Positions 1 through 64,000 of a stretch of 64,000 nt of DNA are shown in pieces. The DNA comes from a virus (Duplodnaviria; Caudoviricetes), in the IMG/VR virus record IMGVR_UViG_3300032069_000010, positions 749 through 64,748 of that record; one strand, written 5' to 3'. The notes beneath the pieces were generated by a model. That model was not told where the DNA came from. It did no database searches and worked only from the letters and a program-made list of their open reading frames with translations. A program made the translations under genes and the position numbers. Each line of letters opens with the position of its first letter. Positions within the stretch are counted from its first letter, which is position 1.

Positions 1-88
1 TCAAAACAATCTTCATAAAATTTCGGGCAGGATACCCCATCTGCTTGCAGTGGGGAGGAATGCCCGTGCTCTCCTTCCAAATAGATTC

Positions 89-117
89 TTGACAATCTCA
101 AACATTTGAGTTATACT
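89..117 (+). promoter_or_regulatory. sigma70 promoter of tnpB (probably leaderless mRNA)
   Basis: TTGACA-17nt-TATACT ends 6 nt before the ATG at 124, with no SD. The spacer contains palindrome CTCAAA-CA-TTTGAG. Confidence 0.7.
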
Positions 118-123
118 TAAACT

Positions 124-1239
124 ATGAAGTTGACTCTTCAAATCAAACTTCTCCCGACCAAAGAACAGATACTCTCTCTTTTGGCTACCCTGAAGGCTTC
201 CAATCTTGCCTGCAATAAGATTTCTGGGGTTGCATGGGAGAAAAGAGAATTCAATCAATTCAGACTTCACCATCTTGTTTACCGACAAATTAAGGATTCT
301 TTGAATCTTTCCGCTCAAATGGTTGTTCGGTGTATTTCCAAGGTCGTGGATGCTTATAAACGGGACAAGAAAGCGAAGCGAATTTTTAAGCCATTGGGAG
401 CAATTACTTATGACATCCGTATTCTTTCCTACAAAGAGAACTCTGTCTCGATCTGGTCGGTTGATGGAAGACTGAAGGTCCCTTTCGTTTGCCATAACTC
501 CAAATATTTTCCTTACATTAAGGGAGAAGCCGATCTCGTTCATGAAAAAGGGAAGTTCTATCTTTTTCAGACTGTGGAGGTCCCCGAAGAAGATATCAAA
601 GAAATTGAGGAATTTATCGGGGTTGATTTTGGAATCGTGAATCTTGCAACCACTTCTGATGGGGAATTTTTTTCGGGAGAAATGGTTGATACTGTCCGCA
701 AGAAAATGACCAAGATCAAAAAAGCCTTGCAGAAAAGAGGCTCCAAATCTGCGAAGAGACATCTTAAGAAACTTTCTGGGAAGGAGAGACGGTTTAAGAA
801 GCACACCAACCACACCATTGCGAAAAAGATTGTTCAAATTGCCAAAGACACCAACAAGGGTATTGCCCTTGAAAACCTGAAAGGGTTTAAGGTCTCGGTT
901 CGGAAATCGCAAAGAGAACAATTTGGTAAATGGAGTTTTGATGAACTTAGAAAGTTTATAGATTACAAGGCACAACTGGCAGGAGTCCCTGTGGCTTTCG
1001 TTAATCCGAGAAACACCTCCAAGATGTGTTCTGAATGTGGTCATATTTCCCGTGGCAACCGAAAGTCTCAATCCGAGTTTGTCTGCCAATGTTGTGGTTT
1101 TTCTTGCCATGTCGACCTCAATGGCGCCATCAATATCGCTTCAATCGCTGCCATAAACCGGCGAATCGCAGTCCACTCTGAATCTGTCAAGTCTCTTTCT
1201 CTTGGAACTGCAATGCCCCACAGTTCTACTGTGGGGTAG
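124..1239 (+). CDS. tnpB: RNA-guided endonuclease TnpB
   Basis: RuvC motifs GVDFG, IALENL, HVDLNGAINI; zinc finger CSECG..CQCCG; NPRNTSKMC motif. Confidence 0.95.
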   Translation: MKLTLQIKLLPTKEQILSLLATLKASNLACNKISGVAWEKREFNQFRLHHLVYRQIKDSLNLSAQMVVRCISKVVDAYKRDKKAKRIFKPLGAITYDIRILSYKENSVSIWSVDGRLKVPFVCHNSKYFPYIKGEADLVHEKGKFYLFQTVEVPEEDIKEIEEFIGVDFGIVNLATTSDGEFFSGEMVDTVRKKMTKIKKALQKRGSKSAKRHLKKLSGKERRFKKHTNHTIAKKIVQIAKDTNKGIALENLKGFKVSVRKSQREQFGKWSFDELRKFIDYKAQLAGVPVAFVNPRNTSKMCSECGHISRGNRKSQSEFVCQCCGFSCHVDLNGAINIASIAAINRRIAVHSESVKSLSLGTAMPHSSTVG

Positions 1240-1244
1240 TTTAC

Positions 1245-1466
1245 CTATTCCTCTCCCTTCAAGAATTGTTCCGCTCCGTCCCGATCGTGGAACAAAACTT
1301 CGTTACACTCAGGACATTCAAAGTCATCATCATCGTAATCCGGGACATCCCCTTCAACAAGGACCTGAGCGTCTCCGGCTCCATCAAGCTCAAATCTCGC
1401 TCTTTGCTCAATCATGGAAAACAGCCTCAGATGGTCTATTTCAACTCCGCATTTTGGACACTTCAT
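1245..1466 (-). CDS. small zinc-ribbon protein
   Basis: CPKC and CPEC pairs; GGAGG RBS before MKCPKC. Confidence 0.65.
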   Translation of the reverse strand: MKCPKCGVEIDHLRLFSMIEQRARFELDGAGDAQVLVEGDVPDYDDDDFECPECNEVLFHDRDGAEQFLKGEE

Positions 1467-1716
1467 CGTTCCCTCCTTTTTGATTGACTTCTTCACCTTT
1501 CTTGTCCTTCTTTTCCAACCTTTCCAGATTCACTATCTCAACAAAGAGATAAGCCCACCCCAGCAAACCTATAACTAATCCAAAAAACATGGCCCCCAAA
1601 CTGCCGGCCCTCTGATGGGCAGTTGTCAATTCACCTTCTGCCGGCACGGAGATCAAAGCCAAAAGAAACAATCCGAACATGACGCACATAGAAGCTATCA
1701 AACGTTTAGGATTCAT
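1441..1716 (-). CDS. small two-TM membrane protein
   Basis: Two hydrophobic stretches; GGAGG RBS. Confidence 0.55.
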   Translation of the reverse strand: MNPKRLIASMCVMFGLFLLALISVPAEGELTTAHQRAGSLGAMFFGLVIGLLGWAYLFVEIVNLERLEKKDKKGEEVNQKGGNDEVSKMRS

Positions 1717-1738
1717 TCTTTTCCCTCCGCATCATCCC

Positions 1739-2746
1739 CTACTGGATTGAGAATAACTCTCCACTCTTTAGGTCGAGGCCTACGATTTCTATTTTCAACA
1801 CATCCGTCTCCGTTATCGTTTCGGTTGTCTCATCACTCTCCACCGACTTCCTCTTCTCCTTCCTTACCGTTCCTTTAATCAGAAGGCGTTTACCATTCTT
1901 CTCGATCAACCCATCTGTCATCCCCGATGCTACAAGAATCGCCAAATGCCCTTTTCTTAACGGTGCGGCGGGCCGAATCCTCATGTTGCCATTCCTCTTG
2001 GCGATCAATTCGAATATCTCCTTATCGAATCCATCTTCCTCTACTTCCTGAACCATCTCTTCGGGACTAACCTCAAGGTTTCTGAAATGGAAATACCTGT
2101 CAGGTAGGCTTGCAGACGGAACTGTATATAAAAGAGCCTCATCCGATAACTCAGGCACGTTCCCTGACCTGCTTTCCTCGAGCATGCGTTCAGTATCGCC
2201 ATCCACCACTCCTGCGCCTTTCTTCTTCCCAAAAACCACAATCTGTTTAAACGCTTCATATTCCCTCTCCGGAAACTTTCTGACCGCAACGTCAGTAAAC
2301 CACGATGCTAAATATCTCACCATGGCTCTGTTCAAACTTCTAATGGAAATAACCAGGACAAGGATGCCACCCGCCTGTAGCGACGGGGCGTTATGGGCAA
2401 TGAACTTGTTCTCAAGGCGCCCGCCCTCGTCAAAATCGTACGGGGGATTTAAGAACAGGCAGGATATGGACCCACCTCTAATGCTTACTCTTAGGCCGTC
2501 TCCCTGGATTACCTTGCTGAGCCTCGCCTTCGCCTGCTCAGCCCTGTTCTTATCCAGCTCAACCCCGAAGCTCTCCGCTTGCAAATGGTTTGCAAGCTGG
2601 TAAACCGCTTCCCCTGGACCACAGCACGGGTCATAAATCCTAACCTTCCCACCCACGCCTCTAACAAGAAAGGGCTTTATCAGTTCAACTACTATTGAGG
2701 GCGTTGGAAAATAACCGAGTTTCTGTTTCGATTCTAGGCGTGCCAT
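1739..2746 (-). CDS. DUF6094-like N6-adenine/N4-cytosine DNA methyltransferase
   Basis: GYFPTP, DPCCGPG SAM-binding motif, LFLNPPY catalytic motif. Confidence 0.85.
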   Translation of the reverse strand: MARLESKQKLGYFPTPSIVVELIKPFLVRGVGGKVRIYDPCCGPGEAVYQLANHLQAESFGVELDKNRAEQAKARLSKVIQGDGLRVSIRGGSISCLFLNPPYDFDEGGRLENKFIAHNAPSLQAGGILVLVISIRSLNRAMVRYLASWFTDVAVRKFPEREYEAFKQIVVFGKKKGAGVVDGDTERMLEESRSGNVPELSDEALLYTVPSASLPDRYFHFRNLEVSPEEMVQEVEEDGFDKEIFELIAKRNGNMRIRPAAPLRKGHLAILVASGMTDGLIEKNGKRLLIKGTVRKEKRKSVESDETTETITETDVLKIEIVGLDLKSGELFSIQ

Positions 2747-2747
2747 C

Positions 2748-2939
2748 TCACCCTCTCTCTACCGGTTTCAGCGTTCCTTCTGCTTGCGTTAGTAGCAATT
2801 CATATCCTATCATTCGTCGCCTTACTTCTTCGGCTCCCTTTCGGTAGGCCGTCACGCAAACAAGGTCCTCACCATCATAAAGGGCAAAGTTCCTATTGCT
2901 ATACTTATCGATTTTAAATCTCTCCAACAATTCTTCCAT
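2748..2939 (-). CDS. hypothetical phage protein
   Basis: AGGAG RBS; FALYDGEDLVCVTAYRKGA motif. Confidence 0.6.
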   Translation of the reverse strand: MEELLERFKIDKYSNRNFALYDGEDLVCVTAYRKGAEEVRRRMIGYELLLTQAEGTLKPVERG

Positions 2940-2965
2940 TTTTATTCTCCTCTCTTTTAATGAGG

Positions 2966-3367
2966 CTACGACAAAGCCTTTGGGCATGCTTTTGAAATTG
3001 GCTTCGGCTCAAAATTCAGGTCGCGTTCAATCCCCAACCCGAAGGGGCCTTTCACGCTCTGAAGCTCGGATAATGAAAAATACCCCCACTCGTCACATTC
3101 GTCGCCAAAGATGGAAACGTAACCGTAGAAATTCATGTCCACGACCTGTCCGCCGATCTCCCCGTTCATCTTAGATGCCTCAACCTCAATAATTTCTTCC
3201 TCTCCGCTGGCACCCTTTCTCCTAATCACGTAGTACATCTCGGTTGACCACCATGTCCCGCCACCAGACGGATTGAAAAATTTGCACACCACAATCGGGT
3301 CTTTGACATCCTCTTGACGTCCTATCTTTTTAAACTTCCCCTCAATCTCCTTATTTATCAGCTTCAT
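2966..3367 (-). CDS. DUF2958-like protein
   Basis: PIVVCKFFNPSGGGTWW, EWGYFSLSELQ, GLGIERDLNF motifs. Confidence 0.8.
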   Translation of the reverse strand: MKLINKEIEGKFKKIGRQEDVKDPIVVCKFFNPSGGGTWWSTEMYYVIRRKGASGEEEIIEVEASKMNGEIGGQVVDMNFYGYVSIFGDECDEWGYFSLSELQSVKGPFGLGIERDLNFEPKPISKACPKALS

Positions 3368-3549
3368 CTTCGTTCTCCTTTCTCCACTGTCCACGTCTCG
3401 GGATCCAGCGTGTGAGAATATTCAAAGTAGCTTTCCATCAAATCTCCCTCTCCATTTATGACCTTCGAGATAGCGTCCCCTGCGTCCTTCGCTTCAACTT
3501 GATACCCCTGGACATGAACCTCTCGCACGCTAACGATGAACCTATCCAT
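3364..3549 (-). CDS. hypothetical phage protein
   Basis: AAAGGGGGTGA RBS; coupled to neighbours. Confidence 0.6.
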   Translation of the reverse strand: MDRFIVSVREVHVQGYQVEAKDAGDAISKVINGEGDLMESYFEYSHTLDPETWTVEKGERR

Positions 3550-3553
3550 CTCA

Positions 3554-4150
3554 TCACCCCCTTTCAACCTTCAGAATCCCTTTCTTAATTGCATTTCCAA
3601 CCTTTCTTTCGATTAACTGCTCGACCCCTGGCAAATATACGAGGAATCCCTTCATCCCAAACCCAAGCAACGTCTTCATGTGGCTCCCAGTCTTATCGGA
3701 CACTAACCACACCCATTCCTTCCAACTCTCATGCATCGGAACCCTTATCCGACTATTCAAGAAATGAAAAAACACTTCCGTCTCGTTCTCACCTTCCCTA
3801 CACAGCACAACAGCAGACCCAAACGAATTATCTTCGCTGTCAGCCTTCGCCAAACTGCTATACATAACCATTGCGCATAGCCCCGATTGCAGTTTCTTGT
3901 AGATAGCGTGCATCTTCCCTTCGTTTGGCACGGTCACATACCATTCCCGCATATCCCTAACCATCTCCGCTTCTTTTGGCCCAAACCTCACTGTAACGGA
4001 ACGCTTACAGACCAAGGTGCTGAAGATGGCTTGCAGGGCAACCTTCGTTCCAACCGCTGTCATCCAGTAAATCGGATTACCACGGCTCTCTCTATCTATT
4101 ACGATGCTTTTCACGTATGCAGTTACGCTGTTATTGTCGATTGTCACCAT
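3554..4150 (-). CDS. hypothetical protein
   Basis: 198-aa ORF in tightly packed operon with RBS. Confidence 0.65.
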   Translation of the reverse strand: MVTIDNNSVTAYVKSIVIDRESRGNPIYWMTAVGTKVALQAIFSTLVCKRSVTVRFGPKEAEMVRDMREWYVTVPNEGKMHAIYKKLQSGLCAMVMYSSLAKADSEDNSFGSAVVLCREGENETEVFFHFLNSRIRVPMHESWKEWVWLVSDKTGSHMKTLLGFGMKGFLVYLPGVEQLIERKVGNAIKKGILKVERG

Positions 4151-4154
4151 CCTC

Positions 4155-4379
4155 TCACCCCTCTTGTGTCTGGTCCCTCAGTTTTCCAATCGGCTCAAGA
4201 TCATAACAAGCCCTTCTCTCGTTCACTTCTTCCAGGTCCATCTGCCTTTCAACTGTATAAAAAGAAAACCCGCACTCAAGGCATTCACCCTCAACAATGT
4301 CGTGTGGTTTCCAATCCACATACGTCTCCATCGTCGCTCCGCACTTTGTGCACGCTGCATTTCCTCTGCATCCACTCAT
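4155..4379 (-). CDS. small zinc-ribbon protein
   Basis: CTKC..CLEC; GAGGGGG RBS. Confidence 0.6.
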   Translation of the reverse strand: MSGCRGNAACTKCGATMETYVDWKPHDIVEGECLECGFSFYTVERQMDLEEVNERRACYDLEPIGKLRDQTQEG

Positions 4380-4420
4380 AATTACCCCCTCTCACGCTTA
4401 TGCGTAAATTCAAGGCAAAC

Positions 4421-4873
4421 TTAATCGGTGATATACGTGATTGCTTCGTCGATGACGCTTCTCGACTTCCAATGCTCCCCATACCACCTTCCCAAGACCT
4501 TATGACCATCATCCCCGCCGGTTGTCACCACGTAGCCATTAACGATCTTCTTTTTTCCATTCCAATGCCTAAACTCATAGGCAATCACGGAATGGTCTTC
4601 AGCATACTCAAGCTTCCTGATAAATTCCTTTACGTAGTTTGGAAATTTTCCCAAAAGCCAACCAAGGTCGTACTCCTGCAGGTGACCCTTCTCATACGTG
4701 AACCCATTACATTCAATTTCATTCCTCGGCCTGACACATCCTGATAGCTGTACGTCCCCAATCACATTCCCGCTACTGATACAATCCACCTGGCGGTTGA
4801 ACGTCTTGTTTTCGGACTCAAACTTCATGCGATTTGGCGTTACCCATTCCTTCGGTCTTGCCATCAACCTCAC
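4421..4873 (-). CDS. hypothetical phage protein
   Basis: ORF in operon; true start may be slightly downstream (MARPKEW). Confidence 0.6.
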   Translation of the reverse strand: MRLMARPKEWVTPNRMKFESENKTFNRQVDCISSGNVIGDVQLSGCVRPRNEIECNGFTYEKGHLQEYDLGWLLGKFPNYVKEFIRKLEYAEDHSVIAYEFRHWNGKKKIVNGYVVTTGGDDGHKVLGRWYGEHWKSRSVIDEAITYITD

Positions 4874-5139
4874 CCCCTTTCTGCAAATCTTTCAGCTTCT
4901 CTTCTTGTCAACTCCAAACATCCCTCATTTGAAAAAGATAGCGGTTTCGGAGCGCCTATCAAACCCCAATAATTTGCACATACAAATTTCTCGATCGTTA
5001 TCGGACAAGCCCAATCGTTCTCGCCATGCCTCATCGCATAATAGAAGTAATCCTCTCTTGGATATTTCTCGCTTCCGGGCCTGCCCTCAAACACAATGCA
5101 ATCCATGCCTCTAAACTGGACCTTCTTCCATGCCATCAC
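4870..5139 (-). CDS. LPD28-like (large polyvalent protein-associated) domain protein
   Basis: YYYAMRHGENDWACPITIEKFVCANYWGLI resembles the LPD28 pattern Y.LRH.D.DW..P.TIE..V.VN..G.I. Confidence 0.6.
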   Translation of the reverse strand: MMAWKKVQFRGMDCIVFEGRPGSEKYPREDYFYYAMRHGENDWACPITIEKFVCANYWGLIGAPKPLSFSNEGCLELTRREAERFAERG

Positions 5140-5654
5140 ACATCACCCCCTTTCTACTGTTCATAAGGCTCTCCCTCAGCAAGGGCGGAACAACTCGGAC
5201 ACAATGGTCTAAACGGATCGTCACTACTGCCAAATGGGAAATAGACTGCCAACTCAACTGGAAAATATTTCTCGCAATGATAACATTTGACACTTTTCAT
5301 CCTTCGTCCCCCCTTCCCTTCTTCTTACCTTCTTCCATCATCAACGTTATTTGCCCACAATGAGAACAAATCCACAGGACATAACCTTTAAAGCTACCTT
5401 TCCCATTCTCCTTCTTAACCTTTGACCTCATGCAATATCTCCCCCGACATTTCGTTTCCAACTTTTCCTTCATGTTGCCCTCCAGACCTGTGTTCCATAG
5501 GGGACCCGCTTACCGTTACCCCAATACTCTCTTAAATATTCCAGTAGTTCTTCCCTCGTCATCGGACCAACGGGTCCATAAGCGTACACCTGACCACGCA
5601 AATGGAAATACCATCTAAACTTTCCGGTCATAATTATTCCTCTCCTTCCGTTTA

Positions 5655-6038
5655 CTACACATCTAACACTACTCCATCAACCCTCCTCACGTATTCAATC
5701 TCTTTCACCGATTGCTTGGTGATATAGTATCCCCACCACAGCCCATCTTCTCCCTGAAACTCAAGTAGGCAGAATCCGCCATCAGCAATGACAGAGGAGA
5801 TAAATTCCGCGAGGGCATCATCGGCATAGTGCTTTGCATACCACTCGTCCATCCCAATGGACATCCATCTAAACCCATCTTTTTCGTCGCCGACAATCCA
5901 TTGATAAAAATCAAGGTATCCCTCATCATCCGTTCCCTTTGTGGCCTCAACTGCCTGGTTCCACTTTTCCATAAATTCGTCTTTGGTCATCTCAGTCTTA
6001 ACCACACCACATCTTGACATCGTAGAGTAATATCCCAT
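5655..6038 (-). CDS. hypothetical acidic phage protein
   Basis: AAAGGAGGTG RBS before MGYYS. Confidence 0.65.
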   Translation of the reverse strand: MGYYSTMSRCGVVKTEMTKDEFMEKWNQAVEATKGTDDEGYLDFYQWIVGDEKDGFRWMSIGMDEWYAKHYADDALAEFISSVIADGGFCLLEFQGEDGLWWGYYITKQSVKEIEYVRRVDGVVLDV

Positions 6039-6145
6039 CTCACACCTCCTTTCAAAATAGGGGAATAGGAATGTATTGCCCATGCACCATTCCCCGGATA
6101 CACGCAAAATACGGCGTTTAAAACTTGGCGTTTTGCTGGTTAAAG

Positions 6146-7183
6146 TTATAACTGGACAGTATCGCAGATTTGGTCAAAAGCTTTCTGCTTGAATTTAGCG
6201 GCCCCGCCGAACCAGATCGAATCAAGCTTTCTGGACAACATGGTGTCGTTCTTTCCCTTTACAGGCTGCCAGTGATCCGCAAACTCAACAGCAGCGTTCC
6301 ATGTTCCCCATGCGCTTCCCTTCACACCAGGGACCTCCGTTCCCCTCCCCGTCTGCGCAAGCTCAAAGACCTTCTCGATATACTTCTTTACGCGGGGGCC
6401 AATCTCGACGTTGATCGTATCCTCAAACCCAGACAGTGACTCATCGGCCTTTACCTTTAATGGAAATAGATTGTGGACATAGGACTTAATCTCCTGTTCG
6501 CTCATTCGGTATTCCTTTAAAGTCTTCACCACAGCATCCATCTCCCTAAAATAATCGGTTGCCATACCCAATGCTTCTCGAGCGTCGAGAACCCTATCCA
6601 TTATTCCAGACGTATGACGAACATCGAAATTCACCCTTGCGCTTTGGATGGCCACGTTCAATGTATTGGCACAAACGACTCTCACCGGGGTTGCCATCAA
6701 GACAAGCTGACGGCTTCCATCGTGGGCGTTTGATAATACAAGCCACTCTTCAATCGGATCTTCGCTCCACCCCACATGGCCCGGCAGCTTACTCATAATC
6801 CAAATGACCTTCCCGTGTCTCAGCGATCCAGCGGTCTCATAGATGGCGTCGTACGTTCCCACCACCTCATCGAAAAAGGCGAACGCGTCCTTGTTTTGCA
6901 GAGGCGTATACCTCTCACCAACAACCCCAAGCGGACGGGCATCCGTCTTTCGGACCACGGCGTAATAACCGGGGACCACCACCATCTTTTCAGATGGAAC
7001 CGAAACCCCGCCTTCGTCTACCGTCATCCCGTCCTTTGTGAAAATCTCCTTCTTCTCCACTTCCCAATCCAGCCCTGCGGCAACGATCGCCTCCGCGCTC
7101 GTCATACAATTAAGAACTTCCGTTCCCAATCCATGCCACGGACGATCCCCGTGCCAGGCCATACTTTCCACTTCGTGTGCCAT
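6146..7183 (-). CDS. DUF932 family phage/plasmid protein
   Basis: PWHGLGT, AGLDWEV, YTPLQN, ETAGSL, NAHDGS, TPVRVVCANTL motifs. Confidence 0.92.
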   Translation of the reverse strand: MAHEVESMAWHGDRPWHGLGTEVLNCMTSAEAIVAAGLDWEVEKKEIFTKDGMTVDEGGVSVPSEKMVVVPGYYAVVRKTDARPLGVVGERYTPLQNKDAFAFFDEVVGTYDAIYETAGSLRHGKVIWIMSKLPGHVGWSEDPIEEWLVLSNAHDGSRQLVLMATPVRVVCANTLNVAIQSARVNFDVRHTSGIMDRVLDAREALGMATDYFREMDAVVKTLKEYRMSEQEIKSYVHNLFPLKVKADESLSGFEDTINVEIGPRVKKYIEKVFELAQTGRGTEVPGVKGSAWGTWNAAVEFADHWQPVKGKNDTMLSRKLDSIWFGGAAKFKQKAFDQICDTVQL

Positions 7184-7273
7184 CTCTACCCATCTCCTTT
7201 CTTGCTCTTCGGATATATCTCCACCGGAGCAGTCAAAATGTTTTTCACCCTCATCGCCTTAGCTATCAACTTT

Positions 7274-7666
7274 TCACAACTCCCTTGAGAACTTCACTTT
7301 AAGACGTTGCTCTCCATCCAGGGCATCAAACCTCCTGATTAGTTCTTCGATCCCGTTGCCAGCCGTTTGCTGTAACCACCCGTTAATCTCCTCTTCTGTA
7401 ATGGACCAGCTATTACCCCACGCGGCAACAAACTCCCACTTGAACTCCATATAGAACAAGTCAGCTAACTCTACTCTGCCCCTAAATACATCTTCCAGGA
7501 TTGATAAAGCCAGATCAGCGGGGCCAGAACCACCATAACCAAAATTCATTCCCGTTGGCGAATGCCTGACGATATGCTTCAGTGGCTTCCCATCAACGGT
7601 TATCAATGTTTCAGATAGCGTCCTTTGCCCTGGGATAAGCCTACCCCCTGCATACACTTTACCCAT
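7274..7666 (-). CDS. DUF6166-like protein
   Basis: RHSPTGMNFGYGGSGPADLALSIL motif; GGAGGTG RBS before MGKVYAG. Confidence 0.8.
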   Translation of the reverse strand: MGKVYAGGRLIPGQRTLSETLITVDGKPLKHIVRHSPTGMNFGYGGSGPADLALSILEDVFRGRVELADLFYMEFKWEFVAAWGNSWSITEEEINGWLQQTAGNGIEELIRRFDALDGEQRLKVKFSREL

Positions 7667-7697
7667 GCTTCTCACCTCCCCTTCGGTTAATCTTTTT

Positions 7698-7973
7698 TTA
7701 AGACCACCCGCGACATCCATTATAATGCGAATCGGTCTTTCTTTCGGGATGGTATTCAAAAAACGGTAACCCCCAATCGGAATCGTCATCCCTTCCACAA
7801 TAGACACACACAGACCTTCTTCCTTCCAATGAAGGCTTCTCCTTCGCAATGACTGCTGCGCCCGGGTGCAGACCGATATGGACAACGCAAACTGGATTGC
7901 CCTTACCATCATACCCCTGGGCAACACAACCACACTCCATTAATGGATGGTCAGCCAACGGATTTTTGTTCAC
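7698..7973 (-). CDS. small Cys-rich hypothetical protein
   Basis: GTG start after AAAGGGGGTGA RBS; CGC, CVYC, YNGCRGW. Confidence 0.6.
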   Translation of the reverse strand: MNKNPLADHPLMECGCVAQGYDGKGNPVCVVHIGLHPGAAVIAKEKPSLEGRRSVCVYCGRDDDSDWGLPFFEYHPERKTDSHYNGCRGWS

Positions 7974-8217
7974 TTTTCTCACCCCCTTTCGGCTTAAAAT
8001 GTTTTCGATAAAAGTCAGTCTCGACGTACTCCCGAAACTCATCCTGCAGCTCCCACGAAAGATCTTCGAACTTGGCATTTGCAAAGCGGTTAAGTGCGTT
8101 TACAAAAACATCATCCTCTTGATATTCATGTCGCTCAAATAGACTCCTCATTAGGAATGAGAACCGACCAGCTAAAGACAACTCTTCCCAATCCTTTAAG
8201 ACTTCGCTGAACGTCAT
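7951..8217 (-). CDS. hypothetical protein
   Basis: AAAGGGGGT RBS; 88 aa. Confidence 0.6.
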   Translation of the reverse strand: MTFSEVLKDWEELSLAGRFSFLMRSLFERHEYQEDDVFVNALNRFANAKFEDLSWELQDEFREYVETDFYRKHFKPKGGEKSEQKSVG

Positions 8218-8566
8218 CTCTTACCCCCTTTCCTTTTCCTCGGCTTAACTACCATGCCAATCTTTCTTTCGATACCGTCCTTCTGGGAGAGAACACTGTT
8301 CAAAAGACCCTTCAGCATCTCCATCGCCTCATCAATGCTGTCGGCTTCAAAATCCTCATAGCCAAATGGCTCACTTTCAAGAAAAACTTTCACCGCCTAT
8401 TCCACCCCCTTTATTTTCTCAGGACAATGCTTCCGCTTAACCCTGCACTTCAGGCACATCTCCTGCAGGACTTCAGCCTGATACCTGCGGCCTCCCTTTT
8501 TCTTTGGGCAAAAACCAGACCCACCCTCAACAACCGCGACCGGCTTCTCTCTGTAAAGATTTACTT

Positions 8567-8782
8567 TCATCTCTCCCCTATTCGTTCGATTTCGTCCCCA
8601 CGGAAAAGTAGATTAAATTTCTTATCAGATGTTTTAATCTCTATCTCCCAATGAAAAGGTTTCATTTCTCCCCACACCCCCAAAACAACTCCTTCCTTGC
8701 CATGCCAGATGGGTGCAACCGGCTTAACCGAAAGAACCCTTACTGTATCTCCTATCCTTATCTGATTATTTGTAAGCTTCAT
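8567..8782 (-). CDS. small KOW/SH3-like protein
   Basis: IRIGDTVRV..GKEGVV pattern; AAGGAGG RBS. Confidence 0.55.
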   Translation of the reverse strand: MKLTNNQIRIGDTVRVLSVKPVAPIWHGKEGVVLGVWGEMKPFHWEIEIKTSDKKFNLLFRGDEIERIGER

Positions 8783-8957
8783 TTGCCCACCCTCCTTGGT
8801 TGCAATCAATTGCAACCTTTATGGAAAATTACCAATAATGCCCCCCAGCTCTGTGGTGGGGAACTTTAACTCTAAAATGATAAATAAAAGCCTATAAAAA
8901 GCCGATCCCCAGACCCACAGAAGCAAAAGGCAGATCACTATCAATCCCCAGTTTTGA

Positions 8958-9191
8958 TCATCCATTGTCCCCCACCTTCGGAACCACACCGCAGCCCTCG
9001 TACTTGAGGTCCGCATTCGGGTTTCCATCTCGCTCACAGATCTTTCGGCGTATCTCGTCTTCCTCAGCAGAACACTCTACGCAAAGCGTCTGCTTCGTAA
9101 AAAAGGACATTGCCCTTCCGCTATTGAGGAACTTACCGCACCTATCACAATTCTTTTGAATGAAAAAAGTGCTAATCGGCATGTCGCTCAC
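8958..9191 (-). CDS. small Cys-rich phage protein
   Basis: FFIQKNCDRCG..MSFF..LCVEC..YEGCG, a common phage small-protein pattern. Confidence 0.65.
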   Translation of the reverse strand: MSDMPISTFFIQKNCDRCGKFLNSGRAMSFFTKQTLCVECSAEEDEIRRKICERDGNPNADLKYEGCGVVPKVGDNG

Positions 9192-9194
9192 CTC

Positions 9195-9587
9195 TCATGC
9201 AGCCTTCCGTTCCCAGATCGGGGAACTCATATCGACAAGAATCTTTTTCCTGAGGCTGCCTTCCCATTCGGCAGCTAACCCAAATGACCGCAACGCTTCT
9301 AAAATTTGCATCGCAACAAATCTTGTCTGCTTACGTCCGTTCGCCCCGATGAAGCCGATTGCTACGTCGAACCGTCTCATCACCCCGCAATAATCACACG
9401 GCACGACATAACAACCGCCTGTCAGATTTTTCTCCCGCAGGAACAGGGCGGCATGGGAGCGGTCGCCAATCCGCAATGTAGCCCTGTTCAGTATCTTTTC
9501 ATGGCGCAATCTTGTGAAGACTTTGTAGGGCAGTCTCCGATTTGTTTTGATAATTGCGGTCAGCATCTGTTCATTTGTCAGCTTCAT
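9195..9587 (-). CDS. hypothetical protein
   Basis: AGGAGG RBS before MKLTNEQ. Confidence 0.6.
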   Translation of the reverse strand: MKLTNEQMLTAIIKTNRRLPYKVFTRLRHEKILNRATLRIGDRSHAALFLREKNLTGGCYVVPCDYCGVMRRFDVAIGFIGANGRKQTRFVAMQILEALRSFGLAAEWEGSLRKKILVDMSSPIWERKAA

Positions 9588-9638
9588 GTCCTCATCCTCC
9601 TGGCGTGCAATTGATTGCAACCGACTCCAAAAAACATC

Positions 9639-9668
9639 TTGACAACTTACGCAATTGTGTAATAATAA
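9639..9668 (+). promoter_or_regulatory. putative sigma70 promoter for HNH gene
   Basis: TTGACA followed 16-18 nt later by AATAAT/TAATAA. Confidence 0.45.
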
Positions 9669-9691
9669 GTCGAGCTTAACCCGCCACTCAT

Positions 9692-10204
9692 ATGCAAAGC
9701 CCTAAGAAAAGAACGATTGAAAAAACTCTCTACGGGACAGTGGCTCTATATCGAGATATTTGCCCGTCATGTAAGACGCAAGCCTTTGTAATTAATGGTG
9801 AATTCGCCTGTTGTGGCCATCCATACTCATCCAAACCCGAAAGGGAAAAAATTAAAAGAGAGACAGAAACCTTTTACCAAAGAGCGCCCATCTCATTAAA
9901 AACAAAAAATAAAATTCTTAAAGAACAAGGCTTTAAATGCATTTATTGCGGCCTACCCCTAAATTTGCGTTTTAAGGGCATTAAAAATTCCATCGTTTTT
10001 GACCACTTCATCCCATGGAACTACTCCCAAGATAGTAGGGAATATAATATATTTGCCTCATGCTATGAATGTAACTCTCTTAAATCAGGGAAGTTTTTCG
10101 TTGATCTCATTTCCGCAAGACAATACGTCCTGACAGAAAAAGCAAAACGCAAAGGGACCTTCATGGGTGTAAGACCCTTCGGCGAAAACATTCTCGCCAA
10201 ATAA
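9692..10204 (+). CDS. HNH endonuclease
   Basis: CIYCG..FDHFIP..N..SCYECNSLK; AT-rich and opposite to the surrounding operon. Confidence 0.85.
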   Translation: MQSPKKRTIEKTLYGTVALYRDICPSCKTQAFVINGEFACCGHPYSSKPEREKIKRETETFYQRAPISLKTKNKILKEQGFKCIYCGLPLNLRFKGIKNSIVFDHFIPWNYSQDSREYNIFASCYECNSLKSGKFFVDLISARQYVLTEKAKRKGTFMGVRPFGENILAK

Positions 10205-10331
10205 CGCCATCCAACGTGTTCAGGGATGGACGGATGGGGGCATTCATTACGCAATTGGGTAGTATTGGGATATTAAAAAAGGCCCATCTCTTGTTTACGC
10301 CCCAGTAGAGCGTTGAAAACGGGCTCATTTG

Positions 10332-11507
10332 TCACTGAGGAGTGGAAAGTTTGCAGTTCCGCCTACGGGCAACCAGCATTTTCTCCACCCGTTCCCGAAT
10401 TTTAGGCCACCACCGTTTAAAATCCTCTCTGCATTCATTGAGCGTCTTCCCCCTTCGTTTCGCCCATGCTTCAAGACACAAATTCCACCAGAAAGAGTCC
10501 TCGACCATGCTATCGCACCACGCTGAGCCTAAATTGAACCATAATTCCATACTCACATACTCGCCCATGCTCTCATCTTGAAACATCTTTCTAATTTGAT
10601 AATGAGCAATCTTACCAATTGAGGTGTGCATATCCCAGCAATAAGAAGGAATCTCTTCCGCTGCTTCTACCTCTTCCTCTTTGGGGACCTCTTCAAGCTC
10701 TATCGGCTCTACTTTCGTGACACATGCCAGATACGCCGCCACGAATAGCAACGTCTTGTCCCCCGACATTCCCCCGAACTTTGACCTTCTCCTCGCAGTC
10801 CTAACGATCTCCCCGGCAAACTCGTTATCCCCGTATTGGAACAATCCCCAAAAAGTCTCCGGGTCAGTTTCGATCAGATCCAACTTCTTTCGGATCGCCA
10901 TCCACCCGTTGAAAATAGCCATCCTTTCGGGATCTTTAATCAACTTCTTTGGATTTTCTTTGAGCTTCTCGCATTTATCAGCGAGGATATTTAGCCCCTC
11001 AGCTTCCTTATTTTTGGGGTGAGTCGCCACGTTGCATAATAGGCGCCATAAGTCCTCTCGACTCGGCTCTGGCCATGAAAGCTGACCAGCTATGCCGGTG
11101 TATAAAAATGATTCTTCGGCGGCCAAGATAGGAAGGCGCCATAATATCCACTTCGGCTCAGTTTCCCACAATTTTGAAAATGAGAGTTTTAAAAGGGGAA
11201 GGTTACCCCTTCTCAATGCCTTTTGGATTGCGGACTTATACCCGGACAAGTCTTCCTTGATCAATCCAAGCTCCTGTTTCTTTTGAGAAATGTGTTTGCA
11301 ATCCCTCTTTGGCTTATCAGATTTCATGATTCTTTCGGTAAAAAAGTAGCAGGTGCATGTCCACCGCGACCCCTCTCTTCGGACCTTGTACCTCGTCATA
11401 GGGTCTGTCCATGACGGAACGTCCCATTCCTGCACCACCTTTTCCTTCTTTCCATTCTTCTCTGGTTTCGGCTCAGGCTCAAACCCTTTGAAGGCATCCT
11501 GTTTCAC
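10332..11507 (-). CDS. SWIM zinc finger plus RarA/MgsA C-terminal-like helical domain protein
   Basis: WTCTC..CKHI (SWIM); KSAIQKALRRG, WRLPILAAEE, DMHTSIGK motifs. Confidence 0.65.
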   Translation of the reverse strand: MKQDAFKGFEPEPKPEKNGKKEKVVQEWDVPSWTDPMTRYKVRREGSRWTCTCYFFTERIMKSDKPKRDCKHISQKKQELGLIKEDLSGYKSAIQKALRRGNLPLLKLSFSKLWETEPKWILWRLPILAAEESFLYTGIAGQLSWPEPSREDLWRLLCNVATHPKNKEAEGLNILADKCEKLKENPKKLIKDPERMAIFNGWMAIRKKLDLIETDPETFWGLFQYGDNEFAGEIVRTARRRSKFGGMSGDKTLLFVAAYLACVTKVEPIELEEVPKEEEVEAAEEIPSYCWDMHTSIGKIAHYQIRKMFQDESMGEYVSMELWFNLGSAWCDSMVEDSFWWNLCLEAWAKRRGKTLNECREDFKRWWPKIRERVEKMLVARRRNCKLSTPQ

Positions 11508-11544
11508 TGTCTTTTATTCCCCCTTTCTGTTCATTGTTAAAATA

Positions 11545-11573
11545 AAACTATCACGGACAAAATGAAATGTCAA
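11545..11573 (-). promoter_or_regulatory. sigma70 promoter
   Basis: TTGACA-17-TAGTTT on minus strand upstream of 11507. Confidence 0.55.
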
Positions 11574-11587
11574 GTAATATTAATGAC

Positions 11588-11791
11588 TTACGTCTCTTGC
11601 CCCCCATCCCTTCCTTTCTTCAGGCGTGGCCGACAGGACGGATTCTCCTCAGAATGCCCACCATTGAGATAATGAACTCGTTCTGCCGCCCCTTCAGCGG
11701 AATCATGGTCGCTGTCGGGATGCCATTTACCATTAGGAGAATAAAATCCCACCGTAAACAGGCCCTTTTCAGGTTCGATATAAACATACAT
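11588..11791 (-). CDS. small conserved phage protein
   Basis: LFTVGFYSPNGKWHPDSD..AAERVHYLNGG; AAAGGGGGTGA RBS. Confidence 0.7.
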   Translation of the reverse strand: MYVYIEPEKGLFTVGFYSPNGKWHPDSDHDSAEGAAERVHYLNGGHSEENPSCRPRLKKGRDGGQET

Positions 11792-11997
11792 ATTTTTCTC
11801 ACCCCCTTTCTTCCCGTCTGACCGATTTTGTATTAAGAAAAATACTCCTTCAGCCAATCGATTAATCTTTCCCTTGTCCTAAAAGAATGGGCTATCAGCA
11901 TACCAAACCGGAAAGCCTCCCATCCGGCCCGTTCCCTCACGATTTCAATTTCCATTCTGTTTAAAAATTCGCTGTCTCCTTTCATGTCCCGCCCTCC

Positions 11998-12525
11998 TTA
12001 ACGTCCTGTATATTCCTTGATCGACCTCCTCAAGATCAGCTCGACCATCTCCATATCGTCCAAACTGTAATCACCAACCATCGGCCAAAAACTTTGCCCA
12101 TCTCTCCAAAGATGAACCGTGTCGCCACCATACCCTTTCAGGTCAGCGGAACACAGAAGCTGTGGATACTCAGCGTTGCCCACATTGCGGTTCTGCCACA
12201 CTTTACACTCTTCCCCAAAATGAGCTCTCAGGTTTTTCGTCAGCAGTTCGAGAAACCCCTTGTCTTCCTTTGGGTAAATCCACGCTGACTCTTGCATCCA
12301 TTCTTTTATCGGTCGGCCAACTACTTCCTTCGGATAGCAGAGCGCTCCGCACTCGGGGCACTCTCCTGACGGGACAACCCCCCCTGGCTCAACCCGTTGA
12401 AAATAATCCTTCACTTCACAGAGCATTCCACGCTTCCATTCCTTCTCGCAGTTACCACAAACATCGATCGGCTCAATCTCCTCGTTCGTGATCAGTGCAA
12501 ACCTCGGGTAAACCTTAACTGTCAT
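11998..12525 (-). CDS. hypothetical zinc-ribbon protein
   Basis: CGNC..RVEPG..PSGECPECGALC. Confidence 0.6.
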   Translation of the reverse strand: MTVKVYPRFALITNEEIEPIDVCGNCEKEWKRGMLCEVKDYFQRVEPGGVVPSGECPECGALCYPKEVVGRPIKEWMQESAWIYPKEDKGFLELLTKNLRAHFGEECKVWQNRNVGNAEYPQLLCSADLKGYGGDTVHLWRDGQSFWPMVGDYSLDDMEMVELILRRSIKEYTGR

Positions 12526-12804
12526 TGGCTTTCTCCTTTCTGCTTTTCGCTCTTCGCTCAATCTTAATGCCAAACTCTTCCCCCCACGATTGGATATGCA
12601 TTACCACATCGCTCGCCACCGCCTTGTCCCTGCACCGCTTCTCAAGAACAAAGACGTGGCCGTCGTCCTCTACTACAACGGCATCGCTGAACCTGTTATG
12701 AAACCGTGGCCCATACCCATAACCAGACTCATAATCACATGGCTCCTTTCTTTCTTTCCATCTGACTACTACCATCCCTTTCACCCCCTTTCCCGTTCCC
12801 GTGC

Positions 12805-13248
12805 TTACATCTCGCAAACCCAACTACTTTCATCTCGGCGTGTCGTTTGGATAGTCGGCTTGCAATTGGAGTTTGGCGTAGCTGGCCCGATAGTTACCGA
12901 AAACTCACCGCCGTTTTCCCCTGTCCATACCCATTCCGGCTCAGACTTGCCAGGCTCAACCCATGTCTTCATGGACTTCTTAAGCTTTCGGACGCAGGTC
13001 CTTCTTACAACCATTGCGGCAACCCTTCTTGCCTCAGCCGTATCTTTGCAAGAAATATTGACGTACCCACGAGCATCAATATCGACCGAAGGCATCATGC
13101 CGAGTTTCAAAAACCCTTGATCGATCTTTGAACAGAACTTCTTAATGGTTTTCGACTTTTCCCTTGCTTCGCCTATTCTTCCCCTGTACATTTTTATTAC
13201 CCGCTTCAGGTCTTCCTCATAACGCCTTGCTAATTCCATGCTCATCAT
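12805..13248 (-). CDS. hypothetical protein
   Basis: AAAGGGGGT RBS before MMSME. Confidence 0.55.
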   Translation of the reverse strand: MMSMELARRYEEDLKRVIKMYRGRIGEAREKSKTIKKFCSKIDQGFLKLGMMPSVDIDARGYVNISCKDTAEARRVAAMVVRRTCVRKLKKSMKTWVEPGKSEPEWVWTGENGGEFSVTIGPATPNSNCKPTIQTTRRDESSWVCEM

Positions 13249-13259
13249 AGACCCCCTTT

Positions 13260-13907
13260 CTACCGGACCTCGTACCCGGCTTCTTCCAGGGCATTCATGC
13301 AGGTTGCAACCGCGTGGCTGTAATCGCCCTTCGTACACTCCCCAAGCACCTGGCTGATCTTCTCCTGCGGAACCCCCGCATCCCTCAAGGCTCGTTTTGT
13401 GTTCCCCATAATCGCAAATACATTACCGTCCCACTTACCCGTCACCATGAGGACCTTCTTCTTCGGTTTGGAAATGGCATCAGACCCCACATTCGTGGGT
13501 TGAGTCAGATCAACCCGGATCCTTGTACCGACATCACCGTTCCATTCCACTTTCAACCCGCGCTTCTTAAGCGTCTCAACGACCATCTTCCCGACTTCTT
13601 CGTTCGTAAGGCCAACTTTCCCATGGACATTCGAATCCAAATCACCGTAAGCAAGGTACAGATTGCCACGCAATCTAATGTCTTCCTCGTCTTGATGATG
13701 CCAGAACACACAGCCCTTCACCTTCGCTGCCTTCTCTTTTGACACCTTCGATACACTGTCGGCGATCGCCGAACCAGCACAGTTCTGGCAGCACATGAAG
13801 TTCGTTCTCGCTATCAATCCTTGCCTTCGCAGATCAGCGAACGACTTGACCAACAACTTCCTGTTGCCCTCAACGTTCTCCATACCTTCAAATCTTCTCG
13901 TTCTCAT
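13260..13907 (-). CDS. DUF6891-like domain protein with C-terminal small helical domain
   Basis: LIARTNFMCCQNC, VFWHHQD, VEWNGD..RI; C-terminal DGNVFAIMG..KRALRDAG. Confidence 0.65.
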   Translation of the reverse strand: MRTRRFEGMENVEGNRKLLVKSFADLRRQGLIARTNFMCCQNCAGSAIADSVSKVSKEKAAKVKGCVFWHHQDEEDIRLRGNLYLAYGDLDSNVHGKVGLTNEEVGKMVVETLKKRGLKVEWNGDVGTRIRVDLTQPTNVGSDAISKPKKKVLMVTGKWDGNVFAIMGNTKRALRDAGVPQEKISQVLGECTKGDYSHAVATCMNALEEAGYEVR

Positions 13908-13922
13908 TTTTTACCCCCTTTC

Positions 13923-14207
13923 TTAATCGAGCACATCTTCATCTTCGTGCCCGCATCCCAAACATCGGTATCTAATGAAAATACATTCCGGCCCCACTTT
14001 CTTCGACCAAACACGAATAACCATGCTCTTCCCGCACTCAAAACACTTGCTACCGTGGAGCTTTCTTCCATGGCCAAACGCCTCGTTTAAAAGCGCTTGC
14101 TTTTCAATCTCGGCCCAAATCTTCTTTCCAAAATTGCCTTTCTTGAGAACCACAACTTTTTCCTCGACAACTAATTCAACCTCGCTTAGTCCGACCGATT
14201 TAATCAT
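13923..14207 (-). CDS. zinc-ribbon protein
   Basis: CFECG..CLGCG; AGGAG RBS. Confidence 0.55.
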   Translation of the reverse strand: MIKSVGLSEVELVVEEKVVVLKKGNFGKKIWAEIEKQALLNEAFGHGRKLHGSKCFECGKSMVIRVWSKKVGPECIFIRYRCLGCGHEDEDVLD

Positions 14208-14222
14208 CCACCATACTCCTTT

Positions 14223-14420
14223 CTACGAATTCATCTCCTCGAGCAATTTCTCCAGATCTTTCGCAGCCGTCGCATACGCCGTTGCCTTTCCATCGCTCGA
14301 GCTCTTACTCGTTACGTTTGCCTCACGCTCACCGTCTTCCTTCCACTCTCTTGCTCTATCCCGAAAATGCGTCTGCAAACCCAACAACTTGTGATACTCC
14401 TTCCCTGTCATCCGTCTCAC
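14223..14420 (-). CDS. hypothetical protein
   Basis: AAAGGAGGTG RBS. Confidence 0.55.
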   Translation of the reverse strand: MRRMTGKEYHKLLGLQTHFRDRAREWKEDGEREANVTSKSSSDGKATAYATAAKDLEKLLEEMNS

Positions 14421-14646
14421 CTCCTTTCATAAAAGCAGTTTCGGGACGCGGTCGATGGTCGGCTCATGGGGTGAGCAACCGCGTCCCTACTCCTGCGGGG
14501 GCAACTTTCATTCAGGTGTGACTGTCGGGTAATATAAAGATATAGGCTCCCATGCGATACCTCGTTTACGGGCCAATTACTTGACCGTCACCACCATTGA
14601 AAACCCCGTTAATGGGATAGCTCAGGTCGAGTTCTCTGCGAGCTGA

Positions 14647-15228
14647 CTACGCAGCCTTCTTCGTGACCTCTGAGCCTGTCGCCTCTGCTCGATTGGCGCC
14701 TGTCGGTTTTCCCTTGTGAACCAGGGTTCCGGGGACTTTCCAGTTCTTTCCTTCAACATCGATCTTGACTTTCCCGTTTGACTTGATCTTGATTACTTTG
14801 CCTTCGATCAGCTTCGACCCTTTTTTGAACCACACCACGTTTCCGGCCTTAAAGCCTTCAGTCGCTTTCTTGCAGGCCTCGAGGTAAACTCCCTTCCAGT
14901 GCTTCTGCAGTGCTCTTGCGACTGCTTTCAAGTTCTCAAGGTCGGTCACCTTCTGGATGGACACAACAAGGCCTTTCACTGCTTCCGGCACTGGCTTTGC
15001 TGTGAACGGCGCAACCTTCTGCTTGTCTGCCTTCCCCTTCTTGCCCTCGGCGGACTTCTTCGGGACAGCTTTCGCCTTTTCGGTCTTCCCGTTCGTGGCC
15101 TCGGCCTTCGTGCTTCCATTCCCGTTTTTCTTTTCATCAACCATCTTTCGGTTCTCTTCCGCTATCCTCTCTAAATCAGCGGACTCGCTTCCATTCGTCT
15201 TTCCGTTTTTCTTTCCGTTCTCTTCCAT
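14647..15228 (-). CDS. Lys-rich protein with C-terminal KOW/SH3-like domain
   Basis: K/A/N-rich N-terminus; FKAGNVVWF..EGKVIKI..WKVPGTLV. Confidence 0.7.
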   Translation of the reverse strand: MEENGKKNGKTNGSESADLERIAEENRKMVDEKKNGNGSTKAEATNGKTEKAKAVPKKSAEGKKGKADKQKVAPFTAKPVPEAVKGLVVSIQKVTDLENLKAVARALQKHWKGVYLEACKKATEGFKAGNVVWFKKGSKLIEGKVIKIKSNGKVKIDVEGKNWKVPGTLVHKGKPTGANRAEATGSEVTKKAA

Positions 15229-15271
15229 TGCGTTCTCCTTTCGTTTAAAGGCTAAATTGGTAAAAGGTTAA

Positions 15272-15931
15272 TCACTGAACTACCGCTTCTGCCGGCCTTG
15301 CCTCACCCCCTTTCTCGGTTGCCCGCCCAACTCTCCACCGCTTCGAGTCAGGCTGAAGATATTCTTTCGGGACCGTTCCTTTCGTTACCTTCCTCACTGG
15401 CATCACCACTCTCTCTTTGTTCGGATCCCACGGTTCTGTGTCGATCACCAGCTTCCTCGACTTCAGCCTGACCACCCGCCCCGCATGAACTATGCTCTTC
15501 TTCCGCCACCAAACATCATCCCCTGGCTTGAACTCCTTGACCATTCTGATTTCCTCGAGACCGTATAGCTTTTTGTACCAGCGGCTGGCCATTCGGGATA
15601 CCTTCTTCGCAACCTTCACGTCCCTGACCTGCCCGATCAGCGTCACCCAATTTGGAACCTCAACCCCGTTCGTAATCTTAAAGCTGTCCTCGACATCCTT
15701 TTTTATGATGGGGATTTTATCGACCCTCTTCCATCCCCCTTTCCTCTTCCTTCTCTCATCTGCGAGAGGCAATCCGAAATTCTGCTTCTGCCCTGTCAGC
15801 TCCGCATCCGACATCGTGACCGTCCTGCCTGTCATCCTATGCTTCCGCTTCCTCTTGAACACTACCGCAGGCACCAATCCTTCCTTTTCCCTCAGCCTTT
15901 CCTTCGTCCTCTTTAATTCTGATTTCGACAT
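15272..15931 (-). CDS. basic protein with KOW/SH3-like domain
   Basis: FKPGDDVWW..AGRVVRL. Confidence 0.65.
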   Translation of the reverse strand: MSKSELKRTKERLREKEGLVPAVVFKRKRKHRMTGRTVTMSDAELTGQKQNFGLPLADERRKRKGGWKRVDKIPIIKKDVEDSFKITNGVEVPNWVTLIGQVRDVKVAKKVSRMASRWYKKLYGLEEIRMVKEFKPGDDVWWRKKSIVHAGRVVRLKSRKLVIDTEPWDPNKERVVMPVRKVTKGTVPKEYLQPDSKRWRVGRATEKGGEARPAEAVVQ

Positions 15932-16136
15932 CTTCGTGCCCCCTTTCAAGGATTATGCTAACCTTTTGGATACCACCGACCCGTACTTAACCTCTCTTCT
16001 TGCCGTTGCCTTCTCAACCGCCTCCTCCATCGAAGGAGCCTCTACCTCCACGATTACCTTGTTCCATGCTATTTTGTAATAGCCGCTAATCCTGCTTTTG
16101 AAGGAAATCCTCCACTTCATCTCTCATCCCCCTTTC

Positions 16137-16466
16137 TTACTCTGCCTTTTTTAGCAAAGACCAACTCACATTCCAATTGGCCTGCGTTGGCCAACCTACA
16201 TCTACAACTGTTCCTACGACAACTTTTGCCGTCCGATCAGACTTCTTAATAATCGTCCCTTGCATGGGTTTTCCGTGCCTCCCGGCGAATTGAACCTTGT
16301 CTCCCACCTTAAACCCAATGGAAATTTCCATCTCGATAATTTTCCCCCGGTGCTTAAGCACCGAATTAACTTGCTCCCAAACCCTGCTCAGATCATCCTG
16401 AGTCTTGATGGTCTCGACAGCATTTACCAAATGACTTAACGTAATTCCAATTTTTACCTTATCCAT
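16137..16466 (-). CDS. KOW/SH3-like domain protein
   Basis: FKVGDKVQF..QGTIIKK..WNVSWSLL. Confidence 0.65.
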   Translation of the reverse strand: MDKVKIGITLSHLVNAVETIKTQDDLSRVWEQVNSVLKHRGKIIEMEISIGFKVGDKVQFAGRHGKPMQGTIIKKSDRTAKVVVGTVVDVGWPTQANWNVSWSLLKKAE

Positions 16467-16562
16467 CTTCCCTATTCCCCTTTCTGTGCTCCCAAAATAT
16501 AGAGAAGATAAAAACTCCATACAGCGACAGCACCGATAACAACACAATCAAAACGTACTTTG

Positions 16563-17075
16563 TCATTGCATCCACCTTTCGACCACCTTCTCATTTTCTA
16601 CCCATTCCTGATACGCCCAATTCATCTCCGCCTTCCATGTTTCGTCGAACACTTCATCCACTCTCCAATACTTGCACCGCCTGGCCACCTCTTCTTCTAT
16701 CTTCTTCCGCAGCCACGGCTTCTCGGTCTGCCTGGCCTCATCTAACAGCCTTACAACCAAACAGTCTCCATCAAGGATTGGAAAAACGCCGCCCTTAAAA
16801 ATGATGGCTCGGATTTCCCCCTGTCTGACTTTCTCTTTCAGTTCTTCCTCTTCCTGTCTCCGGAATTCAATCGCCTGCGTGCGCTGCCACCACTTCCTTC
16901 GCCTTTCCTTATCCCATCTCATCTCCCGTTCCGCAAAGCATCTGGGTGGGGATAAATAAAGGTTAGCGGGCACCTCAATCGTCTTCCCGTTTACTGGATG
17001 GACAATTACCAGCTTATCGCCCCGCTTTTCGACCACTTTCACCATCACTCCGGTTTCGATGTTCATCATTCTCAT
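16563..17075 (-). CDS. hypothetical protein
   Basis: AAAGGGGGTGA RBS; 170 aa. Confidence 0.6.
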   Translation of the reverse strand: MRMMNIETGVMVKVVEKRGDKLVIVHPVNGKTIEVPANLYLSPPRCFAEREMRWDKERRRKWWQRTQAIEFRRQEEEELKEKVRQGEIRAIIFKGGVFPILDGDCLVVRLLDEARQTEKPWLRKKIEEEVARRCKYWRVDEVFDETWKAEMNWAYQEWVENEKVVERWMQ

Positions 17076-17301
17076 GCTTTCACCCCCTTTTGCCTTGGGT
17101 CCTTCCCCGTCTCCTTGATTTCATTGACCACCCATCCCGGGCACCGGCCTTCCTTGTCCCGAAACCCACCACAATGTTTCTTTAACCTGCATTTCTTACA
17201 ATTCATGCTTTCACCCCCTTCCCGACCACAATTGCGTAAATTATGGGTAAATTTTTTTGAGTTGATTTAAGGTTCAAAGTGCTTTGTTTTCGCATACTTA
17301 A

Positions 17302-17330
17302 ATCCTATCCCTGTCATTTTTAAATGTCAA
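17302..17330 (-). promoter_or_regulatory. sigma70 early promoter
   Basis: TTGACA-17-TAGGAT on minus strand. Confidence 0.6.
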
Positions 17331-17533
17331 GAGTTTTTCGTTGCAGCTTTTACGACCTGATGCCCCCAATTCGTCAGCGTCCAGTCAATGTCAACCATCA
17401 ACTGTGCGAGCCGGGGATTGGTCGCCTTCAGTTCTTCTAACTGGTCAGACCCATTGGCTTCCTTCTTTAACCGCTGTCTAATAATGATGGAGAGGTTAAG
17501 GACTTCCTGAAATGAGATTGTATTCGCCGCCAC
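17327..17533 (-). CDS. hypothetical protein (first early gene)
   Basis: AAAGGGGGTGAG upstream of GTG start. Confidence 0.5.
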   Translation of the reverse strand: MAANTISFQEVLNLSIIIRQRLKKEANGSDQLEELKATNPRLAQLMVDIDWTLTNWGHQVVKAATKNS

Positions 17534-17595
17534 CTTTAGCTCACCCCCTTTCTTATCCGCTTTTTGTGTTAAGTGCTTGATTTCTCATTAACTTC

Positions 17596-17624
17596 ACACT
17601 AACGCTGACATCATTCTATGTCAA
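17596..17624 (-). promoter_or_regulatory. sigma70 early promoter with overlapping TGACA-N8-TGTCA inverted repeat
   Basis: TTGACA-17-TAGTGT on minus strand. Confidence 0.55.
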
Positions 17625-17940
17625 GATTTTTTCATAAGGTTCGCCTGTTTGTGAAAAGAATTATTTAGCTTTTAAAGTTTGCGTAGTCCGTAGAGGTTTG
17701 GCACTTTTTTTGTCATGGGGTTCGGTGAGCAGGTGGGTAGGATAGTAAAAGGCAGTTCTGAATCAAGCGGTTTACAGCGAAATACTGCTTTTAGATTAAC
17801 TGTGTAGTTTTAATGGGTTAACTGTTTCGGCCTAATTTCATTAAGGGGTTCGTCCAGACCTCCCAGACCGCCAGCTAAAATCAACTTTATACGGGCTTTT
17901 TAGCTTGGTTCTATGCTGGGTACTATCCCGCGATCTTCTG

Positions 17941-18381
17941 TCAGGTGTGCTTTTTTAGAGATGGGCAGACCGTGTGGTTGGGATCCCACCACAGAATTTT
18001 TAATATATTTTGATCTCTAATACCCCAAACACGGTTTTTTCCAGTTAGATGTAGGGAGATTAATTCATCTATATCGTCCTGTTTAAGCTCTTTAAGACGC
18101 TTTCGTGCTCCAGGGCACATTTTTGAAATCTCTACTGCATGATTATTTCGGTTTAGAATCTCAGACCATTTCATTGTTTCAAAGTCTGACATTTTTTTTA
18201 AAATATCGTCAAAGATTGAACGGGTAATTTGTTTCCATCCCCAAAATCCTTCCTTGTCAATGATCCTTATATGCCAAGAAATTAGGTCAAGGATCTTTTC
18301 CGCTTTTTCTCCCCCCCTGGGGGATTTTTTTTCTGGTGGAGTTTCTTTATGGGATGGTTGTTTAGGTGGTTGTTTAGGCAT
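17941..18381 (-). CDS. putative toxin partner of Panacea antitoxin (RelE-like fold suspected)
   Basis: Directly downstream of DUF4065 gene; SLHLTGKNRVWGIR..ILWWDPNH C-terminal motif. Confidence 0.6.
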   Translation of the reverse strand: MPKQPPKQPSHKETPPEKKSPRGGEKAEKILDLISWHIRIIDKEGFWGWKQITRSIFDDILKKMSDFETMKWSEILNRNNHAVEISKMCPGARKRLKELKQDDIDELISLHLTGKNRVWGIRDQNILKILWWDPNHTVCPSLKKHT

Positions 18382-18387
18382 TAAAAA

Positions 18388-18834
18388 TCAAGATTCAGGT
18401 AGGAGACTACTATAATATTCTATCATTGAAGCATGAGTGATAACCCTATTCCCACGTTCATTTTCAGACATTCCCGCGCGAGCTTTACGCCAAGGATCTT
18501 CCATGTGAGTAAGATCACTCAGCCATTGAGAACTTCTTTCGCAGTAATATTTAAGAACTGCCATAACAGTTTCTCTTTGCTTCTTAATTAATTTTTCTGG
18601 TCTTCCCTGACAAATAGAAGCAACCTTAAATCTTCCCTTGTGTAGATCAAAGAGTTCTCGCACTACAGGTCCATTTGCCCAAGCTTCAATTTTTTCTGGA
18701 AACAAAGGCTTTTCATCCCACACAAGAGACCACGCTTGGCAATAATATACGAGTTTTTGTAGTTTCATCGCTGTCATCGATCCGCATTTACGAAGGATGA
18801 ATTCGGCAACATCATAGACATTTACCATTTTCAT
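18388..18834 (-). CDS. Panacea/DUF4065 (SocA/GepA-like) antitoxin
   Basis: MKLQKLVYYCQ, IEAWANGPVV, LSDLTHMEDPW. Confidence 0.92.
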   Translation of the reverse strand: MKMVNVYDVAEFILRKCGSMTAMKLQKLVYYCQAWSLVWDEKPLFPEKIEAWANGPVVRELFDLHKGRFKVASICQGRPEKLIKKQRETVMAVLKYYCERSSQWLSDLTHMEDPWRKARAGMSENERGNRVITHASMIEYYSSLLPES

Positions 18835-18885
18835 TTCCTCCTTTCTGTGATCGAATAGTGGTTTTGTTTTGTTTTAATCCAATAC

Positions 18886-18914
18886 ATAATTAAATAGATA
18901 AATTTATTTGTCAA
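18886..18914 (-). promoter_or_regulatory. putative promoter of TA pair
   Basis: TTGACA followed by AT-rich spacer and TAATTA/AATTAT. Confidence 0.4.
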
Positions 18915-19129
18915 GGTTCATTTTTGTACATCTCCCAATTCCTGATTTAAGTCCAAGCTATTAATGAGCCATATTCGTGCCAATTTTAACATTAAATCAA
19001 TACGCTACCCTATACTGGTCTCGATCATCAGGGGATGGAGAGGTCCCGCTGTTCCTCAATCCACGTACCGCGCCGACCACCAAACTACGCAACTCGCCAA
19101 ATTCAAAAACTTCAATTCTTCGGTCTTCT

Positions 19130-19870
19130 AGTTCTTTCATCCTTATTAGTATATTAATCTCTTTAGTATATTAATCTCTTTAGTATTATATATAGCGCAT
19201 GCCGACTCGGACATTGGAGAGGATGGGTAAGTTGACAATTAAAAAAATATGCAGTTTGAAATTATTAGGTTTTTCGTTTATGCAAGGTGATTGCAAGTAA
19301 ACGATTTGTCGATTGCAATTTGGTTGGATTTTTATACAGTTTTTAAGCTATTGGAATAATTCAGTTTTCATGTAATTTCAATTTTGCAAATAATTGCACC
19401 AAATCTGCAATTGATTGCAAAAAAGTGTTGAAAACCTGTGGAATTCTGTGGAAATGCTGTGGAATGTTGATTGCAAAGCTAATTGTATTAAAAGTGCAAC
19501 GAGTTGCAATTTGATTGCATAAGGGAAGGATCGGAGTTTTTCCTAATTTCTTGAAATTCTTTGGCTTAAAAAATCATAAAAGCAATAATAATTATAGCAA
19601 GTTATATTTGTGAAAAATTTGAATAATGCAATTAATTGCAATTGCTGGAAACTCATTTAAGCAGTTGAAATGATTCTATTTTAAACATAATTTTTAATAT
19701 CCATAAAAAGACAATTTTTCTATAATATCCAAATGCTTTATGCAAATAATTGCAAGTAAAATTGACTATTTTATTGAAGTTTCTTATTTCCACAGTTTTT
19801 TAAAAAAATGTGGAAAAGTCATTTAAACGATTGGGATGATTTAGATTTAACAAAATATTCCACATCAAGA
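19130..19870. other. AT-rich non-coding region with iterated motifs (putative origin/control region)
   Basis: Tandem TATTAATCTCTTTAGTA repeat (~19152-19187), about 7 TGCAA-N4/5-TTGCA palindromes, TGTGGAA x3 at ~19437-19464 plus further TTCCACA/TGTGGAA copies. Confidence 0.5.
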
Positions 19871-19878
19871 CCATAGGC

Positions 19879-20043
19879 TTATTTTTCTTCGATCTTTTCA
19901 AGTTCCTTCTGTAGATTCGATAGCTCAATCGTCGCAATCGTCCGCTCTTTCTCCGCTTCCATCGCCTGCCTTGAAGCGTCGAGAAGTTTTAATATACTTT
20001 TCTTCATCTCCAGGCTTATCTCCTGGACAGACCGCGTCGCCAT
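19879..20043 (-). CDS. small coiled-coil protein (not in ORF track)
   Basis: MATRSVQEISLEMKKSILKLLDASRQAMEAEKERTIATIELSNLQKELEKIEEK*, translated by hand. Confidence 0.5.
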   Translation of the reverse strand: MATRSVQEISLEMKKSILKLLDASRQAMEAEKERTIATIELSNLQKELEKIEEK

Positions 20044-20056
20044 CCATACAAACCCT

Positions 20057-20551
20057 TCACTTTTGGCTACCGTTGTTAAGCAGGTCCTTCTTTAGCCCAG
20101 CAACGATTTCGATAAGCTTTCTCTGAAGGTTCGCACTAAACTCACCAAACTGGGCAGCAATAAGCTCATGGTGGTGAGTAAATTTTTCGTCTACCATTCT
20201 GGCAAACGTAGCGGCAGCCCTTGACGTGACCTTATCGCAAATCTCATCATGGTCCTTAGATAACATTGGTCCACCTCTTTCAAATAAAGCGTTTCTCCAA
20301 TCGAAAAAATCTTTTATCTTACAATTTAATGACCCCGAGCACTTAGACTGCTTATCATCACAATATTTAAAGAAAATATCTCTCGTAACGATCCCCCCCT
20401 GCTTGTCAATTCCACCTTTCCACCCATCCCACTGATTCATCCATCTCTTTATAAACCAGCCGACAATGAGCGCAAGCCCAGAGACCATACTCAGCACAAT
20501 TTCCCAAACCAAACCCCAATCAACCACCTGCTGAATTACTGGATCGCCCAT
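20057..20551 (-). CDS. N-terminal TM protein, possible holin-like
   Basis: Single N-terminal hydrophobic helix at the end of the tail operon. Confidence 0.5.
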   Translation of the reverse strand: MGDPVIQQVVDWGLVWEIVLSMVSGLALIVGWFIKRWMNQWDGWKGGIDKQGGIVTRDIFFKYCDDKQSKCSGSLNCKIKDFFDWRNALFERGGPMLSKDHDEICDKVTSRAAATFARMVDEKFTHHHELIAAQFGEFSANLQRKLIEIVAGLKKDLLNNGSQK

Positions 20552-20563
20552 TTCATTTCCTTT

Positions 20564-21646
20564 CTATGGATTTGTTACCGTAGGAGTTCCGAACGCTTCT
20601 GCTGAACCGATCGCAGACGGACTAATTGTCACAGAACCACGCTGTATGACAGGACTCCCAAACGCTTCTGCTGAACCGATCGCAAACGGACCAATCGGAA
20701 TCTCCTCATAATCCTGGCTAATACTAACCAACATCCTTGAACTCTCCATTGCTCTACCCACAACCTGCCTGATATGTCCAGCTTCAGTTGGCGGATCGAG
20801 AGTAATCTCACCCTCAGTATCAGACAAATAATATCTTTTATTAACTACTAAACCTGCAAACCCATCCATTGGTCCAAAAAGCTGAACCTCTCCATTTATC
20901 GGATGGCTTACTTTCACAAACCCAATCGCAGCCTTTTTATAATCTGTTGCACTCGCAAGGCCAAAAACTCCTAAATACAAATAAGCAGCCTTGCACGCTG
21001 CTAAATTTCCAGTATCAACATTTCTTAAAACCACCTCTCCCTGGTTAAGAATCGAGATTACTTGATTTACATCCTCTGCATCAACAAGCGACCCCCTACC
21101 ATCATATTCAGCAAAAACCGTTTTCCCTGCATCTGATGAATGGAAAGTAATCTTCCCATTTGAATAATTAACAAGAAACTCTTTTGTAGTAATAGGAATG
21201 GTTTGAACTTCATTCCAGAACTCGGCAGTGAAATCCCATCGGTCATCGAGATTGAAATCTTGTCCTGAACCACCATAAAACTGAATAGTTACACCAAGCC
21301 CAAGGGTAATTGGTTCAGAAACAAGAATCGGAACTAACGTAGTATTCCAAATCAATCCCCCCGTATCTGACCACTTAAACGTTGCGGTTTCAATCTCACC
21401 TGCCGTATCAATTTGGACTCTAAAATTTTTTGTGTCTATCCCAACAAATGATCCTCCGCTTAAGCAACTTCCTGACCCAGTTCCTGTTTTCACAGTCGGA
21501 GATATTCTTCTAAGCTTAACCTCTGCAAAAGAATCTGGTACTTCTTCGAGTCTTGTTTTAAAGGGAGAAGACGATGGAATCGTAATCTGCTCATCCGTTA
21601 TTGAAATATTTATGTCTCTTTCGTCAACCTGAATTTTTAGAGCCAT
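20564..21646 (-). CDS. virion structural/tail protein
   Basis: Beta-rich; YYLSDT.G.I...PP..AG..RQVVGRA motif; two AIGSAEAFG repeats. Confidence 0.65.
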   Translation of the reverse strand: MALKIQVDERDINISITDEQITIPSSSPFKTRLEEVPDSFAEVKLRRISPTVKTGTGSGSCLSGGSFVGIDTKNFRVQIDTAGEIETATFKWSDTGGLIWNTTLVPILVSEPITLGLGVTIQFYGGSGQDFNLDDRWDFTAEFWNEVQTIPITTKEFLVNYSNGKITFHSSDAGKTVFAEYDGRGSLVDAEDVNQVISILNQGEVVLRNVDTGNLAACKAAYLYLGVFGLASATDYKKAAIGFVKVSHPINGEVQLFGPMDGFAGLVVNKRYYLSDTEGEITLDPPTEAGHIRQVVGRAMESSRMLVSISQDYEEIPIGPFAIGSAEAFGSPVIQRGSVTISPSAIGSAEAFGTPTVTNP

Positions 21647-21655
21647 AATAACTCC

Positions 21656-24600
21656 TTACCATTGTTTATCATCACCACGCAAAGGTGGCGAAGATGAGAA
21701 CCCAAGTAATGCTAACGCATTCCACATCGCATTACTTAACACATAAGCCCTATAAACACGCTTATCAGGATGAACTTCAATTAGATTTCCGCTATCAGAG
21801 TATATCCCCTCGCTAAACATAAATCGTCCATAGGGGAAAAACATCTCTAACTCAAACAACAAACTAAGGAGAAAATACTTTGTCGTAACAGCAGTTTCTG
21901 GAACAAGCAGTTTGAAAAAAAGTGACTTTTTTGAATGCGTGAACATCGGCCCAAAATCAACAACTGTACTTGGATAAAGTGCTATCCAGGTTCCACCATC
22001 AACCTTTACGCTCAACCACCCATTTTCAAGAATCTCTTTCCCGAGCGCATTTGTGGTTCCAGCCAATATCCTAAATTCAAGGTTTTCAACGAAAGGCAAT
22101 TTCTGATAACGCCCATACCAAAGTTCAAGCTCCCCGGTGTAACGCTCAACTCCATGTCTTACCCAATCCTCTTCTATAGTCAGCGCGTCGGCATCATACT
22201 TGTTGGGTTCATAGAGTTCTATCTTAGCAAACCCGCTTCTTGTTAGAGACGACTCCCATTCTACAAAGAAACTATACTGCACCGTCTCCATCACTGTCCC
22301 AAATAAAGACTCAGCATTAATCTCAACGCTTACTGTCTGTTCGTAGCTGAAATCAGGATGGCTAACTTCGATATAATACTCCGCTGGATTACCGCTATAG
22401 CTAAACTCTGGATCTACATAATCATATTCAACGCCATTGATTTTTACTCTGACCGTTGAAATATCAACCCCATCACTACCAAAACCAGTCCCACAAATAT
22501 TAAAACAAACCTTTTGGTTTCGCAGGACCAAAGTTTCACCAGGATGGGGACTCCTCGCTCTTACTGCTAACGGTTGAGGAAAACACAAGGTTGCATCTCC
22601 GAAAGCTTCCATAGAGCTAATTCCAGATGGAACAACTACTAAAAGCATAAGTTTCACAATTGTATTGCCAAAAATCTCAGCAGAATCTATCCCCGAAGGC
22701 AAAACTAACAGGGCATCCCAAACCGTTGGATTGCCAAGTGTCTCAATAGAACCTATCCCTGAAATAATAATTGCCACAGAACCAGGAACAACTAATAGAT
22801 TTCCAAAAACCTCCGCAGAACTGATCCCCGATGGATACAATATCAAGGCACCGCCAATAACCGTAGGACTGCCAAAATTTTCAGCAGAACTAATCCCGGA
22901 AGAATATATAGCTAAAATTAAAAAAATGTCGACAGTAATCCTGCTTGCATAGATGGGGTCATTCAGGACATTTGTGCTAATGGTCTGGGCAGTATCAGGC
23001 ATTGTCAAAGCAGAACCTATAGCTCTATAGGCTCCCGTGACAGTTGACCCAGCAATATCAACAGGTATTCCATTGGGATCTCTCTGTAGTTTAGCTGAAT
23101 CATTAATATCTGAGGACGAATTTATTTCGTGATAGTAATCATCAGCCACCCCCGACCATTCGCCAGGATCAAAATACGTATCATAGTCTTTTAATCCAAT
23201 CGAACCTTCATTCTTATTAATTAAAAGGTATTCTGCTTGGAGCTTATTAAAAACATTATCCTTTAATCCCCTTTGAATTCTGCCTGTGAAGTTTCCACTC
23301 GATGCATATACATAATCAGCATCCTGACAAACTCCATAAGGAGTGTTTGTACCGACGTTTAAATTACTAAAGGCCCCTCCCAGAGCCCACTCCATTTCAT
23401 AATTTAGGACAATCTCAGAAAATTTACGAATTCTTTCGACTCCCCTTTCATTTTGGTAATTAATACCAAAAATATAAATAAATTTGTCATCATCACACAT
23501 TGAGAACGGATATTTAATATATTTTAAGGGGTGTTCAAAATAATAGTAAATACTGTCTTCGAAATGAACTTTTGACCATCTTTCTACATACACAGGATCA
23601 TAGGTTCCAATTAAATAAACAAATTCCGAATCTTCACAAATATCCTTGTGCCCGCTCCAGCCATCCCTTGTGTAATGAAGACCAGTAAAATCAGATTTAT
23701 CAATCCTAACGATAAATCCAGGATTAATTGTGTCCAAGCAACCCCACACATAATTTCCTTCACCCGTGATTCCTGTAATATTGTTTTTCCCCGTATTTAA
23801 GGTCTTTGTTACATGTGTTCCACTAAAATCCGCTTTGGAAATTCGTGCTATTTTCGAGGGGCTGACGCTCAAAGCGACATAAACATAAGATAAGTCCTGA
23901 CAGATATCTACGCCATTAGTTTCCCCAAAATCAAGGGTTTTGTATATCGGCGTTCCAGTAAAATTCGATTTGGCAATCCGTGCTATCACGGCAGGAGAAC
24001 TATTATTTGAACAGACATAAACATAATCAGCGTCATCGCATATCCCGTAGGCGTTATTTAGCGATGAAAGAATAACGGTGATAGTGTCAGTGAAATTGGA
24101 TTTGTTGACCCTTACTACCTTACCAGGAGATTCATCAATTGCTATGTAAATGTAGTCTGCATCTACACAAGTTTTCCTGACATTAATATTGGAAAGGGAA
24201 TTCGTCTCAACATTCTTCATGAAATAGGAGTGTTTGACCACTATTTTTGCTGAATAAATGCTATAGGACGTTTGACCCTTAAGAGTAACAAGCCACGTTA
24301 CCACCCTATAGTTTCTTCCATTCGTAGGGAAAAAAGAATACCTAACTCTATCAGGGACTTGGCTACAAAGATTCTGGGTTTCGAAAACAGAATGCCAATT
24401 TTGGAAGTTCCCATCGTCTTCCTCAAGGAAACCCTGAACAAATTTACTATTTGAATTAACAATCATATAACAAAGATCAAGAAAGAACTCTGGTGTCCCA
24501 GAGAATTTGGAGCTATCATAATGCCAATATTTAGGATGATCTAATGGTATGGTAGGCCAAGCATATTCATTGACTTTGCCCCTCTCATCGCTTCCAATTT

Positions 24601-25003
24601 CTATCTGCGTTTCAGACAGAACAAATCCGGCTGACGATTCTTGAACAATGATAATACGTGCAGAAAGCACCTGGACATCTGAGGCCTTTCCTGGAGCTAT
24701 TCTTATAATGTACTCTGTTTCCCCTGCTGGGGGATTAAAGGATGAAGAACGGAATCTTGTAAAAGCCGTTGTATTCGCTGGGATAGAGCAAGTGGCATCA
24801 TCCGTGACCGTCCCGAGTCTTCGCAAGGTAATGGCATTAGCCGTAGTCGTATTTATATTTTTGGATACTACCTCAAAGTAATAAATAACTGTCCCGCTAA
24901 AAGATCTGGTATCAAGTAAAACTATGGCTTCAGAATCTTTCCCCTGGACTGTACTGCTCAGAATTGCATCAATAATATTAATTTCTTGCCTAATCTTAGT
25001 CAT
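21656..25003 (-). CDS. tail fibre/receptor-binding protein (propeller-like repeats, SGIxSAExFG repeats, Ig-like domain)
   Basis: Repeated (I/V)CxDxDY(V/I)Y blades; five SGIxSxExFG units; low GC. Confidence 0.65.
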   Translation of the reverse strand: MTKIRQEINIIDAILSSTVQGKDSEAIVLLDTRSFSGTVIYYFEVVSKNINTTTANAITLRRLGTVTDDATCSIPANTTAFTRFRSSSFNPPAGETEYIIRIAPGKASDVQVLSARIIIVQESSAGFVLSETQIEIGSDERGKVNEYAWPTIPLDHPKYWHYDSSKFSGTPEFFLDLCYMIVNSNSKFVQGFLEEDDGNFQNWHSVFETQNLCSQVPDRVRYSFFPTNGRNYRVVTWLVTLKGQTSYSIYSAKIVVKHSYFMKNVETNSLSNINVRKTCVDADYIYIAIDESPGKVVRVNKSNFTDTITVILSSLNNAYGICDDADYVYVCSNNSSPAVIARIAKSNFTGTPIYKTLDFGETNGVDICQDLSYVYVALSVSPSKIARISKADFSGTHVTKTLNTGKNNITGITGEGNYVWGCLDTINPGFIVRIDKSDFTGLHYTRDGWSGHKDICEDSEFVYLIGTYDPVYVERWSKVHFEDSIYYYFEHPLKYIKYPFSMCDDDKFIYIFGINYQNERGVERIRKFSEIVLNYEMEWALGGAFSNLNVGTNTPYGVCQDADYVYASSGNFTGRIQRGLKDNVFNKLQAEYLLINKNEGSIGLKDYDTYFDPGEWSGVADDYYHEINSSSDINDSAKLQRDPNGIPVDIAGSTVTGAYRAIGSALTMPDTAQTISTNVLNDPIYASRITVDIFLILAIYSSGISSAENFGSPTVIGGALILYPSGISSAEVFGNLLVVPGSVAIIISGIGSIETLGNPTVWDALLVLPSGIDSAEIFGNTIVKLMLLVVVPSGISSMEAFGDATLCFPQPLAVRARSPHPGETLVLRNQKVCFNICGTGFGSDGVDISTVRVKINGVEYDYVDPEFSYSGNPAEYYIEVSHPDFSYEQTVSVEINAESLFGTVMETVQYSFFVEWESSLTRSGFAKIELYEPNKYDADALTIEEDWVRHGVERYTGELELWYGRYQKLPFVENLEFRILAGTTNALGKEILENGWLSVKVDGGTWIALYPSTVVDFGPMFTHSKKSLFFKLLVPETAVTTKYFLLSLLFELEMFFPYGRFMFSEGIYSDSGNLIEVHPDKRVYRAYVLSNAMWNALALLGFSSSPPLRGDDKQW

Positions 25004-25011
25004 TTAACCCT

Positions 25012-26865
25012 TTATTCAAATAATCCCATATTGGGGTCTTTTCTTAATTCCGGAGCATAAACGATGCCCATAATACCCTCTGGTGCAATCCCCAACTTCG
25101 CAGCCAAACCACTTTCTATTCTTTCCCCGTCTAAATAAATAATGGGGTGGAATCCATCTGCGGCTCCCGAAATTAGACTCTGAATCAATTTGTCTCCTTC
25201 AGAATAAATCCACCCATACTCTATCCACTCATTTTCTCGTGTTAAAGCAAATTCTTCATAGGGGGAATAAAAATAATATGGATTGCTCTGGCCTTCATGA
25301 GACCTTGAGCCAGAATCTTTTACATATCCTTCGGCTTCCGACCAATGACCATCAAGATTCGCTGAAACTTGGCTGCCATTCTTTTTGTGTTGGCAAAATA
25401 TTTGGTTATTCCTAACGAAGGGGAATCTCATTACACTAAGATCGAGCATCGGCGTCCAGTCAACACTTTCAGTATCTTCAACCGTTTCTTCAACTGTTTT
25501 ATAAGACTGTGCATTCTCATCCCATTGTTTTGTATATGTATAATACAAATGCTTATTTGTGCTCCTCGAAAAAGAATCATAGACTTTGGCAAAATGGCTG
25601 CTTTCAGCAGCGGCATTCCCTGACATGATTTCATCAAGAGTAAGGTGGTATCTCATTGTCGGGTGTTCTGGGGGGCCACCCAAGTTTTCTTCTGTATAAA
25701 CCCCTTGCTGCGTTCCGCTTGCGCCAATATCGTAAAGGATATAGTCCATAACCAGCTTTTTGCCATCAGATTTGATATACCATCTTTTTCCATTCTGGGA
25801 ATAGGCAAAATTAGCGCTTTGGTTATACGGAAACTCATTTAATTTCCAAACACCACCATTACTATTTGAAGTCAATTCATCATACCAACTCCCTTCCCAT
25901 ACCTCTGTTTCTATATTCAACCTCTTGTAAAGTTTTGGCTGTTCTCCTGACGACGCAACCCAACCCGTAAGATCATGATTTGTTAGTTCATAAAGGATGT
26001 TCGGATACCAAGAAGTATTTGCTTTGCCTACATTCACTTCAGCCCAACAATAAAAATAACCGTCTGCCGATACAAAAAGTCCATTCTCCCAATTCGTATC
26101 TACACTTTTAATCAAAACTATTTCCCCATCTTTAAATTGGAAGACTTTCAGAAGACTTTCGTTTGCATTGTGATAATAAATTTTATTTCCATTAACATTG
26201 AACCCAGCAGACCATCCATAAGCCCACCAATCATCTTCATCGCAATCAATGTAATAATATCTTCCGGAATCAATATCGAAAACGTAAAAATATACAGGAT
26301 TGGTCGGATAACCTGGACCAGGGTCAGATCCGCCATCGGAAAGATAGCTGTAATTTTCGTATTCAGGCGGCGGCCCCTCAAACTTCAAATGAAGATTCAA
26401 TTTGAATCCCAAACCAATAATGTAGATATTTTTCGTTTCCGATAGTCCACCGCTCTCATAAAGATACTCAAACGGGACACAGCAGTAAATAAAGGGGTAA
26501 TAAGCACCATAGGCTTGGGTATTAATATTAAATCCATTCCCAATGGCATCTTTTTCAACAAAATCACCGCCAATGAATTCATTAGACTTTATTAGCGTAA
26601 ATTTCATTACGTTAGCCTTAAGATAAAAAACTAAATAATCAAAAAACTCTTCCGATAACTTCATCACTTTTTCTGGCTCTTCTTCAACTGGGGCGCTGAC
26701 CCTCTTCTTAAATATTGGTAAATACCGCCTGCTATCCTTATCGAATACGGTCAAAACATTGTCACCAACACGAAAATTGCCCTCAATCACAAGGCCCTTT
26801 CTTGTCATAAAGCAACCAGCCCCTATTTCACTAATAACCTCGTCGTGTCCAAACACTTGTCTCAC
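25012..26865 (-). CDS. tail tip/receptor-binding-associated protein
   Basis: Aromatic/acidic beta-rich 617 aa downstream of tape measure. Confidence 0.55.
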   Translation of the reverse strand: MRQVFGHDEVISEIGAGCFMTRKGLVIEGNFRVGDNVLTVFDKDSRRYLPIFKKRVSAPVEEEPEKVMKLSEEFFDYLVFYLKANVMKFTLIKSNEFIGGDFVEKDAIGNGFNINTQAYGAYYPFIYCCVPFEYLYESGGLSETKNIYIIGLGFKLNLHLKFEGPPPEYENYSYLSDGGSDPGPGYPTNPVYFYVFDIDSGRYYYIDCDEDDWWAYGWSAGFNVNGNKIYYHNANESLLKVFQFKDGEIVLIKSVDTNWENGLFVSADGYFYCWAEVNVGKANTSWYPNILYELTNHDLTGWVASSGEQPKLYKRLNIETEVWEGSWYDELTSNSNGGVWKLNEFPYNQSANFAYSQNGKRWYIKSDGKKLVMDYILYDIGASGTQQGVYTEENLGGPPEHPTMRYHLTLDEIMSGNAAAESSHFAKVYDSFSRSTNKHLYYTYTKQWDENAQSYKTVEETVEDTESVDWTPMLDLSVMRFPFVRNNQIFCQHKKNGSQVSANLDGHWSEAEGYVKDSGSRSHEGQSNPYYFYSPYEEFALTRENEWIEYGWIYSEGDKLIQSLISGAADGFHPIIYLDGERIESGLAAKLGIAPEGIMGIVYAPELRKDPNMGLFE

Positions 26866-27062
26866 GATGGATCTCCAATTAAAATCTTAATATGCTTACA
26901 TCCCATCCACGGGATCAAAAGACCTGCAGAACCTTGACAACCCGAATCAATACTGTTTGCCCCCATAATGATGCCATCGGTATAACTCATACCCTTGCCG
27001 AATCCACTGCTTATTCTTGCAAGTTTTTCCGCTTTTTCTTTCTCTATCTTCCTTCTATTCAT
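26862..27062 (-). CDS. small tail-region protein
   Basis: 4-bp overlaps with both neighbours. Confidence 0.55.
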   Translation of the reverse strand: MNRRKIEKEKAEKLARISSGFGKGMSYTDGIIMGANSIDSGCQGSAGLLIPWMGCKHIKILIGDPS

Positions 27063-28978
27063 GATGACAACACCTTTCCTTGAACAACGATTCTCGTAAT
27101 CATGGAAGGCGATTCAGCTTCTTTCGTTTTTTGCCAGCTCACAATTTTCCCATCGGTAACGGAAACGGATGGGATCTGCGCCGCCTTTCCAATGTTTACC
27201 TCACCAAACTCAACCGGCCAACCAATATCAACATCCATATCCCCTGGGATAACATACTCTCTCTCAACGGTTTCTTCATAATCAACGACCTCTTTTTTTA
27301 AGTCACCGAGGATGGCTTCTGCATCATCCCACGAAATTATATTCGGATTGCTTATAATTACTGCGGGAACATCCATGGGGGTCATCTCGTCAGACGGAAT
27401 TGACTCGGCGTAAATATGGCTCCTACGGCACGATTTTGGATATTTTGGGACTCTTCCCATAATTCGCTGAGTCGTATTTGACCTAACCTCGTCACCTTGT
27501 TTTCTTCGAAGGCCGGCAGGCGTTCTTCTATAAACTGCTTTTTCGTAAACATCCTTGGTTAATTGTCTATACCTTGTTTCGGTTTCTTCAACGATCAACC
27601 TCTGTATTGCAGATGCGATGGGCCACATCATATCGGCCAGGTTTAACTCGATATAAGTAATATCTGTATAAAGACCCAAACCACTCTGAAGCACAAGAAC
27701 ATCGGTCTCTCTCGTCATATATTCAACCAACAGATTTCCATTTTTACCATAAACCTTTGAATTAACTATCACGTCAGTTTTTCTCTTATATCTCCTAACT
27801 GGATAACCAGGGAAGTCAACAATCAGCCATGTCCACTTACTTATTGTCTGTTCTGATGATTTCTCCCTTGGTTTATCATACTCCTCACTTAAATAGTCGT
27901 ACTCATTATTTGTAACTGAATCTAAAACGGTGAACTCTTCACCCATACCTTCTATCGGCACCCATGTCCCAACTTCATGCGTTGATAATAAAGCTTTCCT
28001 GTTCCCATGTGGATCTAACAAAATTGTCTCTGTTCGGGTTACCTTATCAATCCTGGGATTTTTCATTGGGACAGTAAACGACATTGGCACGTTATCTGTC
28101 GTCGTTTTTTCCCCAGTATCTTTATTTACGACTTCCCTTGTTCCCTTAACATTAATTGTCATGTATTGTTGCGTTGCCCGCGCCGATTCCGTCGTAAGCG
28201 TAGCATTTTTTTCCGGGTGAACATTGCCCTTTTCCTTTGCCCTATTCCAAGCTCCTAACCCACCCTGGACCTTCAGATAACTCACCCTGCTGTCGTAATT
28301 AAAAATTTCTCTTTGAGTAAAATTCTCTATCTTATCCAACGATACTAACCCACTTCTTAAAGGCTTATTGAGAATATAAATTATCCCATCATCTACAAAA
28401 ATGGTTGGCTTTAAAAAATTTACAATCGAAACAATCACATCAAAATACGAAGACTGAACGTCTGCCTGCACCTGTCTTAACCAGTAAGAACGAACGTTAC
28501 AGACGACCTCTAATCCAACTTTCTGAGCTAAATAAGCAATAACCTCGCCGCTTGCCCATCCACCTTCCAGCGTCCTGTCATCACATATCTTTATTAGCGG
28601 TATATAATCCATTCCCGAATAATCCACCGCACCAGAATCATTTTGGTTTGCAATCTCAAAATCATCTTTCTCCGATTCCGTCATAGACATAAACATCAAC
28701 GTTTTTGGCGGAGCTTTTCTAATAACGTCTGCCACTTTTGAGACCCCGCCTATCACGGTCTGGTAACCCTTGGGGCCAGAATTATACTCCCGTGTCGTCA
28801 CAAACCCATTTATTCCTCTTATCGTTATGTCAGACCCGGGCGGATAGCCAGCCTCAACGCTCGGCAGTGTGAGCGAGAAATCTTCTCCAGCGGATTCTTT
28901 AGCTCGACTGATTACATAATCAGATACAGGCGTGATTCCGAATGATAATTCCTTAATATCAACCAATCGACTCATCAA
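27059..28978 (-). CDS. tail tip/hub-like protein
   Basis: Directly after tape measure; 639 aa. Confidence 0.55.
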   Translation of the reverse strand: MMSRLVDIKELSFGITPVSDYVISRAKESAGEDFSLTLPSVEAGYPPGSDITIRGINGFVTTREYNSGPKGYQTVIGGVSKVADVIRKAPPKTLMFMSMTESEKDDFEIANQNDSGAVDYSGMDYIPLIKICDDRTLEGGWASGEVIAYLAQKVGLEVVCNVRSYWLRQVQADVQSSYFDVIVSIVNFLKPTIFVDDGIIYILNKPLRSGLVSLDKIENFTQREIFNYDSRVSYLKVQGGLGAWNRAKEKGNVHPEKNATLTTESARATQQYMTINVKGTREVVNKDTGEKTTTDNVPMSFTVPMKNPRIDKVTRTETILLDPHGNRKALLSTHEVGTWVPIEGMGEEFTVLDSVTNNEYDYLSEEYDKPREKSSEQTISKWTWLIVDFPGYPVRRYKRKTDVIVNSKVYGKNGNLLVEYMTRETDVLVLQSGLGLYTDITYIELNLADMMWPIASAIQRLIVEETETRYRQLTKDVYEKAVYRRTPAGLRRKQGDEVRSNTTQRIMGRVPKYPKSCRRSHIYAESIPSDEMTPMDVPAVIISNPNIISWDDAEAILGDLKKEVVDYEETVEREYVIPGDMDVDIGWPVEFGEVNIGKAAQIPSVSVTDGKIVSWQKTKEAESPSMITRIVVQGKVLSS

Positions 28979-31302
28979 GATTCTCCCACCGCTGACCGCA
29001 CCTCTTCCCGTAACTCATCTGGTTCACCCCACGTCTGTCCTTTGGGCGTTCTCTCTCCCCGGGTCTCCCTTGCTAACTGATTCGCTATATCCTGGAGATA
29101 CGCCGTATTTTTGTTAATGCTTCCCAGGCTTTCACTGTCCCCTTCGGCACGTTTCTCTTCTTTCTCCATTTGTTTCAACATTGCCTCGAGTGACTTGTTC
29201 ATATATTCCTGAGCTTTGAAAAAGTCACCCTTGCCCATAGCAATTCCAAACATTTCCTGATAAGCTTTCCCAGCAACCCCATACTCTTTTTTCTCCGTGG
29301 CAACGCCAAGAACACCGGTGAGCATCTTCTCGCGCTCAACGCCAAATCCTTCCATTCGATACCCTTTCTCTTCTCCTATATCCCTCTTTTTGACATAAGC
29401 CCGCCAATCCTCTGTCGTTATAGCTCCATATTCCCACTTCTCACGCATCGCCATGCTTTCCCTCAGTCGCCTTGTCTCTATATCATAAGGACTCTCCACT
29501 TCCTCGCGTCCAGCAAGAGCGCCAGCCATCGTCTTCCAAGATTGGTAATATCCAAATTTCTGTTCCGGCTTCATTACGAATGGCTCCGGTTCTTTCCACT
29601 CAGCCCCCATAGCTTCAGCTTCCGCCTTGCTCTTGGGCGTCCAGAGCGGCCTCTTCATCCATCTCTCAACCTCGCCTGGTTCGTGTTTAATCTCAAGCCC
29701 TCTGCGAAGAGTTTCTTCTTCCCAAATTTTATCGAAAGTTTTCAGTCCGGCAACAAACCGCCTAGCGCTTTCTTCCAGTTTCTTAAAAACAAAATCCTTA
29801 TCTTCCTTGGAAGGAACATACTTCTCAGCTTCCTCGATTTTCCTCTTCGCACCCCATATCGTATCGGCAGCCGCTTCCATTGCGTTAGCCAGGTCGCCAA
29901 CGCCCTCAATGGCAACGCCAATGATTTCGGCATAACCTTGAAGCGCTGGCCCTGCCATCGCTCCGATGGCTGCTCCTTTTGGTCCACCCATGGCATATCC
30001 AACCGCAGCGCCACCAGCCGCCTCAATTCCAACAGCCTTAAGGGGATTCTCCACGCGGTATGATGCCATCGTCTTTTCCACACCAGCCATGGCGCTTCCT
30101 ATGGCAGGCAATAAAACCTCTGTAAATGCAGTGACCGCAGTTTGCGCTACAAATTTAAACGTAGCCTTCAACGCATTCCCGAGAGGCTCCTTGGCCACTT
30201 CCCATGCCCTCATTAATTCTTCCTTGGCGTTTTCCCAGACTTTTTTCAAAGCGTCAGCCAAACCACTCAAAGAAGAAATTCCTTCCCAGTCAATGCCTTT
30301 CGTAAAAACACCCGCAATCCTATCTGCAACGCTTTCCAGGAAGGAATTAATCTGTTCGGTCCATTTCTGGACTTTGTCGGACTTTAAAAATCTATCAATC
30401 GAATCGTTCAGTTTAAGCAGATAATCCACAACTTTTTGGTAAATTCCAGTCTTTCCGAGACGGTCCAACCACATCTCGTATTTATCTTTCACGTTTCCCA
30501 TCTGAATTCCAAGGTTCTTCGCCGCCATTGCCATCGTATCAGCGCCGACAAATTCGTCTGTCCATGCCTTCAATGCCTTTATTGCTTCCTGCGGAGAAGC
30601 TTTCATCTGCTCCATCGTCATGTTTGCGCTACGAGCAATCGATGCGACAGGCACATCAAACCTGAACTGAAGGCTTCTCCAGTTCCCGGCAAGGGCCTCA
30701 CGTATTGCCATCATAGCTCCAACAACGCCCTGTTCCGGTCTCATCGTAAGCATGCCCTGAATGATGTTCATGAAGTCTTTCATCAGCCTTACATCGCCTT
30801 CCATTAGGCCAATTTTAGTTGCGGGGATAAAAGCAAGGGACTGCATCGACTGCATGACATCTCTATACATAGCAGGATATTCAGCAGCATACTCCTTGGC
30901 AAACGTGGATACCTTCGTCACTGCATCCCAGCTTTTCAACGCACCATACAGCGAAATCTCCATCTGTTGAAAACCTTCCGTGGTCTTCAACATGGATGTC
31001 GTCCATTTTGTAAAGCTTGACACTACAACACCGCCTACAACCGCAGATAGAGCGCCAACTACGGTGGTAACGGCACCTACGACCGCGACGAGGCGACCAA
31101 GGCCGGAAACAGCTTCCGAAGCCCCGCCCTTCATGGTCGTGAAAAGAGACGCCGTATCCTGTTCGGCTTTCTTAGCGCTTTCCGACATTGGACGGAACCA
31201 TTGTCCACCGCCGTAAATTCGTGTGGTGCCTTCTAACTCGAGAAGCTCGGACTTAATCTTTTGGAAACCGCTTGATTCGTACTTTACGGTAATATCGCCC
31301 AT
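28975..31302 (-). CDS. tape measure protein
   Basis: 775-aa Ala/Gly-rich helical protein with hydrophobic segments, following the tail chaperones. Confidence 0.8.
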   Translation of the reverse strand: MGDITVKYESSGFQKIKSELLELEGTTRIYGGGQWFRPMSESAKKAEQDTASLFTTMKGGASEAVSGLGRLVAVVGAVTTVVGALSAVVGGVVVSSFTKWTTSMLKTTEGFQQMEISLYGALKSWDAVTKVSTFAKEYAAEYPAMYRDVMQSMQSLAFIPATKIGLMEGDVRLMKDFMNIIQGMLTMRPEQGVVGAMMAIREALAGNWRSLQFRFDVPVASIARSANMTMEQMKASPQEAIKALKAWTDEFVGADTMAMAAKNLGIQMGNVKDKYEMWLDRLGKTGIYQKVVDYLLKLNDSIDRFLKSDKVQKWTEQINSFLESVADRIAGVFTKGIDWEGISSLSGLADALKKVWENAKEELMRAWEVAKEPLGNALKATFKFVAQTAVTAFTEVLLPAIGSAMAGVEKTMASYRVENPLKAVGIEAAGGAAVGYAMGGPKGAAIGAMAGPALQGYAEIIGVAIEGVGDLANAMEAAADTIWGAKRKIEEAEKYVPSKEDKDFVFKKLEESARRFVAGLKTFDKIWEEETLRRGLEIKHEPGEVERWMKRPLWTPKSKAEAEAMGAEWKEPEPFVMKPEQKFGYYQSWKTMAGALAGREEVESPYDIETRRLRESMAMREKWEYGAITTEDWRAYVKKRDIGEEKGYRMEGFGVEREKMLTGVLGVATEKKEYGVAGKAYQEMFGIAMGKGDFFKAQEYMNKSLEAMLKQMEKEEKRAEGDSESLGSINKNTAYLQDIANQLARETRGERTPKGQTWGEPDELREEVRSAVGES

Positions 31303-31315
31303 CTATCACTCCATT

Positions 31316-31348
31316 GTTTCAATCCACGCTCCTATACGGGGAAGCGAC
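31316..31348 (-). CRISPR. solitary type I-C-like CRISPR repeat
   Basis: GTCGCTTCCCCGTATAGGAGCGTGGATTGAAAC; intergenic, 13 nt before the tape measure ATG. Confidence 0.75.
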
Positions 31349-31354
31349 AAACTT

Positions 31355-32077
31355 CTATGCCCTGCCCATCTTTGTTTCCTCATCTATTTCGATGAGAATC
31401 CGGTCAAGCCGTCCTTCGGCTCGAAGCTTATCCAAATACCATTCAGGCGGGCTTGCATCAGAATCTTGCCATCCAGGTGGGTAAAGTTTTGACCTCTTGA
31501 TGTCGATCATGATCATCTTTTTTACGTGGTCTAACGTAAACGGTATCTTTTTCGTTTGCGCCTGCTTATAGAAAAACCACAACTTATCGTTCATCGAACA
31601 TCGCTTGGCCACGATGCCATACTTCCCAAGACAAGAATCGGCTCGCCCTTTATCCCATCTTTTCTCTGGCGCCATCTTTGACCAAAACCGTTTCGAAACG
31701 GCAATCTTCCCTGCCACCTGAGAATAATCAAAATATTCGATGTCGTATGGGAATGCATAAAGAGGATCTTGCAGCCACCGTTCGGCCATTTTCTTTTTAC
31801 TATCTCTATCCTTTTTGGCTTTCGGATCGTACCCCCACTGAACCATTGCCTGACGTTCCATCTCTTTAAAGATTCTCCTCTGCATGTAATACCAATACAT
31901 CCGGACCAACGGCCTCGTCATTTTGGTCTGGATGTATTCTCTGCTATATCCATACTGATGGGCAAAGGCTTCGTAAATTTCGCCTAAGCTGGGGTAGGTT
32001 CGGTCTTCTGGGTCTTCTCCTCTGTCCCTGCTGAGGGCGCCTTCCCCATCCCTATCATCCCCAGCAGTTTCTGGAAA
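31355..32077 (-). CDS. tail assembly chaperone -1 frameshift extension (gpGT-like)
   Basis: The frame of ORF 31355-31921 stays open upstream through LGEIYEAFAHQYGYSREYI to slippery heptamer A AAT TTC at 32074-32080. Confidence 0.7.
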   Translation of the reverse strand, partial: FPETAGDDRDGEGALSRDRGEDPEDRTYPSLGEIYEAFAHQYGYSREYIQTKMTRPLVRMYWYYMQRRIFKEMERQAMVQWGYDPKAKKDRDSKKKMAERWLQDPLYAFPYDIEYFDYSQVAGKIAVSKRFWSKMAPEKRWDKGRADSCLGKYGIVAKRCSMNDKLWFFYKQAQTKKIPFTLDHVKKMIMIDIKRSKLYPPGWQDSDASPPEWYLDKLRAEGRLDRILIEIDEETKMGRA

Positions 32078-32532
32078 TTTTCTTGGCTTTCCTTGGGAAG
32101 CCCTTCACTGCTGAAGTTTTGCAGATAGAAGACCGCTGCAACGTGTTTCAATTGAAGAAGCGTGAGCTTACTTTTTACTTCCTCGACAGGAAGGTCAAGA
32201 ATCATGTGAATCCATTCGGGGACCTTTCCGCCCCCAATAATCGATTCAATAGGAGATCTTCTCATGTCAGAGAGCGTCTCCTTGTCTACTGGACATTCTT
32301 CGATCTTTTTTCCAACAGCATTTTTGACTACCTTTCCGCATTTCGGACACTTCCGGTCGGGGTTGAAAATATCATCGAAATATAGTGCGATGTCTTTCGA
32401 CACCAGCTCTAACTGGCCTTCCCATAACGGGTAAAGCTCGTACGCCTTTTCTCCAATCACAATAATTCGTTTATTTTGTTCTGGTAACAATACTGCCAAT
32501 TCATCCGGCACAGGAACTTCTTTTGCACCCAT
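31984..32532 (-). CDS. tail assembly chaperone (gpG-like) with zinc ribbon
   Basis: Position before tape measure; in-frame slippery site; CPKC..CPVD. Confidence 0.7.
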   Translation of the reverse strand: MGAKEVPVPDELAVLLPEQNKRIIVIGEKAYELYPLWEGQLELVSKDIALYFDDIFNPDRKCPKCGKVVKNAVGKKIEECPVDKETLSDMRRSPIESIIGGGKVPEWIHMILDLPVEEVKSKLTLLQLKHVAAVFYLQNFSSEGLPKESQENFQKLLGMIGMGKAPSAGTEEKTQKTEPTPA

Positions 32533-32595
32533 CGTCGTCTCCTCTTCCGGAGCTTAGGGGAAGCCATCTTCCCCTTCTCGCCCCTTCATTAAAGG

Positions 32596-33471
32596 TTATG
32601 CAATCGTGACCTTTGCAGTCCAACCAAGCGCGCTCTCGTTGACCTTCACCATCCCGGCAGCATCTTTCGCCACCACGCAGATGAAATAATCACCAGCAGT
32701 CAAGGTCGCTAGCTCCATCGTTGATTCGTTGAAATACTGGGTGAGGTTCACGTTCGTTGAAGCCAGGCTTGCCGCCCTGTCTGCCACCGACGGAAGATCG
32801 TTCGGCTCGATTACCGACGGCTGATTATCTACCTTAAAAGCGTAGATGTCGTAATACTGAATGACTACATCGCTCGGCTTTGTCCAACTGACATTGATTC
32901 CGCTAGCCACCGTTCCCGTTGCGGTCACTCCGGTCGGTGTGGTCGGTTTTTCAAGCTGTGCCTTAATCCCCAACTGGCTGTTCTCGCCAAGCGGAGACGC
33001 AAAGGAATTCGCCTGCTGGACAATCCACCCGACTTTGCAATCCACACCGAGAGCTCCTTCGCCCGTAGCTGGAATGGTAAAGTCGGCGCCAACCGCAGTC
33101 GGGATAAACCAATCTTTCATCGACCCATACTTATCCATCACAATGCATGGGACATTTGCCACAAACCCCTGAACGTTGGCCGCAGGCGTAACGCTCAGCG
33201 TGACGCCATTCGCTGTGAAAGCGGTATCAATTAATGACTGAACGATGTTCCTTCGGATTCCAGAAGGTCTCCCATCAAGAAGATCCGCAATCAGATCGTC
33301 GATATTCTCCATAATCGACTGCGCCCCCGATGCGGTCGCCTTTAAGAAAAAGTTTTCCGTGGCCCCCTCTTCGGTATCGACCCGGTAGCGCTCAATATCC
33401 ACGGCCACCTGAGTGGTTACCTGCGCCCCTGTGACAGGGTTCGTATACTCTACTGAAATATTCTTTGACAT
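32596..33471 (-). CDS. tail structural protein with C-terminal Fn3-like domain
   Basis: PTTPTGVTAT..INVSWT..YYDIY..YFICVVAKD; followed by hairpin GGGGAAG-CCAT-CTTCCCC. Confidence 0.65.
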   Translation of the reverse strand: MSKNISVEYTNPVTGAQVTTQVAVDIERYRVDTEEGATENFFLKATASGAQSIMENIDDLIADLLDGRPSGIRRNIVQSLIDTAFTANGVTLSVTPAANVQGFVANVPCIVMDKYGSMKDWFIPTAVGADFTIPATGEGALGVDCKVGWIVQQANSFASPLGENSQLGIKAQLEKPTTPTGVTATGTVASGINVSWTKPSDVVIQYYDIYAFKVDNQPSVIEPNDLPSVADRAASLASTNVNLTQYFNESTMELATLTAGDYFICVVAKDAAGMVKVNESALGWTAKVTIA

Positions 33472-33489
33472 TTTCCTTCTCCTTTCTTT

Positions 33490-33774
33490 TTAAGATGAAA
33501 CATGCCTTTGCATATTGATTTGGGCGTTGTAGAGATCGAGCGCCTCATGAATCGCTGTTCTGCTAACATCTCCGACAATCACCCACCCATCGACGGCTTC
33601 GGCTTCTTTCGCCTCAATTTCAGATTGAAGCTCCGCCGTCGTTATCCAGTAAAACCGATACACTTTTCTCTCGATAAACCCCAACTCCTGAACGACAGAT
33701 TCACCGTCAATCGTCGGCAGTTCGGTTCGTCTCTTCGTCTTAAAGGGCTTATCAAAAACGGTTGAATAAGCCAT
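33490..33774 (-). CDS. tail-region hypothetical protein
   Basis: AGGAG RBS directly after CRISPR-like repeat. Confidence 0.65.
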   Translation of the reverse strand: MAYSTVFDKPFKTKRRTELPTIDGESVVQELGFIERKVYRFYWITTAELQSEIEAKEAEAVDGWVIVGDVSRTAIHEALDLYNAQINMQRHVSS

Positions 33775-33789
33775 CCTTAGCTCCTACGC

Positions 33790-33821
33790 GTTTCAATCCA
33801 CGCGCCCACATGGGGCGCGAC
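33790..33821 (-). CRISPR. solitary type I-C CRISPR repeat
   Basis: GTCGCGCCCCATGTGGGCGCGTGGATTGAAAC, 32 nt, perfect stem CGCGCCC/GGGCGCG and I-C 3' end TGGATTGAAAC; intergenic. Confidence 0.85.
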
Positions 33822-33839
33822 GACAAAAAAATGCTTCTC

Positions 33840-34577
33840 TTATGGCGTTGCAGACGAATCATAGATTTCTACGGTTTCCTCTACGTTCGCCTTGTCTGTT
33901 CCGTTAAGAGTCGTCGTCCTAGTGAGCTTGTACCAATCACTAATCGCATCAAGCTCGACTTCCGTGAACAACTGCGGGCTTATCATGTTCTGCTGAGCAT
34001 TTGCCACCGTGTTGCCGATATACTTTGTCAGCTCAACCGTGAACTTCTGCCAATCCGTCACGCTCTTGCTTACTTCGACACGGCTCACGTAAAGGCCACT
34101 CTCCTGGATTGCAGGTGAATCTCCTACCGCAGGCTTAATCAGCACTTCTCCTGCATACGTATTTCCTCTATCAGCAGGTTGCATCCCCGCAGGCGGATCA
34201 CCTCTCCCGTTGATCGTGATCGTAATCTTCTTCCGAAAGAAAATAAGCCCATTTGCATAGGTGAGCTTATCCCCAAGGGCAGGGGACGTTTCAGGCTGAG
34301 TTGCAATCATGTGCGGAGTTGTGCACTGCTCTTCTTCAGCCATCGTCACTGTATCCAACGGAACGCCAAGACTATTCCGTGTCGGATCGTCAGACTTGCC
34401 AATCCCATAAGTCTGAGCGCAAAACGATGGATTCCCTCTTCTCAGGTTATCAGTAAACTTCAAGGAGAAAATATCGGTCTCGAATCCATCCCGAAATTCC
34501 AACTGGTCAGTCAAAAAGCCATGCGTTTCAGCTTCAACCGAACCTGCTGCGCCGAATTTGGGCCACGCTGCACACAT
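33840..34577 (-). CDS. tail structural protein (possible tail tube)
   Basis: Thr-rich beta protein following the tail-terminator-like gene. Confidence 0.5.
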   Translation of the reverse strand: MCAAWPKFGAAGSVEAETHGFLTDQLEFRDGFETDIFSLKFTDNLRRGNPSFCAQTYGIGKSDDPTRNSLGVPLDTVTMAEEEQCTTPHMIATQPETSPALGDKLTYANGLIFFRKKITITINGRGDPPAGMQPADRGNTYAGEVLIKPAVGDSPAIQESGLYVSRVEVSKSVTDWQKFTVELTKYIGNTVANAQQNMISPQLFTEVELDAISDWYKLTRTTTLNGTDKANVEETVEIYDSSATP

Positions 34578-35374
34578 AGTAAATCCCTCCTTTCCAATAA
34601 ATTCTGGAAATAGCTCTTCCAGTATTCCCTGTTTTTATTAACTTTGACGTTACAACTAAGGCATAACGTCACCAAATTTTGGGGATCACAATTCTCTTTC
34701 TTGTAATCGATGTGATGGAGCCCTAAACCCTTGAACTGCTTCTTCCCACAAAGTTGGCATGTAAAATCATCTCTCCTTTTTATCTTATTCTTGAGACTGC
34801 CGTTAAACTCAGGCGTGTATGGCAAAAAAGATACACCACCGAGCCATACGGGCGACTTTTCACCACTCATTCCATACATTGGGTTCTTCTCGCCACTAAC
34901 TCTCTCAGAATATTGCCTTCTTTGCTCATCAGTTAAATTAAAACTCACACCAAGTTTATTCCCACCCTTATAGCCAGGCTTCCTCCACAGCTTCTTCACA
35001 GAAGCACTTACTTTCCCTGCAAGCGTGCGGACCCTTTCATCATTATCTTTTGTTTTGCCAGCATTCCAAGGAACTTGTCCAGTTTTCTTCCCTTTATTCC
35101 ATGCTGGTTTTCCACCAAACCTTGATCGTCTTGTTCTTTCTTCTTTGGCGGTTCTCTCCTCTGGTGTCATCGCGGCACGTAACCGGTTCCTTTTCCGTCT
35201 GGCCCACTCCACCTTATATTCCCTTTGATCAATCGTTCTTCGGGCAAGACCATGCTTCACACCGTTATGCCCGTGAATGAATCTGTAAGGCTCGCCCTTA
35301 ACCATCCCCTTACTTGGACGGTTTCTTTTTGCAATCGGGGCCGGTTTTCCACACCCGCATTCACATAGCTTCAT
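34511..35374 (-). CDS. free-standing HNH homing endonuclease with NUMOD3-like repeats
   Basis: CECGCG, PAWNKG/PWNAGK, GEKNPMYG, CQLCG..LHHIDY..NLVTLCLSCN; ATGA overlap with upstream gene. Confidence 0.85.
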   Translation of the reverse strand: MKLCECGCGKPAPIAKRNRPSKGMVKGEPYRFIHGHNGVKHGLARRTIDQREYKVEWARRKRNRLRAAMTPEERTAKEERTRRSRFGGKPAWNKGKKTGQVPWNAGKTKDNDERVRTLAGKVSASVKKLWRKPGYKGGNKLGVSFNLTDEQRRQYSERVSGEKNPMYGMSGEKSPVWLGGVSFLPYTPEFNGSLKNKIKRRDDFTCQLCGKKQFKGLGLHHIDYKKENCDPQNLVTLCLSCNVKVNKNREYWKSYFQNLLERRDLLCVQRGPNSAQQVRLKLKRMAF

Positions 35375-35847
35375 GGCAAAACTGATTCTCTCCAAACATA
35401 GACGTTAAATTCAATCGCTTGCACGTTCACTGTCTCGCCGGCAGCTTCTGGCAGTGGGCGTGAACCGCGATACCTTGGAATCAGCACGTTTCCAGTCGGT
35501 ATGGGGTTATTTTCATCATTACTAAAATCGAGCAGGTCAATCGTATCGACATTCAATTCCTCTTGGACCTCGTCAACCATCTTGGAAAGCTCAACCCCAT
35601 ACCTGTCCTTCTCTATGATCGTGTTGCAATTAATTTGCAAAAGACTCACGCTGAAAATCCCAGGACCAACCCTCAACCAATAAATGTCAATCCACTTCCA
35701 GTAATCAGTCACCTTCTGCGCAATCCGTTGCTGAAGCGTTTCGTCCCCAGGCGCCGAATAGTTGACATAGTAGTTAGCTGAAAGGCGTTCCCAGACAAAC
35801 TTGTTAAAACTCCTTTTGATATTCAGCTCACGGTCTTTTGCAAGCAT
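35371..35847 (-). CDS. tail terminator/completion-like protein
   Basis: Position and size in the neck/tail module. Confidence 0.5.
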   Translation of the reverse strand: MLAKDRELNIKRSFNKFVWERLSANYYVNYSAPGDETLQQRIAQKVTDYWKWIDIYWLRVGPGIFSVSLLQINCNTIIEKDRYGVELSKMVDEVQEELNVDTIDLLDFSNDENNPIPTGNVLIPRYRGSRPLPEAAGETVNVQAIEFNVYVWRESVLP

Positions 35848-36052
35848 TAAAACCCCTTAGCTCTTAACTCCTCGAAAATGGCTCCAAACTTTTCTGTCTG
35901 AAACTTAATCTTTTCAAAAGCATCCTCGGTGCCATAAATCCCTCTTTCGTGGAGTCGGATTATTGCATCAATAGTTAAATACAAGCTCCTCAATTCACCC
36001 GCCCATTCAATAAACTGCTTAACCAATTCATGAAACTCCCTAAAAACTTAAT

Positions 36053-36502
36053 TCAACCCCAAACGTCCCTGATATTATTTAGAAGCCTTTCCGCAATCTC
36101 CTTGGCAGACTTATCAAGATCATCCTGTGTAAGCCTTACAAACCCTAACGGCTTCGTCCCTGGATGAAAAACCCTATGAGCAAAAATCGTCTCTCCATCA
36201 ATTTCAAACTTCAATGCTCCGCCTTCCTTCGCCTCGATAACGTGAGGTCGTGTCCCAAACTCAAGATACGTTACTTCTTTCTCCTTACCATCAGGGCTAA
36301 TCTCCCAAACAATTGCATCCTGCGCCTTGTGATAGTGAATCGTCCACGAATCAGACGTTTTGCCTGTTTTCCTTGGCGTTCTTGCCGCAATAACTGTCAA
36401 AAAATACGTGGCAAGGGCATACGCTTGAGTCTCGGCGACAGAAAAAAGTCTCAATGTTCTTCTGATCTTTTCCTGCAACTCTCTCGTCTCAACACTTATC
36501 AA
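36053..36502 (-). CDS. HK97 gp10-like neck/tail completion protein
   Basis: TPRKTG, YLEFGTRPHVI, VFHPGTKP. Confidence 0.8.
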   Translation of the reverse strand: MISVETRELQEKIRRTLRLFSVAETQAYALATYFLTVIAARTPRKTGKTSDSWTIHYHKAQDAIVWEISPDGKEKEVTYLEFGTRPHVIEAKEGGALKFEIDGETIFAHRVFHPGTKPLGFVRLTQDDLDKSAKEIAERLLNNIRDVWG

Positions 36503-36909
36503 ACTGCCCTCGCAATCACAGTGCTACGCCCAATATCCACATCTGAATACCGAGTCTGTGTGACCTTGTACGTCTTCCCTTGATACAAGATTTCATCCGT
36601 ATCCTTCACTTCCTCATAAAAAATAAACATCATGTCGGTCAGCTCAATTTTCCCCCTGCTCGCCATCACTTCCCTTGTGCTAACCCTCGAAACGTAAACA
36701 TCGAGATCGGCAAGGTTAGGCGCCAATTCAGTAGTAGGCTCAATGCCGAGATCTGGTCTTCCTTCCAGAGTAACAGTATACCGTAGAATATCCGCCTTTT
36801 TATTAAACTGAATGCTCCTCAATACGTCCCAGCCTCTTCTGAGCAACGTCCCAACTTCAATCGCTTGTTCTTCGCTCAGCCCATCGTTCGTTTCGGGAAC
36901 TTTCCCCAT
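36499..36909 (-). CDS. head closure-like protein
   Basis: DEILYQGKTYKV pattern; synteny. Confidence 0.55.
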   Translation of the reverse strand: MGKVPETNDGLSEEQAIEVGTLLRRGWDVLRSIQFNKKADILRYTVTLEGRPDLGIEPTTELAPNLADLDVYVSRVSTREVMASRGKIELTDMMFIFYEEVKDTDEILYQGKTYKVTQTRYSDVDIGRSTVIARAV

Positions 36910-36912
36910 GGC

Positions 36913-37626
36913 CTACCCCACTATAAAAACAGACCCGCTAAATTTCTTCTCGAACCGCTCCTTAAAATTCTGAGCTTCTTTCATTAGCGAATCAGACGTT
37001 GCGCCAAACGACACTGACTCTCCATATCCAGAAACGGACTGAATCTCATTTCCTTTTTTGCTTGCCATCATCTCTTTGGCTTCGCCCTTAGCCCACAGAA
37101 GGACAGTATCAACCTCATCTTCAGGGATACTCGACGCCGTATGGCGCTTCGTCCAAAGAAAATAAACTTTCTGCACCTGTGATGGCGCTGGAATCAATGT
37201 CAAAATCTTCTCTGACTGACTGTACTCAAAATCACCTTCGAACATCCGTTTATACTGTTCCAGACGTTGTATATACTGCGTCCAGAGTGACGGATTTTCA
37301 AAAAGGCTTAACCCTTCAAGCCTTCCCAACGAAGCAGTCTCGGGCCAATGCTCCTCTGAAACAAACTCACAATTAACCGAGTAAAAAACATCCTTCACCT
37401 TGATAATCCGTTCCTTAGCAGACAAGTCATACGTCGCTACGTCTTTCGTTGTCATAAGCGAGTCTAGGACCTTAATTGGCTTATATTTTGAGAATTCCCT
37501 GATAGCGCTCTCGATAGCATCGTTAGCCTGCTCCTCATTAAATTGCGTCAGCGTAGGATTCCCAATCTGCCTTCTAAGCTTATCCCTTAACTCTTCAAAT
37601 TTGGATTCATCAATGGTTATTGCCAT
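36913..37626 (-). CDS. head-tail connector/neck protein
   Basis: LRRQIGNP..DAIESAI..LTLIPAP, T4 gp13-like pattern; synteny. Confidence 0.6.
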   Translation of the reverse strand: MAITIDESKFEELRDKLRRQIGNPTLTQFNEEQANDAIESAIREFSKYKPIKVLDSLMTTKDVATYDLSAKERIIKVKDVFYSVNCEFVSEEHWPETASLGRLEGLSLFENPSLWTQYIQRLEQYKRMFEGDFEYSQSEKILTLIPAPSQVQKVYFLWTKRHTASSIPEDEVDTVLLWAKGEAKEMMASKKGNEIQSVSGYGESVSFGATSDSLMKEAQNFKERFEKKFSGSVFIVG

Positions 37627-37948
37627 TTAACATCTCCTTCTCTTTCACAAGGATTGCATCGAGCACATCCTGATTCGTTTCCTCTTGCCCAAGCTTATCC
37701 AAATCCTCAAGGCTTGAAGCGACCCTAACTTGGGCAAGCTTTCTACGGATCTTCTTCCCTTCATCGACGTCAGCCAAAAGCCTGGCCCGCTCCTTCTCCT
37801 TATTGATAAGAGCCCTTACATCCAATATCCCGCTCATATCTTCGACGTAACTTTCTCCGGCCTTTAATTGAATCGGATTAAAGTGTCTGTCATAAAACAC
37901 CTGGGTGATTTTCGTCTCGTTCTTAAAAACTCTTGTCTTCGTCGCCAT
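37610..37948 (-). CDS. hypothetical head-region protein
   Basis: AAGGAGGT RBS. Confidence 0.65.
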   Translation of the reverse strand: MATKTRVFKNETKITQVFYDRHFNPIQLKAGESYVEDMSGILDVRALINKEKERARLLADVDEGKKIRRKLAQVRVASSLEDLDKLGQEETNQDVLDAILVKEKEMLNGNNH

Positions 37949-37953
37949 TTTGC

Positions 37954-38598
37954 TTACCTCCTTGAGAAGATTTTATTTCCATACGTCTCAAATACTTGCA
38001 CATATCCAAACCTGCCAAAGATTTCTCCATACTCAATGGTCTCTTCCCGTTGGGCAACATCAATTTGATAATGCTCCCAAAGCGGCCTTTCCCTCTCAAC
38101 CACAATTACTCTCGGTCTATAACTGCTCCCCTCGAGAAGGTTTTTTATTATCCTGTAATCCAGTCCTTCCGTGTCTACAGACAGCAAGTCAAAATCGATC
38201 GGAACCCGTTCCTCATCCAGAACATCGGGCAATGTTCTCGTCACAATCTCTTTTTTCCCCTGGGATTCTTGCTCAAAAACTAAGGAACTCTGTCCTGGCG
38301 TTTCGTGTATATATCCTGTCGCAACTCCCCTCGAGTCGGCTATCGCAATATTCAGGATCTTGATGTTTTTTCTTTCTTTCACTGCCTCTCTCAACGGATT
38401 CCAAAAAACTTCAATTGGCATTGGCTCAATTAAAAGACCTCCCCAATTGTCGGACACAATCAAGTCGTAAGTATTTGACAGCTCAATTCCAAAAGCCCCC
38501 ACATCGACAAACAATTTGTATTTCGGGGCCACTCCGTCAAAGTACTTTCTCAGAAAATTTCCTTCTCCAAACTCGCTATGATCAATCTCATTCATCAC
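37954..38598 (-). CDS. FkbM family methyltransferase
   Basis: FVDVGA, GLLIEP, FDLLSVDTEGLD, RPRVIVVE. Confidence 0.9.
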   Translation of the reverse strand: MMNEIDHSEFGEGNFLRKYFDGVAPKYKLFVDVGAFGIELSNTYDLIVSDNWGGLLIEPMPIEVFWNPLREAVKERKNIKILNIAIADSRGVATGYIHETPGQSSLVFEQESQGKKEIVTRTLPDVLDEERVPIDFDLLSVDTEGLDYRIIKNLLEGSSYRPRVIVVERERPLWEHYQIDVAQREETIEYGEIFGRFGYVQVFETYGNKIFSRR

Positions 38599-39107
38599 GT
38601 TCTCCTTATCACAATCTCAAAACTGTACTTATCCACGTGAGCACTTTCATAAACAACTACACACGAAACGCCCAGGGATGAAAGTACCCGCTTTACGTAA
38701 TCCAAGCTGAAATTTGAAACCTTGTGCGCCTTGTTATAACCCTGCCCCGTCAATCTACAGTGATCTCTATACTTCTGTTCATCAGGACAATACAGGATCA
38801 AAAACCCACCCGGCTTGATAACCCTTAGCCATTCCATTAATACAGGGCCAGTCTCTCCTTCTGGAAAATCTTCAAGCAGATGGGACGAATAAACATAGTC
38901 CAGCACCCCATCTTTGAACCAATATAAATTCCTGGCATCTCCGTGGAGATTCTGTGCACTATCTCCCATTTTGGCATAGGGAATATCCAAATCTACTGTA
39001 ATTGCACCTGGCACAATCGGGTCTCCCCCAAATCCTATGTCCAATCCATCGCCGGCACAAAACTCTTTAAGCCTTTCTCTGCATTTGCTTGATTCAGATG
39101 GACACAA
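38595..39107 (-). CDS. class I SAM methyltransferase (Methyltransf_11-like)
   Basis: GLDIGFG, DYVYSSHLLED, EWLRVIKPGG. Confidence 0.9.
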   Translation of the reverse strand: MCPSESSKCRERLKEFCAGDGLDIGFGGDPIVPGAITVDLDIPYAKMGDSAQNLHGDARNLYWFKDGVLDYVYSSHLLEDFPEGETGPVLMEWLRVIKPGGFLILYCPDEQKYRDHCRLTGQGYNKAHKVSNFSLDYVKRVLSSLGVSCVVVYESAHVDKYSFEIVIRRT

Positions 39108-39119
39108 TTTTCATCTCCA

Positions 39120-40175
39120 CTACGAAAACACGAGCCTCGAAAGTCCTGTTTTTATCTCCTGAATAATTCTCTCTGTGTCCGACTTCCTTAGGCAATCAAC
39201 GGTTCCTTTACACCGGGTCTGTCTTCCAAAGCAAGACTCACAGCCAACCATCTCTGCCAGGTCGATCGAGTGATAATTTCTATGATGAGCCATCTTCTCT
39301 TTAGCCCTCGTATGTCCAAACATGGCAATAATCGGAGTCTTTGTGCAGTGGGCAATCCATAAAGCACCACTATCCATCGTTATGGCAACGTCAGCGCTGT
39401 CTATAAGCGCAGCAGCTTCATGGAAGGTCGTCTGTCCGGCAAGATTGCAAATACCTTTTACTTTAATGTCTTGCTTGAAATTGTGGATCATAACCACCGA
39501 ACAAACCTTCGACAGTTCGTCGGCTATCCTTATTACCTTCTCTAAAGGAAAACTATTAAACCACATCGCTCCAGATAGTTGCATAACAGCGACAGGCCTT
39601 CCATTTTCCCTACGCGTCTCAACGATCGTTTTTGCCCAGTTTTTTTCGACATCACTGTACGGGAGCGAAAAGATTGGTTCCTTCGGAACAGGCCAACCGA
39701 CAAAATCGCAGTTAATATCCAACCTGTGTTTATAGCTATAGGCATCCCCGGCGTGGTCCTTTTCAACGACGCCATCCAGATAATACCCGACGTCATAACG
39801 CTGGAACTGGACGCTATTTTTCCCGATCGTCTTCACCAAATCCCAATACTTAAAAAGGCTCAAAAACCCATCAGCGGTAGCAAGCACCACCTTGCTCTCC
39901 GGATAGGCTTCTTTCAACGAATTGATAAGGGGAGTTAAAACGAGAATGTCGCCGAGCGCGTAGGTTCTCCACAGACAAATGGTGGCATCTGGATTCCGCC
40001 GCATGAATTCATCAAGGCGCACCCCATCGGAAAGACTCGGCAGATGAATGGATGCCACTGCCTCATCGTCAAAACAAAAACGTGGAAACACGGTTACCGG
40101 CTCCATGCTTGGGAACCGATAAAATACTTCTACTAACTTTGACGCATTGAATCTCATCGTTACCTCCACACCCAA
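39120..40175 (-). CDS. glycosyltransferase family 9 (heptosyltransferase-like)
   Basis: ALGDILVLTP, AALIDSADVAITMDSGALWIA, IAMFGHT. Confidence 0.88.
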   Translation of the reverse strand: MGVEVTMRFNASKLVEVFYRFPSMEPVTVFPRFCFDDEAVASIHLPSLSDGVRLDEFMRRNPDATICLWRTYALGDILVLTPLINSLKEAYPESKVVLATADGFLSLFKYWDLVKTIGKNSVQFQRYDVGYYLDGVVEKDHAGDAYSYKHRLDINCDFVGWPVPKEPIFSLPYSDVEKNWAKTIVETRRENGRPVAVMQLSGAMWFNSFPLEKVIRIADELSKVCSVVMIHNFKQDIKVKGICNLAGQTTFHEAAALIDSADVAITMDSGALWIAHCTKTPIIAMFGHTRAKEKMAHHRNYHSIDLAEMVGCESCFGRQTRCKGTVDCLRKSDTERIIQEIKTGLSRLVFS

Positions 40176-40182
40176 GATAAGG

Positions 40183-40229
40183 GAGCAGGGCGAGCTGCAA
40201 TCAATTGCAACCCACAGCCCACCCTGCTC
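40183..40229 (-). terminator. hairpin after major capsid gene
   Basis: GAGCAGGG/CCCTGCTC stem enclosing TGCAATCAATTGCAA; weak U-tract. Confidence 0.45.
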
Positions 40230-40241
40230 GGGGGGATTATC

Positions 40242-41333
40242 TTACGATGAGATCAATGTTACCGTTGCGAAACAGTCGCCGTTCACGCACTTCTTTGCAA
40301 ACCGGCTCATCATGCCCCTTACAGGCTGCATCGTGTTTGGATCGATCAAGAGCGGAGTCGTATACAAGGGGATGTACGGAGCATAGACATACCCCGTATC
40401 AAGCCAGGAAGCGCCCTTGAAGCCGAGAAGCATCTTGTTTCCCTGGAACCAGGGGTGTTTATAGACAACGAACCGATTCTTCAGAACGCCGAACCTATGG
40501 ATGCCGATATTGAAGACTGCATCATCCACCGTCTCTTCGAGCTTGAACCCTTCCAGCTTCTCAAGACGGGTGCAGACATCGGAATCAGCCACGATCCAGG
40601 TGGCGTTCCGATATCTCTTCTTGAAAATCATGTTGTTTCCATCCACGATGGCGTCATACAAGGTTGCCTTATAGACCTTCGGGTCGAGATTCGTCCAAGG
40701 AGCTTCAGCAGGAGCATTGATATTCCAGTTCACATTCCCCGCGGTGGCGTTCGTAACCATATCATCGATGAGGATCATGTCAACTTCTCTGATAATTTCA
40801 TCTGAGAGGACGATCATCAGTTCATCCTCAGCATTCAGCCCATGGTAAGCCTTCAGGTCCTGCTGGGCTTCGATCGTCCATTTCGCCTTGAGCGCCTTTT
40901 CCTCGGCATCCACGGCTACAGACGAAATATCGAAATTGACTTCAGCAACCTCCCCCGTCTCAGGAGTTCTGTCTGCATAATTCTTCGCCGCGTTACCTTT
41001 CTGATCGAGCCTGTCACCTGCTGTGATTGACCCCTTTGCGGTTCCATATTTGAAATCAAGGAAGAATACCTTCCCGGTTGGTTGCGTCATCGGCTGGACA
41101 GAGCAGAGGGTCTGTGCAATCAGCTTGGGAAAGATTCTCCGGATCATGGGGAATGCGAACGTTGTAAATGGCCCCACGTTAGTCATGAAAGATGTCTCAC
41201 TCAACGCCCTCTGCATATTATCCAGAAGGACCTCACATTGAAGGCGCTTCTCTGTATCCAAACCTTCGGTCAGATAAGTCCATTTCTTTTGCCTCTCGGC
41301 ATTCTCTTCAATCAAATATTTTCTTGGGTCCAT
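40242..41333 (-). CDS. major capsid protein, T4 gp23-like
   Basis: VQPMTQPTG, LKAKWTIEAQQDLKAYHGLNAEDEL, GYVYAPYIPL, P.RGMMSRFA. Confidence 0.95.
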   Translation of the reverse strand: MDPRKYLIEENAERQKKWTYLTEGLDTEKRLQCEVLLDNMQRALSETSFMTNVGPFTTFAFPMIRRIFPKLIAQTLCSVQPMTQPTGKVFFLDFKYGTAKGSITAGDRLDQKGNAAKNYADRTPETGEVAEVNFDISSVAVDAEEKALKAKWTIEAQQDLKAYHGLNAEDELMIVLSDEIIREVDMILIDDMVTNATAGNVNWNINAPAEAPWTNLDPKVYKATLYDAIVDGNNMIFKKRYRNATWIVADSDVCTRLEKLEGFKLEETVDDAVFNIGIHRFGVLKNRFVVYKHPWFQGNKMLLGFKGASWLDTGYVYAPYIPLYTTPLLIDPNTMQPVRGMMSRFAKKCVNGDCFATVTLISS

Positions 41334-41388
41334 ATTGGAAATTCCTCCTTTCTCAAAAGTTTTTACGCTTATGCGTGGTTAAAAAGGG

Positions 41389-41437
41389 TAAAAAAGCCTG
41401 AGCAGTCCCCAACGTGAGGGACATTCCCAGGCTTTTC
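41389..41437 (-). terminator. interrupted hairpin with U-tract between protease and capsid genes
   Basis: AAAAGCCTG..GTCCC..GGGAC..CAGGCTTTTTT on minus strand. Confidence 0.5.
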
Positions 41438-41474
41438 TTCTTCGTCGTCTTGCCTGTTAAACCTGCGCTGTTAT

Positions 41475-42797
41475 TTAGGCGCTGGCACCCTTCTCAAGAA
41501 TTCCAGCAAGAGCCCTCTGACGCTTCTGCTCAGAGGTCAAAACCTCTTCCTGCTTATCCTCGTTCAAGACCTTTCCTCTTCCCTTTTCCTGATCATCAGG
41601 CCTCCTCTGGTCGAGAAGCTTCTTGATATATGCCTCTTCTTCTACCACCTTCGTGTCGACTTCTTCAACGGTCTTGCAGGAACTGAGCCTTTCAACCAGA
41701 ATCTTCTCGTGCTCTTTGCCGGCCGTGACCTCCTCGATTTTCTTCTTTACCTTCTCTTTCGTCTCAGCGGCCTTCTTCTCATACTCGATTTGCTCTTTAA
41801 GAACCTTATTCTCTCCCTTCAATGTCTCGATCTCGCTTTCCATAGCGGCAACCTTCTCTTCGGAATCATCTTCGTCATCCTCACCTGCGCTCTCGGAGAC
41901 GTAGGGCTTGATCAGCTTCCCAATTTCCGTAAATGTGCCAATCATGGCCTGAAAATCATCGGAGCTCTTAATCTCTTCGATGACTTCCTTTTTAATTTCC
42001 TCTTCCTTGGCTTCGACTTCTTTCAGGATTCGAGAATCAAACTCCTTCTGAAGGATCTCTTTGACTTCCTTTTCCTTCTGCTCCATAGCCTCTTTGGCAA
42101 GCTGTTCACAAAGTTCGGGATATGCCTTCTTCAACTCCTCAACGTTTTTAATTTCCATACTCGATGAACCTCCTTTCGTTTTTTGTGTTTCACAGACTTC
42201 CTGCTTGCAGCCATCACATGGACCGCATTCTAAAATGTTTACCACTTCCACCTGCTCAGTAACTTGAGTGACCACGGCATCCTTCGTCGACTGCCCAATC
42301 ACAAAATCAAACGTCTTTAGCGTCAAATCCTCTTGAACAATGTCCGCCATCTTCCCTTGCCAATTGCCCTTTAGAACAGAACCAAAGGCTCTGCTCGAAA
42401 GTCCAATCTTGCCGCCAGCTCGAATAATCTCCTGCAAATTTTTTCCGCCAGGCTCGGTATTTAAAATGGTCGCCTCTCCAAAATAAACCTTTCTCCCATC
42501 AAGCACCCCTTTCTCAATTCCAGTCAGCATGGCAGCGGTATTCTTGATCGTTGATTTCCCGTCTCCTGGATGATCAGCTTCACCATAAACGCTATTCTCC
42601 GCCATCATAGGTTTCAGCTTCTCGATCTCGCGGTCAAGAATATACTCACGATACACACGCCCATTACCATTTATTTCGTCTGCAACGGTAAAAATTCCTT
42701 TCACCCGCATTCTTCCACCATTTTTTGCAGAAGCTTCTTCGAGAATGGTAAAGGCAACCGGCATCGTCTCGATCAATAATTCCTTCTCCACTTCCAA
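41475..42797 (-). CDS. prohead protease (T4 gp21-like) fused to acidic coiled-coil scaffold
   Basis: NGNGRVY, GEADHP, IGLSSRAFGS, TFDFV; E/K-rich C-terminal half. Confidence 0.92.
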   Translation of the reverse strand: MEVEKELLIETMPVAFTILEEASAKNGGRMRVKGIFTVADEINGNGRVYREYILDREIEKLKPMMAENSVYGEADHPGDGKSTIKNTAAMLTGIEKGVLDGRKVYFGEATILNTEPGGKNLQEIIRAGGKIGLSSRAFGSVLKGNWQGKMADIVQEDLTLKTFDFVIGQSTKDAVVTQVTEQVEVVNILECGPCDGCKQEVCETQKTKGGSSSMEIKNVEELKKAYPELCEQLAKEAMEQKEKEVKEILQKEFDSRILKEVEAKEEEIKKEVIEEIKSSDDFQAMIGTFTEIGKLIKPYVSESAGEDDEDDSEEKVAAMESEIETLKGENKVLKEQIEYEKKAAETKEKVKKKIEEVTAGKEHEKILVERLSSCKTVEEVDTKVVEEEAYIKKLLDQRRPDDQEKGRGKVLNEDKQEEVLTSEQKRQRALAGILEKGASA

Positions 42798-42809
42798 TCA
42801 CCTCCCTTC

Positions 42810-43142
42810 TTAATTGAGATCAGCACTAATCAGAATCTTTATGTAGCCCTGGTTCGGGAACGTCTCCTTCAATCCGCTATTAAACTCGACCTCAAATTCC
42901 CCGTAAAACTCTCCACATATATCAGTATCACCAGCCTGCCAAGAATAATAAACATTACCATTGGTCAGTGCTCCCTCGATCGACGCACCACTGTTCACCT
43001 TCGCAACCGCGCTCCCAACCGGGAACATATTAAATCTCACGTTCGCACCAGTCAGATCAACAACAGAACCGTCTACATTTTTTAGCGTCGCCTGCAAATT
43101 CGGTAGCCTATCGCCACGCTTGACATAAAAATCAGCCATCAC
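42810..43142 (-). CDS. BppU-like Ig-fold structural protein
   Basis: KRGDRLP..VDLTGA..YSWQAGDT..GEFEV..TFPN. Confidence 0.75.
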   Translation of the reverse strand: MMADFYVKRGDRLPNLQATLKNVDGSVVDLTGANVRFNMFPVGSAVAKVNSGASIEGALTNGNVYYSWQAGDTDICGEFYGEFEVEFNSGLKETFPNQGYIKILISADLN

Positions 43143-43149
43143 CTACCTC

Positions 43150-46100
43150 CTACGCAGCCTTTTTAATGTCCACCTTTACTTTCCCATCATTCATTAGCAC
43201 CGCTCTGTTCATGCCAGTCATAAGCACCGCCACGAGTCTATGGCTAAATAAGTTCGTAGGATTCCATCCAACTCGACCAAATCCAAACATCTCTCCGGTT
43301 TCGATACCTATAGGAACGAACCAACCCTCTCCTCCCAGCACAGGAAGGCCAAATAACTCCATACTTTCTATTCCAACTACGTGAATATATCCAACAATCT
43401 TGTTAACACCAAACGTTTCTCCAGAACTGATCCCAGCAGGAACAATCAACAATTTTAAAGCAGGCTGCCCAAAAGCCTCTTGGCTGGCAATCCCCTGTGC
43501 ATAAATAAAAACTTCTCCAACAAAAATCTGTGGGGCGCCAAAAATCTCACTGCTCGAAATTGCGGTTACGTGAATGATAAAAACAAACCTGGCACTTCCA
43601 AACGCTTCTTCAGACGATATGCCAACAGCTACTACGTAAACACACAATCTTGCATTACCGAAAGCTTCTACAGACGCAATCCCTGTTGGTAGAATCGTCA
43701 CGGCACCAGTTTGGACAGCCGCATTTCCGAACACCTCGGCGCTCCCTATACCAGACGGCTGGATAAACTGCTCAGCACCACCTATTTGGATCGTCGGATT
43801 CCCAAACGCTTCTTGGGAACCGATTTCAGGGACAACAACCTGAAGATTTAGCTTCGCTGACCCAAACGCTTCCTGCGTCCCGATACCAGACGCCACAATG
43901 AACATCTGGATCATTAATGTCCCAAATACTTCACTTGACCCAATCGCAGAGGGCAAGATCGACACTGCACCCGGTTGAATATTGGCAGAGCCAAATATTT
44001 CCCCAGAAACTATCGCAGACGGAAGAATCGTAACCGCACCACCCTCGATGGTAGGATTACCGAATGCCTCAGTAGTGGCTATCCCTGTAACCAAAACAAA
44101 AAGTGTTAGCTTTGCAGAGCCAAATGCTTCTGCCGAATCGATAGCAACCGGGAAAATCGTCAAGTTAACTTTGGCTGTTCCAAAAACTTCTAATGAACTA
44201 ATTTCTACGGGCAGGATATTTAAGGCAAGCTTCGCGGTGCCAAAGCCTTCCTCAGAAGAAATACTGGAAGGATAAACACTAACAGCGCCGAGCTGGATCA
44301 CTGCACTACCAAATACCTCAGTGCTATCAACACCAATCGGGATTATCTTCAGGTTGACCTTTGCAGACCCAAACGCCTCACCACTTGTAATGCTGACAGG
44401 GATAACCGTCACCGCACCAGGCAAAACAACGACCGTTCCAAACACTTCGACGCCCGCTATCCCGGACGGCACAATCTTCAAATTCAACTGATGCGTTCCA
44501 AATGCTTCAGCGGTCGCTACGCCTGACGGTTGAATAAATTGAGCAACCCCACCCAAATAAACATTCGCATTCCCAAAGGCTTCCTGGGAACTGATTCCAG
44601 AAGCAACAATCTGAAGATTTAACTTCGGAGACCCAAAACTCTCCCCACTTCCAATACCAGACCCAATAATAAACATCTGAATTTTGGAAGCGCCAAATGC
44701 TTCACCCGAACCTACCCCAGAAGGTAGTATTATCACGGTGCCAGGCAAAACCGAAACTGAACCAAGCTGCTCAGCACTAACGATACCCGTTGGTAAAACA
44801 TTAACAGATCCAGGCAAAACCGAAGCTGTGCCGAAAAGCTCTCCAGTTGAAATACCCGAAGGGAAAAGAATTAAATTCAGTTTCGCAGAACCAAATGTCT
44901 CAACAGAACCTATCCCGGAAGGAAGAATCGATACCGAACCAGGCTGGACTGTGGCAGCGCCAAAAACCTCTGCGCTTCCAACACTGGTTGGCAACAATGT
45001 TACTGAACCTGGCTGGATCGTCGCTGAACCAAAAACCTCTGATGTAGAGATACCAGAAGGAACAACCTTTAAAATCAGCTTTGCAGACCCGAATGATTCG
45101 GCAGACGCAATGCCAGAAGGATAAATCGTCAAAGCACCCGCTTGAATCGTGGCGGCGCCGAAAGCCTCAGTAGAACTAATCCCTGAAGGAATTATTGTAG
45201 CGCCACTAAGCTGGACTGTAGGATTGCCGAACGCCTCGGCGCTTGTTATTCCTGATGGATATATAAAAGAGGAGTAATATTCTTGCGTTGGTGGAGTAAA
45301 ACCAGAAGTCCATCTTGCTATTCCTTTGGAAAATCTGAATTCATCTATCCAACCATTAAGGGGATTAGAAGCGTATTCCCCTGTCCTTCCAACAGAGAAC
45401 TTATAATTAGAACTGATTAAGGTGTAGCCACCAACACCCATCAAACCACGTTGAACTCCATCTATAAATATTTTAAGATTTGTTCCATCTCTCACACAGG
45501 CGATGTGGTGCCACAAGCTATCGGTAATTGCAACGTCTGATGCAAGTTCATAATAACCGGATTCTGTATTTAGTGCCCAAAAATTGAATTTATTATCAGC
45601 AGAAAAGAACAACCAGAAAGGTGCGCTATCTGGGTACGAACTCCCGCTCTGTCCAGTTACATACTGTACCGTTCCGAATGCTCCACGCTTTATCCAAAAA
45701 TCTACAGTAAAATCTCCGGATAGCACATCAAAATCATCAGAGTCCGGAGTATCAATCCAGTCCCCCGTCCCATCAAATAATGCGCTTGCTCCACCAAACT
45801 CAGATTGTGCTGTATCGATTTGGGCATTACCATAGGGTGTCCATGTATGTGAGCCGCCTATCCCATCGTCAATAAAATTCGTTGAGCCATCGGCTCCATT
45901 CAAATGAAGAAGAGATTTAGTTAAGATATCGTTGCCGCCAGGACCTAAACCGCCGCCCTGAATTGTAAGGCCACCAAATGCCTCAGCGCTTGCTATCCCT
46001 GATGGAAGTAGATAAATGCCTGCTGTCCAGGTAGGGGTATCGATCTTCTCGGCAATCCCTTCATTGTGAACCCAATAGACATCCGCAGCATTGTTACCAC

Positions 46101-46608
46101 CCGAAACTTCCGCATACCACTCAATTTCAAGAAATAGATACTCGTTGCTTAATATAATTTCAGAAGCGCTATTCCATGTAATTGTCCCTGTCTGATACTG
46201 ATTGGCTGCAGTGAAGCCAATTTGTGTTGATGACCGCCACCCAGGAGTTAGCTGCGTCGCACCTGAGCCATCCGCATTTGTGCTTTTCCACAATCTAAAT
46301 TTGATATATCCTTTTTGAGCATAGTAATTGTCGCATTTAACTTTAAACGCAAGCACCCAGTTTCCGGCGCTAAACTTCCCCTGGAGTGCATTAATTGACC
46401 GATACCCCAATGCTCCAAAAGCGGTTGGCTCAGTAACAAAAGTAGCGTAAGCTTGTTGTGTATCAGGCTTGTAAGGTGAGGCGAGATAAGTTTTTTTGTC
46501 AACAGTCCAACCCTGAGCTTCATCTAAGCTGGCGGGAGCGGATTCGGCCAACTGTTCATACGTTAAAGCATATCCAGATATGTCTGTGTCTGATAAATAA
46601 TAAATCAT
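43150..46608 (-). CDS. virion surface/fibre protein with LamG domain and many ~20-aa repeats
   Basis: LLHLNG, DFTVDFW, WHHIACVR, IDEFRFSKG (LamG); >30 PSGIxSxE(A/V)FG repeats. Confidence 0.8.
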   Translation of the reverse strand: MIYYLSDTDISGYALTYEQLAESAPASLDEAQGWTVDKKTYLASPYKPDTQQAYATFVTEPTAFGALGYRSINALQGKFSAGNWVLAFKVKCDNYYAQKGYIKFRLWKSTNADGSGATQLTPGWRSSTQIGFTAANQYQTGTITWNSASEIILSNEYLFLEIEWYAEVSGGNNAADVYWVHNEGIAEKIDTPTWTAGIYLLPSGIASAEAFGGLTIQGGGLGPGGNDILTKSLLHLNGADGSTNFIDDGIGGSHTWTPYGNAQIDTAQSEFGGASALFDGTGDWIDTPDSDDFDVLSGDFTVDFWIKRGAFGTVQYVTGQSGSSYPDSAPFWLFFSADNKFNFWALNTESGYYELASDVAITDSLWHHIACVRDGTNLKIFIDGVQRGLMGVGGYTLISSNYKFSVGRTGEYASNPLNGWIDEFRFSKGIARWTSGFTPPTQEYYSSFIYPSGITSAEAFGNPTVQLSGATIIPSGISSTEAFGAATIQAGALTIYPSGIASAESFGSAKLILKVVPSGISTSEVFGSATIQPGSVTLLPTSVGSAEVFGAATVQPGSVSILPSGIGSVETFGSAKLNLILFPSGISTGELFGTASVLPGSVNVLPTGIVSAEQLGSVSVLPGTVIILPSGVGSGEAFGASKIQMFIIGSGIGSGESFGSPKLNLQIVASGISSQEAFGNANVYLGGVAQFIQPSGVATAEAFGTHQLNLKIVPSGIAGVEVFGTVVVLPGAVTVIPVSITSGEAFGSAKVNLKIIPIGVDSTEVFGSAVIQLGAVSVYPSSISSEEGFGTAKLALNILPVEISSLEVFGTAKVNLTIFPVAIDSAEAFGSAKLTLFVLVTGIATTEAFGNPTIEGGAVTILPSAIVSGEIFGSANIQPGAVSILPSAIGSSEVFGTLMIQMFIVASGIGTQEAFGSAKLNLQVVVPEIGSQEAFGNPTIQIGGAEQFIQPSGIGSAEVFGNAAVQTGAVTILPTGIASVEAFGNARLCVYVVAVGISSEEAFGSARFVFIIHVTAISSSEIFGAPQIFVGEVFIYAQGIASQEAFGQPALKLLIVPAGISSGETFGVNKIVGYIHVVGIESMELFGLPVLGGEGWFVPIGIETGEMFGFGRVGWNPTNLFSHRLVAVLMTGMNRAVLMNDGKVKVDIKKAA

Positions 46609-46934
46609 TATGGAACGATGTTTTCCCCAATTTTTTGGTATTCATTAAGGTTAAAAATACCATGTGCTCCCTTATTCAACCAAGTTTTCAATTGATTATA
46701 ACCCTCAATAAGCTGTGCGGAAGACTCAGGCGTTCCAAATCCTCTCTGAGCAACAAACTCTGAGCCGCCAACTAATTGAAATACTATTCTTATCTGATCC
46801 CCTTGATTGGGCGTGTCGTCCCCTACCATGTAAAACCTCACGACATTATCAAGGTTAATTAAATTCGAGTAACTATATGACGGATCATTAACTCTCGCTT
46901 TAACCCACATTCCAATCACCTCCTTTAGATTCAA
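46608..46934 (-). CDS. hypothetical protein
   Basis: AAGGAGGTG RBS (probable start MWVKAR). Confidence 0.55.
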   Translation of the reverse strand: MNLKEVIGMWVKARVNDPSYSYSNLINLDNVVRFYMVGDDTPNQGDQIRIVFQLVGGSEFVAQRGFGTPESSAQLIEGYNQLKTWLNKGAHGIFNLNEYQKIGENIVP

Positions 46935-46946
46935 TCTATTTTCAAC

Positions 46947-47183
46947 TCAAATCAATCCCTCTTTACGCCATTGGACCACATAGCCACAAATCTCCGGTAG
47001 ATCACATGCTTGGTGCAGTTGCATTGGGATGTCACATTCTGGGCGACCAAATTCTGCTCTCTTACCATAAATCAAACAGGTCTTCATGTCTTCAGCCAAG
47101 TGCTCACATTTATCTTGTGGGTTATTCCCTTTCCAATCCCAACAACACATTCCACACATAGTACAAAAACTTTCTCTTTCCAT
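46947..47183 (-). CDS. YkgJ-like CxxCxxCC cysteine cluster protein
   Basis: CTMCGMCC..CEHL..CLIY..RPEC. Confidence 0.7.
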   Translation of the reverse strand: MERESFCTMCGMCCWDWKGNNPQDKCEHLAEDMKTCLIYGKRAEFGRPECDIPMQLHQACDLPEICGYVVQWRKEGLI

Positions 47184-47383
47184 TACGCTACCCTTCTAAA
47201 TTCCCATAATGCCCGAAATGACACGTGTAAGTTGGACAAATTTAGAGCGGAACATCGGACACTCCTATCCCTTGCAGGTCCTTGTGTCCGGTGTTCCAAA
47301 ACTCCAAATTCTCGGGACGGTTGCTATCACGCTTACCGTTCTTGTGATAGACACGCTCATGTGACTTTGAACTTCTGTTGTTC

Positions 47384-47797
47384 TTATAACTTGAAAATCT
47401 TATTGGCCGCGTTATCCCATTGCACTGTTATGTCTCCGCCATTCGGAGTCACGGGCAACCCAGTTGCAGTGTCGATATAAGCGATCAGAGGCGATGTAGC
47501 CTCAACCCCGGTATCTTTATAGATGACCAATGCTTCAGATGGATCACCTGTCACCGCAGGAAAGGTCACATCATTAGCATCTACGACTCCTAACGCCGGG
47601 TCCAGAAGTGTCAGTGCAGCAATCGCCACTCTCGCTAATGCCGGGACATCAGATAGAAATTCGTGCGTATCGATCAACACTGTGTAATCAGCAGCATCAA
47701 CCAGTATCACTTTAATCGTGTCTCCACCGGTTGCCTTCCAATGAATATCACCTTGTGCAAACTTGTTTCTTCCTTTACCATAAAGTTGATTAGCCAT
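47384..47797 (-). CDS. virion structural protein
   Basis: MANQLYGKGR..PLIAYIDT..PVTPNGGDITVQWD; strong RBS. Confidence 0.7.
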   Translation of the reverse strand: MANQLYGKGRNKFAQGDIHWKATGGDTIKVILVDAADYTVLIDTHEFLSDVPALARVAIAALTLLDPALGVVDANDVTFPAVTGDPSEALVIYKDTGVEATSPLIAYIDTATGLPVTPNGGDITVQWDNAANKIFKL

Positions 47798-47861
47798 GTT
47801 CTTTACCTCCTTTTAAGTTAAGTTTGATACGCAAAAGCGTATTCTATGAACAAAAAAATTC

Positions 47862-48341
47862 CTAAAACGCCAGCCCAATTGCAACACCAAGAATCACGGT
47901 CCCAACCAGGCCAACCTTTTCCCAAAACACCTTTTTGTCCAACTGCTTCCGAAGCTTCTCATTCTGTTCGGAATATCGATCAGCCAGCCTCTCTTCTGCC
48001 TTCGCCATCTCTTGATAAAACTCCGTCCGCTCAACCTGGATCTTCCTTCTCTCCTCGCTAATCTCCAGAAGCGAATCCTTCATCTTTAGCTGCTCCTTGA
48101 GATTCGTTACCTCTTCCCTTAGATCGGCGTTCTCTTTTCGCAATAACGGAGCCTCTTTCCACGTTTGAAAGAGTTCACCCGAGTCGCGCTGATCAGTCCA
48201 AACCCCATACTCAACGGGGCTTGGGGGAGACAGTGGCTGACTTGATGCCACTCTTGCGAAACTCAGTAACAATGCCATCAACAGAATCGGGAACAACGAT
48301 AGCTTCCCTCTCCTTCTTATATTGGGCAATCCTCGTTTCAA
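47862..48341 (-). CDS. spanin-like coiled-coil protein with C-terminal TM
   Basis: Signal-like N-terminus, coiled coil, C-terminal hydrophobic anchor; overlaps upstream gene. Confidence 0.5.
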   Translation of the reverse strand: MKRGLPNIRRRGKLSLFPILLMALLLSFARVASSQPLSPPSPVEYGVWTDQRDSGELFQTWKEAPLLRKENADLREEVTNLKEQLKMKDSLLEISEERRKIQVERTEFYQEMAKAEERLADRYSEQNEKLRKQLDKKVFWEKVGLVGTVILGVAIGLAF

Positions 48342-48603
48342 GGATGCTGACCTCCTTTTGTTTCTTTTTTAGCCTATCGTTCAGGCTATTGATTTGACCC
48401 TTATAATCTTTCTCTTTAGTTTGCCAAATCGTCTCAAGCGAATCACGTTCACCCATTAATTGCTGAACGGTTGCCTTGGCCTCTTCCAACTTTTTTTCAA
48501 GATCCCTCGTCGACACTCCACCACTCCCAAGATAATAGCCACCACCTATCAAAATGACGGCTATTACCGCTCCAATTATTAACTTCCACTTCAAGAGCAT
48601 CAC
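48211..48603 (-). CDS. i-spanin-like protein
   Basis: N-terminal TM then coiled coil, downstream of endolysin. Confidence 0.55.
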   Translation of the reverse strand: MMLLKWKLIIGAVIAVILIGGGYYLGSGGVSTRDLEKKLEEAKATVQQLMGERDSLETIWQTKEKDYKGQINSLNDRLKKKQKEVSILETRIAQYKKEREAIVVPDSVDGIVTEFRKSGIKSATVSPKPR

Positions 48604-48731
48604 TGTACCCCTGTTTTCTTGTGGAAAATCTTATCCCACAGCTTTCCAAATGAAACCTTAAGCTGCTCCTTGTATTTATGAACATATACGCCGGCAGCAA
48701 ACGAAACCACAATCAATATAATCGTCCTCAT
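48600..48731 (-). CDS. 43-aa membrane peptide (not in ORF track)
   Basis: MRTIILIVVSFAAGVYVHKYKEQLK..; AAGGAGG RBS; GTGA overlap. Confidence 0.55.
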   Translation of the reverse strand: MRTIILIVVSFAAGVYVHKYKEQLKVSFGKLWDKIFHKKTGVQ

Positions 48732-48742
48732 GCGAATCCTCC

Positions 48743-49015
48743 TTATGGAAATTTTGCCGAACCCGAAGATGCGTCTCCCTCTCCGTACCTCCTGTAGTTA
48801 TACTCTGTGTAGGACTTGAAGCCTCTGTAACCAAGCCATATCCCCATTGACCCTAAGTAAAGGGTAGAGTAGTTGCCACCAAGATCCTTCCAACAACTCC
48901 TAATCGTTTCGTTAAAGAAACCAGCGAGAAGCAGGATCATTGTCATAGCAGTAAAAACAAAGCTCACAGCCCACCCCTGGATGGCACCATCTTTTATGAT
49001 TTCCAGTTTCTTCAT
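48743..49015 (-). CDS. putative holin
   Basis: Two TM segments; ATGA-coupled to endolysin. Confidence 0.55.
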   Translation of the reverse strand: MKKLEIIKDGAIQGWAVSFVFTAMTMILLLAGFFNETIRSCWKDLGGNYSTLYLGSMGIWLGYRGFKSYTEYNYRRYGEGDASSGSAKFP

Positions 49016-49428
49016 AGATCCATCTCCCTGGCTGCCCTCCACAAATCCATAACCCTATTGATCCAGCCAAAAATAAACTGAGGGTACTGTTTCTTAAGCG
49101 ACATATACCTCTCAAGTCTGAAAAATATATAATCCTGCCATCCTTTTGCATCAGCGAGAAGAACATTAGCCCGTCCCGTCCCCATATTTACCGCCGTATC
49201 GAAAACCACCATATCAAGCGGCTCGGGAAGATTACCGCATCCAGTAGCATCCCAGTACTCTTTCCTATAAATTTCTTTGGCATCATCCAGGGTCAGGTTC
49301 TTAATATCCACATCTGGGTGTGCCCTCTTTGAGATTCCGTACTTCGTCTCTCCTCCGGGGTCGCTCGGATTGTTGGAGTACCCACCCTCCCATTTCAGGC
49401 TAAATTCAATGGCACTTTCGAAGCTCAT
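49012..49428 (-). CDS. endolysin, glycosyl hydrolase family 108
   Basis: EGGYSNNPSDPGGETKYGIS, FDTAVNMG, GWINRV. Confidence 0.93.
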   Translation of the reverse strand: MSFESAIEFSLKWEGGYSNNPSDPGGETKYGISKRAHPDVDIKNLTLDDAKEIYRKEYWDATGCGNLPEPLDMVVFDTAVNMGTGRANVLLADAKGWQDYIFFRLERYMSLKKQYPQFIFGWINRVMDLWRAAREMDL

Positions 49429-49547
49429 TCACCCCCCATCTCCATGTCGTAGGCTTCCTTACACTCAGCCTTGATAGACTTCTTCTCGCTGTCGGTAAAC
49501 TCCTCAGAATCGTCAACCATTTTTAGAATGTCATCTAAAATGCTCAT
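49425..49547 (-). CDS. 40-aa acidic peptide (not in ORF track)
   Basis: MSILDDILKMVDDSEEFTDSEKKSIKAECKEAYDMEMGGE*; AAGGAGGT RBS. Confidence 0.6.
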   Translation of the reverse strand: MSILDDILKMVDDSEEFTDSEKKSIKAECKEAYDMEMGGE

Positions 49548-49604
49548 AGCTTACCTCCTTTCTTTCTACTTTATGCCAAATACGACAGCCTCACTAGGAC
49601 GCCC

Positions 49605-50501
49605 TTACATTGTCGCAACCCACCTGCGCCCACTGGCTTTAACAACACCAGCTAAATCCTTGGCCCTCTGTTGCAAGCTGATTGCAACATGCATGGCTGC
49701 ACGATTTTCTTTCCCCGAAAGCCCCTTAGCCTTAGTAATGGCTGCCCTTCTCATCCCCTCAAGGGCGCCAACTTGCCTGTTAGTCTTTAGAGCAAATGAA
49801 GACATACCAGCCTGTTTGGCCTTCGGGACATAGTTCTCTTTGTACTTCTGAATCCCATGTTTCAGAACAGCGACCTTTTGATTGTCAGTCAGCTTTTTAT
49901 ATTCGGACGTCTTCAGGCCACCAGATTTATCGTAGAACGTGCTGGCATGGACACCGGGCTTGACCATATGGGCAGAGATGCCAGCAGCCTTTATTGCTTT
50001 ACTCATCATCACGTCTGTTTCCTTGCCTGCCTTCTTTGCACCTGGCCCATGCGTATAATCGACACTAAATGTCATTTTGTCCCGAAATTTCGCACCACTG
50101 ATTGAAATTTTACCCTCGGGAGTTTTAAAAGTAGATTCCAAAAAACCAAATTTATTAACTCCCCCACTTCGTGAGATTTCTTTAAATCCCCTACTTTTTA
50201 AATAGCTTGAAATTTGTCTATCTAACTTCTCGGCTTTTTCCTTCGAAATAAAAGTTCTTGCCTCGGCTATTGCATGGCCATACTTTGGCTCCAAATGTAT
50301 TAACTGTAGACCATATCGCTTTGCAATATTACTTATGGATGCCCGCGCTTCGCTGCCACCACCCTTTCCGCCGCCACCTAACGAACCGCCTCTATGCCCA
50401 GGCCTGCCCTTATGTCCCCAGTTACCCGAACCCGCACCGCCTTCAAAAAGGCTCGCCTTAACCTCAGAGACAATGCTCTTAACAAACTCTTGATTGACCA
50501 T
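49605..50501 (-). CDS. GGxGSGNWGH-leader cassette with basic cargo of unknown function
   Basis: MVNQEFVKSIVSEVKASLFE|GGAGSGNWGHKGRPGHRGGS; GGAGGTG RBS. Confidence 0.75.
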   Translation of the reverse strand: MVNQEFVKSIVSEVKASLFEGGAGSGNWGHKGRPGHRGGSLGGGGKGGGSEARASISNIAKRYGLQLIHLEPKYGHAIAEARTFISKEKAEKLDRQISSYLKSRGFKEISRSGGVNKFGFLESTFKTPEGKISISGAKFRDKMTFSVDYTHGPGAKKAGKETDVMMSKAIKAAGISAHMVKPGVHASTFYDKSGGLKTSEYKKLTDNQKVAVLKHGIQKYKENYVPKAKQAGMSSFALKTNRQVGALEGMRRAAITKAKGLSGKENRAAMHVAISLQQRAKDLAGVVKASGRRWVATM

Positions 50502-50514
50502 TTCGCACCTCCGA

Positions 50515-51213
50515 TTAGACAATAAACAACCCACCCTTAATCTCTTCCGCCCACTCCTTTACAAGGAACTTCACTTGCTTCTCAAGTTCTGTGGCAACGC
50601 CAAGTTTTACTTCATCTCCCTCGAGACGCCACTCAATCTCAAAATGTCGGCCAGGAATTTCACGATCGTCTGAGGAAACAAAAACCTTTTTGGGAAATGT
50701 TGACACGATTTCAGGGTACTTTCCATAAAGCTGGCTATCAACCAGAGCCTTACGAATCTTATCTCTCAGATCTTCGAAGCTACCTTTCATGTTATAAAGG
50801 CTACCGTTTGACGCAGCTACTACTTTTTGCTCCGCAATACCCATTTTTTTCCTCCTTTTTACCATCACTGACCCCCAACATTTTTCAGTCACTCTTGGGG
50901 CAATGTTGGCAATCATCGTAGTCTCCTTCACTTCTTTTTTTTCAGCCTTCCCAGGCTCAAACGAAATCGGCTTAATCTTATGCTTTTTGAGCCATGCCTT
51001 CGCCTGAGCAACCGTGAACTTGTCCATATTGAAACGATACGTCTGCGCAGTCATCGGACCATTTGGTCCATCTTTCTTCAACTTTCCGGTAATCAGATTA
51101 ATCCCTGGCTTAATCTCGATCGTGGCCCACGTTTTGTCACCATCGAGAAAATCATCCGGATCCTTCACCCTGCCGCTATGCCAATTTGTTAGAGGCATTT
51201 TTCTCACCCCCAA
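50515..51213 (-). CDS. head-associated protein
   Basis: N-terminal NWHSGRVKDPDDF..QTYRF..FTVAQAKAWLKKH domain of a type seen in phage head modules. Confidence 0.6.
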   Translation of the reverse strand: MGVRKMPLTNWHSGRVKDPDDFLDGDKTWATIEIKPGINLITGKLKKDGPNGPMTAQTYRFNMDKFTVAQAKAWLKKHKIKPISFEPGKAEKKEVKETTMIANIAPRVTEKCWGSVMVKRRKKMGIAEQKVVAASNGSLYNMKGSFEDLRDKIRKALVDSQLYGKYPEIVSTFPKKVFVSSDDREIPGRHFEIEWRLEGDEVKLGVATELEKQVKFLVKEWAEEIKGGLFIV

Positions 51214-51457
51214 AATTGAATATTGCTTTTACTTCTAAAGGTTCAGACCAAAGCTCAAACTTCATCTTTCCAACAATCCCGTCATAAACCGGCATAGAGA
51301 TATTGCCTTGCACTCCGCCCTCTACAAGCTTCCGAATCGCGACTAACGTCTCATCCAGAATCTGTTTCTTCTCTTCCGGCGTCTTATGCTCTTTCCTGAA
51401 GCCCATCTTGCCCTCCACGCTATCGATAAATTTTACTAACGATCTTCCGCCCGACAA
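51176..51457 (-). CDS. hypothetical protein (probable start MGFRKE)
   Basis: GGAGG upstream of internal ATG. Confidence 0.55.
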   Translation of the reverse strand: MSGGRSLVKFIDSVEGKMGFRKEHKTPEEKKQILDETLVAIRKLVEGGVQGNISMPVYDGIVGKMKFELWSEPLEVKAIFNFGGEKNASNKLA

Positions 51458-51752
51458 AAATATTAGCCAACCTCTTCAATATCTTTACTGGATTACCAGA
51501 CGTGGCAACCTCAACATTTCGCATAGTCCGAGCGGCTCTCCACAGCTTTCCGCTAAGTTTAGGAATTCGTATGCTACCCCCCTGGCCCTTCAGCAACGCC
51601 CTCGCAATCGATCTACCTTTGGTAGGAAGGCTCCCACCTTTTCTTCCGGGGCGGCCCTTATGTCCCCAATTACCCGAGCCAGCCCCGCCCTCAAATAGAC
51701 TCGCAAGAATGTCAGCGGAAATATCTTTCACGATTGCGTAATTTTCAGACAT
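51420..51752 (-). CDS. GGxGSGNWGH-leader cassette with short highly basic cargo
   Basis: MSENYAIVKDISADILASLFE|GGAGSGNWGHKGRPGRKGGS followed by R/K-rich helices. Confidence 0.75.
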   Translation of the reverse strand: MSENYAIVKDISADILASLFEGGAGSGNWGHKGRPGRKGGSLPTKGRSIARALLKGQGGSIRIPKLSGKLWRAARTMRNVEVATSGNPVKILKRLANIFVGRKIVSKIYR

Positions 51753-51762
51753 AAAAATACCC

Positions 51763-52032
51763 CTACACGGTCGTCACGTCAGATGCCCGTAAATAAGGAT
51801 TTCCGTAACGGAATTTCAGCATCGATAAAAATTTTTCGCCATCCTTTGGAAAATACTTTTTTACTTTCCGTTGCGTGTAATCCTTGATGCCATATTCGGT
51901 CAGCTCGTCAAGGATCGACTTCGGCGTTTCACCAACCGCAATCATTTTCTTACCATTCCAAACAATCGACCCTACTGCAACGTCGCCGTCCTTCTTAAAA
52001 TCGTATTCGTAGAAAACAACCTTCGCAGCCAT
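51763..52032 (-). CDS. small partner protein downstream of kinase cassette (possible immunity)
   Basis: GGAGG RBS; overlaps the kinase gene 3' end. Confidence 0.6.
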   Translation of the reverse strand: MAAKVVFYEYDFKKDGDVAVGSIVWNGKKMIAVGETPKSILDELTEYGIKDYTQRKVKKYFPKDGEKFLSMLKFRYGNPYLRASDVTTV

Positions 52033-53153
52033 CCCAACCCCTCCACTAAACCTTTCACTTTATCTGGTGTATAGCCATGCTTTTCAGTCCATGGCTTGTG
52101 CCACTCAAATCGTTCCTTCGGAAAATATTTCATGTTTACCAATTCGGCGGCTCTATCAAACGTCTTTTTCGCAAAAGACGGGTTACTCATCATCGAAGCC
52201 AGTCTCTTCTCGAGAGCCGGCCTATTCGAAAGCAATCTCTTGACGGCAGCCTTAACTTCCATCGGAATGGGCCTATCTTCCACCATTGGAATCGTTGACG
52301 ATACGATCTTATCAGACTTCCAGAACGTCAGCGCATTATCGATTGCCCACGTCTTACCGTTCTTGTCAACAACATAATTCCCTGGATGTCTGTCCTGGTT
52401 TCCGATGATAAAATCGAAAGCAGTGATCTTCGCCATATCGAGATACTTAAACTTTCCCCCCGCAGCAATATGCTTTGACCCAATCTCCCCTTCAACAAAG
52501 TGCATCACACTGCCTTTCTCTTTCCCTTTGCCCCTTCCAACATCCACTTCTCTGTAAACAACAGGCGGAACAACACCAAAACCAAGCATCTTGTCGAACT
52601 CGTACGCAGCTACTTCCTTCCGCGCTCGGTTGTCCATCGTCTTAAAAACGCCCTTGCGTCCATCCACATCCATGACAAAGGTTGGCGTGACCCCACCACC
52701 AAGACTTTTTACGTTTGAGATAGCGCCTGTCGTAAGATCCTTCTGCACTTTCATCTGGATCTCAGTCTTAAGCCCTACAGATGAAACCACCTTGCTGGCA
52801 CTCGGTCCAACCTTCGTTGATGCAACTGCGCTGCCAACACTCAATCCAGCCTTCGTCAAAGCCCTCTGATAGCGATCTTCAGGCTGCCCAGGATACTTGC
52901 CCTTAACATACGAAAGCGCTTGAGCGGGATCGGCAATGCCCTTGCTTCTTATCCTAATTGCCATCTCGCGTGAATAAACTCGCTTCTCATTTCCCGCAAC
53001 GTGAGCAGAGATACCGCCGCCTCTTCCGGGCAGCGACCCACCACGCATACCAGGCCGTCCCTTATGACCAAAATGACCGCTACCTGGACCTCCCTCGAAG
53101 AGTCCAGTTATGGTTTCGCTCGCAATGTCTTTAATGACACAATACATATTCAC
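51972..53153 (-). CDS. leader cassette carrying PI3/4-kinase/HipA-like kinase
   Basis: GLFE|GGPGSGHFGHKGRPGMRGGS; LGGGV, GVFK, EVAAY, VPPVV, NQDRHPGN, AIDN. Confidence 0.85.
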   Translation of the reverse strand: MNMYCVIKDIASETITGLFEGGPGSGHFGHKGRPGMRGGSLPGRGGGISAHVAGNEKRVYSREMAIRIRSKGIADPAQALSYVKGKYPGQPEDRYQRALTKAGLSVGSAVASTKVGPSASKVVSSVGLKTEIQMKVQKDLTTGAISNVKSLGGGVTPTFVMDVDGRKGVFKTMDNRARKEVAAYEFDKMLGFGVVPPVVYREVDVGRGKGKEKGSVMHFVEGEIGSKHIAAGGKFKYLDMAKITAFDFIIGNQDRHPGNYVVDKNGKTWAIDNALTFWKSDKIVSSTIPMVEDRPIPMEVKAAVKRLLSNRPALEKRLASMMSNPSFAKKTFDRAAELVNMKYFPKERFEWHKPWTEKHGYTPDKVKGLVEGLGWLRRLFSTNTILRRTATLQ

Positions 53154-53305
53154 TTCTTCTTCCCTGTCTCAGGAATGGAAATGATCTTGCGAAGTCCCGC
53201 AAGGATTCCATCTTCGTTATCCAGCAACTCCTTATGGAACTCAGCAGAATCCTTATCTACAAACTTCTTATCTTTACGCAGCTTTAATAACTTCCCCGGC
53301 TTCAC
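53150..53305 (-). CDS. 51-aa peptide downstream of GNAT (not in ORF track)
   Basis: GTG start: MKPGKLLKLRKDKKFVDKDSAEFHKELLDNEDGILAGLRK..; homologous to the N-terminus of 54581-55339. Confidence 0.7.
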   Translation of the reverse strand: MKPGKLLKLRKDKKFVDKDSAEFHKELLDNEDGILAGLRKIISIPETGKKK

Positions 53306-54343
53306 TTACCTTCCTCCTCGCCATAAAATTCTGAAACGCCATGAGGCTCTTCGACCCAGGCGTCAAATTAAACACGGCATTATACGAACCATAATGGTTT
53401 ATCAGATAATCCTTCCCGAGCTTATTACCATTATGCTCAAAAGCCGCAATCTCCCACGAATGCTTGAACGTCATATCACCAGGATCAACGCCCTTTCCTT
53501 TAAGAAAATCCTTGAATAGAATGTCTGCATCGGCCCGATAACCTCTAAAATCAAACCCCATAATCGCCCAGGCATATCTCCCGATTCCTGCTCCACCATT
53601 CGCAAGGAGACCAATCTTCTCAACGCCAGCCGCCTGTGCATGTTTTAAAACAGCATTAATAATATTCCCGCCTAACCCTGTTCCTTGAAAGTTCTTATCC
53701 ATAAAGAACCCATCAATATACCCGCTCTTCGAACGTGCTCCAAACTAAAACTAACGCTACCAACCCTCTTCCCTTCTTTCTGAAATCCAACGCTAAATTG
53801 ACCAGCGTTAGCGGAAACGTTAGCGTTCAAACCATGCCCCTGAGCAACAGATTGGATTGTCTCACTCAATCTGTTCCATACTTCCCCAACCTCACTGCCC
53901 GTTCTTGGTGCGGTCGTCAGAGCAGTGATCGGCTTCGAAAATCCTTGAGTCGCCACTGCATACCGCGGTTGTGTCCTTGAAATGGTCAATGCTTGCATGG
54001 GCTTTACCGATACGACAGACAATATCTTGTCATAGCTAAACCCCGCCTTCCTTAACGCTCTTCCATATCTGTCCTCTGTCTGCCCCGGGAACCTCATTCT
54101 TAATCTATTTGTAGCAGACCTAATTTCCGTATAACGTCCTCTTTGCATCCTTGTGCTTAAATATCTTCCCATCTGAGAAGATGTGACCCGCCGTTGGCTT
54201 ACACCATGGGCGCTTACCGTTCCACCCAGCGAACCGCCCCTATGCCCAGGTCGGCCTTTATGCCCCCAATGGCCAGAACCGGGGCCACCTTCAAGAATCT
54301 CAGACGCCAAATCTTTGATTAACGCATACTCAGCCAACAACAT
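53274..54343 (-). pseudogene. leader cassette carrying GNAT acetyltransferase, split by a frameshift near 53725-53745
   Basis: ILE|GGPGSGHWGHKGRPGHRGGS in 53672-54343; YIDGFFMDKNFQGTGLG..GRYAWAIMGF continues in the -1 frame and aligns with the GNAT of 55332-58901. Confidence 0.75.
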
Positions 54344-54584
54344 CTAACCCCATTTCCTCAAGCGTATCGATTACTGCATCAGGATAACCAGGCTCGCCAG
54401 GTTTAACCAAAACAAATCCGTCTGCAATAATTCCTTTTATCTTTTTTGCAACTCTTTTCTTTAACTCTTTTCCGATAAGACCATTGATTTTCGGCAATTC
54501 CGAATCAATTTTCACCGCATCACCATCAACAACTAACGTGACCACCTTAATCCCACTGCTGTCAACTCCATATAGCATTTTCAT
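54330..54584 (-). CDS. small partner protein downstream of peptidase cassette (possible immunity)
   Basis: ATGA-coupled to the upstream gene; 84 aa. Confidence 0.6.
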   Translation of the reverse strand: MKMLYGVDSSGIKVVTLVVDGDAVKIDSELPKINGLIGKELKKRVAKKIKGIIADGFVLVKPGEPGYPDAVIDTLEEMGLDVVG

Positions 54585-55339
54585 TTTTCAAAAAACTCCT
54601 TCATAACTGCGGCAACACCGGGGGCCTTACTTTTAAGAAAATTTCCGACCAACACATGATGCGCATACGCCTCTGCAAACCCTTCTTCCATATCTGTCTT
54701 ACCATAATTTGAAACGCTTCCTGTGCTTGCATTCGAATCCCACACTTTTTTCTTCCACATCCCAGCGCCACGAATTGAATGAGCAAATTCGTGGAGAATC
54801 GTTGCCTGGCTACTTCTGGGAGACAAAACCATTTCGCCGCTATTGTGATCATAGAACGCATCACACTCAAAACCTTTCTGGCTCTTATCACCAGACCTCA
54901 AAAAATAAAGCTTATTAACTTCTTTTTGGCTATTCATAACCGTTATCGCCTTGATACCGCTTTTTTTAAAATGCTTATCTGGCACCAAACTTAAAGCTTT
55001 ATAAAGGTTACTCTTCTCGCTCATGGAGGCGCTAACCATAACCTTTCTTCTAACCGCCCAATCACCAACTCCATGGGGGGCCACCCTGCCAACTGGTAGG
55101 CTACCACCCCTATGACCAGGCCGTCCCTTGTGACCAAAATTACCAGAGCCGGGACCGCCTTCAAAAAACAACTCCCCTCTAACTTTCTCCAACACCTCAC
55201 TGACAATTCTTCGCTTTTCTTTGAATCGCTTCGGCAGTTGATCCAACCCATCCAAGATTGCATCCTCAATATCAAGCAACTCACGGTGAAACTCCGCTGA
55301 ATCCTTATCCCAAAATTTAGCCGCTTGATTTTTACCCAT
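54581..55339 (-). CDS. leader cassette carrying HExxH zinc metallopeptidase (lethal-factor/MPTase-like)
   Basis: Start MGKNQ; LFFE|GGPGSGNFGHKGRPGHRGGS; ILHEFAH..SVSNYG..EEGFAEAY. Confidence 0.82.
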   Translation of the reverse strand: MGKNQAAKFWDKDSAEFHRELLDIEDAILDGLDQLPKRFKEKRRIVSEVLEKVRGELFFEGGPGSGNFGHKGRPGHRGGSLPVGRVAPHGVGDWAVRRKVMVSASMSEKSNLYKALSLVPDKHFKKSGIKAITVMNSQKEVNKLYFLRSGDKSQKGFECDAFYDHNSGEMVLSPRSSQATILHEFAHSIRGAGMWKKKVWDSNASTGSVSNYGKTDMEEGFAEAYAHHVLVGNFLKSKAPGVAAVMKEFFEK

Positions 55340-58300
55340 TAGCAACCTTCCGTTTAGATATAAAATTCTTGAAGACCTCTGATCCAAGAGAGCCTTTTGA
55401 AACATTGAGGTCGGCAAGATAGGACCATACATTCTTCGAATCCAGGAAAAACTCCTTCCCCAATTTCCGTCCATCAGAAGACCGATAGGAAGCAACATCC
55501 CACGAATGCGGGAAACTCTTTTCGCCCAAAGAGATTCCCTTCTTCTCGGCCCATTTCTTAAATCTACTTTCAATTGATTTACCTTCAAGCAGGTCACGAT
55601 AATCAAACCCCATTACGGCCCATGCGTAACGTCCAACTCCATCAAGCCCGCCATTCGCCAAAAGGAATACCTTTGCCACTTTTGAAGAACGCGCATAGTT
55701 AACGATTTGTTCAACCACATCACCACCAAGTCCAGTATTCTGAAAAGCCTTATCCATAAAAAAGCTATCCAAATATACATCATCAAACTCAGGTCTTAAT
55801 TTAAAATGCAACCTTCCGACTTGCTTTCCACTATTGTAAAACTTTACCATCGCGTTATTCCCCTTGGGAAAAGAGCCGCCAAACTTAATTTCGAAACCAT
55901 GTTTTTCGCTAATCTCTTTGATCTTTCCTGCAATATCTGTATTTTCTTTGGAAACATCGGCAGTCCTCAATTTATTTCCACTTTTTGCCTTCGGCAATCC
56001 AAGTTCGGGGCCAACTTTCGGACTTGCCGCAATGCCAGCGCCACCCATTCCAGCTTTCGTTATCGCCCTACCATACCGATCCTCGGGCTGTCCGGGATAC
56101 TTCCGCTTCAAATATGTCATAGCCTCGCCAGAATTGGTAATGCCCTTTTGTCTTAGGCGACCCGCCATACGACTCGAAGAAACACTTGGAACCTCATGTG
56201 CGGAAACTCCACCCTTGCCGCCACCGGGTAGACTGCCACCGCGATGTCCAGGGCGACCTGCGTGCCCCCAATTGCCACTACCTGGACCGCCTTCAAGTAT
56301 GGCATGGATTGATTCACCCGCAATAACATTTATTAACTTGCCGAAAGACTCATGCATACGTAGCTTCTTCTTCGTCTTGGCTATTCTCATCCAGTAAATA
56401 TCGTCGGCATTGCGATCTATCACGACCAAATCCATTTTCCTGGCCTTCGCCTCTTCGACGTTCTTCTTAGACTCTTTTCCAAGTCCTGCAAACCTTTTAA
56501 CTATACTTACCTCTCTTGGCTTGGGAGAAATGACCACAAACTCCTTTTGATTCTGAAACGGAAACATGGTATGATGTACAAGAATATCATCTCGTTTCAC
56601 TCTGCCCTCTAAAACAGCAGCTTGGCCAAGACTAAACGTTCCAAATTCGTCTGCGACCTTTCGTTCTGTGGTCCACGATGACAGTGGATTTGACGCCACC
56701 AAAGCCTTCACTCCGGCCGCTTTGCTCGTAAGTTCTTCGACACCAGTCCCGCGATAAAGCGTCAAGTCATTCGACCCAGGATACACCACATCCATCACCT
56801 GTCTATTAACCGCTTTAAGAGTACGAATATAGGTCATCGCCAGTGCTTCGTTGCCTGTTATGCGCTCACTAAACAGGGCGTGGGCGCTCCGGAGTACTTC
56901 TTCTTTTGGATAATACATCTTGCCACCATAAATCTTCCGCGCATGATCAGCAAGGGCAAGACCTATCTCTGGGGTCTTTCCGCTGGTCCATTCCTTACGG
57001 AAATACATATGAACGGTTCCCATATCCGAGGCCCTAAAGGCATGGTCCATCAACTCGGCAAAATCCTGATCGTCCTTTCCTTTAGAACCAACCTTTTTTA
57101 TTTCCGCCTTCATTTCATCGCTCAGTTCCGGTAAAGACGATCTTTTTCCATCCACAAAATCCTGAACGCCTACAAGATAATCCTTCCCAAACATATTAAC
57201 AGCACGAAGTCTTTCAGCAGCTCCCTCGCCCTTAGTCTTACGTAGCAAGCCCTCGTCTACGGTCTTGTATATAATGTTTCTTCTCAGAAACTCCGCTTGC
57301 CCTGGTTCGTGTTTTCCTACCGCGTCCCAAACTAAATGCACCTGATCATTCCGCGAAGCCCACAATGCTTCTGACGAAACATTATCATCCAGATCCGCCA
57401 CCATGAATATCGCATCAGACGACGATAGCTTCTTGAGTTCACGCATCCTTTCTGATGAGCTTTTCAACGCCATGATTTCGCTTACATGCTTCGGGACTGG
57501 ACCAAGCCCTTCCGCAGTCGTCGTGCTTGTCTCAACAGATTTTCCTCCCAACGATTTACCAGCAGCAGAGGGAGATACCGGTCCTTTAACATTCCTAACC
57601 TTGGATGCAGTTTGTGATGCAACTTTCGGACTTGCCGCAATGCCAGCGCCACCCATTCCAGCTTTCGTTATCGCCCTACCATACCGATCCTCGGGCTGTC
57701 CGGGATACTTTCGCTTCAAATATGTCATAGCCTCGCCAGAATTGGTAATGCCCTTTTGTTTTAGGCGACCCGCCATACGACTCGAAGAAACACTTGGAAC
57801 CTCATGTGCGGAAACTCCACTTTTGCCACCTCCAGGCAGACTGCCACCACGATGTCCTGGGCGACCTTTGTGGCCCCAGTTACCAGAACCGGCGCCGCCT
57901 TCGAGAAGCAATTCTTTCTTAACCTCATCGACGATCGACTCAACAAATTTCACCTTCTGCATCTGACCGCCCGGCACATAATAAATCTTGTGCTTCTCCA
58001 TGAAGTCAATCATGTCGGCGTTCAGGTCGCGACGCATCCTTATAAATTCTTTCTTCTGATCACCACTTGTGGCGCTGATCATTCCTCTAAGTCGATCAAT
58101 CTCGGATGACATTTGACCAAGCTTGTCACGTTCATTGTCAGACGGTAGGCGATAACCTTGAGGCGGGACAACCAGCTTCGGACCTTTAATGACGTACATC
58201 TCTGGCGCTGGCTTTTCTTCAGCATAGGCAAACTCTAAAAAACACCTACAATTCGAAAGGCACTCGGTTGTGCCATCCTTCGGAACGAATGGCAAATTCT

Positions 58301-58901
58301 TCTTAGTATAAGGACTTCCAGCGGCAGCACGAATACAAGAATCACAATGTTTTGCATCTCGGAGATGCCATACTATACGCACATAATCAGGGGAACCTTC
58401 CACCTGTCCGTGAAAATAAACCCCATCCAGCGTCTCAATATACATCGAGAGCCGATCTTCAAGCTCCATGACAAACTCGTTATTCTTAATGTCATCAACG
58501 AACTTACCGAGATAACCAAACTCTTCGGCCTCGGCGCCTTTCAACCACGTCTTATCCTGTTCCCAAATCCCGAACGGATTCCCAACAGACCTTACTCCCA
58601 ATCCGTAAGCCTTCTCCCATGCGCCCTTGATTTCGGAGCGCCACATCTCTTCCATCACCTCATTAGTGATTTCTCCTCTTTGATAAGAACCAAGGATTCC
58701 AAACAGGGCATCCTTAAACTCTTCCTTTAGGCTACCGTAATCGGAGACAGCCTGTGCAATCATCTTCTTGTCCAGATTCGCACGCAGACTTCCTATCAAC
58801 CTAACAAGCGTGGACATGAGAATCGCCTTCTCGTTGGCAAACGTTCTCCGGCCACCAAATGATTTGCCTTCTGTCAAGTTGCAAGCTAATTGCAAACTCA
58901 T
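55332..58901 (-). CDS. MuF/minor-head-like polyprotein with two leader modules, ADP-ribosyltransferase and GNAT domains
   Basis: HCDSC..CLSNCRC (MuF-like); LYRG..SSWTT..QKEFVV (R-S-E ART); MDKAFQNTGLG..GRYAWAVMGF (GNAT). Confidence 0.85.
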   Translation of the reverse strand: MSLQLACNLTEGKSFGGRRTFANEKAILMSTLVRLIGSLRANLDKKMIAQAVSDYGSLKEEFKDALFGILGSYQRGEITNEVMEEMWRSEIKGAWEKAYGLGVRSVGNPFGIWEQDKTWLKGAEAEEFGYLGKFVDDIKNNEFVMELEDRLSMYIETLDGVYFHGQVEGSPDYVRIVWHLRDAKHCDSCIRAAAGSPYTKKNLPFVPKDGTTECLSNCRCFLEFAYAEEKPAPEMYVIKGPKLVVPPQGYRLPSDNERDKLGQMSSEIDRLRGMISATSGDQKKEFIRMRRDLNADMIDFMEKHKIYYVPGGQMQKVKFVESIVDEVKKELLLEGGAGSGNWGHKGRPGHRGGSLPGGGKSGVSAHEVPSVSSSRMAGRLKQKGITNSGEAMTYLKRKYPGQPEDRYGRAITKAGMGGAGIAASPKVASQTASKVRNVKGPVSPSAAGKSLGGKSVETSTTTAEGLGPVPKHVSEIMALKSSSERMRELKKLSSSDAIFMVADLDDNVSSEALWASRNDQVHLVWDAVGKHEPGQAEFLRRNIIYKTVDEGLLRKTKGEGAAERLRAVNMFGKDYLVGVQDFVDGKRSSLPELSDEMKAEIKKVGSKGKDDQDFAELMDHAFRASDMGTVHMYFRKEWTSGKTPEIGLALADHARKIYGGKMYYPKEEVLRSAHALFSERITGNEALAMTYIRTLKAVNRQVMDVVYPGSNDLTLYRGTGVEELTSKAAGVKALVASNPLSSWTTERKVADEFGTFSLGQAAVLEGRVKRDDILVHHTMFPFQNQKEFVVISPKPREVSIVKRFAGLGKESKKNVEEAKARKMDLVVIDRNADDIYWMRIAKTKKKLRMHESFGKLINVIAGESIHAILEGGPGSGNWGHAGRPGHRGGSLPGGGKGGVSAHEVPSVSSSRMAGRLRQKGITNSGEAMTYLKRKYPGQPEDRYGRAITKAGMGGAGIAASPKVGPELGLPKAKSGNKLRTADVSKENTDIAGKIKEISEKHGFEIKFGGSFPKGNNAMVKFYNSGKQVGRLHFKLRPEFDDVYLDSFFMDKAFQNTGLGGDVVEQIVNYARSSKVAKVFLLANGGLDGVGRYAWAVMGFDYRDLLEGKSIESRFKKWAEKKGISLGEKSFPHSWDVASYRSSDGRKLGKEFFLDSKNVWSYLADLNVSKGSLGSEVFKNFISKRKVANG
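56012..56212. repeat. ~201-bp direct repeat, copy 2
   Basis: Nearly identical to 57620-57820 (two mismatches seen). Confidence 0.9.
57620..57820. repeat. ~201-bp direct repeat, copy 1
   Basis: Encodes the helical part of the leader module (..KYPGQPEDRYGRAITKAG..). Confidence 0.9.
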
Positions 58902-61900
58902 CAGTTAAGCTCCAAATCAACCAAATCCCGCAACGTCTCTACCAGATTCATCATCTGCAACGTCACGATATGAAAACCATCAGACCTATCTAATCCGTCA
59001 CTTCCATCTTCCTTCTTAGAAACCATCTCTTTAGGGTTCAGGCCACCCACCTGCGGAGTCGTCATTCCTGTCGCCCCGGCAGCCCTCAGTGACGGCGTTG
59101 TTGCTTTTTTGGGGGATGGTGAGGTAAGGGGTGCAGGTTTATCTTTTAATACGGCTGCAATTTCTTCATCGGACAGACCAAGAAAACTTCGGAGAATGAA
59201 CTCATCGCCAAGGATCTGCATGTCCACCCGATATATCTTGGCAACCTCTGCCTTCAGCTTTTCCATCGTCCATTTCCGCATCTCGTCAACCATGGAAATG
59301 GGTGCGAATAAAATCTGATACATGCCCTCAACCGGAACGATCCCCTGCAGAATGAGATGATAATTAAATAACTGCGAAAGTCCATTTCTTAAGCCCTTCC
59401 GAATCCTCCCAACCGTCCTTGCAAACTGAATGTCCTCTTCAACGATCGTTGAATTATGAACAAGCACTCCACCTGTCCCCGCATCGCAAACGAAGAAATT
59501 ATGTAGCGATTCGACTGTTATATCTCCTGTATCTTCCGGTTCTTTGATTTCACGGACGCTTACTATGCGATGGTTTGGTAATGGAATCAACCCTGCACGG
59601 AATTTATTCCCCCAAGTGTTGGAGCATCTTATTGAACAAAACTTTCTCGGTCTATATCGTTTTGTAGAAAATATATCACCACAGAATATACATACAGCCA
59701 TTATTCTCTTTAACTGACCAATATGTTTACACCTCTTACTGCAATACTTCTTCCTTTCAAGTTTGGAAGGCATGACTAACATTTCTTTCCCGCATACTTC
59801 ACATAATTTCTTAATTCCGCCAACACCCCTAGCCTCAACGCTTCTTTTCCCAGCACACTGTCTAGAACACACAACCTTCTTTTTCCTAGAAAGTGGCACT
59901 GTGAATTTAGTCCCACATGTCAAGCATTCTTTTGTTATGAAAGTTGTCTGCGGATATCTATCAGCACGTGGATCATTACTCGCCTTTGTAACGCCTTTGT
60001 TCCAAGGACCGTGTTCATTCCTAAATTCATTAAGTTTCTTAAATCTATCAGTTTTATGAGTAGAAAGATGATCTTCAAAAGATAACAAAATTAAATTTTT
60101 TGGGTCGTTATTCCTCCTATTCCTATCCGCATGATGAATATTTGGTCTTGGAATTTTTGATAATTCATCGGCATAGGAAATTTCTGCAACTCTTTGGTGG
60201 GTTAGAACTACACCACCCCAAGGATCGTATATTTTTTCATAGCCGTTGTAAGACTTGGATTTCCTTATGGACCTTCGCAACGGCATTAATTGTTGTCCGC
60301 GTTTAAGGTCAACAGCATTAGCAACTGAACCATCTAACAGAAACCATTTGTGTTCTGGGGTGCATCTAATTTTTGTCCCATCGTCCAACTTTACTTCAAC
60401 AACATCTGCCATTCTTTTAGTTACTCCAGCCCATATTACTTTCCCTGGAACAATCATTTTCTTTTCTTTATCCCATGAGTATACGTAAGGCAGAAATCCA
60501 CTTTTTTCATATTCGTCAATTATTTCTCTAAGAGTCTGTATTTTGTCGTCTAGACATGGAATTCGTGTATCCAAACCAAGACACTTTGCCTTCACGTCCT
60601 TTTCAAGGCCCACAAAAGCCTTCGGGACCTTCAACCCTGCAAACAGCTTCGTTTGGAAATGCTCAACGTCCCGTATATTGCCAAGATTCGTAGCCCCCTG
60701 GAGAACTCCTACATCAGCCTTCGATTCTTTCGTTACCCCAACATAGAAATCCTCCTCTGCCGTGAGGGGATTCTGAGCGGTCTCAAGTTTCCCTGTCAGC
60801 GGATTTATTAACCTCTTCTTCTTGAACTCGTTTTTGACCTTCTTTATGTAGTCCTCGCGTTCCTCCTTATCCATTCCCTCCACATCGACCAGAATCTTAT
60901 ATCTCAACTGCGACCTGGTCAGCCTGGAAATAACCATACCATCTTCCATTAGCTGCAACTGCTTATAGACTCGACGGATCGACTTCATCACGCTCTCGCC
61001 ATACATCTTCTTCATTCCGCCATTTTTCCAATGGATGATCTGCCAGGGCTCAAACTCAGCAACTGTAACCCCAGTCATTTCATCCTTTTGGACGTATGGC
61101 TTTTCTTTCACCCTTCCATACTCATCAACATTCTTAAACATCGTGTATGGTTCGAGATTCTTTAACCGGACAATCAGGCCTTTATCATTGACCACATTTT
61201 CATCAAAATCGTCGCCCATCTTAGCCATCGCCCTGGCGGTATCCCAAATCATCTCCTTAACTTTCGTCCTCTCGATTATCTCGTTGATGATATTCTGAAC
61301 CCTTATATCCTTCGCCTTGACCTCGAATGGGTCGCCAGCTTCATTCCGGTCTTTCGTCGCGTTATCCGCATAAAGGTCAAGGGAATTGTGGACAAAAAAC
61401 CCTTCGCAAGCAAAATTACGATAACCTGGCACCGAAAGATCGTAGACATCCTCTTTTCCGGCGTACTCTATCTTTAGAACACAATGATTCAGCGCCATCC
61501 TCTGAGTGCTGAACATTTCAACCCTTCTCCTTTTAGCCGTGGCGTAGCTGACATTAAAATATCGTGCTGCATCAGCAACAGTGCCACCATTACTCAATAT
61601 CTCCGCCATTTGGGACTTATCCAGAAAGATTTTTCTTCTTTGATTCGCCTCGGCTAAAGCCATCCGCCACTTTTCTGGTTTTTTTACGCCAGTCCTCTGA
61701 TCAGATAGTAATTTTCTGGCCTCATCGCTGAACCTATTCCCTTTGGCAAAAGAATTCCCACACATTCTTGTTGATTGAATAAGCCTTTCTTCTTGTGTCC
61801 AAACATGTGTTGGAATTTTTCCTCCATGCTTCTTCCTTGTATTCCTGAAATGAATATCGCCATGTTCATTCTTAGATAGAACCTCAATGTTATCGGGGTG

Positions 61901-62578
61901 GTCATTCAGCTTGTTGAAATCTATATGATGAACCGCGACGTCTCTATTTGGGTATAAACCGTATTTGTAAAGGGCCGACAACCGGTACACAAACCCCCAC
62001 CTTTTCCTAGCGTTATAATCCTCATCGGGTTGGAAAACCTGTTTATACCCAGACCTACCAATCCTCATATAAAAAGGCATTAGTGAATCATACGGTTTCA
62101 GTTCGTCAACTCTTTTATAAGACCCATCTCTCATCATAAACGGGTGATTTCCAGTCGCCCTTATAATGCGGCCATCATCAAGACTCACATCAAAAACATC
62201 CTTGTTTTCTCCGGTCTTAACGGCACCCCCGTTGGTCTTTGCGAGGCAGATCTTTTTCGAGCAATGATCGTAGGTAAAAACGACAACATCACCCCTGGAG
62301 CACAGATCTTTGATGCGAACAGGTCCATCAATTGTCTGGATAAGGGTATTCCCACCCAAACACGTGCTGATTTCAGGATACTCCTCGTCCATCAACACAT
62401 AATCTCCGTACTTTGCCTTCCGTGTCCTTTCTAACTGAACCTGCTTGTAGTAATACGATGCCACACTGACATCGAGACTACTTTCCGTCGTCTCCTCTCT
62501 GCGTGCTGGCCTCTCCGCTGTCTTATGGAAAATAGAACTAATCTTATCAATCAATGGGATATTTACCTTGACTTCCAT
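58901..62578 (-). CDS. portal protein, T4 gp20-like, with two inteins
   Basis: QLQLMEDGMVISR, EEDFYV, LQGATNLGNIRDV..KLFAGLKVP, EEDIQFAR; spliced length 522 aa. Confidence 0.92.
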   Translation of the reverse strand: MEVKVNIPLIDKISSIFHKTAERPARREETTESSLDVSVASYYYKQVQLERTRKAKYGDYVLMDEEYPEISTCLGGNTLIQTIDGPVRIKDLCSRGDVVVFTYDHCSKKICLAKTNGGAVKTGENKDVFDVSLDDGRIIRATGNHPFMMRDGSYKRVDELKPYDSLMPFYMRIGRSGYKQVFQPDEDYNARKRWGFVYRLSALYKYGLYPNRDVAVHHIDFNKLNDHPDNIEVLSKNEHGDIHFRNTRKKHGGKIPTHVWTQEERLIQSTRMCGNSFAKGNRFSDEARKLLSDQRTGVKKPEKWRMALAEANQRRKIFLDKSQMAEILSNGGTVADAARYFNVSYATAKRRRVEMFSTQRMALNHCVLKIEYAGKEDVYDLSVPGYRNFACEGFFVHNSLDLYADNATKDRNEAGDPFEVKAKDIRVQNIINEIIERTKVKEMIWDTARAMAKMGDDFDENVVNDKGLIVRLKNLEPYTMFKNVDEYGRVKEKPYVQKDEMTGVTVAEFEPWQIIHWKNGGMKKMYGESVMKSIRRVYKQLQLMEDGMVISRLTRSQLRYKILVDVEGMDKEEREDYIKKVKNEFKKKRLINPLTGKLETAQNPLTAEEDFYVGVTKESKADVGVLQGATNLGNIRDVEHFQTKLFAGLKVPKAFVGLEKDVKAKCLGLDTRIPCLDDKIQTLREIIDEYEKSGFLPYVYSWDKEKKMIVPGKVIWAGVTKRMADVVEVKLDDGTKIRCTPEHKWFLLDGSVANAVDLKRGQQLMPLRRSIRKSKSYNGYEKIYDPWGGVVLTHQRVAEISYADELSKIPRPNIHHADRNRRNNDPKNLILLSFEDHLSTHKTDRFKKLNEFRNEHGPWNKGVTKASNDPRADRYPQTTFITKECLTCGTKFTVPLSRKKKVVCSRQCAGKRSVEARGVGGIKKLCEVCGKEMLVMPSKLERKKYCSKRCKHIGQLKRIMAVCIFCGDIFSTKRYRPRKFCSIRCSNTWGNKFRAGLIPLPNHRIVSVREIKEPEDTGDITVESLHNFFVCDAGTGGVLVHNSTIVEEDIQFARTVGRIRKGLRNGLSQLFNYHLILQGIVPVEGMYQILFAPISMVDEMRKWTMEKLKAEVAKIYRVDMQILGDEFILRSFLGLSDEEIAAVLKDKPAPLTSPSPKKATTPSLRAAGATGMTTPQVGGLNPKEMVSKKEDGSDGLDRSDGFHIVTLQMMNLVETLRDLVDLELN
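59453..60583 (-). mobile_element. intein 2 with HNH endonuclease and Cys-rich zinc-finger repeats
   Basis: K|CLGLDT..CTPEHKW..GDITV..HNFF..VHN|S; HHADRNRRNN..NL; several CxxC..CSxxC units. Confidence 0.9.
61385..62362 (-). mobile_element. intein 1 with HNH endonuclease
   Basis: T|CLGGNT..ATGNHPF..VYDLSV..FVHN|S; HHIDFNKLND..N..H. Confidence 0.9.
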
Positions 62579-62623
62579 ATCCTAATCTTTCGAGGACCTT
62601 TCCGTTCCTTTATCAGATCTACA

Positions 62624-62665
62624 TAAAAAATAGGCGCCCCTATTGGCTTTTGAGCCAGGGTGCCT
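62624..62665 (-). terminator. intrinsic terminator upstream of portal
   Basis: AGGCACCCT-GGCT..AGCC-AGGGGCGCCT-ATTTTTT on minus strand, ~45 nt before the portal ATG. Confidence 0.55.
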
Positions 62666-62867
62666 GCCGGGATGGGAGGAAATAGAGATAAATTTTTATC
62701 ATCTCATACAAATGTACCCTAACTGTCAGAAATTAAAAGGTTTGTCAATCAGATAAAAAATACTGATGTCACATCTGCTATTAAATAGCACAAAAATTAA
62801 CTGCCTCGATCAAGATTTGACCTGATAGATAATCTCAAAACAAATCTTGACTCCTGATCCAGTGCTG

Positions 62868-63150
62868 GTCGGGTAGACCTGAGCGGCTACCCATTCAGCC
62901 CCTCCACAGATTCGGACATGCAGATTTCCCGCATCCGGCTCCTCAGATTACGGATTCGCTGCTCAACGATAAATTGAGTGCACCACAAACTGCTGATGGA
63001 AGAGGATACCGCTTTAGGATGTAATCGAACCGATCCCACGTCATGTTAGACTGTTGAGAAGGACGATTAAGCCATTTGTGCTCATAAGGAAATCGTGACA
63101 GGGCTGATTCATTTCCCATGGTCCCATCATACTCGAAATGCCCTGCCTTT
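62868..63150 (-). pseudogene. group II intron 3' remnant (maturase C-terminus, domain V, domain VI)
   Basis: GAGCCGGATGCGGGAAATCTGCATGTCCGAATCTGTGGAGGGG (DV) and ..CTACCCGAC end; upstream HKWLNRPSQ..MTWDRF..LKRYPLP. Confidence 0.85.
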
Positions 63151-63477
63151 GGGTGTTCCGGTGAGAGATAAGGATTTAGTTACCATTACAGGGAAGATCG
63201 GTTTCCGTATAAGAGGAGTGAAGACGATTGAATATTTCCTGGCTGAGGAAATCGAACGATTTGGAAAAAAATTTTCAAATCTGAAGCTTTTATTAATATG
63301 AACAGGGGATGATGACCCGAAGGAGGCTCAGAAGAGAATCAACTGGCTCGACTGCAAACAATAGGTGTTTGTATAAGAAAATTTGATTTCTATTATGATG
63401 AGTGATCAGCATTAACCAAATAAAGAGGGAACCGTCTTACTGGAAAAAACTTTAACCAGCGTGATTTAACCGCAGTG

Positions 63478-63507
63478 TCCGGAGTTCGAATCACTATGTC
63501 GCTACCA
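63478..63507 (+). other. possible degenerate tRNA 3' fragment (att-like)
   Basis: GGAGTTCGAATC..CGCTACCA followed by AT-rich ATAACATCAATGATTTA; imperfect T-stem. Confidence 0.3.
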
Positions 63508-64000
63508 ATAACATCAATGATTTATACCAAAACAGAGCCCCCATTTTGCAGGACTGCAGTAATATTGCAGTAGTTAACCCTTTTCCCTTCTTACTCTTCC
63601 TCTACGAAAGGTAATTTTATCAATATAATTAATTTATTAACCCTGCCTATTCTTTATACAAAATGGTGGGGGTGGCTAATTTCAAGTGCGGGAAGATCCT
63701 CTTCCACAGCTATTCAACATCTTTTGTGGATTTCAAAACGGGGATGATCTCTGATCAGTGGCGATTTGTCATTGGGTTAGACTGTTCTCCCTCTGTGGTG
63801 CGGACGGAATTGTTTAGTGCACCTACTAATCCATAGCCTGAAATGACTCTGATGACCAACGATTACTGGTAGAAGAACTAAACCGCTGCGCGGTAGACTT
63901 TGCAAATTTTCTTTTTTGGCCCAAGTCACCTATCCCTCCACTTGATTACATCAGGGTTTTTTGTCTCTTGTTGATCGGATCGAATCTCCATACAATTTCC

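Follow-up and report, generated by a model that had tools for sequence, protein, structure and literature searches.

The window analysed here is a stretch of 64,000 nt from a Caudoviricetes record of 64,748 nt (IMGVR_UViG_3300032069_000010). On its minus strand, a co-directional block of tail genes carries two related elements, R1 and R2, which are both in sense orientation relative to these genes (Table 1). The 3' end of R1 precedes the ATG of a 94-aa gene (33774) by 15 nt and that of R2 precedes the ATG of the 775-aa gene (31302) by 13 nt, with a gap of 2,441 nt and four ORFs between the two elements; the 182-aa and 188-aa ORFs are in different frames, ahead of the long 775-aa gene. The phage comes from sediment. 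The original prediction had described R1 and R2 as two solitary type I-C CRISPR repeats lying in crRNA sense at these same distances from the start codons, in a "late tail operon" that includes the "tape measure" gene. Both repeats proved to be real, and their spacing, their sense and the co-directional tail block were confirmed; the names of the genes are probable ones, drawn from gene order, size and weak matches.

Table 1. Features of the region around R1 and R2, in window coordinates
Feature	Position	Strand	Remarks
245-aa gene upstream of R1	33840..34577	(-)	relatives at 74-87% identity; no family match
TTC and 34-nt stretch	33822..33858	(-)	TTC at 33858-33856, stretch at 33855-33822; PAM-plus-protospacer geometry, ending exactly at R1
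R1, solitary type I-C CRISPR repeat, GTCGCGCCCCATGTGGGCGCGTGGATTGAAAC	33790..33821	(-)	32 nt
Linker after R1, GCGTAGGAGCTAAGG	33775..33789	(-)	15 nt; RBS AGGAG at 33785-33781
94-aa gene directly downstream of R1	33490..33774	(-)	relatives at 65-84%; no family match
291-aa probable major tail protein	32596..33471	(-)	role by position; FN3-like domain at the C-terminus, a weak match under the Pfam cut-off
182-aa and 188-aa ORFs, probable tail assembly chaperone pair	31984-32532, 31355-31921	(-)	by gene order
R2, solitary I-C-type repeat, GTCGCTTCCCCGTATAGGAGCGTGGATTGAAAC	31316..31348	(-)	33 nt, weakened stem
Linker after R2, AATGGAGTGATAG	31303..31315	(-)	13 nt; RBS GGAG at 31312-31309
775-aa probable tape measure protein	28975..31302	(-)	by size and order; weak PHROG tail match (E 1.1e-5)

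R1 and R2 share the 5' GTCGC and the 3' 14 nt, and their differences, which are confined to the upper stem and the loop, consist partly of a compensating change from G-C to U-A. Each folds into a stem-loop flanked by tails of 2 nt (5') and 11 nt (3'): R1 has a 7-bp stem and a 5-nt loop (-14.0 kcal/mol) and its 3' tail reads UGGAUUGAAAC, while the stem of R2 has 6 bp, including one G-U pair, and carries an 8-nt loop (-6.9 kcal/mol). As regards chance, the full-length degenerate I-C pattern was found in none of 100 shuffles; the reverse strand of the 64,748-nt record contains the 14-mer GCGTGGATTGAAAC twice, and the backwards control gave no match. The 11-mer alone is not significant: allowing at most one mismatch it gave 5 matches against 2.18 expected, a number reached in 6 of 100 shuffles. 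No third or degenerate copy is present in the record, where the next-best ungapped matches cover at most 19 of the 32-33 positions.

The assignment to type I-C is based on length (32-33 nt), the 5' GTCGC, a G+C-rich stem-loop, the 3' 14-mer and the 11-nt tail, all of which are found in both repeats. The same pattern builds arrays with spacers of 33-36 nt in the fetched loci, and exact copies of R1 are found in CRISPR arrays of 7 genome contigs; among the exact-R1 carriers, csd1 was present in three of the five MAGs searched, in two of which (G005:C39 and G004:C48) the array and cas8c/csd1 share one contig. No exact copy of R2 was found elsewhere in viral_contigs, and for this reason the neighbourhood of I-C signature genes is established for R1 only. 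The Rfam scan of the two repeats gave nothing at gathering scores, with weak CRISPR-DR9 matches of 21.9 and 17.3 bits against a cut-off of 45.

The solitary state claimed in the original prediction, with neither spacers nor cas genes nearby, agrees with what was found: there is no further repeat, and no match to the Cas5d, Cas1 or Cas7 families in the 64.7-kb virus record, whose completeness of about 53% limits the negative results on cas and integrase genes. R1 and R2, which lie among phage genes, are therefore solitary repeat units (SRUs), single repeats on a mobile element that has no cas genes and no further repeat within a spacer's length. A CRISPR array or mini-array, which would have at least two repeats about 30-40 nt apart, is ruled out by the distance between R1 and R2. 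This bears also on a very improbable reading, in which each repeat and a downstream "spacer" form a guide-like regulatory RNA of the crlRNA/Cracr type that steers host Cascade to cas or toxin promoters: 10.1101/2024.10.29.618823 describes viral Cracr candidates directed at I-C loci, but here no further repeat, intact or degenerate, is found at the distance of a spacer, and the would-be spacers consist of the RBS and first codons of genes conserved in relatives that have no repeat, so that they have no freedom to match a host promoter.

A site for phage integration into a host CRISPR array is a still less credible role. Such a role has been suggested for SRUs, and both PMC10651486 and PMC8616872 refer to the integration of prophages into CRISPR repeats; however, no tyrosine integrase was found in the 53% complete record, the tail operon that harbours the two direct copies is essential, and the phage has T4-like head genes, with no lysogeny genes seen. 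A terminator role was rejected for R1, whose T-run comes before the hairpin and not after it, and the terminator scan lists neither repeat. No promoter-like site adjoins R1 or R2, and no recognisable acr gene is found near them, their neighbours being conserved structural-module genes without family matches; the acr neighbour or directly preceding promoter that is frequent, not obligatory, for Racrs is thus absent from both sites.

Searches for the host gave no direct link; that it has a type I-C system is suggested indirectly by the R1-like arrays in the same metagenomes and by the TTC lying one spacer length ahead of R1. Cultured phages showed no DNA match to this phage, and the relatives of its MCP are at most 36% identical and spread over many hosts. 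The arrays with exact R1 sit in unrelated MAGs (Eubacteriales, Bacteroidales and an unclassified bacterium), and five of these genomes match the phage only at the repeat. Outside the repeats, no match beyond 23 nt was found between the fetched loci and the window, 307 spacers from 52 loci gave only chance matches of 12-13 nt to SRU flanks, viral_contigs holds no exact match to the 34 nt that precede R1, and none of the loci and genomes searched yielded a spacer against the phage.

Distant relatives, with 67-89% protein identity, cover the position of R1 (junction 1) in 12 loci and that of R2 (junction 2) in three. An R1-type repeat is absent from all 12, where junction 1 measures 11-49 nt, and an R2-type repeat from all three; in L117 and L122 junction 2 is a TAATG stop/start overlap without a hairpin. 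Six of the 12 loci have a small stem-loop just before the same RBS at junction 1, and R1 occupies exactly that place; the stem-loop is UUUACGC-UGAU-GCGUAGA in L118, L121 and L129, and L127 has a different stem (CAAAAG-UGAUG-CUUUUG). Five further loci, with four distinct sequences, have a hairpin-free junction 1 of 11-13 nt. Judging from these loci, R1 took the place of an ancestral small stem-loop. Both sides of it are ancestral, as seen from GCGTAGGAG within the downstream linker and from the upstream stretch, where L127 and L121 have TATGATTCGTCTG in common; a cassette with conserved flanks was therefore rejected. The comparison shows R1 and R2 to be insertions relative to these relatives, probably gained after the lineage split from them.

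The hairpins of the relatives bring in another explanation, which appears improbable: R1 and R2 could be generic intercistronic stem-loops setting mRNA stability, processing or translation of the major-tail block, with or without Cas5c. Indeed, half of the junction-1 loci have a hairpin where R1 lies, and the two repeats lie on either side of a block made up of the 94-aa, major tail and chaperone genes, which they part from the tape measure gene. However, the five hairpin-free loci at junction 1, and L117 and L122 at junction 2, do without such an element; a generic hairpin needs neither the 11-nt I-C handle nor GTCGC; the folding z-scores of the R1 and R2 contexts are unremarkable; and a tail assembly relying on a host immune nuclease would be fragile. 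The original proposal that Cas5c tunes the stoichiometry of the tail genes found nothing in its favour beyond the geometry, and the relatives have no repeats; the position before the RBS does not support it, because purifying selection on tightly packed genes would leave that position anyway.

The repeats persist among strains. Both are present in near-identical strains from three further metagenome runs (X2, X3 and X4), on contigs that run through ungapped, and R2 is letter-identical in X2 and X3. In X5, a more distant strain, R2 has a 1-nt deletion, being without the extra T at 31342, and the linker is 4 nt longer; the repeat thus evolves in place, and the extra T of the present R2 looks like decay. 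These data bear on the possibility of an assembly artefact, in which phage and host-array reads would be joined via k-mers shared by spacer and protospacer. R1-like arrays with spacers of 33-35 nt are present in the same metagenomes as the phage, abundantly enough for a depth spike, and duplications around other solitary repeats (X-R-X, below) may be graph loops; however, the junctions of the IMG/VR record recur in Logan contigs from three further runs, a fourth run has R2 as an indel variant with phage flanks, R2 exactly matches no other viral contig, and no repeat-less joint is reported at either site, so that an artefact is hardly conceivable.

An indication of how the repeats may have arisen, overlooked in the original prediction like the hairpin replacement, comes from the sequence before R1. 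TTC, the I-C PAM, lies exactly 34 nt ahead of the start of R1 and is ancestral; the 34-nt stretch in between covers the 3' end of the 245-aa gene, stop codon included, and the T-run. No such TTC precedes R2 at 33-36 nt, and no PAM in relatives accounts for the right-hand junction of R1: L127 has TTT there, and GAT is found in L129, L118 and L121. In a survey of 78 non-redundant solitary I-C repeats in viral contigs, 76 of them outside this window, TTC occurs 26 times at 33-36 nt upstream (in 25 of the 78), against 6.1 expected (Poisson p 2e-9), and is the most enriched of the 64 trinucleotides at this distance. At offsets 33/34/35/36 the counts are 3/8/4/3 in a first set of 59 SRUs, with a flat control strand, and 1/4/3/0 in an independent second set of 16; offsets of 4/12/7/3 parallel the spacer lengths of the fetched arrays, 69/117/72/35. 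TTC is also found 5' of two of the three spacer-protospacer matches among the fetched loci. Direct duplications of at least 8 nt flank 6 of 59 SRUs, compared with 0.9% of mismatched flank pairs; in L032 and L116 they reach 33-34 nt and abut, or nearly abut, the repeat, an X-R-X arrangement that comes from single assemblies and could reflect graph loops.

The orientation of SRUs is biased as well: 27 of the 32 with a clear co-directional context are in sense, and without this window the sense:antisense ratios under five parameter sets are 24:5, 21:5, 20:4, 17:5 and 9:1, as determined by a crude ORF-coverage call that leaves 33 of 74 SRUs, or 33-60 of 72 across parameter sets, as "unclear". GAA is commoner than TTC in coding strands, which would predict the opposite of this bias. 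No rule was found placing SRUs in structural operons, given that the PHROG matches of 10 genes neighbouring other SRUs are mixed (HNH, SbcC-like, tail fibre and unknowns).

Neutral scars, that is, functionless leftovers of recombination with host arrays in tolerated intergenic spots, are unlikely but deserve serious attention: the PAM and duplication signals indicate an accidental origin, all relatives are without repeats and seemingly intact, the stem of R2 is weakened and has an extra T with respect to X5, no acr genes are adjacent, and selection on the neighbouring genes explains the site before the RBS. Against this stand the strong sense-strand bias of the population, opposite to that predicted from GAA/TTC usage, the ungapped presence of both repeats in three other metagenomes, and the fact that the changes between R1 and R2 spare the 5' GTCGC and the 3' 14 nt.

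The reading preferred here, held tentatively and with a chance not far short of even, is that R1 and R2 are I-C repeats which the phage acquired from host arrays through recombination at CRISPR-targeted protospacers and kept as sense-transcribed decoys for Cas5c/Cas7. A phage protospacer and the matching array spacer would recombine, or a break would be repaired, and a repeat would thereby enter the phage; the survivors would be insertions exactly in gene junctions with the ribosome-binding site kept, and in this proposal R1 and R2 lie just before an RBS because only such insertions survived. Read in crRNA sense within the tail-gene transcript, the repeat RNA would mimic host pre-crRNA, the most likely reason for its retention. 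Cas5c would then bind the R1 and R2 RNA and cut at the base of the hairpin, and either the 11-nt handle on the downstream mRNA or the hairpin on the upstream piece would draw Cas5c/Cas7 into useless complexes, the outcome being a Racr-type decoy carried inside an mRNA. Such a decoy had been suggested in the original prediction; it fits the known biology of RacrIC1, and the sense bias of the population points the same way. The recombination route, transcription, Cas binding and any effect on immunity are what we infer. Some points speak against it: a late structural operon is an odd site for an inhibitor that should act early, and a Cas7 filament that spread from the handle across the RBS would keep the phage's own genes from being translated. 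The relatives do well without the repeats, and the R2 stem is weak (-6.9 kcal/mol).

Extended to phage I-C SRUs in general, the capture-and-decoy reading would have them born where host CRISPR had already hit, each one being a fossil of that event, with the sense copies kept as decoys; this is possible, though we lean somewhat against it. A PAM-flanked protospacer would recombine with, or be repaired from, the matching host spacer, and one repeat would be dragged along, giving PAM-protospacer-repeat and sometimes protospacer-repeat-protospacer. If this is true, each SRU names its host's CRISPR subtype, PAM and spacer length, and two copies on an abundant late transcript would put the Cas5c handle at the head of kilobase-long RNAs; such RNAs could soak up open-ended Cas7 filaments, each molecule taking much more protein out of action than a small Racr does.

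SRUs and Racrs are already known, as a recently recognised class of anti-CRISPRs, and R1 and R2 are new SRUs; taken alone they are a modest result, a real but ordinary SRU pair in an unusual place. What is new is the absence of the repeats from distant relatives and their presence in near-identical strains, the hairpin replacement, the PAM spacing, the SRU-wide TTC peak, the duplications and the sense bias. In the accessible parts of the SRU/Racr literature no explanation was found of how phages acquire a host repeat, and in those of PMC10651486 the accounts of SRUs mention neither a PAM at spacer distance nor flanking duplications. Should the PAM-distance and duplication signals hold, they would provide a mechanism for the birth of RNA anti-CRISPRs and a reason for such repeats inside essential operons, and would make the host's CRISPR subtype, PAM and spacer length readable from an uncultured phage by sequence alone.

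According to PMC10651486, 2,103 viral SRUs have been reported. Some SRUs have been proven to act as RNA anti-CRISPRs, among them one of type I-C. The latter, RacrIC1, is an SRU of a Bifidobacterium pseudocatenulatum prophage that inhibits I-C interference, and lies 11 nt downstream of an acrIC5 homologue, with which it is co-transcribed in an anti-defence locus having its own promoter (Camara-Wilpert et al. 2023, PMC10651486). Like RacrIC1, R1 and R2 are solitary I-C repeats on a cas-less phage, a few nucleotides from a gene of the same orientation; unlike it, they are two in number, each immediately ahead of an RBS in an operon of structural tail genes and without an acr neighbour, and are known here from their sequence, whereas for RacrIC1 inhibition was demonstrated. 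RacrIF1, and SRUs in general, are likewise CRISPR-repeat mimics on mobile elements, and they are proposed to act by tying up Cas proteins in aberrant complexes; RacrIF1 itself is a small RNA with its own strong promoter, and its active part is the piece that precedes the Cas6f cut (PMC10651486). Differently from RacrIF1, the cutter in type I-C is Cas5c. Cas5c stays with the 5' handle, and the downstream mRNA could therefore also be a decoy.

The viral Cracr/crlRNA mini-arrays (10.1101/2024.10.29.618823) and the virus-borne mini-CRISPR arrays reportedly described by Medvedeva in 2019 resemble R1 and R2 in being repeat-derived phage RNAs that use host Cas proteins; they consist, however, of two repeat-like elements around a target-matching spacer, whereas R1 and R2 are single, 2.4 kb apart and separated by coding sequence. 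Recombination between phages and arrays is the other point of comparison. Spacer-protospacer recombination between phages and CRISPR loci was reportedly described by Varble et al. in 2019, in work on the transduction of CRISPR loci. The capture proposed here would similarly use spacer-protospacer homology for phage-array recombination; differently from the events of Varble et al., a single repeat would be left in the phage beside a PAM-flanked protospacer, as the PAM and duplication signals suggest.

R1 and R2, the two repeats that precede tail-gene start codons, both carry the full type I-C pattern, which had no occurrence in 100 shuffles, and their 11-mer alone is within chance expectation; the 14-mer common to both occurs nowhere else in the source record (IMG/VR, linear, 64,748 nt, of which the window covers bases 749-64748), where no degenerate third repeat copy was found. 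Each forms a hairpin of the I-C type that leaves 11 nt as a 3' tail; the R1 hairpin is strong (-14.0 kcal/mol), and that of R2, in which one pair is G-U and the loop has 8 nt, is weak (-6.9 kcal/mol). The two repeats agree over 5 nt at the 5' end and 14 nt at the 3' end; differences are confined to the upper stem and loop, one of them being a compensating G-C to U-A change. Arrays of the exact R1 repeat are present on seven genome contigs, and cas8c/csd1 was found in three of the five MAGs searched, in two on the same contig as an R1-type array. No Cas5d, Cas1, Cas7 or tyrosine integrase was found in the record, whose CheckV completeness is about 53%. Taken together, the chance tests, the subtype test and the absence of cas and integrase genes from the record confirm the original prediction, which described R1 and R2 as solitary I-C repeats unaccompanied by cas genes. 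They are very probably true I-C solitary repeat units (SRUs) acquired by this lineage.

Features of the window and of fetched loci (L numbers) that bear on the two repeats
Feature	Position	Strand	Details
R1	33821..33790	-	GTCGCGCCCCATGTGGGCGCGTGGATTGAAAC; 3' end 15 nt before ATG of 94-aa gene
R2	31348..31316	-	GTCGCTTCCCCGTATAGGAGCGTGGATTGAAAC; 3' end 13 nt before ATG of 775-aa gene
TTC upstream of R1	33858-33856		R1 starts exactly 34 nt after it
Gp20-type portal gene	58901-62578	-	Interrupted by intein with HNH domain; Pfam Portal_T4, Intein_splicing, HNH_3
Seven-copy motif	50374-57907	-	ORFs/segments between portal and prohead protease
Repeat family D1, long gene	43150-46608	-	~69-nt (23-aa) units
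Repeat family D1, long gene	20564-25003	-	~69-nt (23-aa) units
Prohead protease	41475-42797	-
Gp23 major capsid protein	40242-41333	-	E 2e-64
Glycosyltransferase family 9 gene	39120-40175	-	Heptosyltransferase-like; between capsid and neck genes
Neck gene	36053-36502	-	PHROG tail completion/Neck1; HK97-gp10-like slightly under Pfam cut-off
HNH/NUMOD3 endonuclease gene	34511-35395	-	Free-standing; between 158-aa and 245-aa genes
R1/R2 block, start		-	Downstream of head genes: 245-aa, 94-aa, 291-aa (weak FN3 match) genes
R1/R2 block, continued		-	182-aa and 188-aa ORFs (frames differ), then 775-, 639-, 617-, 1115-aa genes
Stem-loops in repeat-less relatives	L118:1135-1187; L121:2226-2274; L129:758-808; L127:1975-2029		Before RBS of 94-aa gene
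Insert at the R2 site	L120:8093-12089		~4 kb; three ORFs, one of 886 aa with DUF2341
Spacer target, SRU-bearing contig	L183:8000-8033		Perfect match to L156 array spacer; TTC beside
Spacer target, second SRU-bearing contig	L185:5208-5238		Same spacer, 2 mismatches; no TTC

Almost all long ORFs of the window lie on the minus strand and its head genes are T4-like. The block that holds R1 and R2 is read, from gene order and size, as a siphovirus-like tail module with a major tail protein, a chaperone pair and a tape measure; its only family match, a weak one, is that of the 775-aa protein (phrog_1047, E 1.1e-5). The glycosyltransferase gene may hint at an LPS-bearing host. In L117 the 158-aa and 245-aa genes are adjacent, with no endonuclease gene between them and a 158-aa protein 74% identical to that of the window; thus, the HNH/NUMOD3 gene is a homing-endonuclease-type insertion. 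The seven-copy motif, L/F-x-E-GG-(A/P)-GSGN(W/F)GHKGRPGxRGGS, has among its seven carriers a protein of 1189 aa with DRAT-like ADP-ribosyltransferase and GNAT matches; since its L-x-E start resembles the T4 prohead-protease cut site, the proteins may be processed and packaged. The long genes of family D1 have repeat units in common across the two regions, and a 1152-aa protein of these regions contains a Laminin_G_3 domain.

Relatives are encoded in one viral and twelve metagenome loci (L117 and L122 apparently being the same sequence), with identities of 74-87% for the 245-aa, 65-84% for the 94-aa and 67-89% for the 291-aa protein; an I-C repeat was found in none of them. The junction before the 94-aa gene is 11-49 nt long across the 12 loci that cover it. 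Its longer versions consist of a T-run, yTGAwTTTACGCTGAT and then GCGTAGGAG, the RBS, with a small stem-loop directly 5' of the latter; in L127 the stem at this position is a different one, suggesting that an RNA structure between the two genes is conserved. The window retains the T-run, a GTC and GCGTAGGAG, and R1 replaces 17-19 nt of the relatives. This ancestral stem-loop would favour a generic intercistronic hairpin role for the repeats, including the tuning of tail-gene stoichiometry by Cas5c that had been proposed earlier; nothing else was found in favour of such tuning, and a generic role appears improbable. At the second junction, before the 775-aa gene, L117/L122 have a TAATG stop/start overlap and L120 carries a large insert, this chaperone/tape-measure junction being a hot spot for insertions.

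Close strains were found as Logan contigs of other metagenome runs. Both repeats are traversed without gaps in X2, X3 and X4, three sediment runs of separate studies. The R2 of X2 is letter-identical to that of the window, all 11 differences of the contig lying elsewhere, and so is the R2 of X3, whose contig has no differences. In X5, a groundwater strain, R2 is without its extra T (deletion at 31342) and the repeat-RBS spacing is 4 nt longer; no X5 contig bridging R1 was found. Taken together, the results on these strains exclude an assembly artefact for the window. In the same runs, depth over R1 spikes to 3,055 against about 20 alongside, and joints step back 33-34 nt across 33-35 intervening letters of other sequence; these signals stem from CRISPR arrays of R1-like repeats that coexist with the phage in these communities. 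The insertions are dated to the interval between the divergence from the distant relatives and that of the strains.

For comparison, IMG/VR was scanned for the I-C pattern (at least 114 stretches) and for its ...AAAT variant (59 stretches). After discarding copies that had a similar repeat no more than 120 nt away, copies near locus ends and redundant copies, at least 78 solitary repeats were left, 76 outside the window (loci L003-L116 and L137-L193, e.g. L032, L116, L050, L103, L095 and L018). Among the matches listed, TTC, the type I-C PAM, occurs 26 times at 33-36 nt upstream, in 25 of 78 SRUs, versus 6.1 expected (Poisson p 2e-9), and no other of the 64 trinucleotides is as enriched there. 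At offsets 33/34/35/36 the counts are 3/8/4/3 in a first set of 59 SRUs (among the matches listed) and 1/4/3/0 in a separate set of 16; the reverse-complemented downstream flank, used as a control, is flat, with no TTC peak among the matches listed. The combined offsets (4/12/7/3, among the matches listed) mirror the spacer lengths of the fetched arrays, 69/117/72/35 for 33/34/35/36 nt. TTC also lies 5' of two of three spacer-protospacer matches between fetched loci, and the L185 site looks like an escape variant of the target of the L156 spacer, which belongs to an I-C array in a viral contig. The stretch from TTC to R1 is wholly ancestral, being common to L127 and L121; R2 has no TTC at 33-36 nt upstream.

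Direct duplications of 8 nt or more link the flanks in 6 of 59 SRUs (among the matches listed) versus 0.9% of mismatched flank pairs; with shorter ones included, flanking duplications are 7 to 34 nt long. That of L116 (33 nt) abuts the repeat on both sides; that of L032 (34 nt), preceded by TTC, abuts it upstream and lies one base away downstream. Shorter ones follow TTC (L050, L103), TTT (L018, L065, L095), CTT (L028) or CTC (L010). One 8-mer, AGATGGGC, occurs in both R2 flanks and keeps the register of a 34-nt unit; runs of at least 8 in this register occur in 3 of 78 SRUs (among the matches listed) versus a null of 0.18%, and the 8-mer was ranked only as a hint because the remainder of the flanks is unlike.

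The TTC peak and the duplications indicate that the upstream DNA of many SRUs is a PAM-flanked protospacer, joined to the solitary repeat as a spacer is to a repeat in an array. In the simplest account, a phage protospacer would recombine with, or be break-repaired from, the host-array spacer that matches it. X-R-X would arise by integration at spacer X and later repeat-by-repeat excision; conversion from two neighbours, S1-R-S2, would produce a short duplication where their protospacers overlap, or a replacement, as at R1, where a few nt separate them. An array can itself hold X-R-X with identical spacers, since two neighbouring spacers of the L141 array are both perfect matches to one 34-nt stretch of L154. 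Alternatively, a Cas1-Cas2 half-site intermediate would be expected to give the same left junction. R1 and R2 probably came out of a host array when targeted sites recombined with it. Guide-RNA and attachment-site readings failed specific tests. The origin signal was not found stated in the accessible portions of PMC10651486, PMC8616872, 10.1101/2023.03.03.530964 and 10.1101/2024.10.29.618823, and literature searches did not bring it up either; priority is not claimed.

The repeats could also be neutral scars, as the decay of R2 and the relatives free of repeats would suggest. Sense orientation is found in 27 of 32 SRUs with a clear coding strand, the same on both sides (33 of 74 being unclear), and without the window the sense:antisense ratios are 24:5, 21:5, 20:4, 17:5 and 9:1 in five parameter sets (33-60 of 72 unclear), all among the matches listed; such a bias, not expected from a recombination accident, argues for selection acting on the RNA, and we consider a neutral scar rather unlikely. 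Processing of an I-C repeat leaves an 11-nt handle, which, ahead of a long mRNA, would remain on the downstream RNA. At the RNA level, SRUs are known to act by sequestering Cas proteins: the RNA anti-CRISPR (Racr) RacrIF1, once cut by Cas6f, assembles a Cas7f filament of excessive length that lacks Cas5f and Cas8f, and RacrIC1, an I-C SRU 11 nt after acrIC5 and co-transcribed with it, rescues a targeted phage (PMC10651486); a legend of that paper has I-C repeats processed by Cas5. In a minimal I-F system, Cas7 filament length tracks RNA length, from the 5' tag to a 3' roadblock (PMC4937334). By analogy, the mRNA could conceivably carry an open-ended filament, which would tie up much Cas7 and could also cover the RBS. 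The whole account, array origin together with decoy function, is put forward tentatively. R1 and R2 join a known kind, the viral SRUs and Racr candidates; their location, within a structural operon and immediately ahead of an RBS, is unusual, and they come as two copies.
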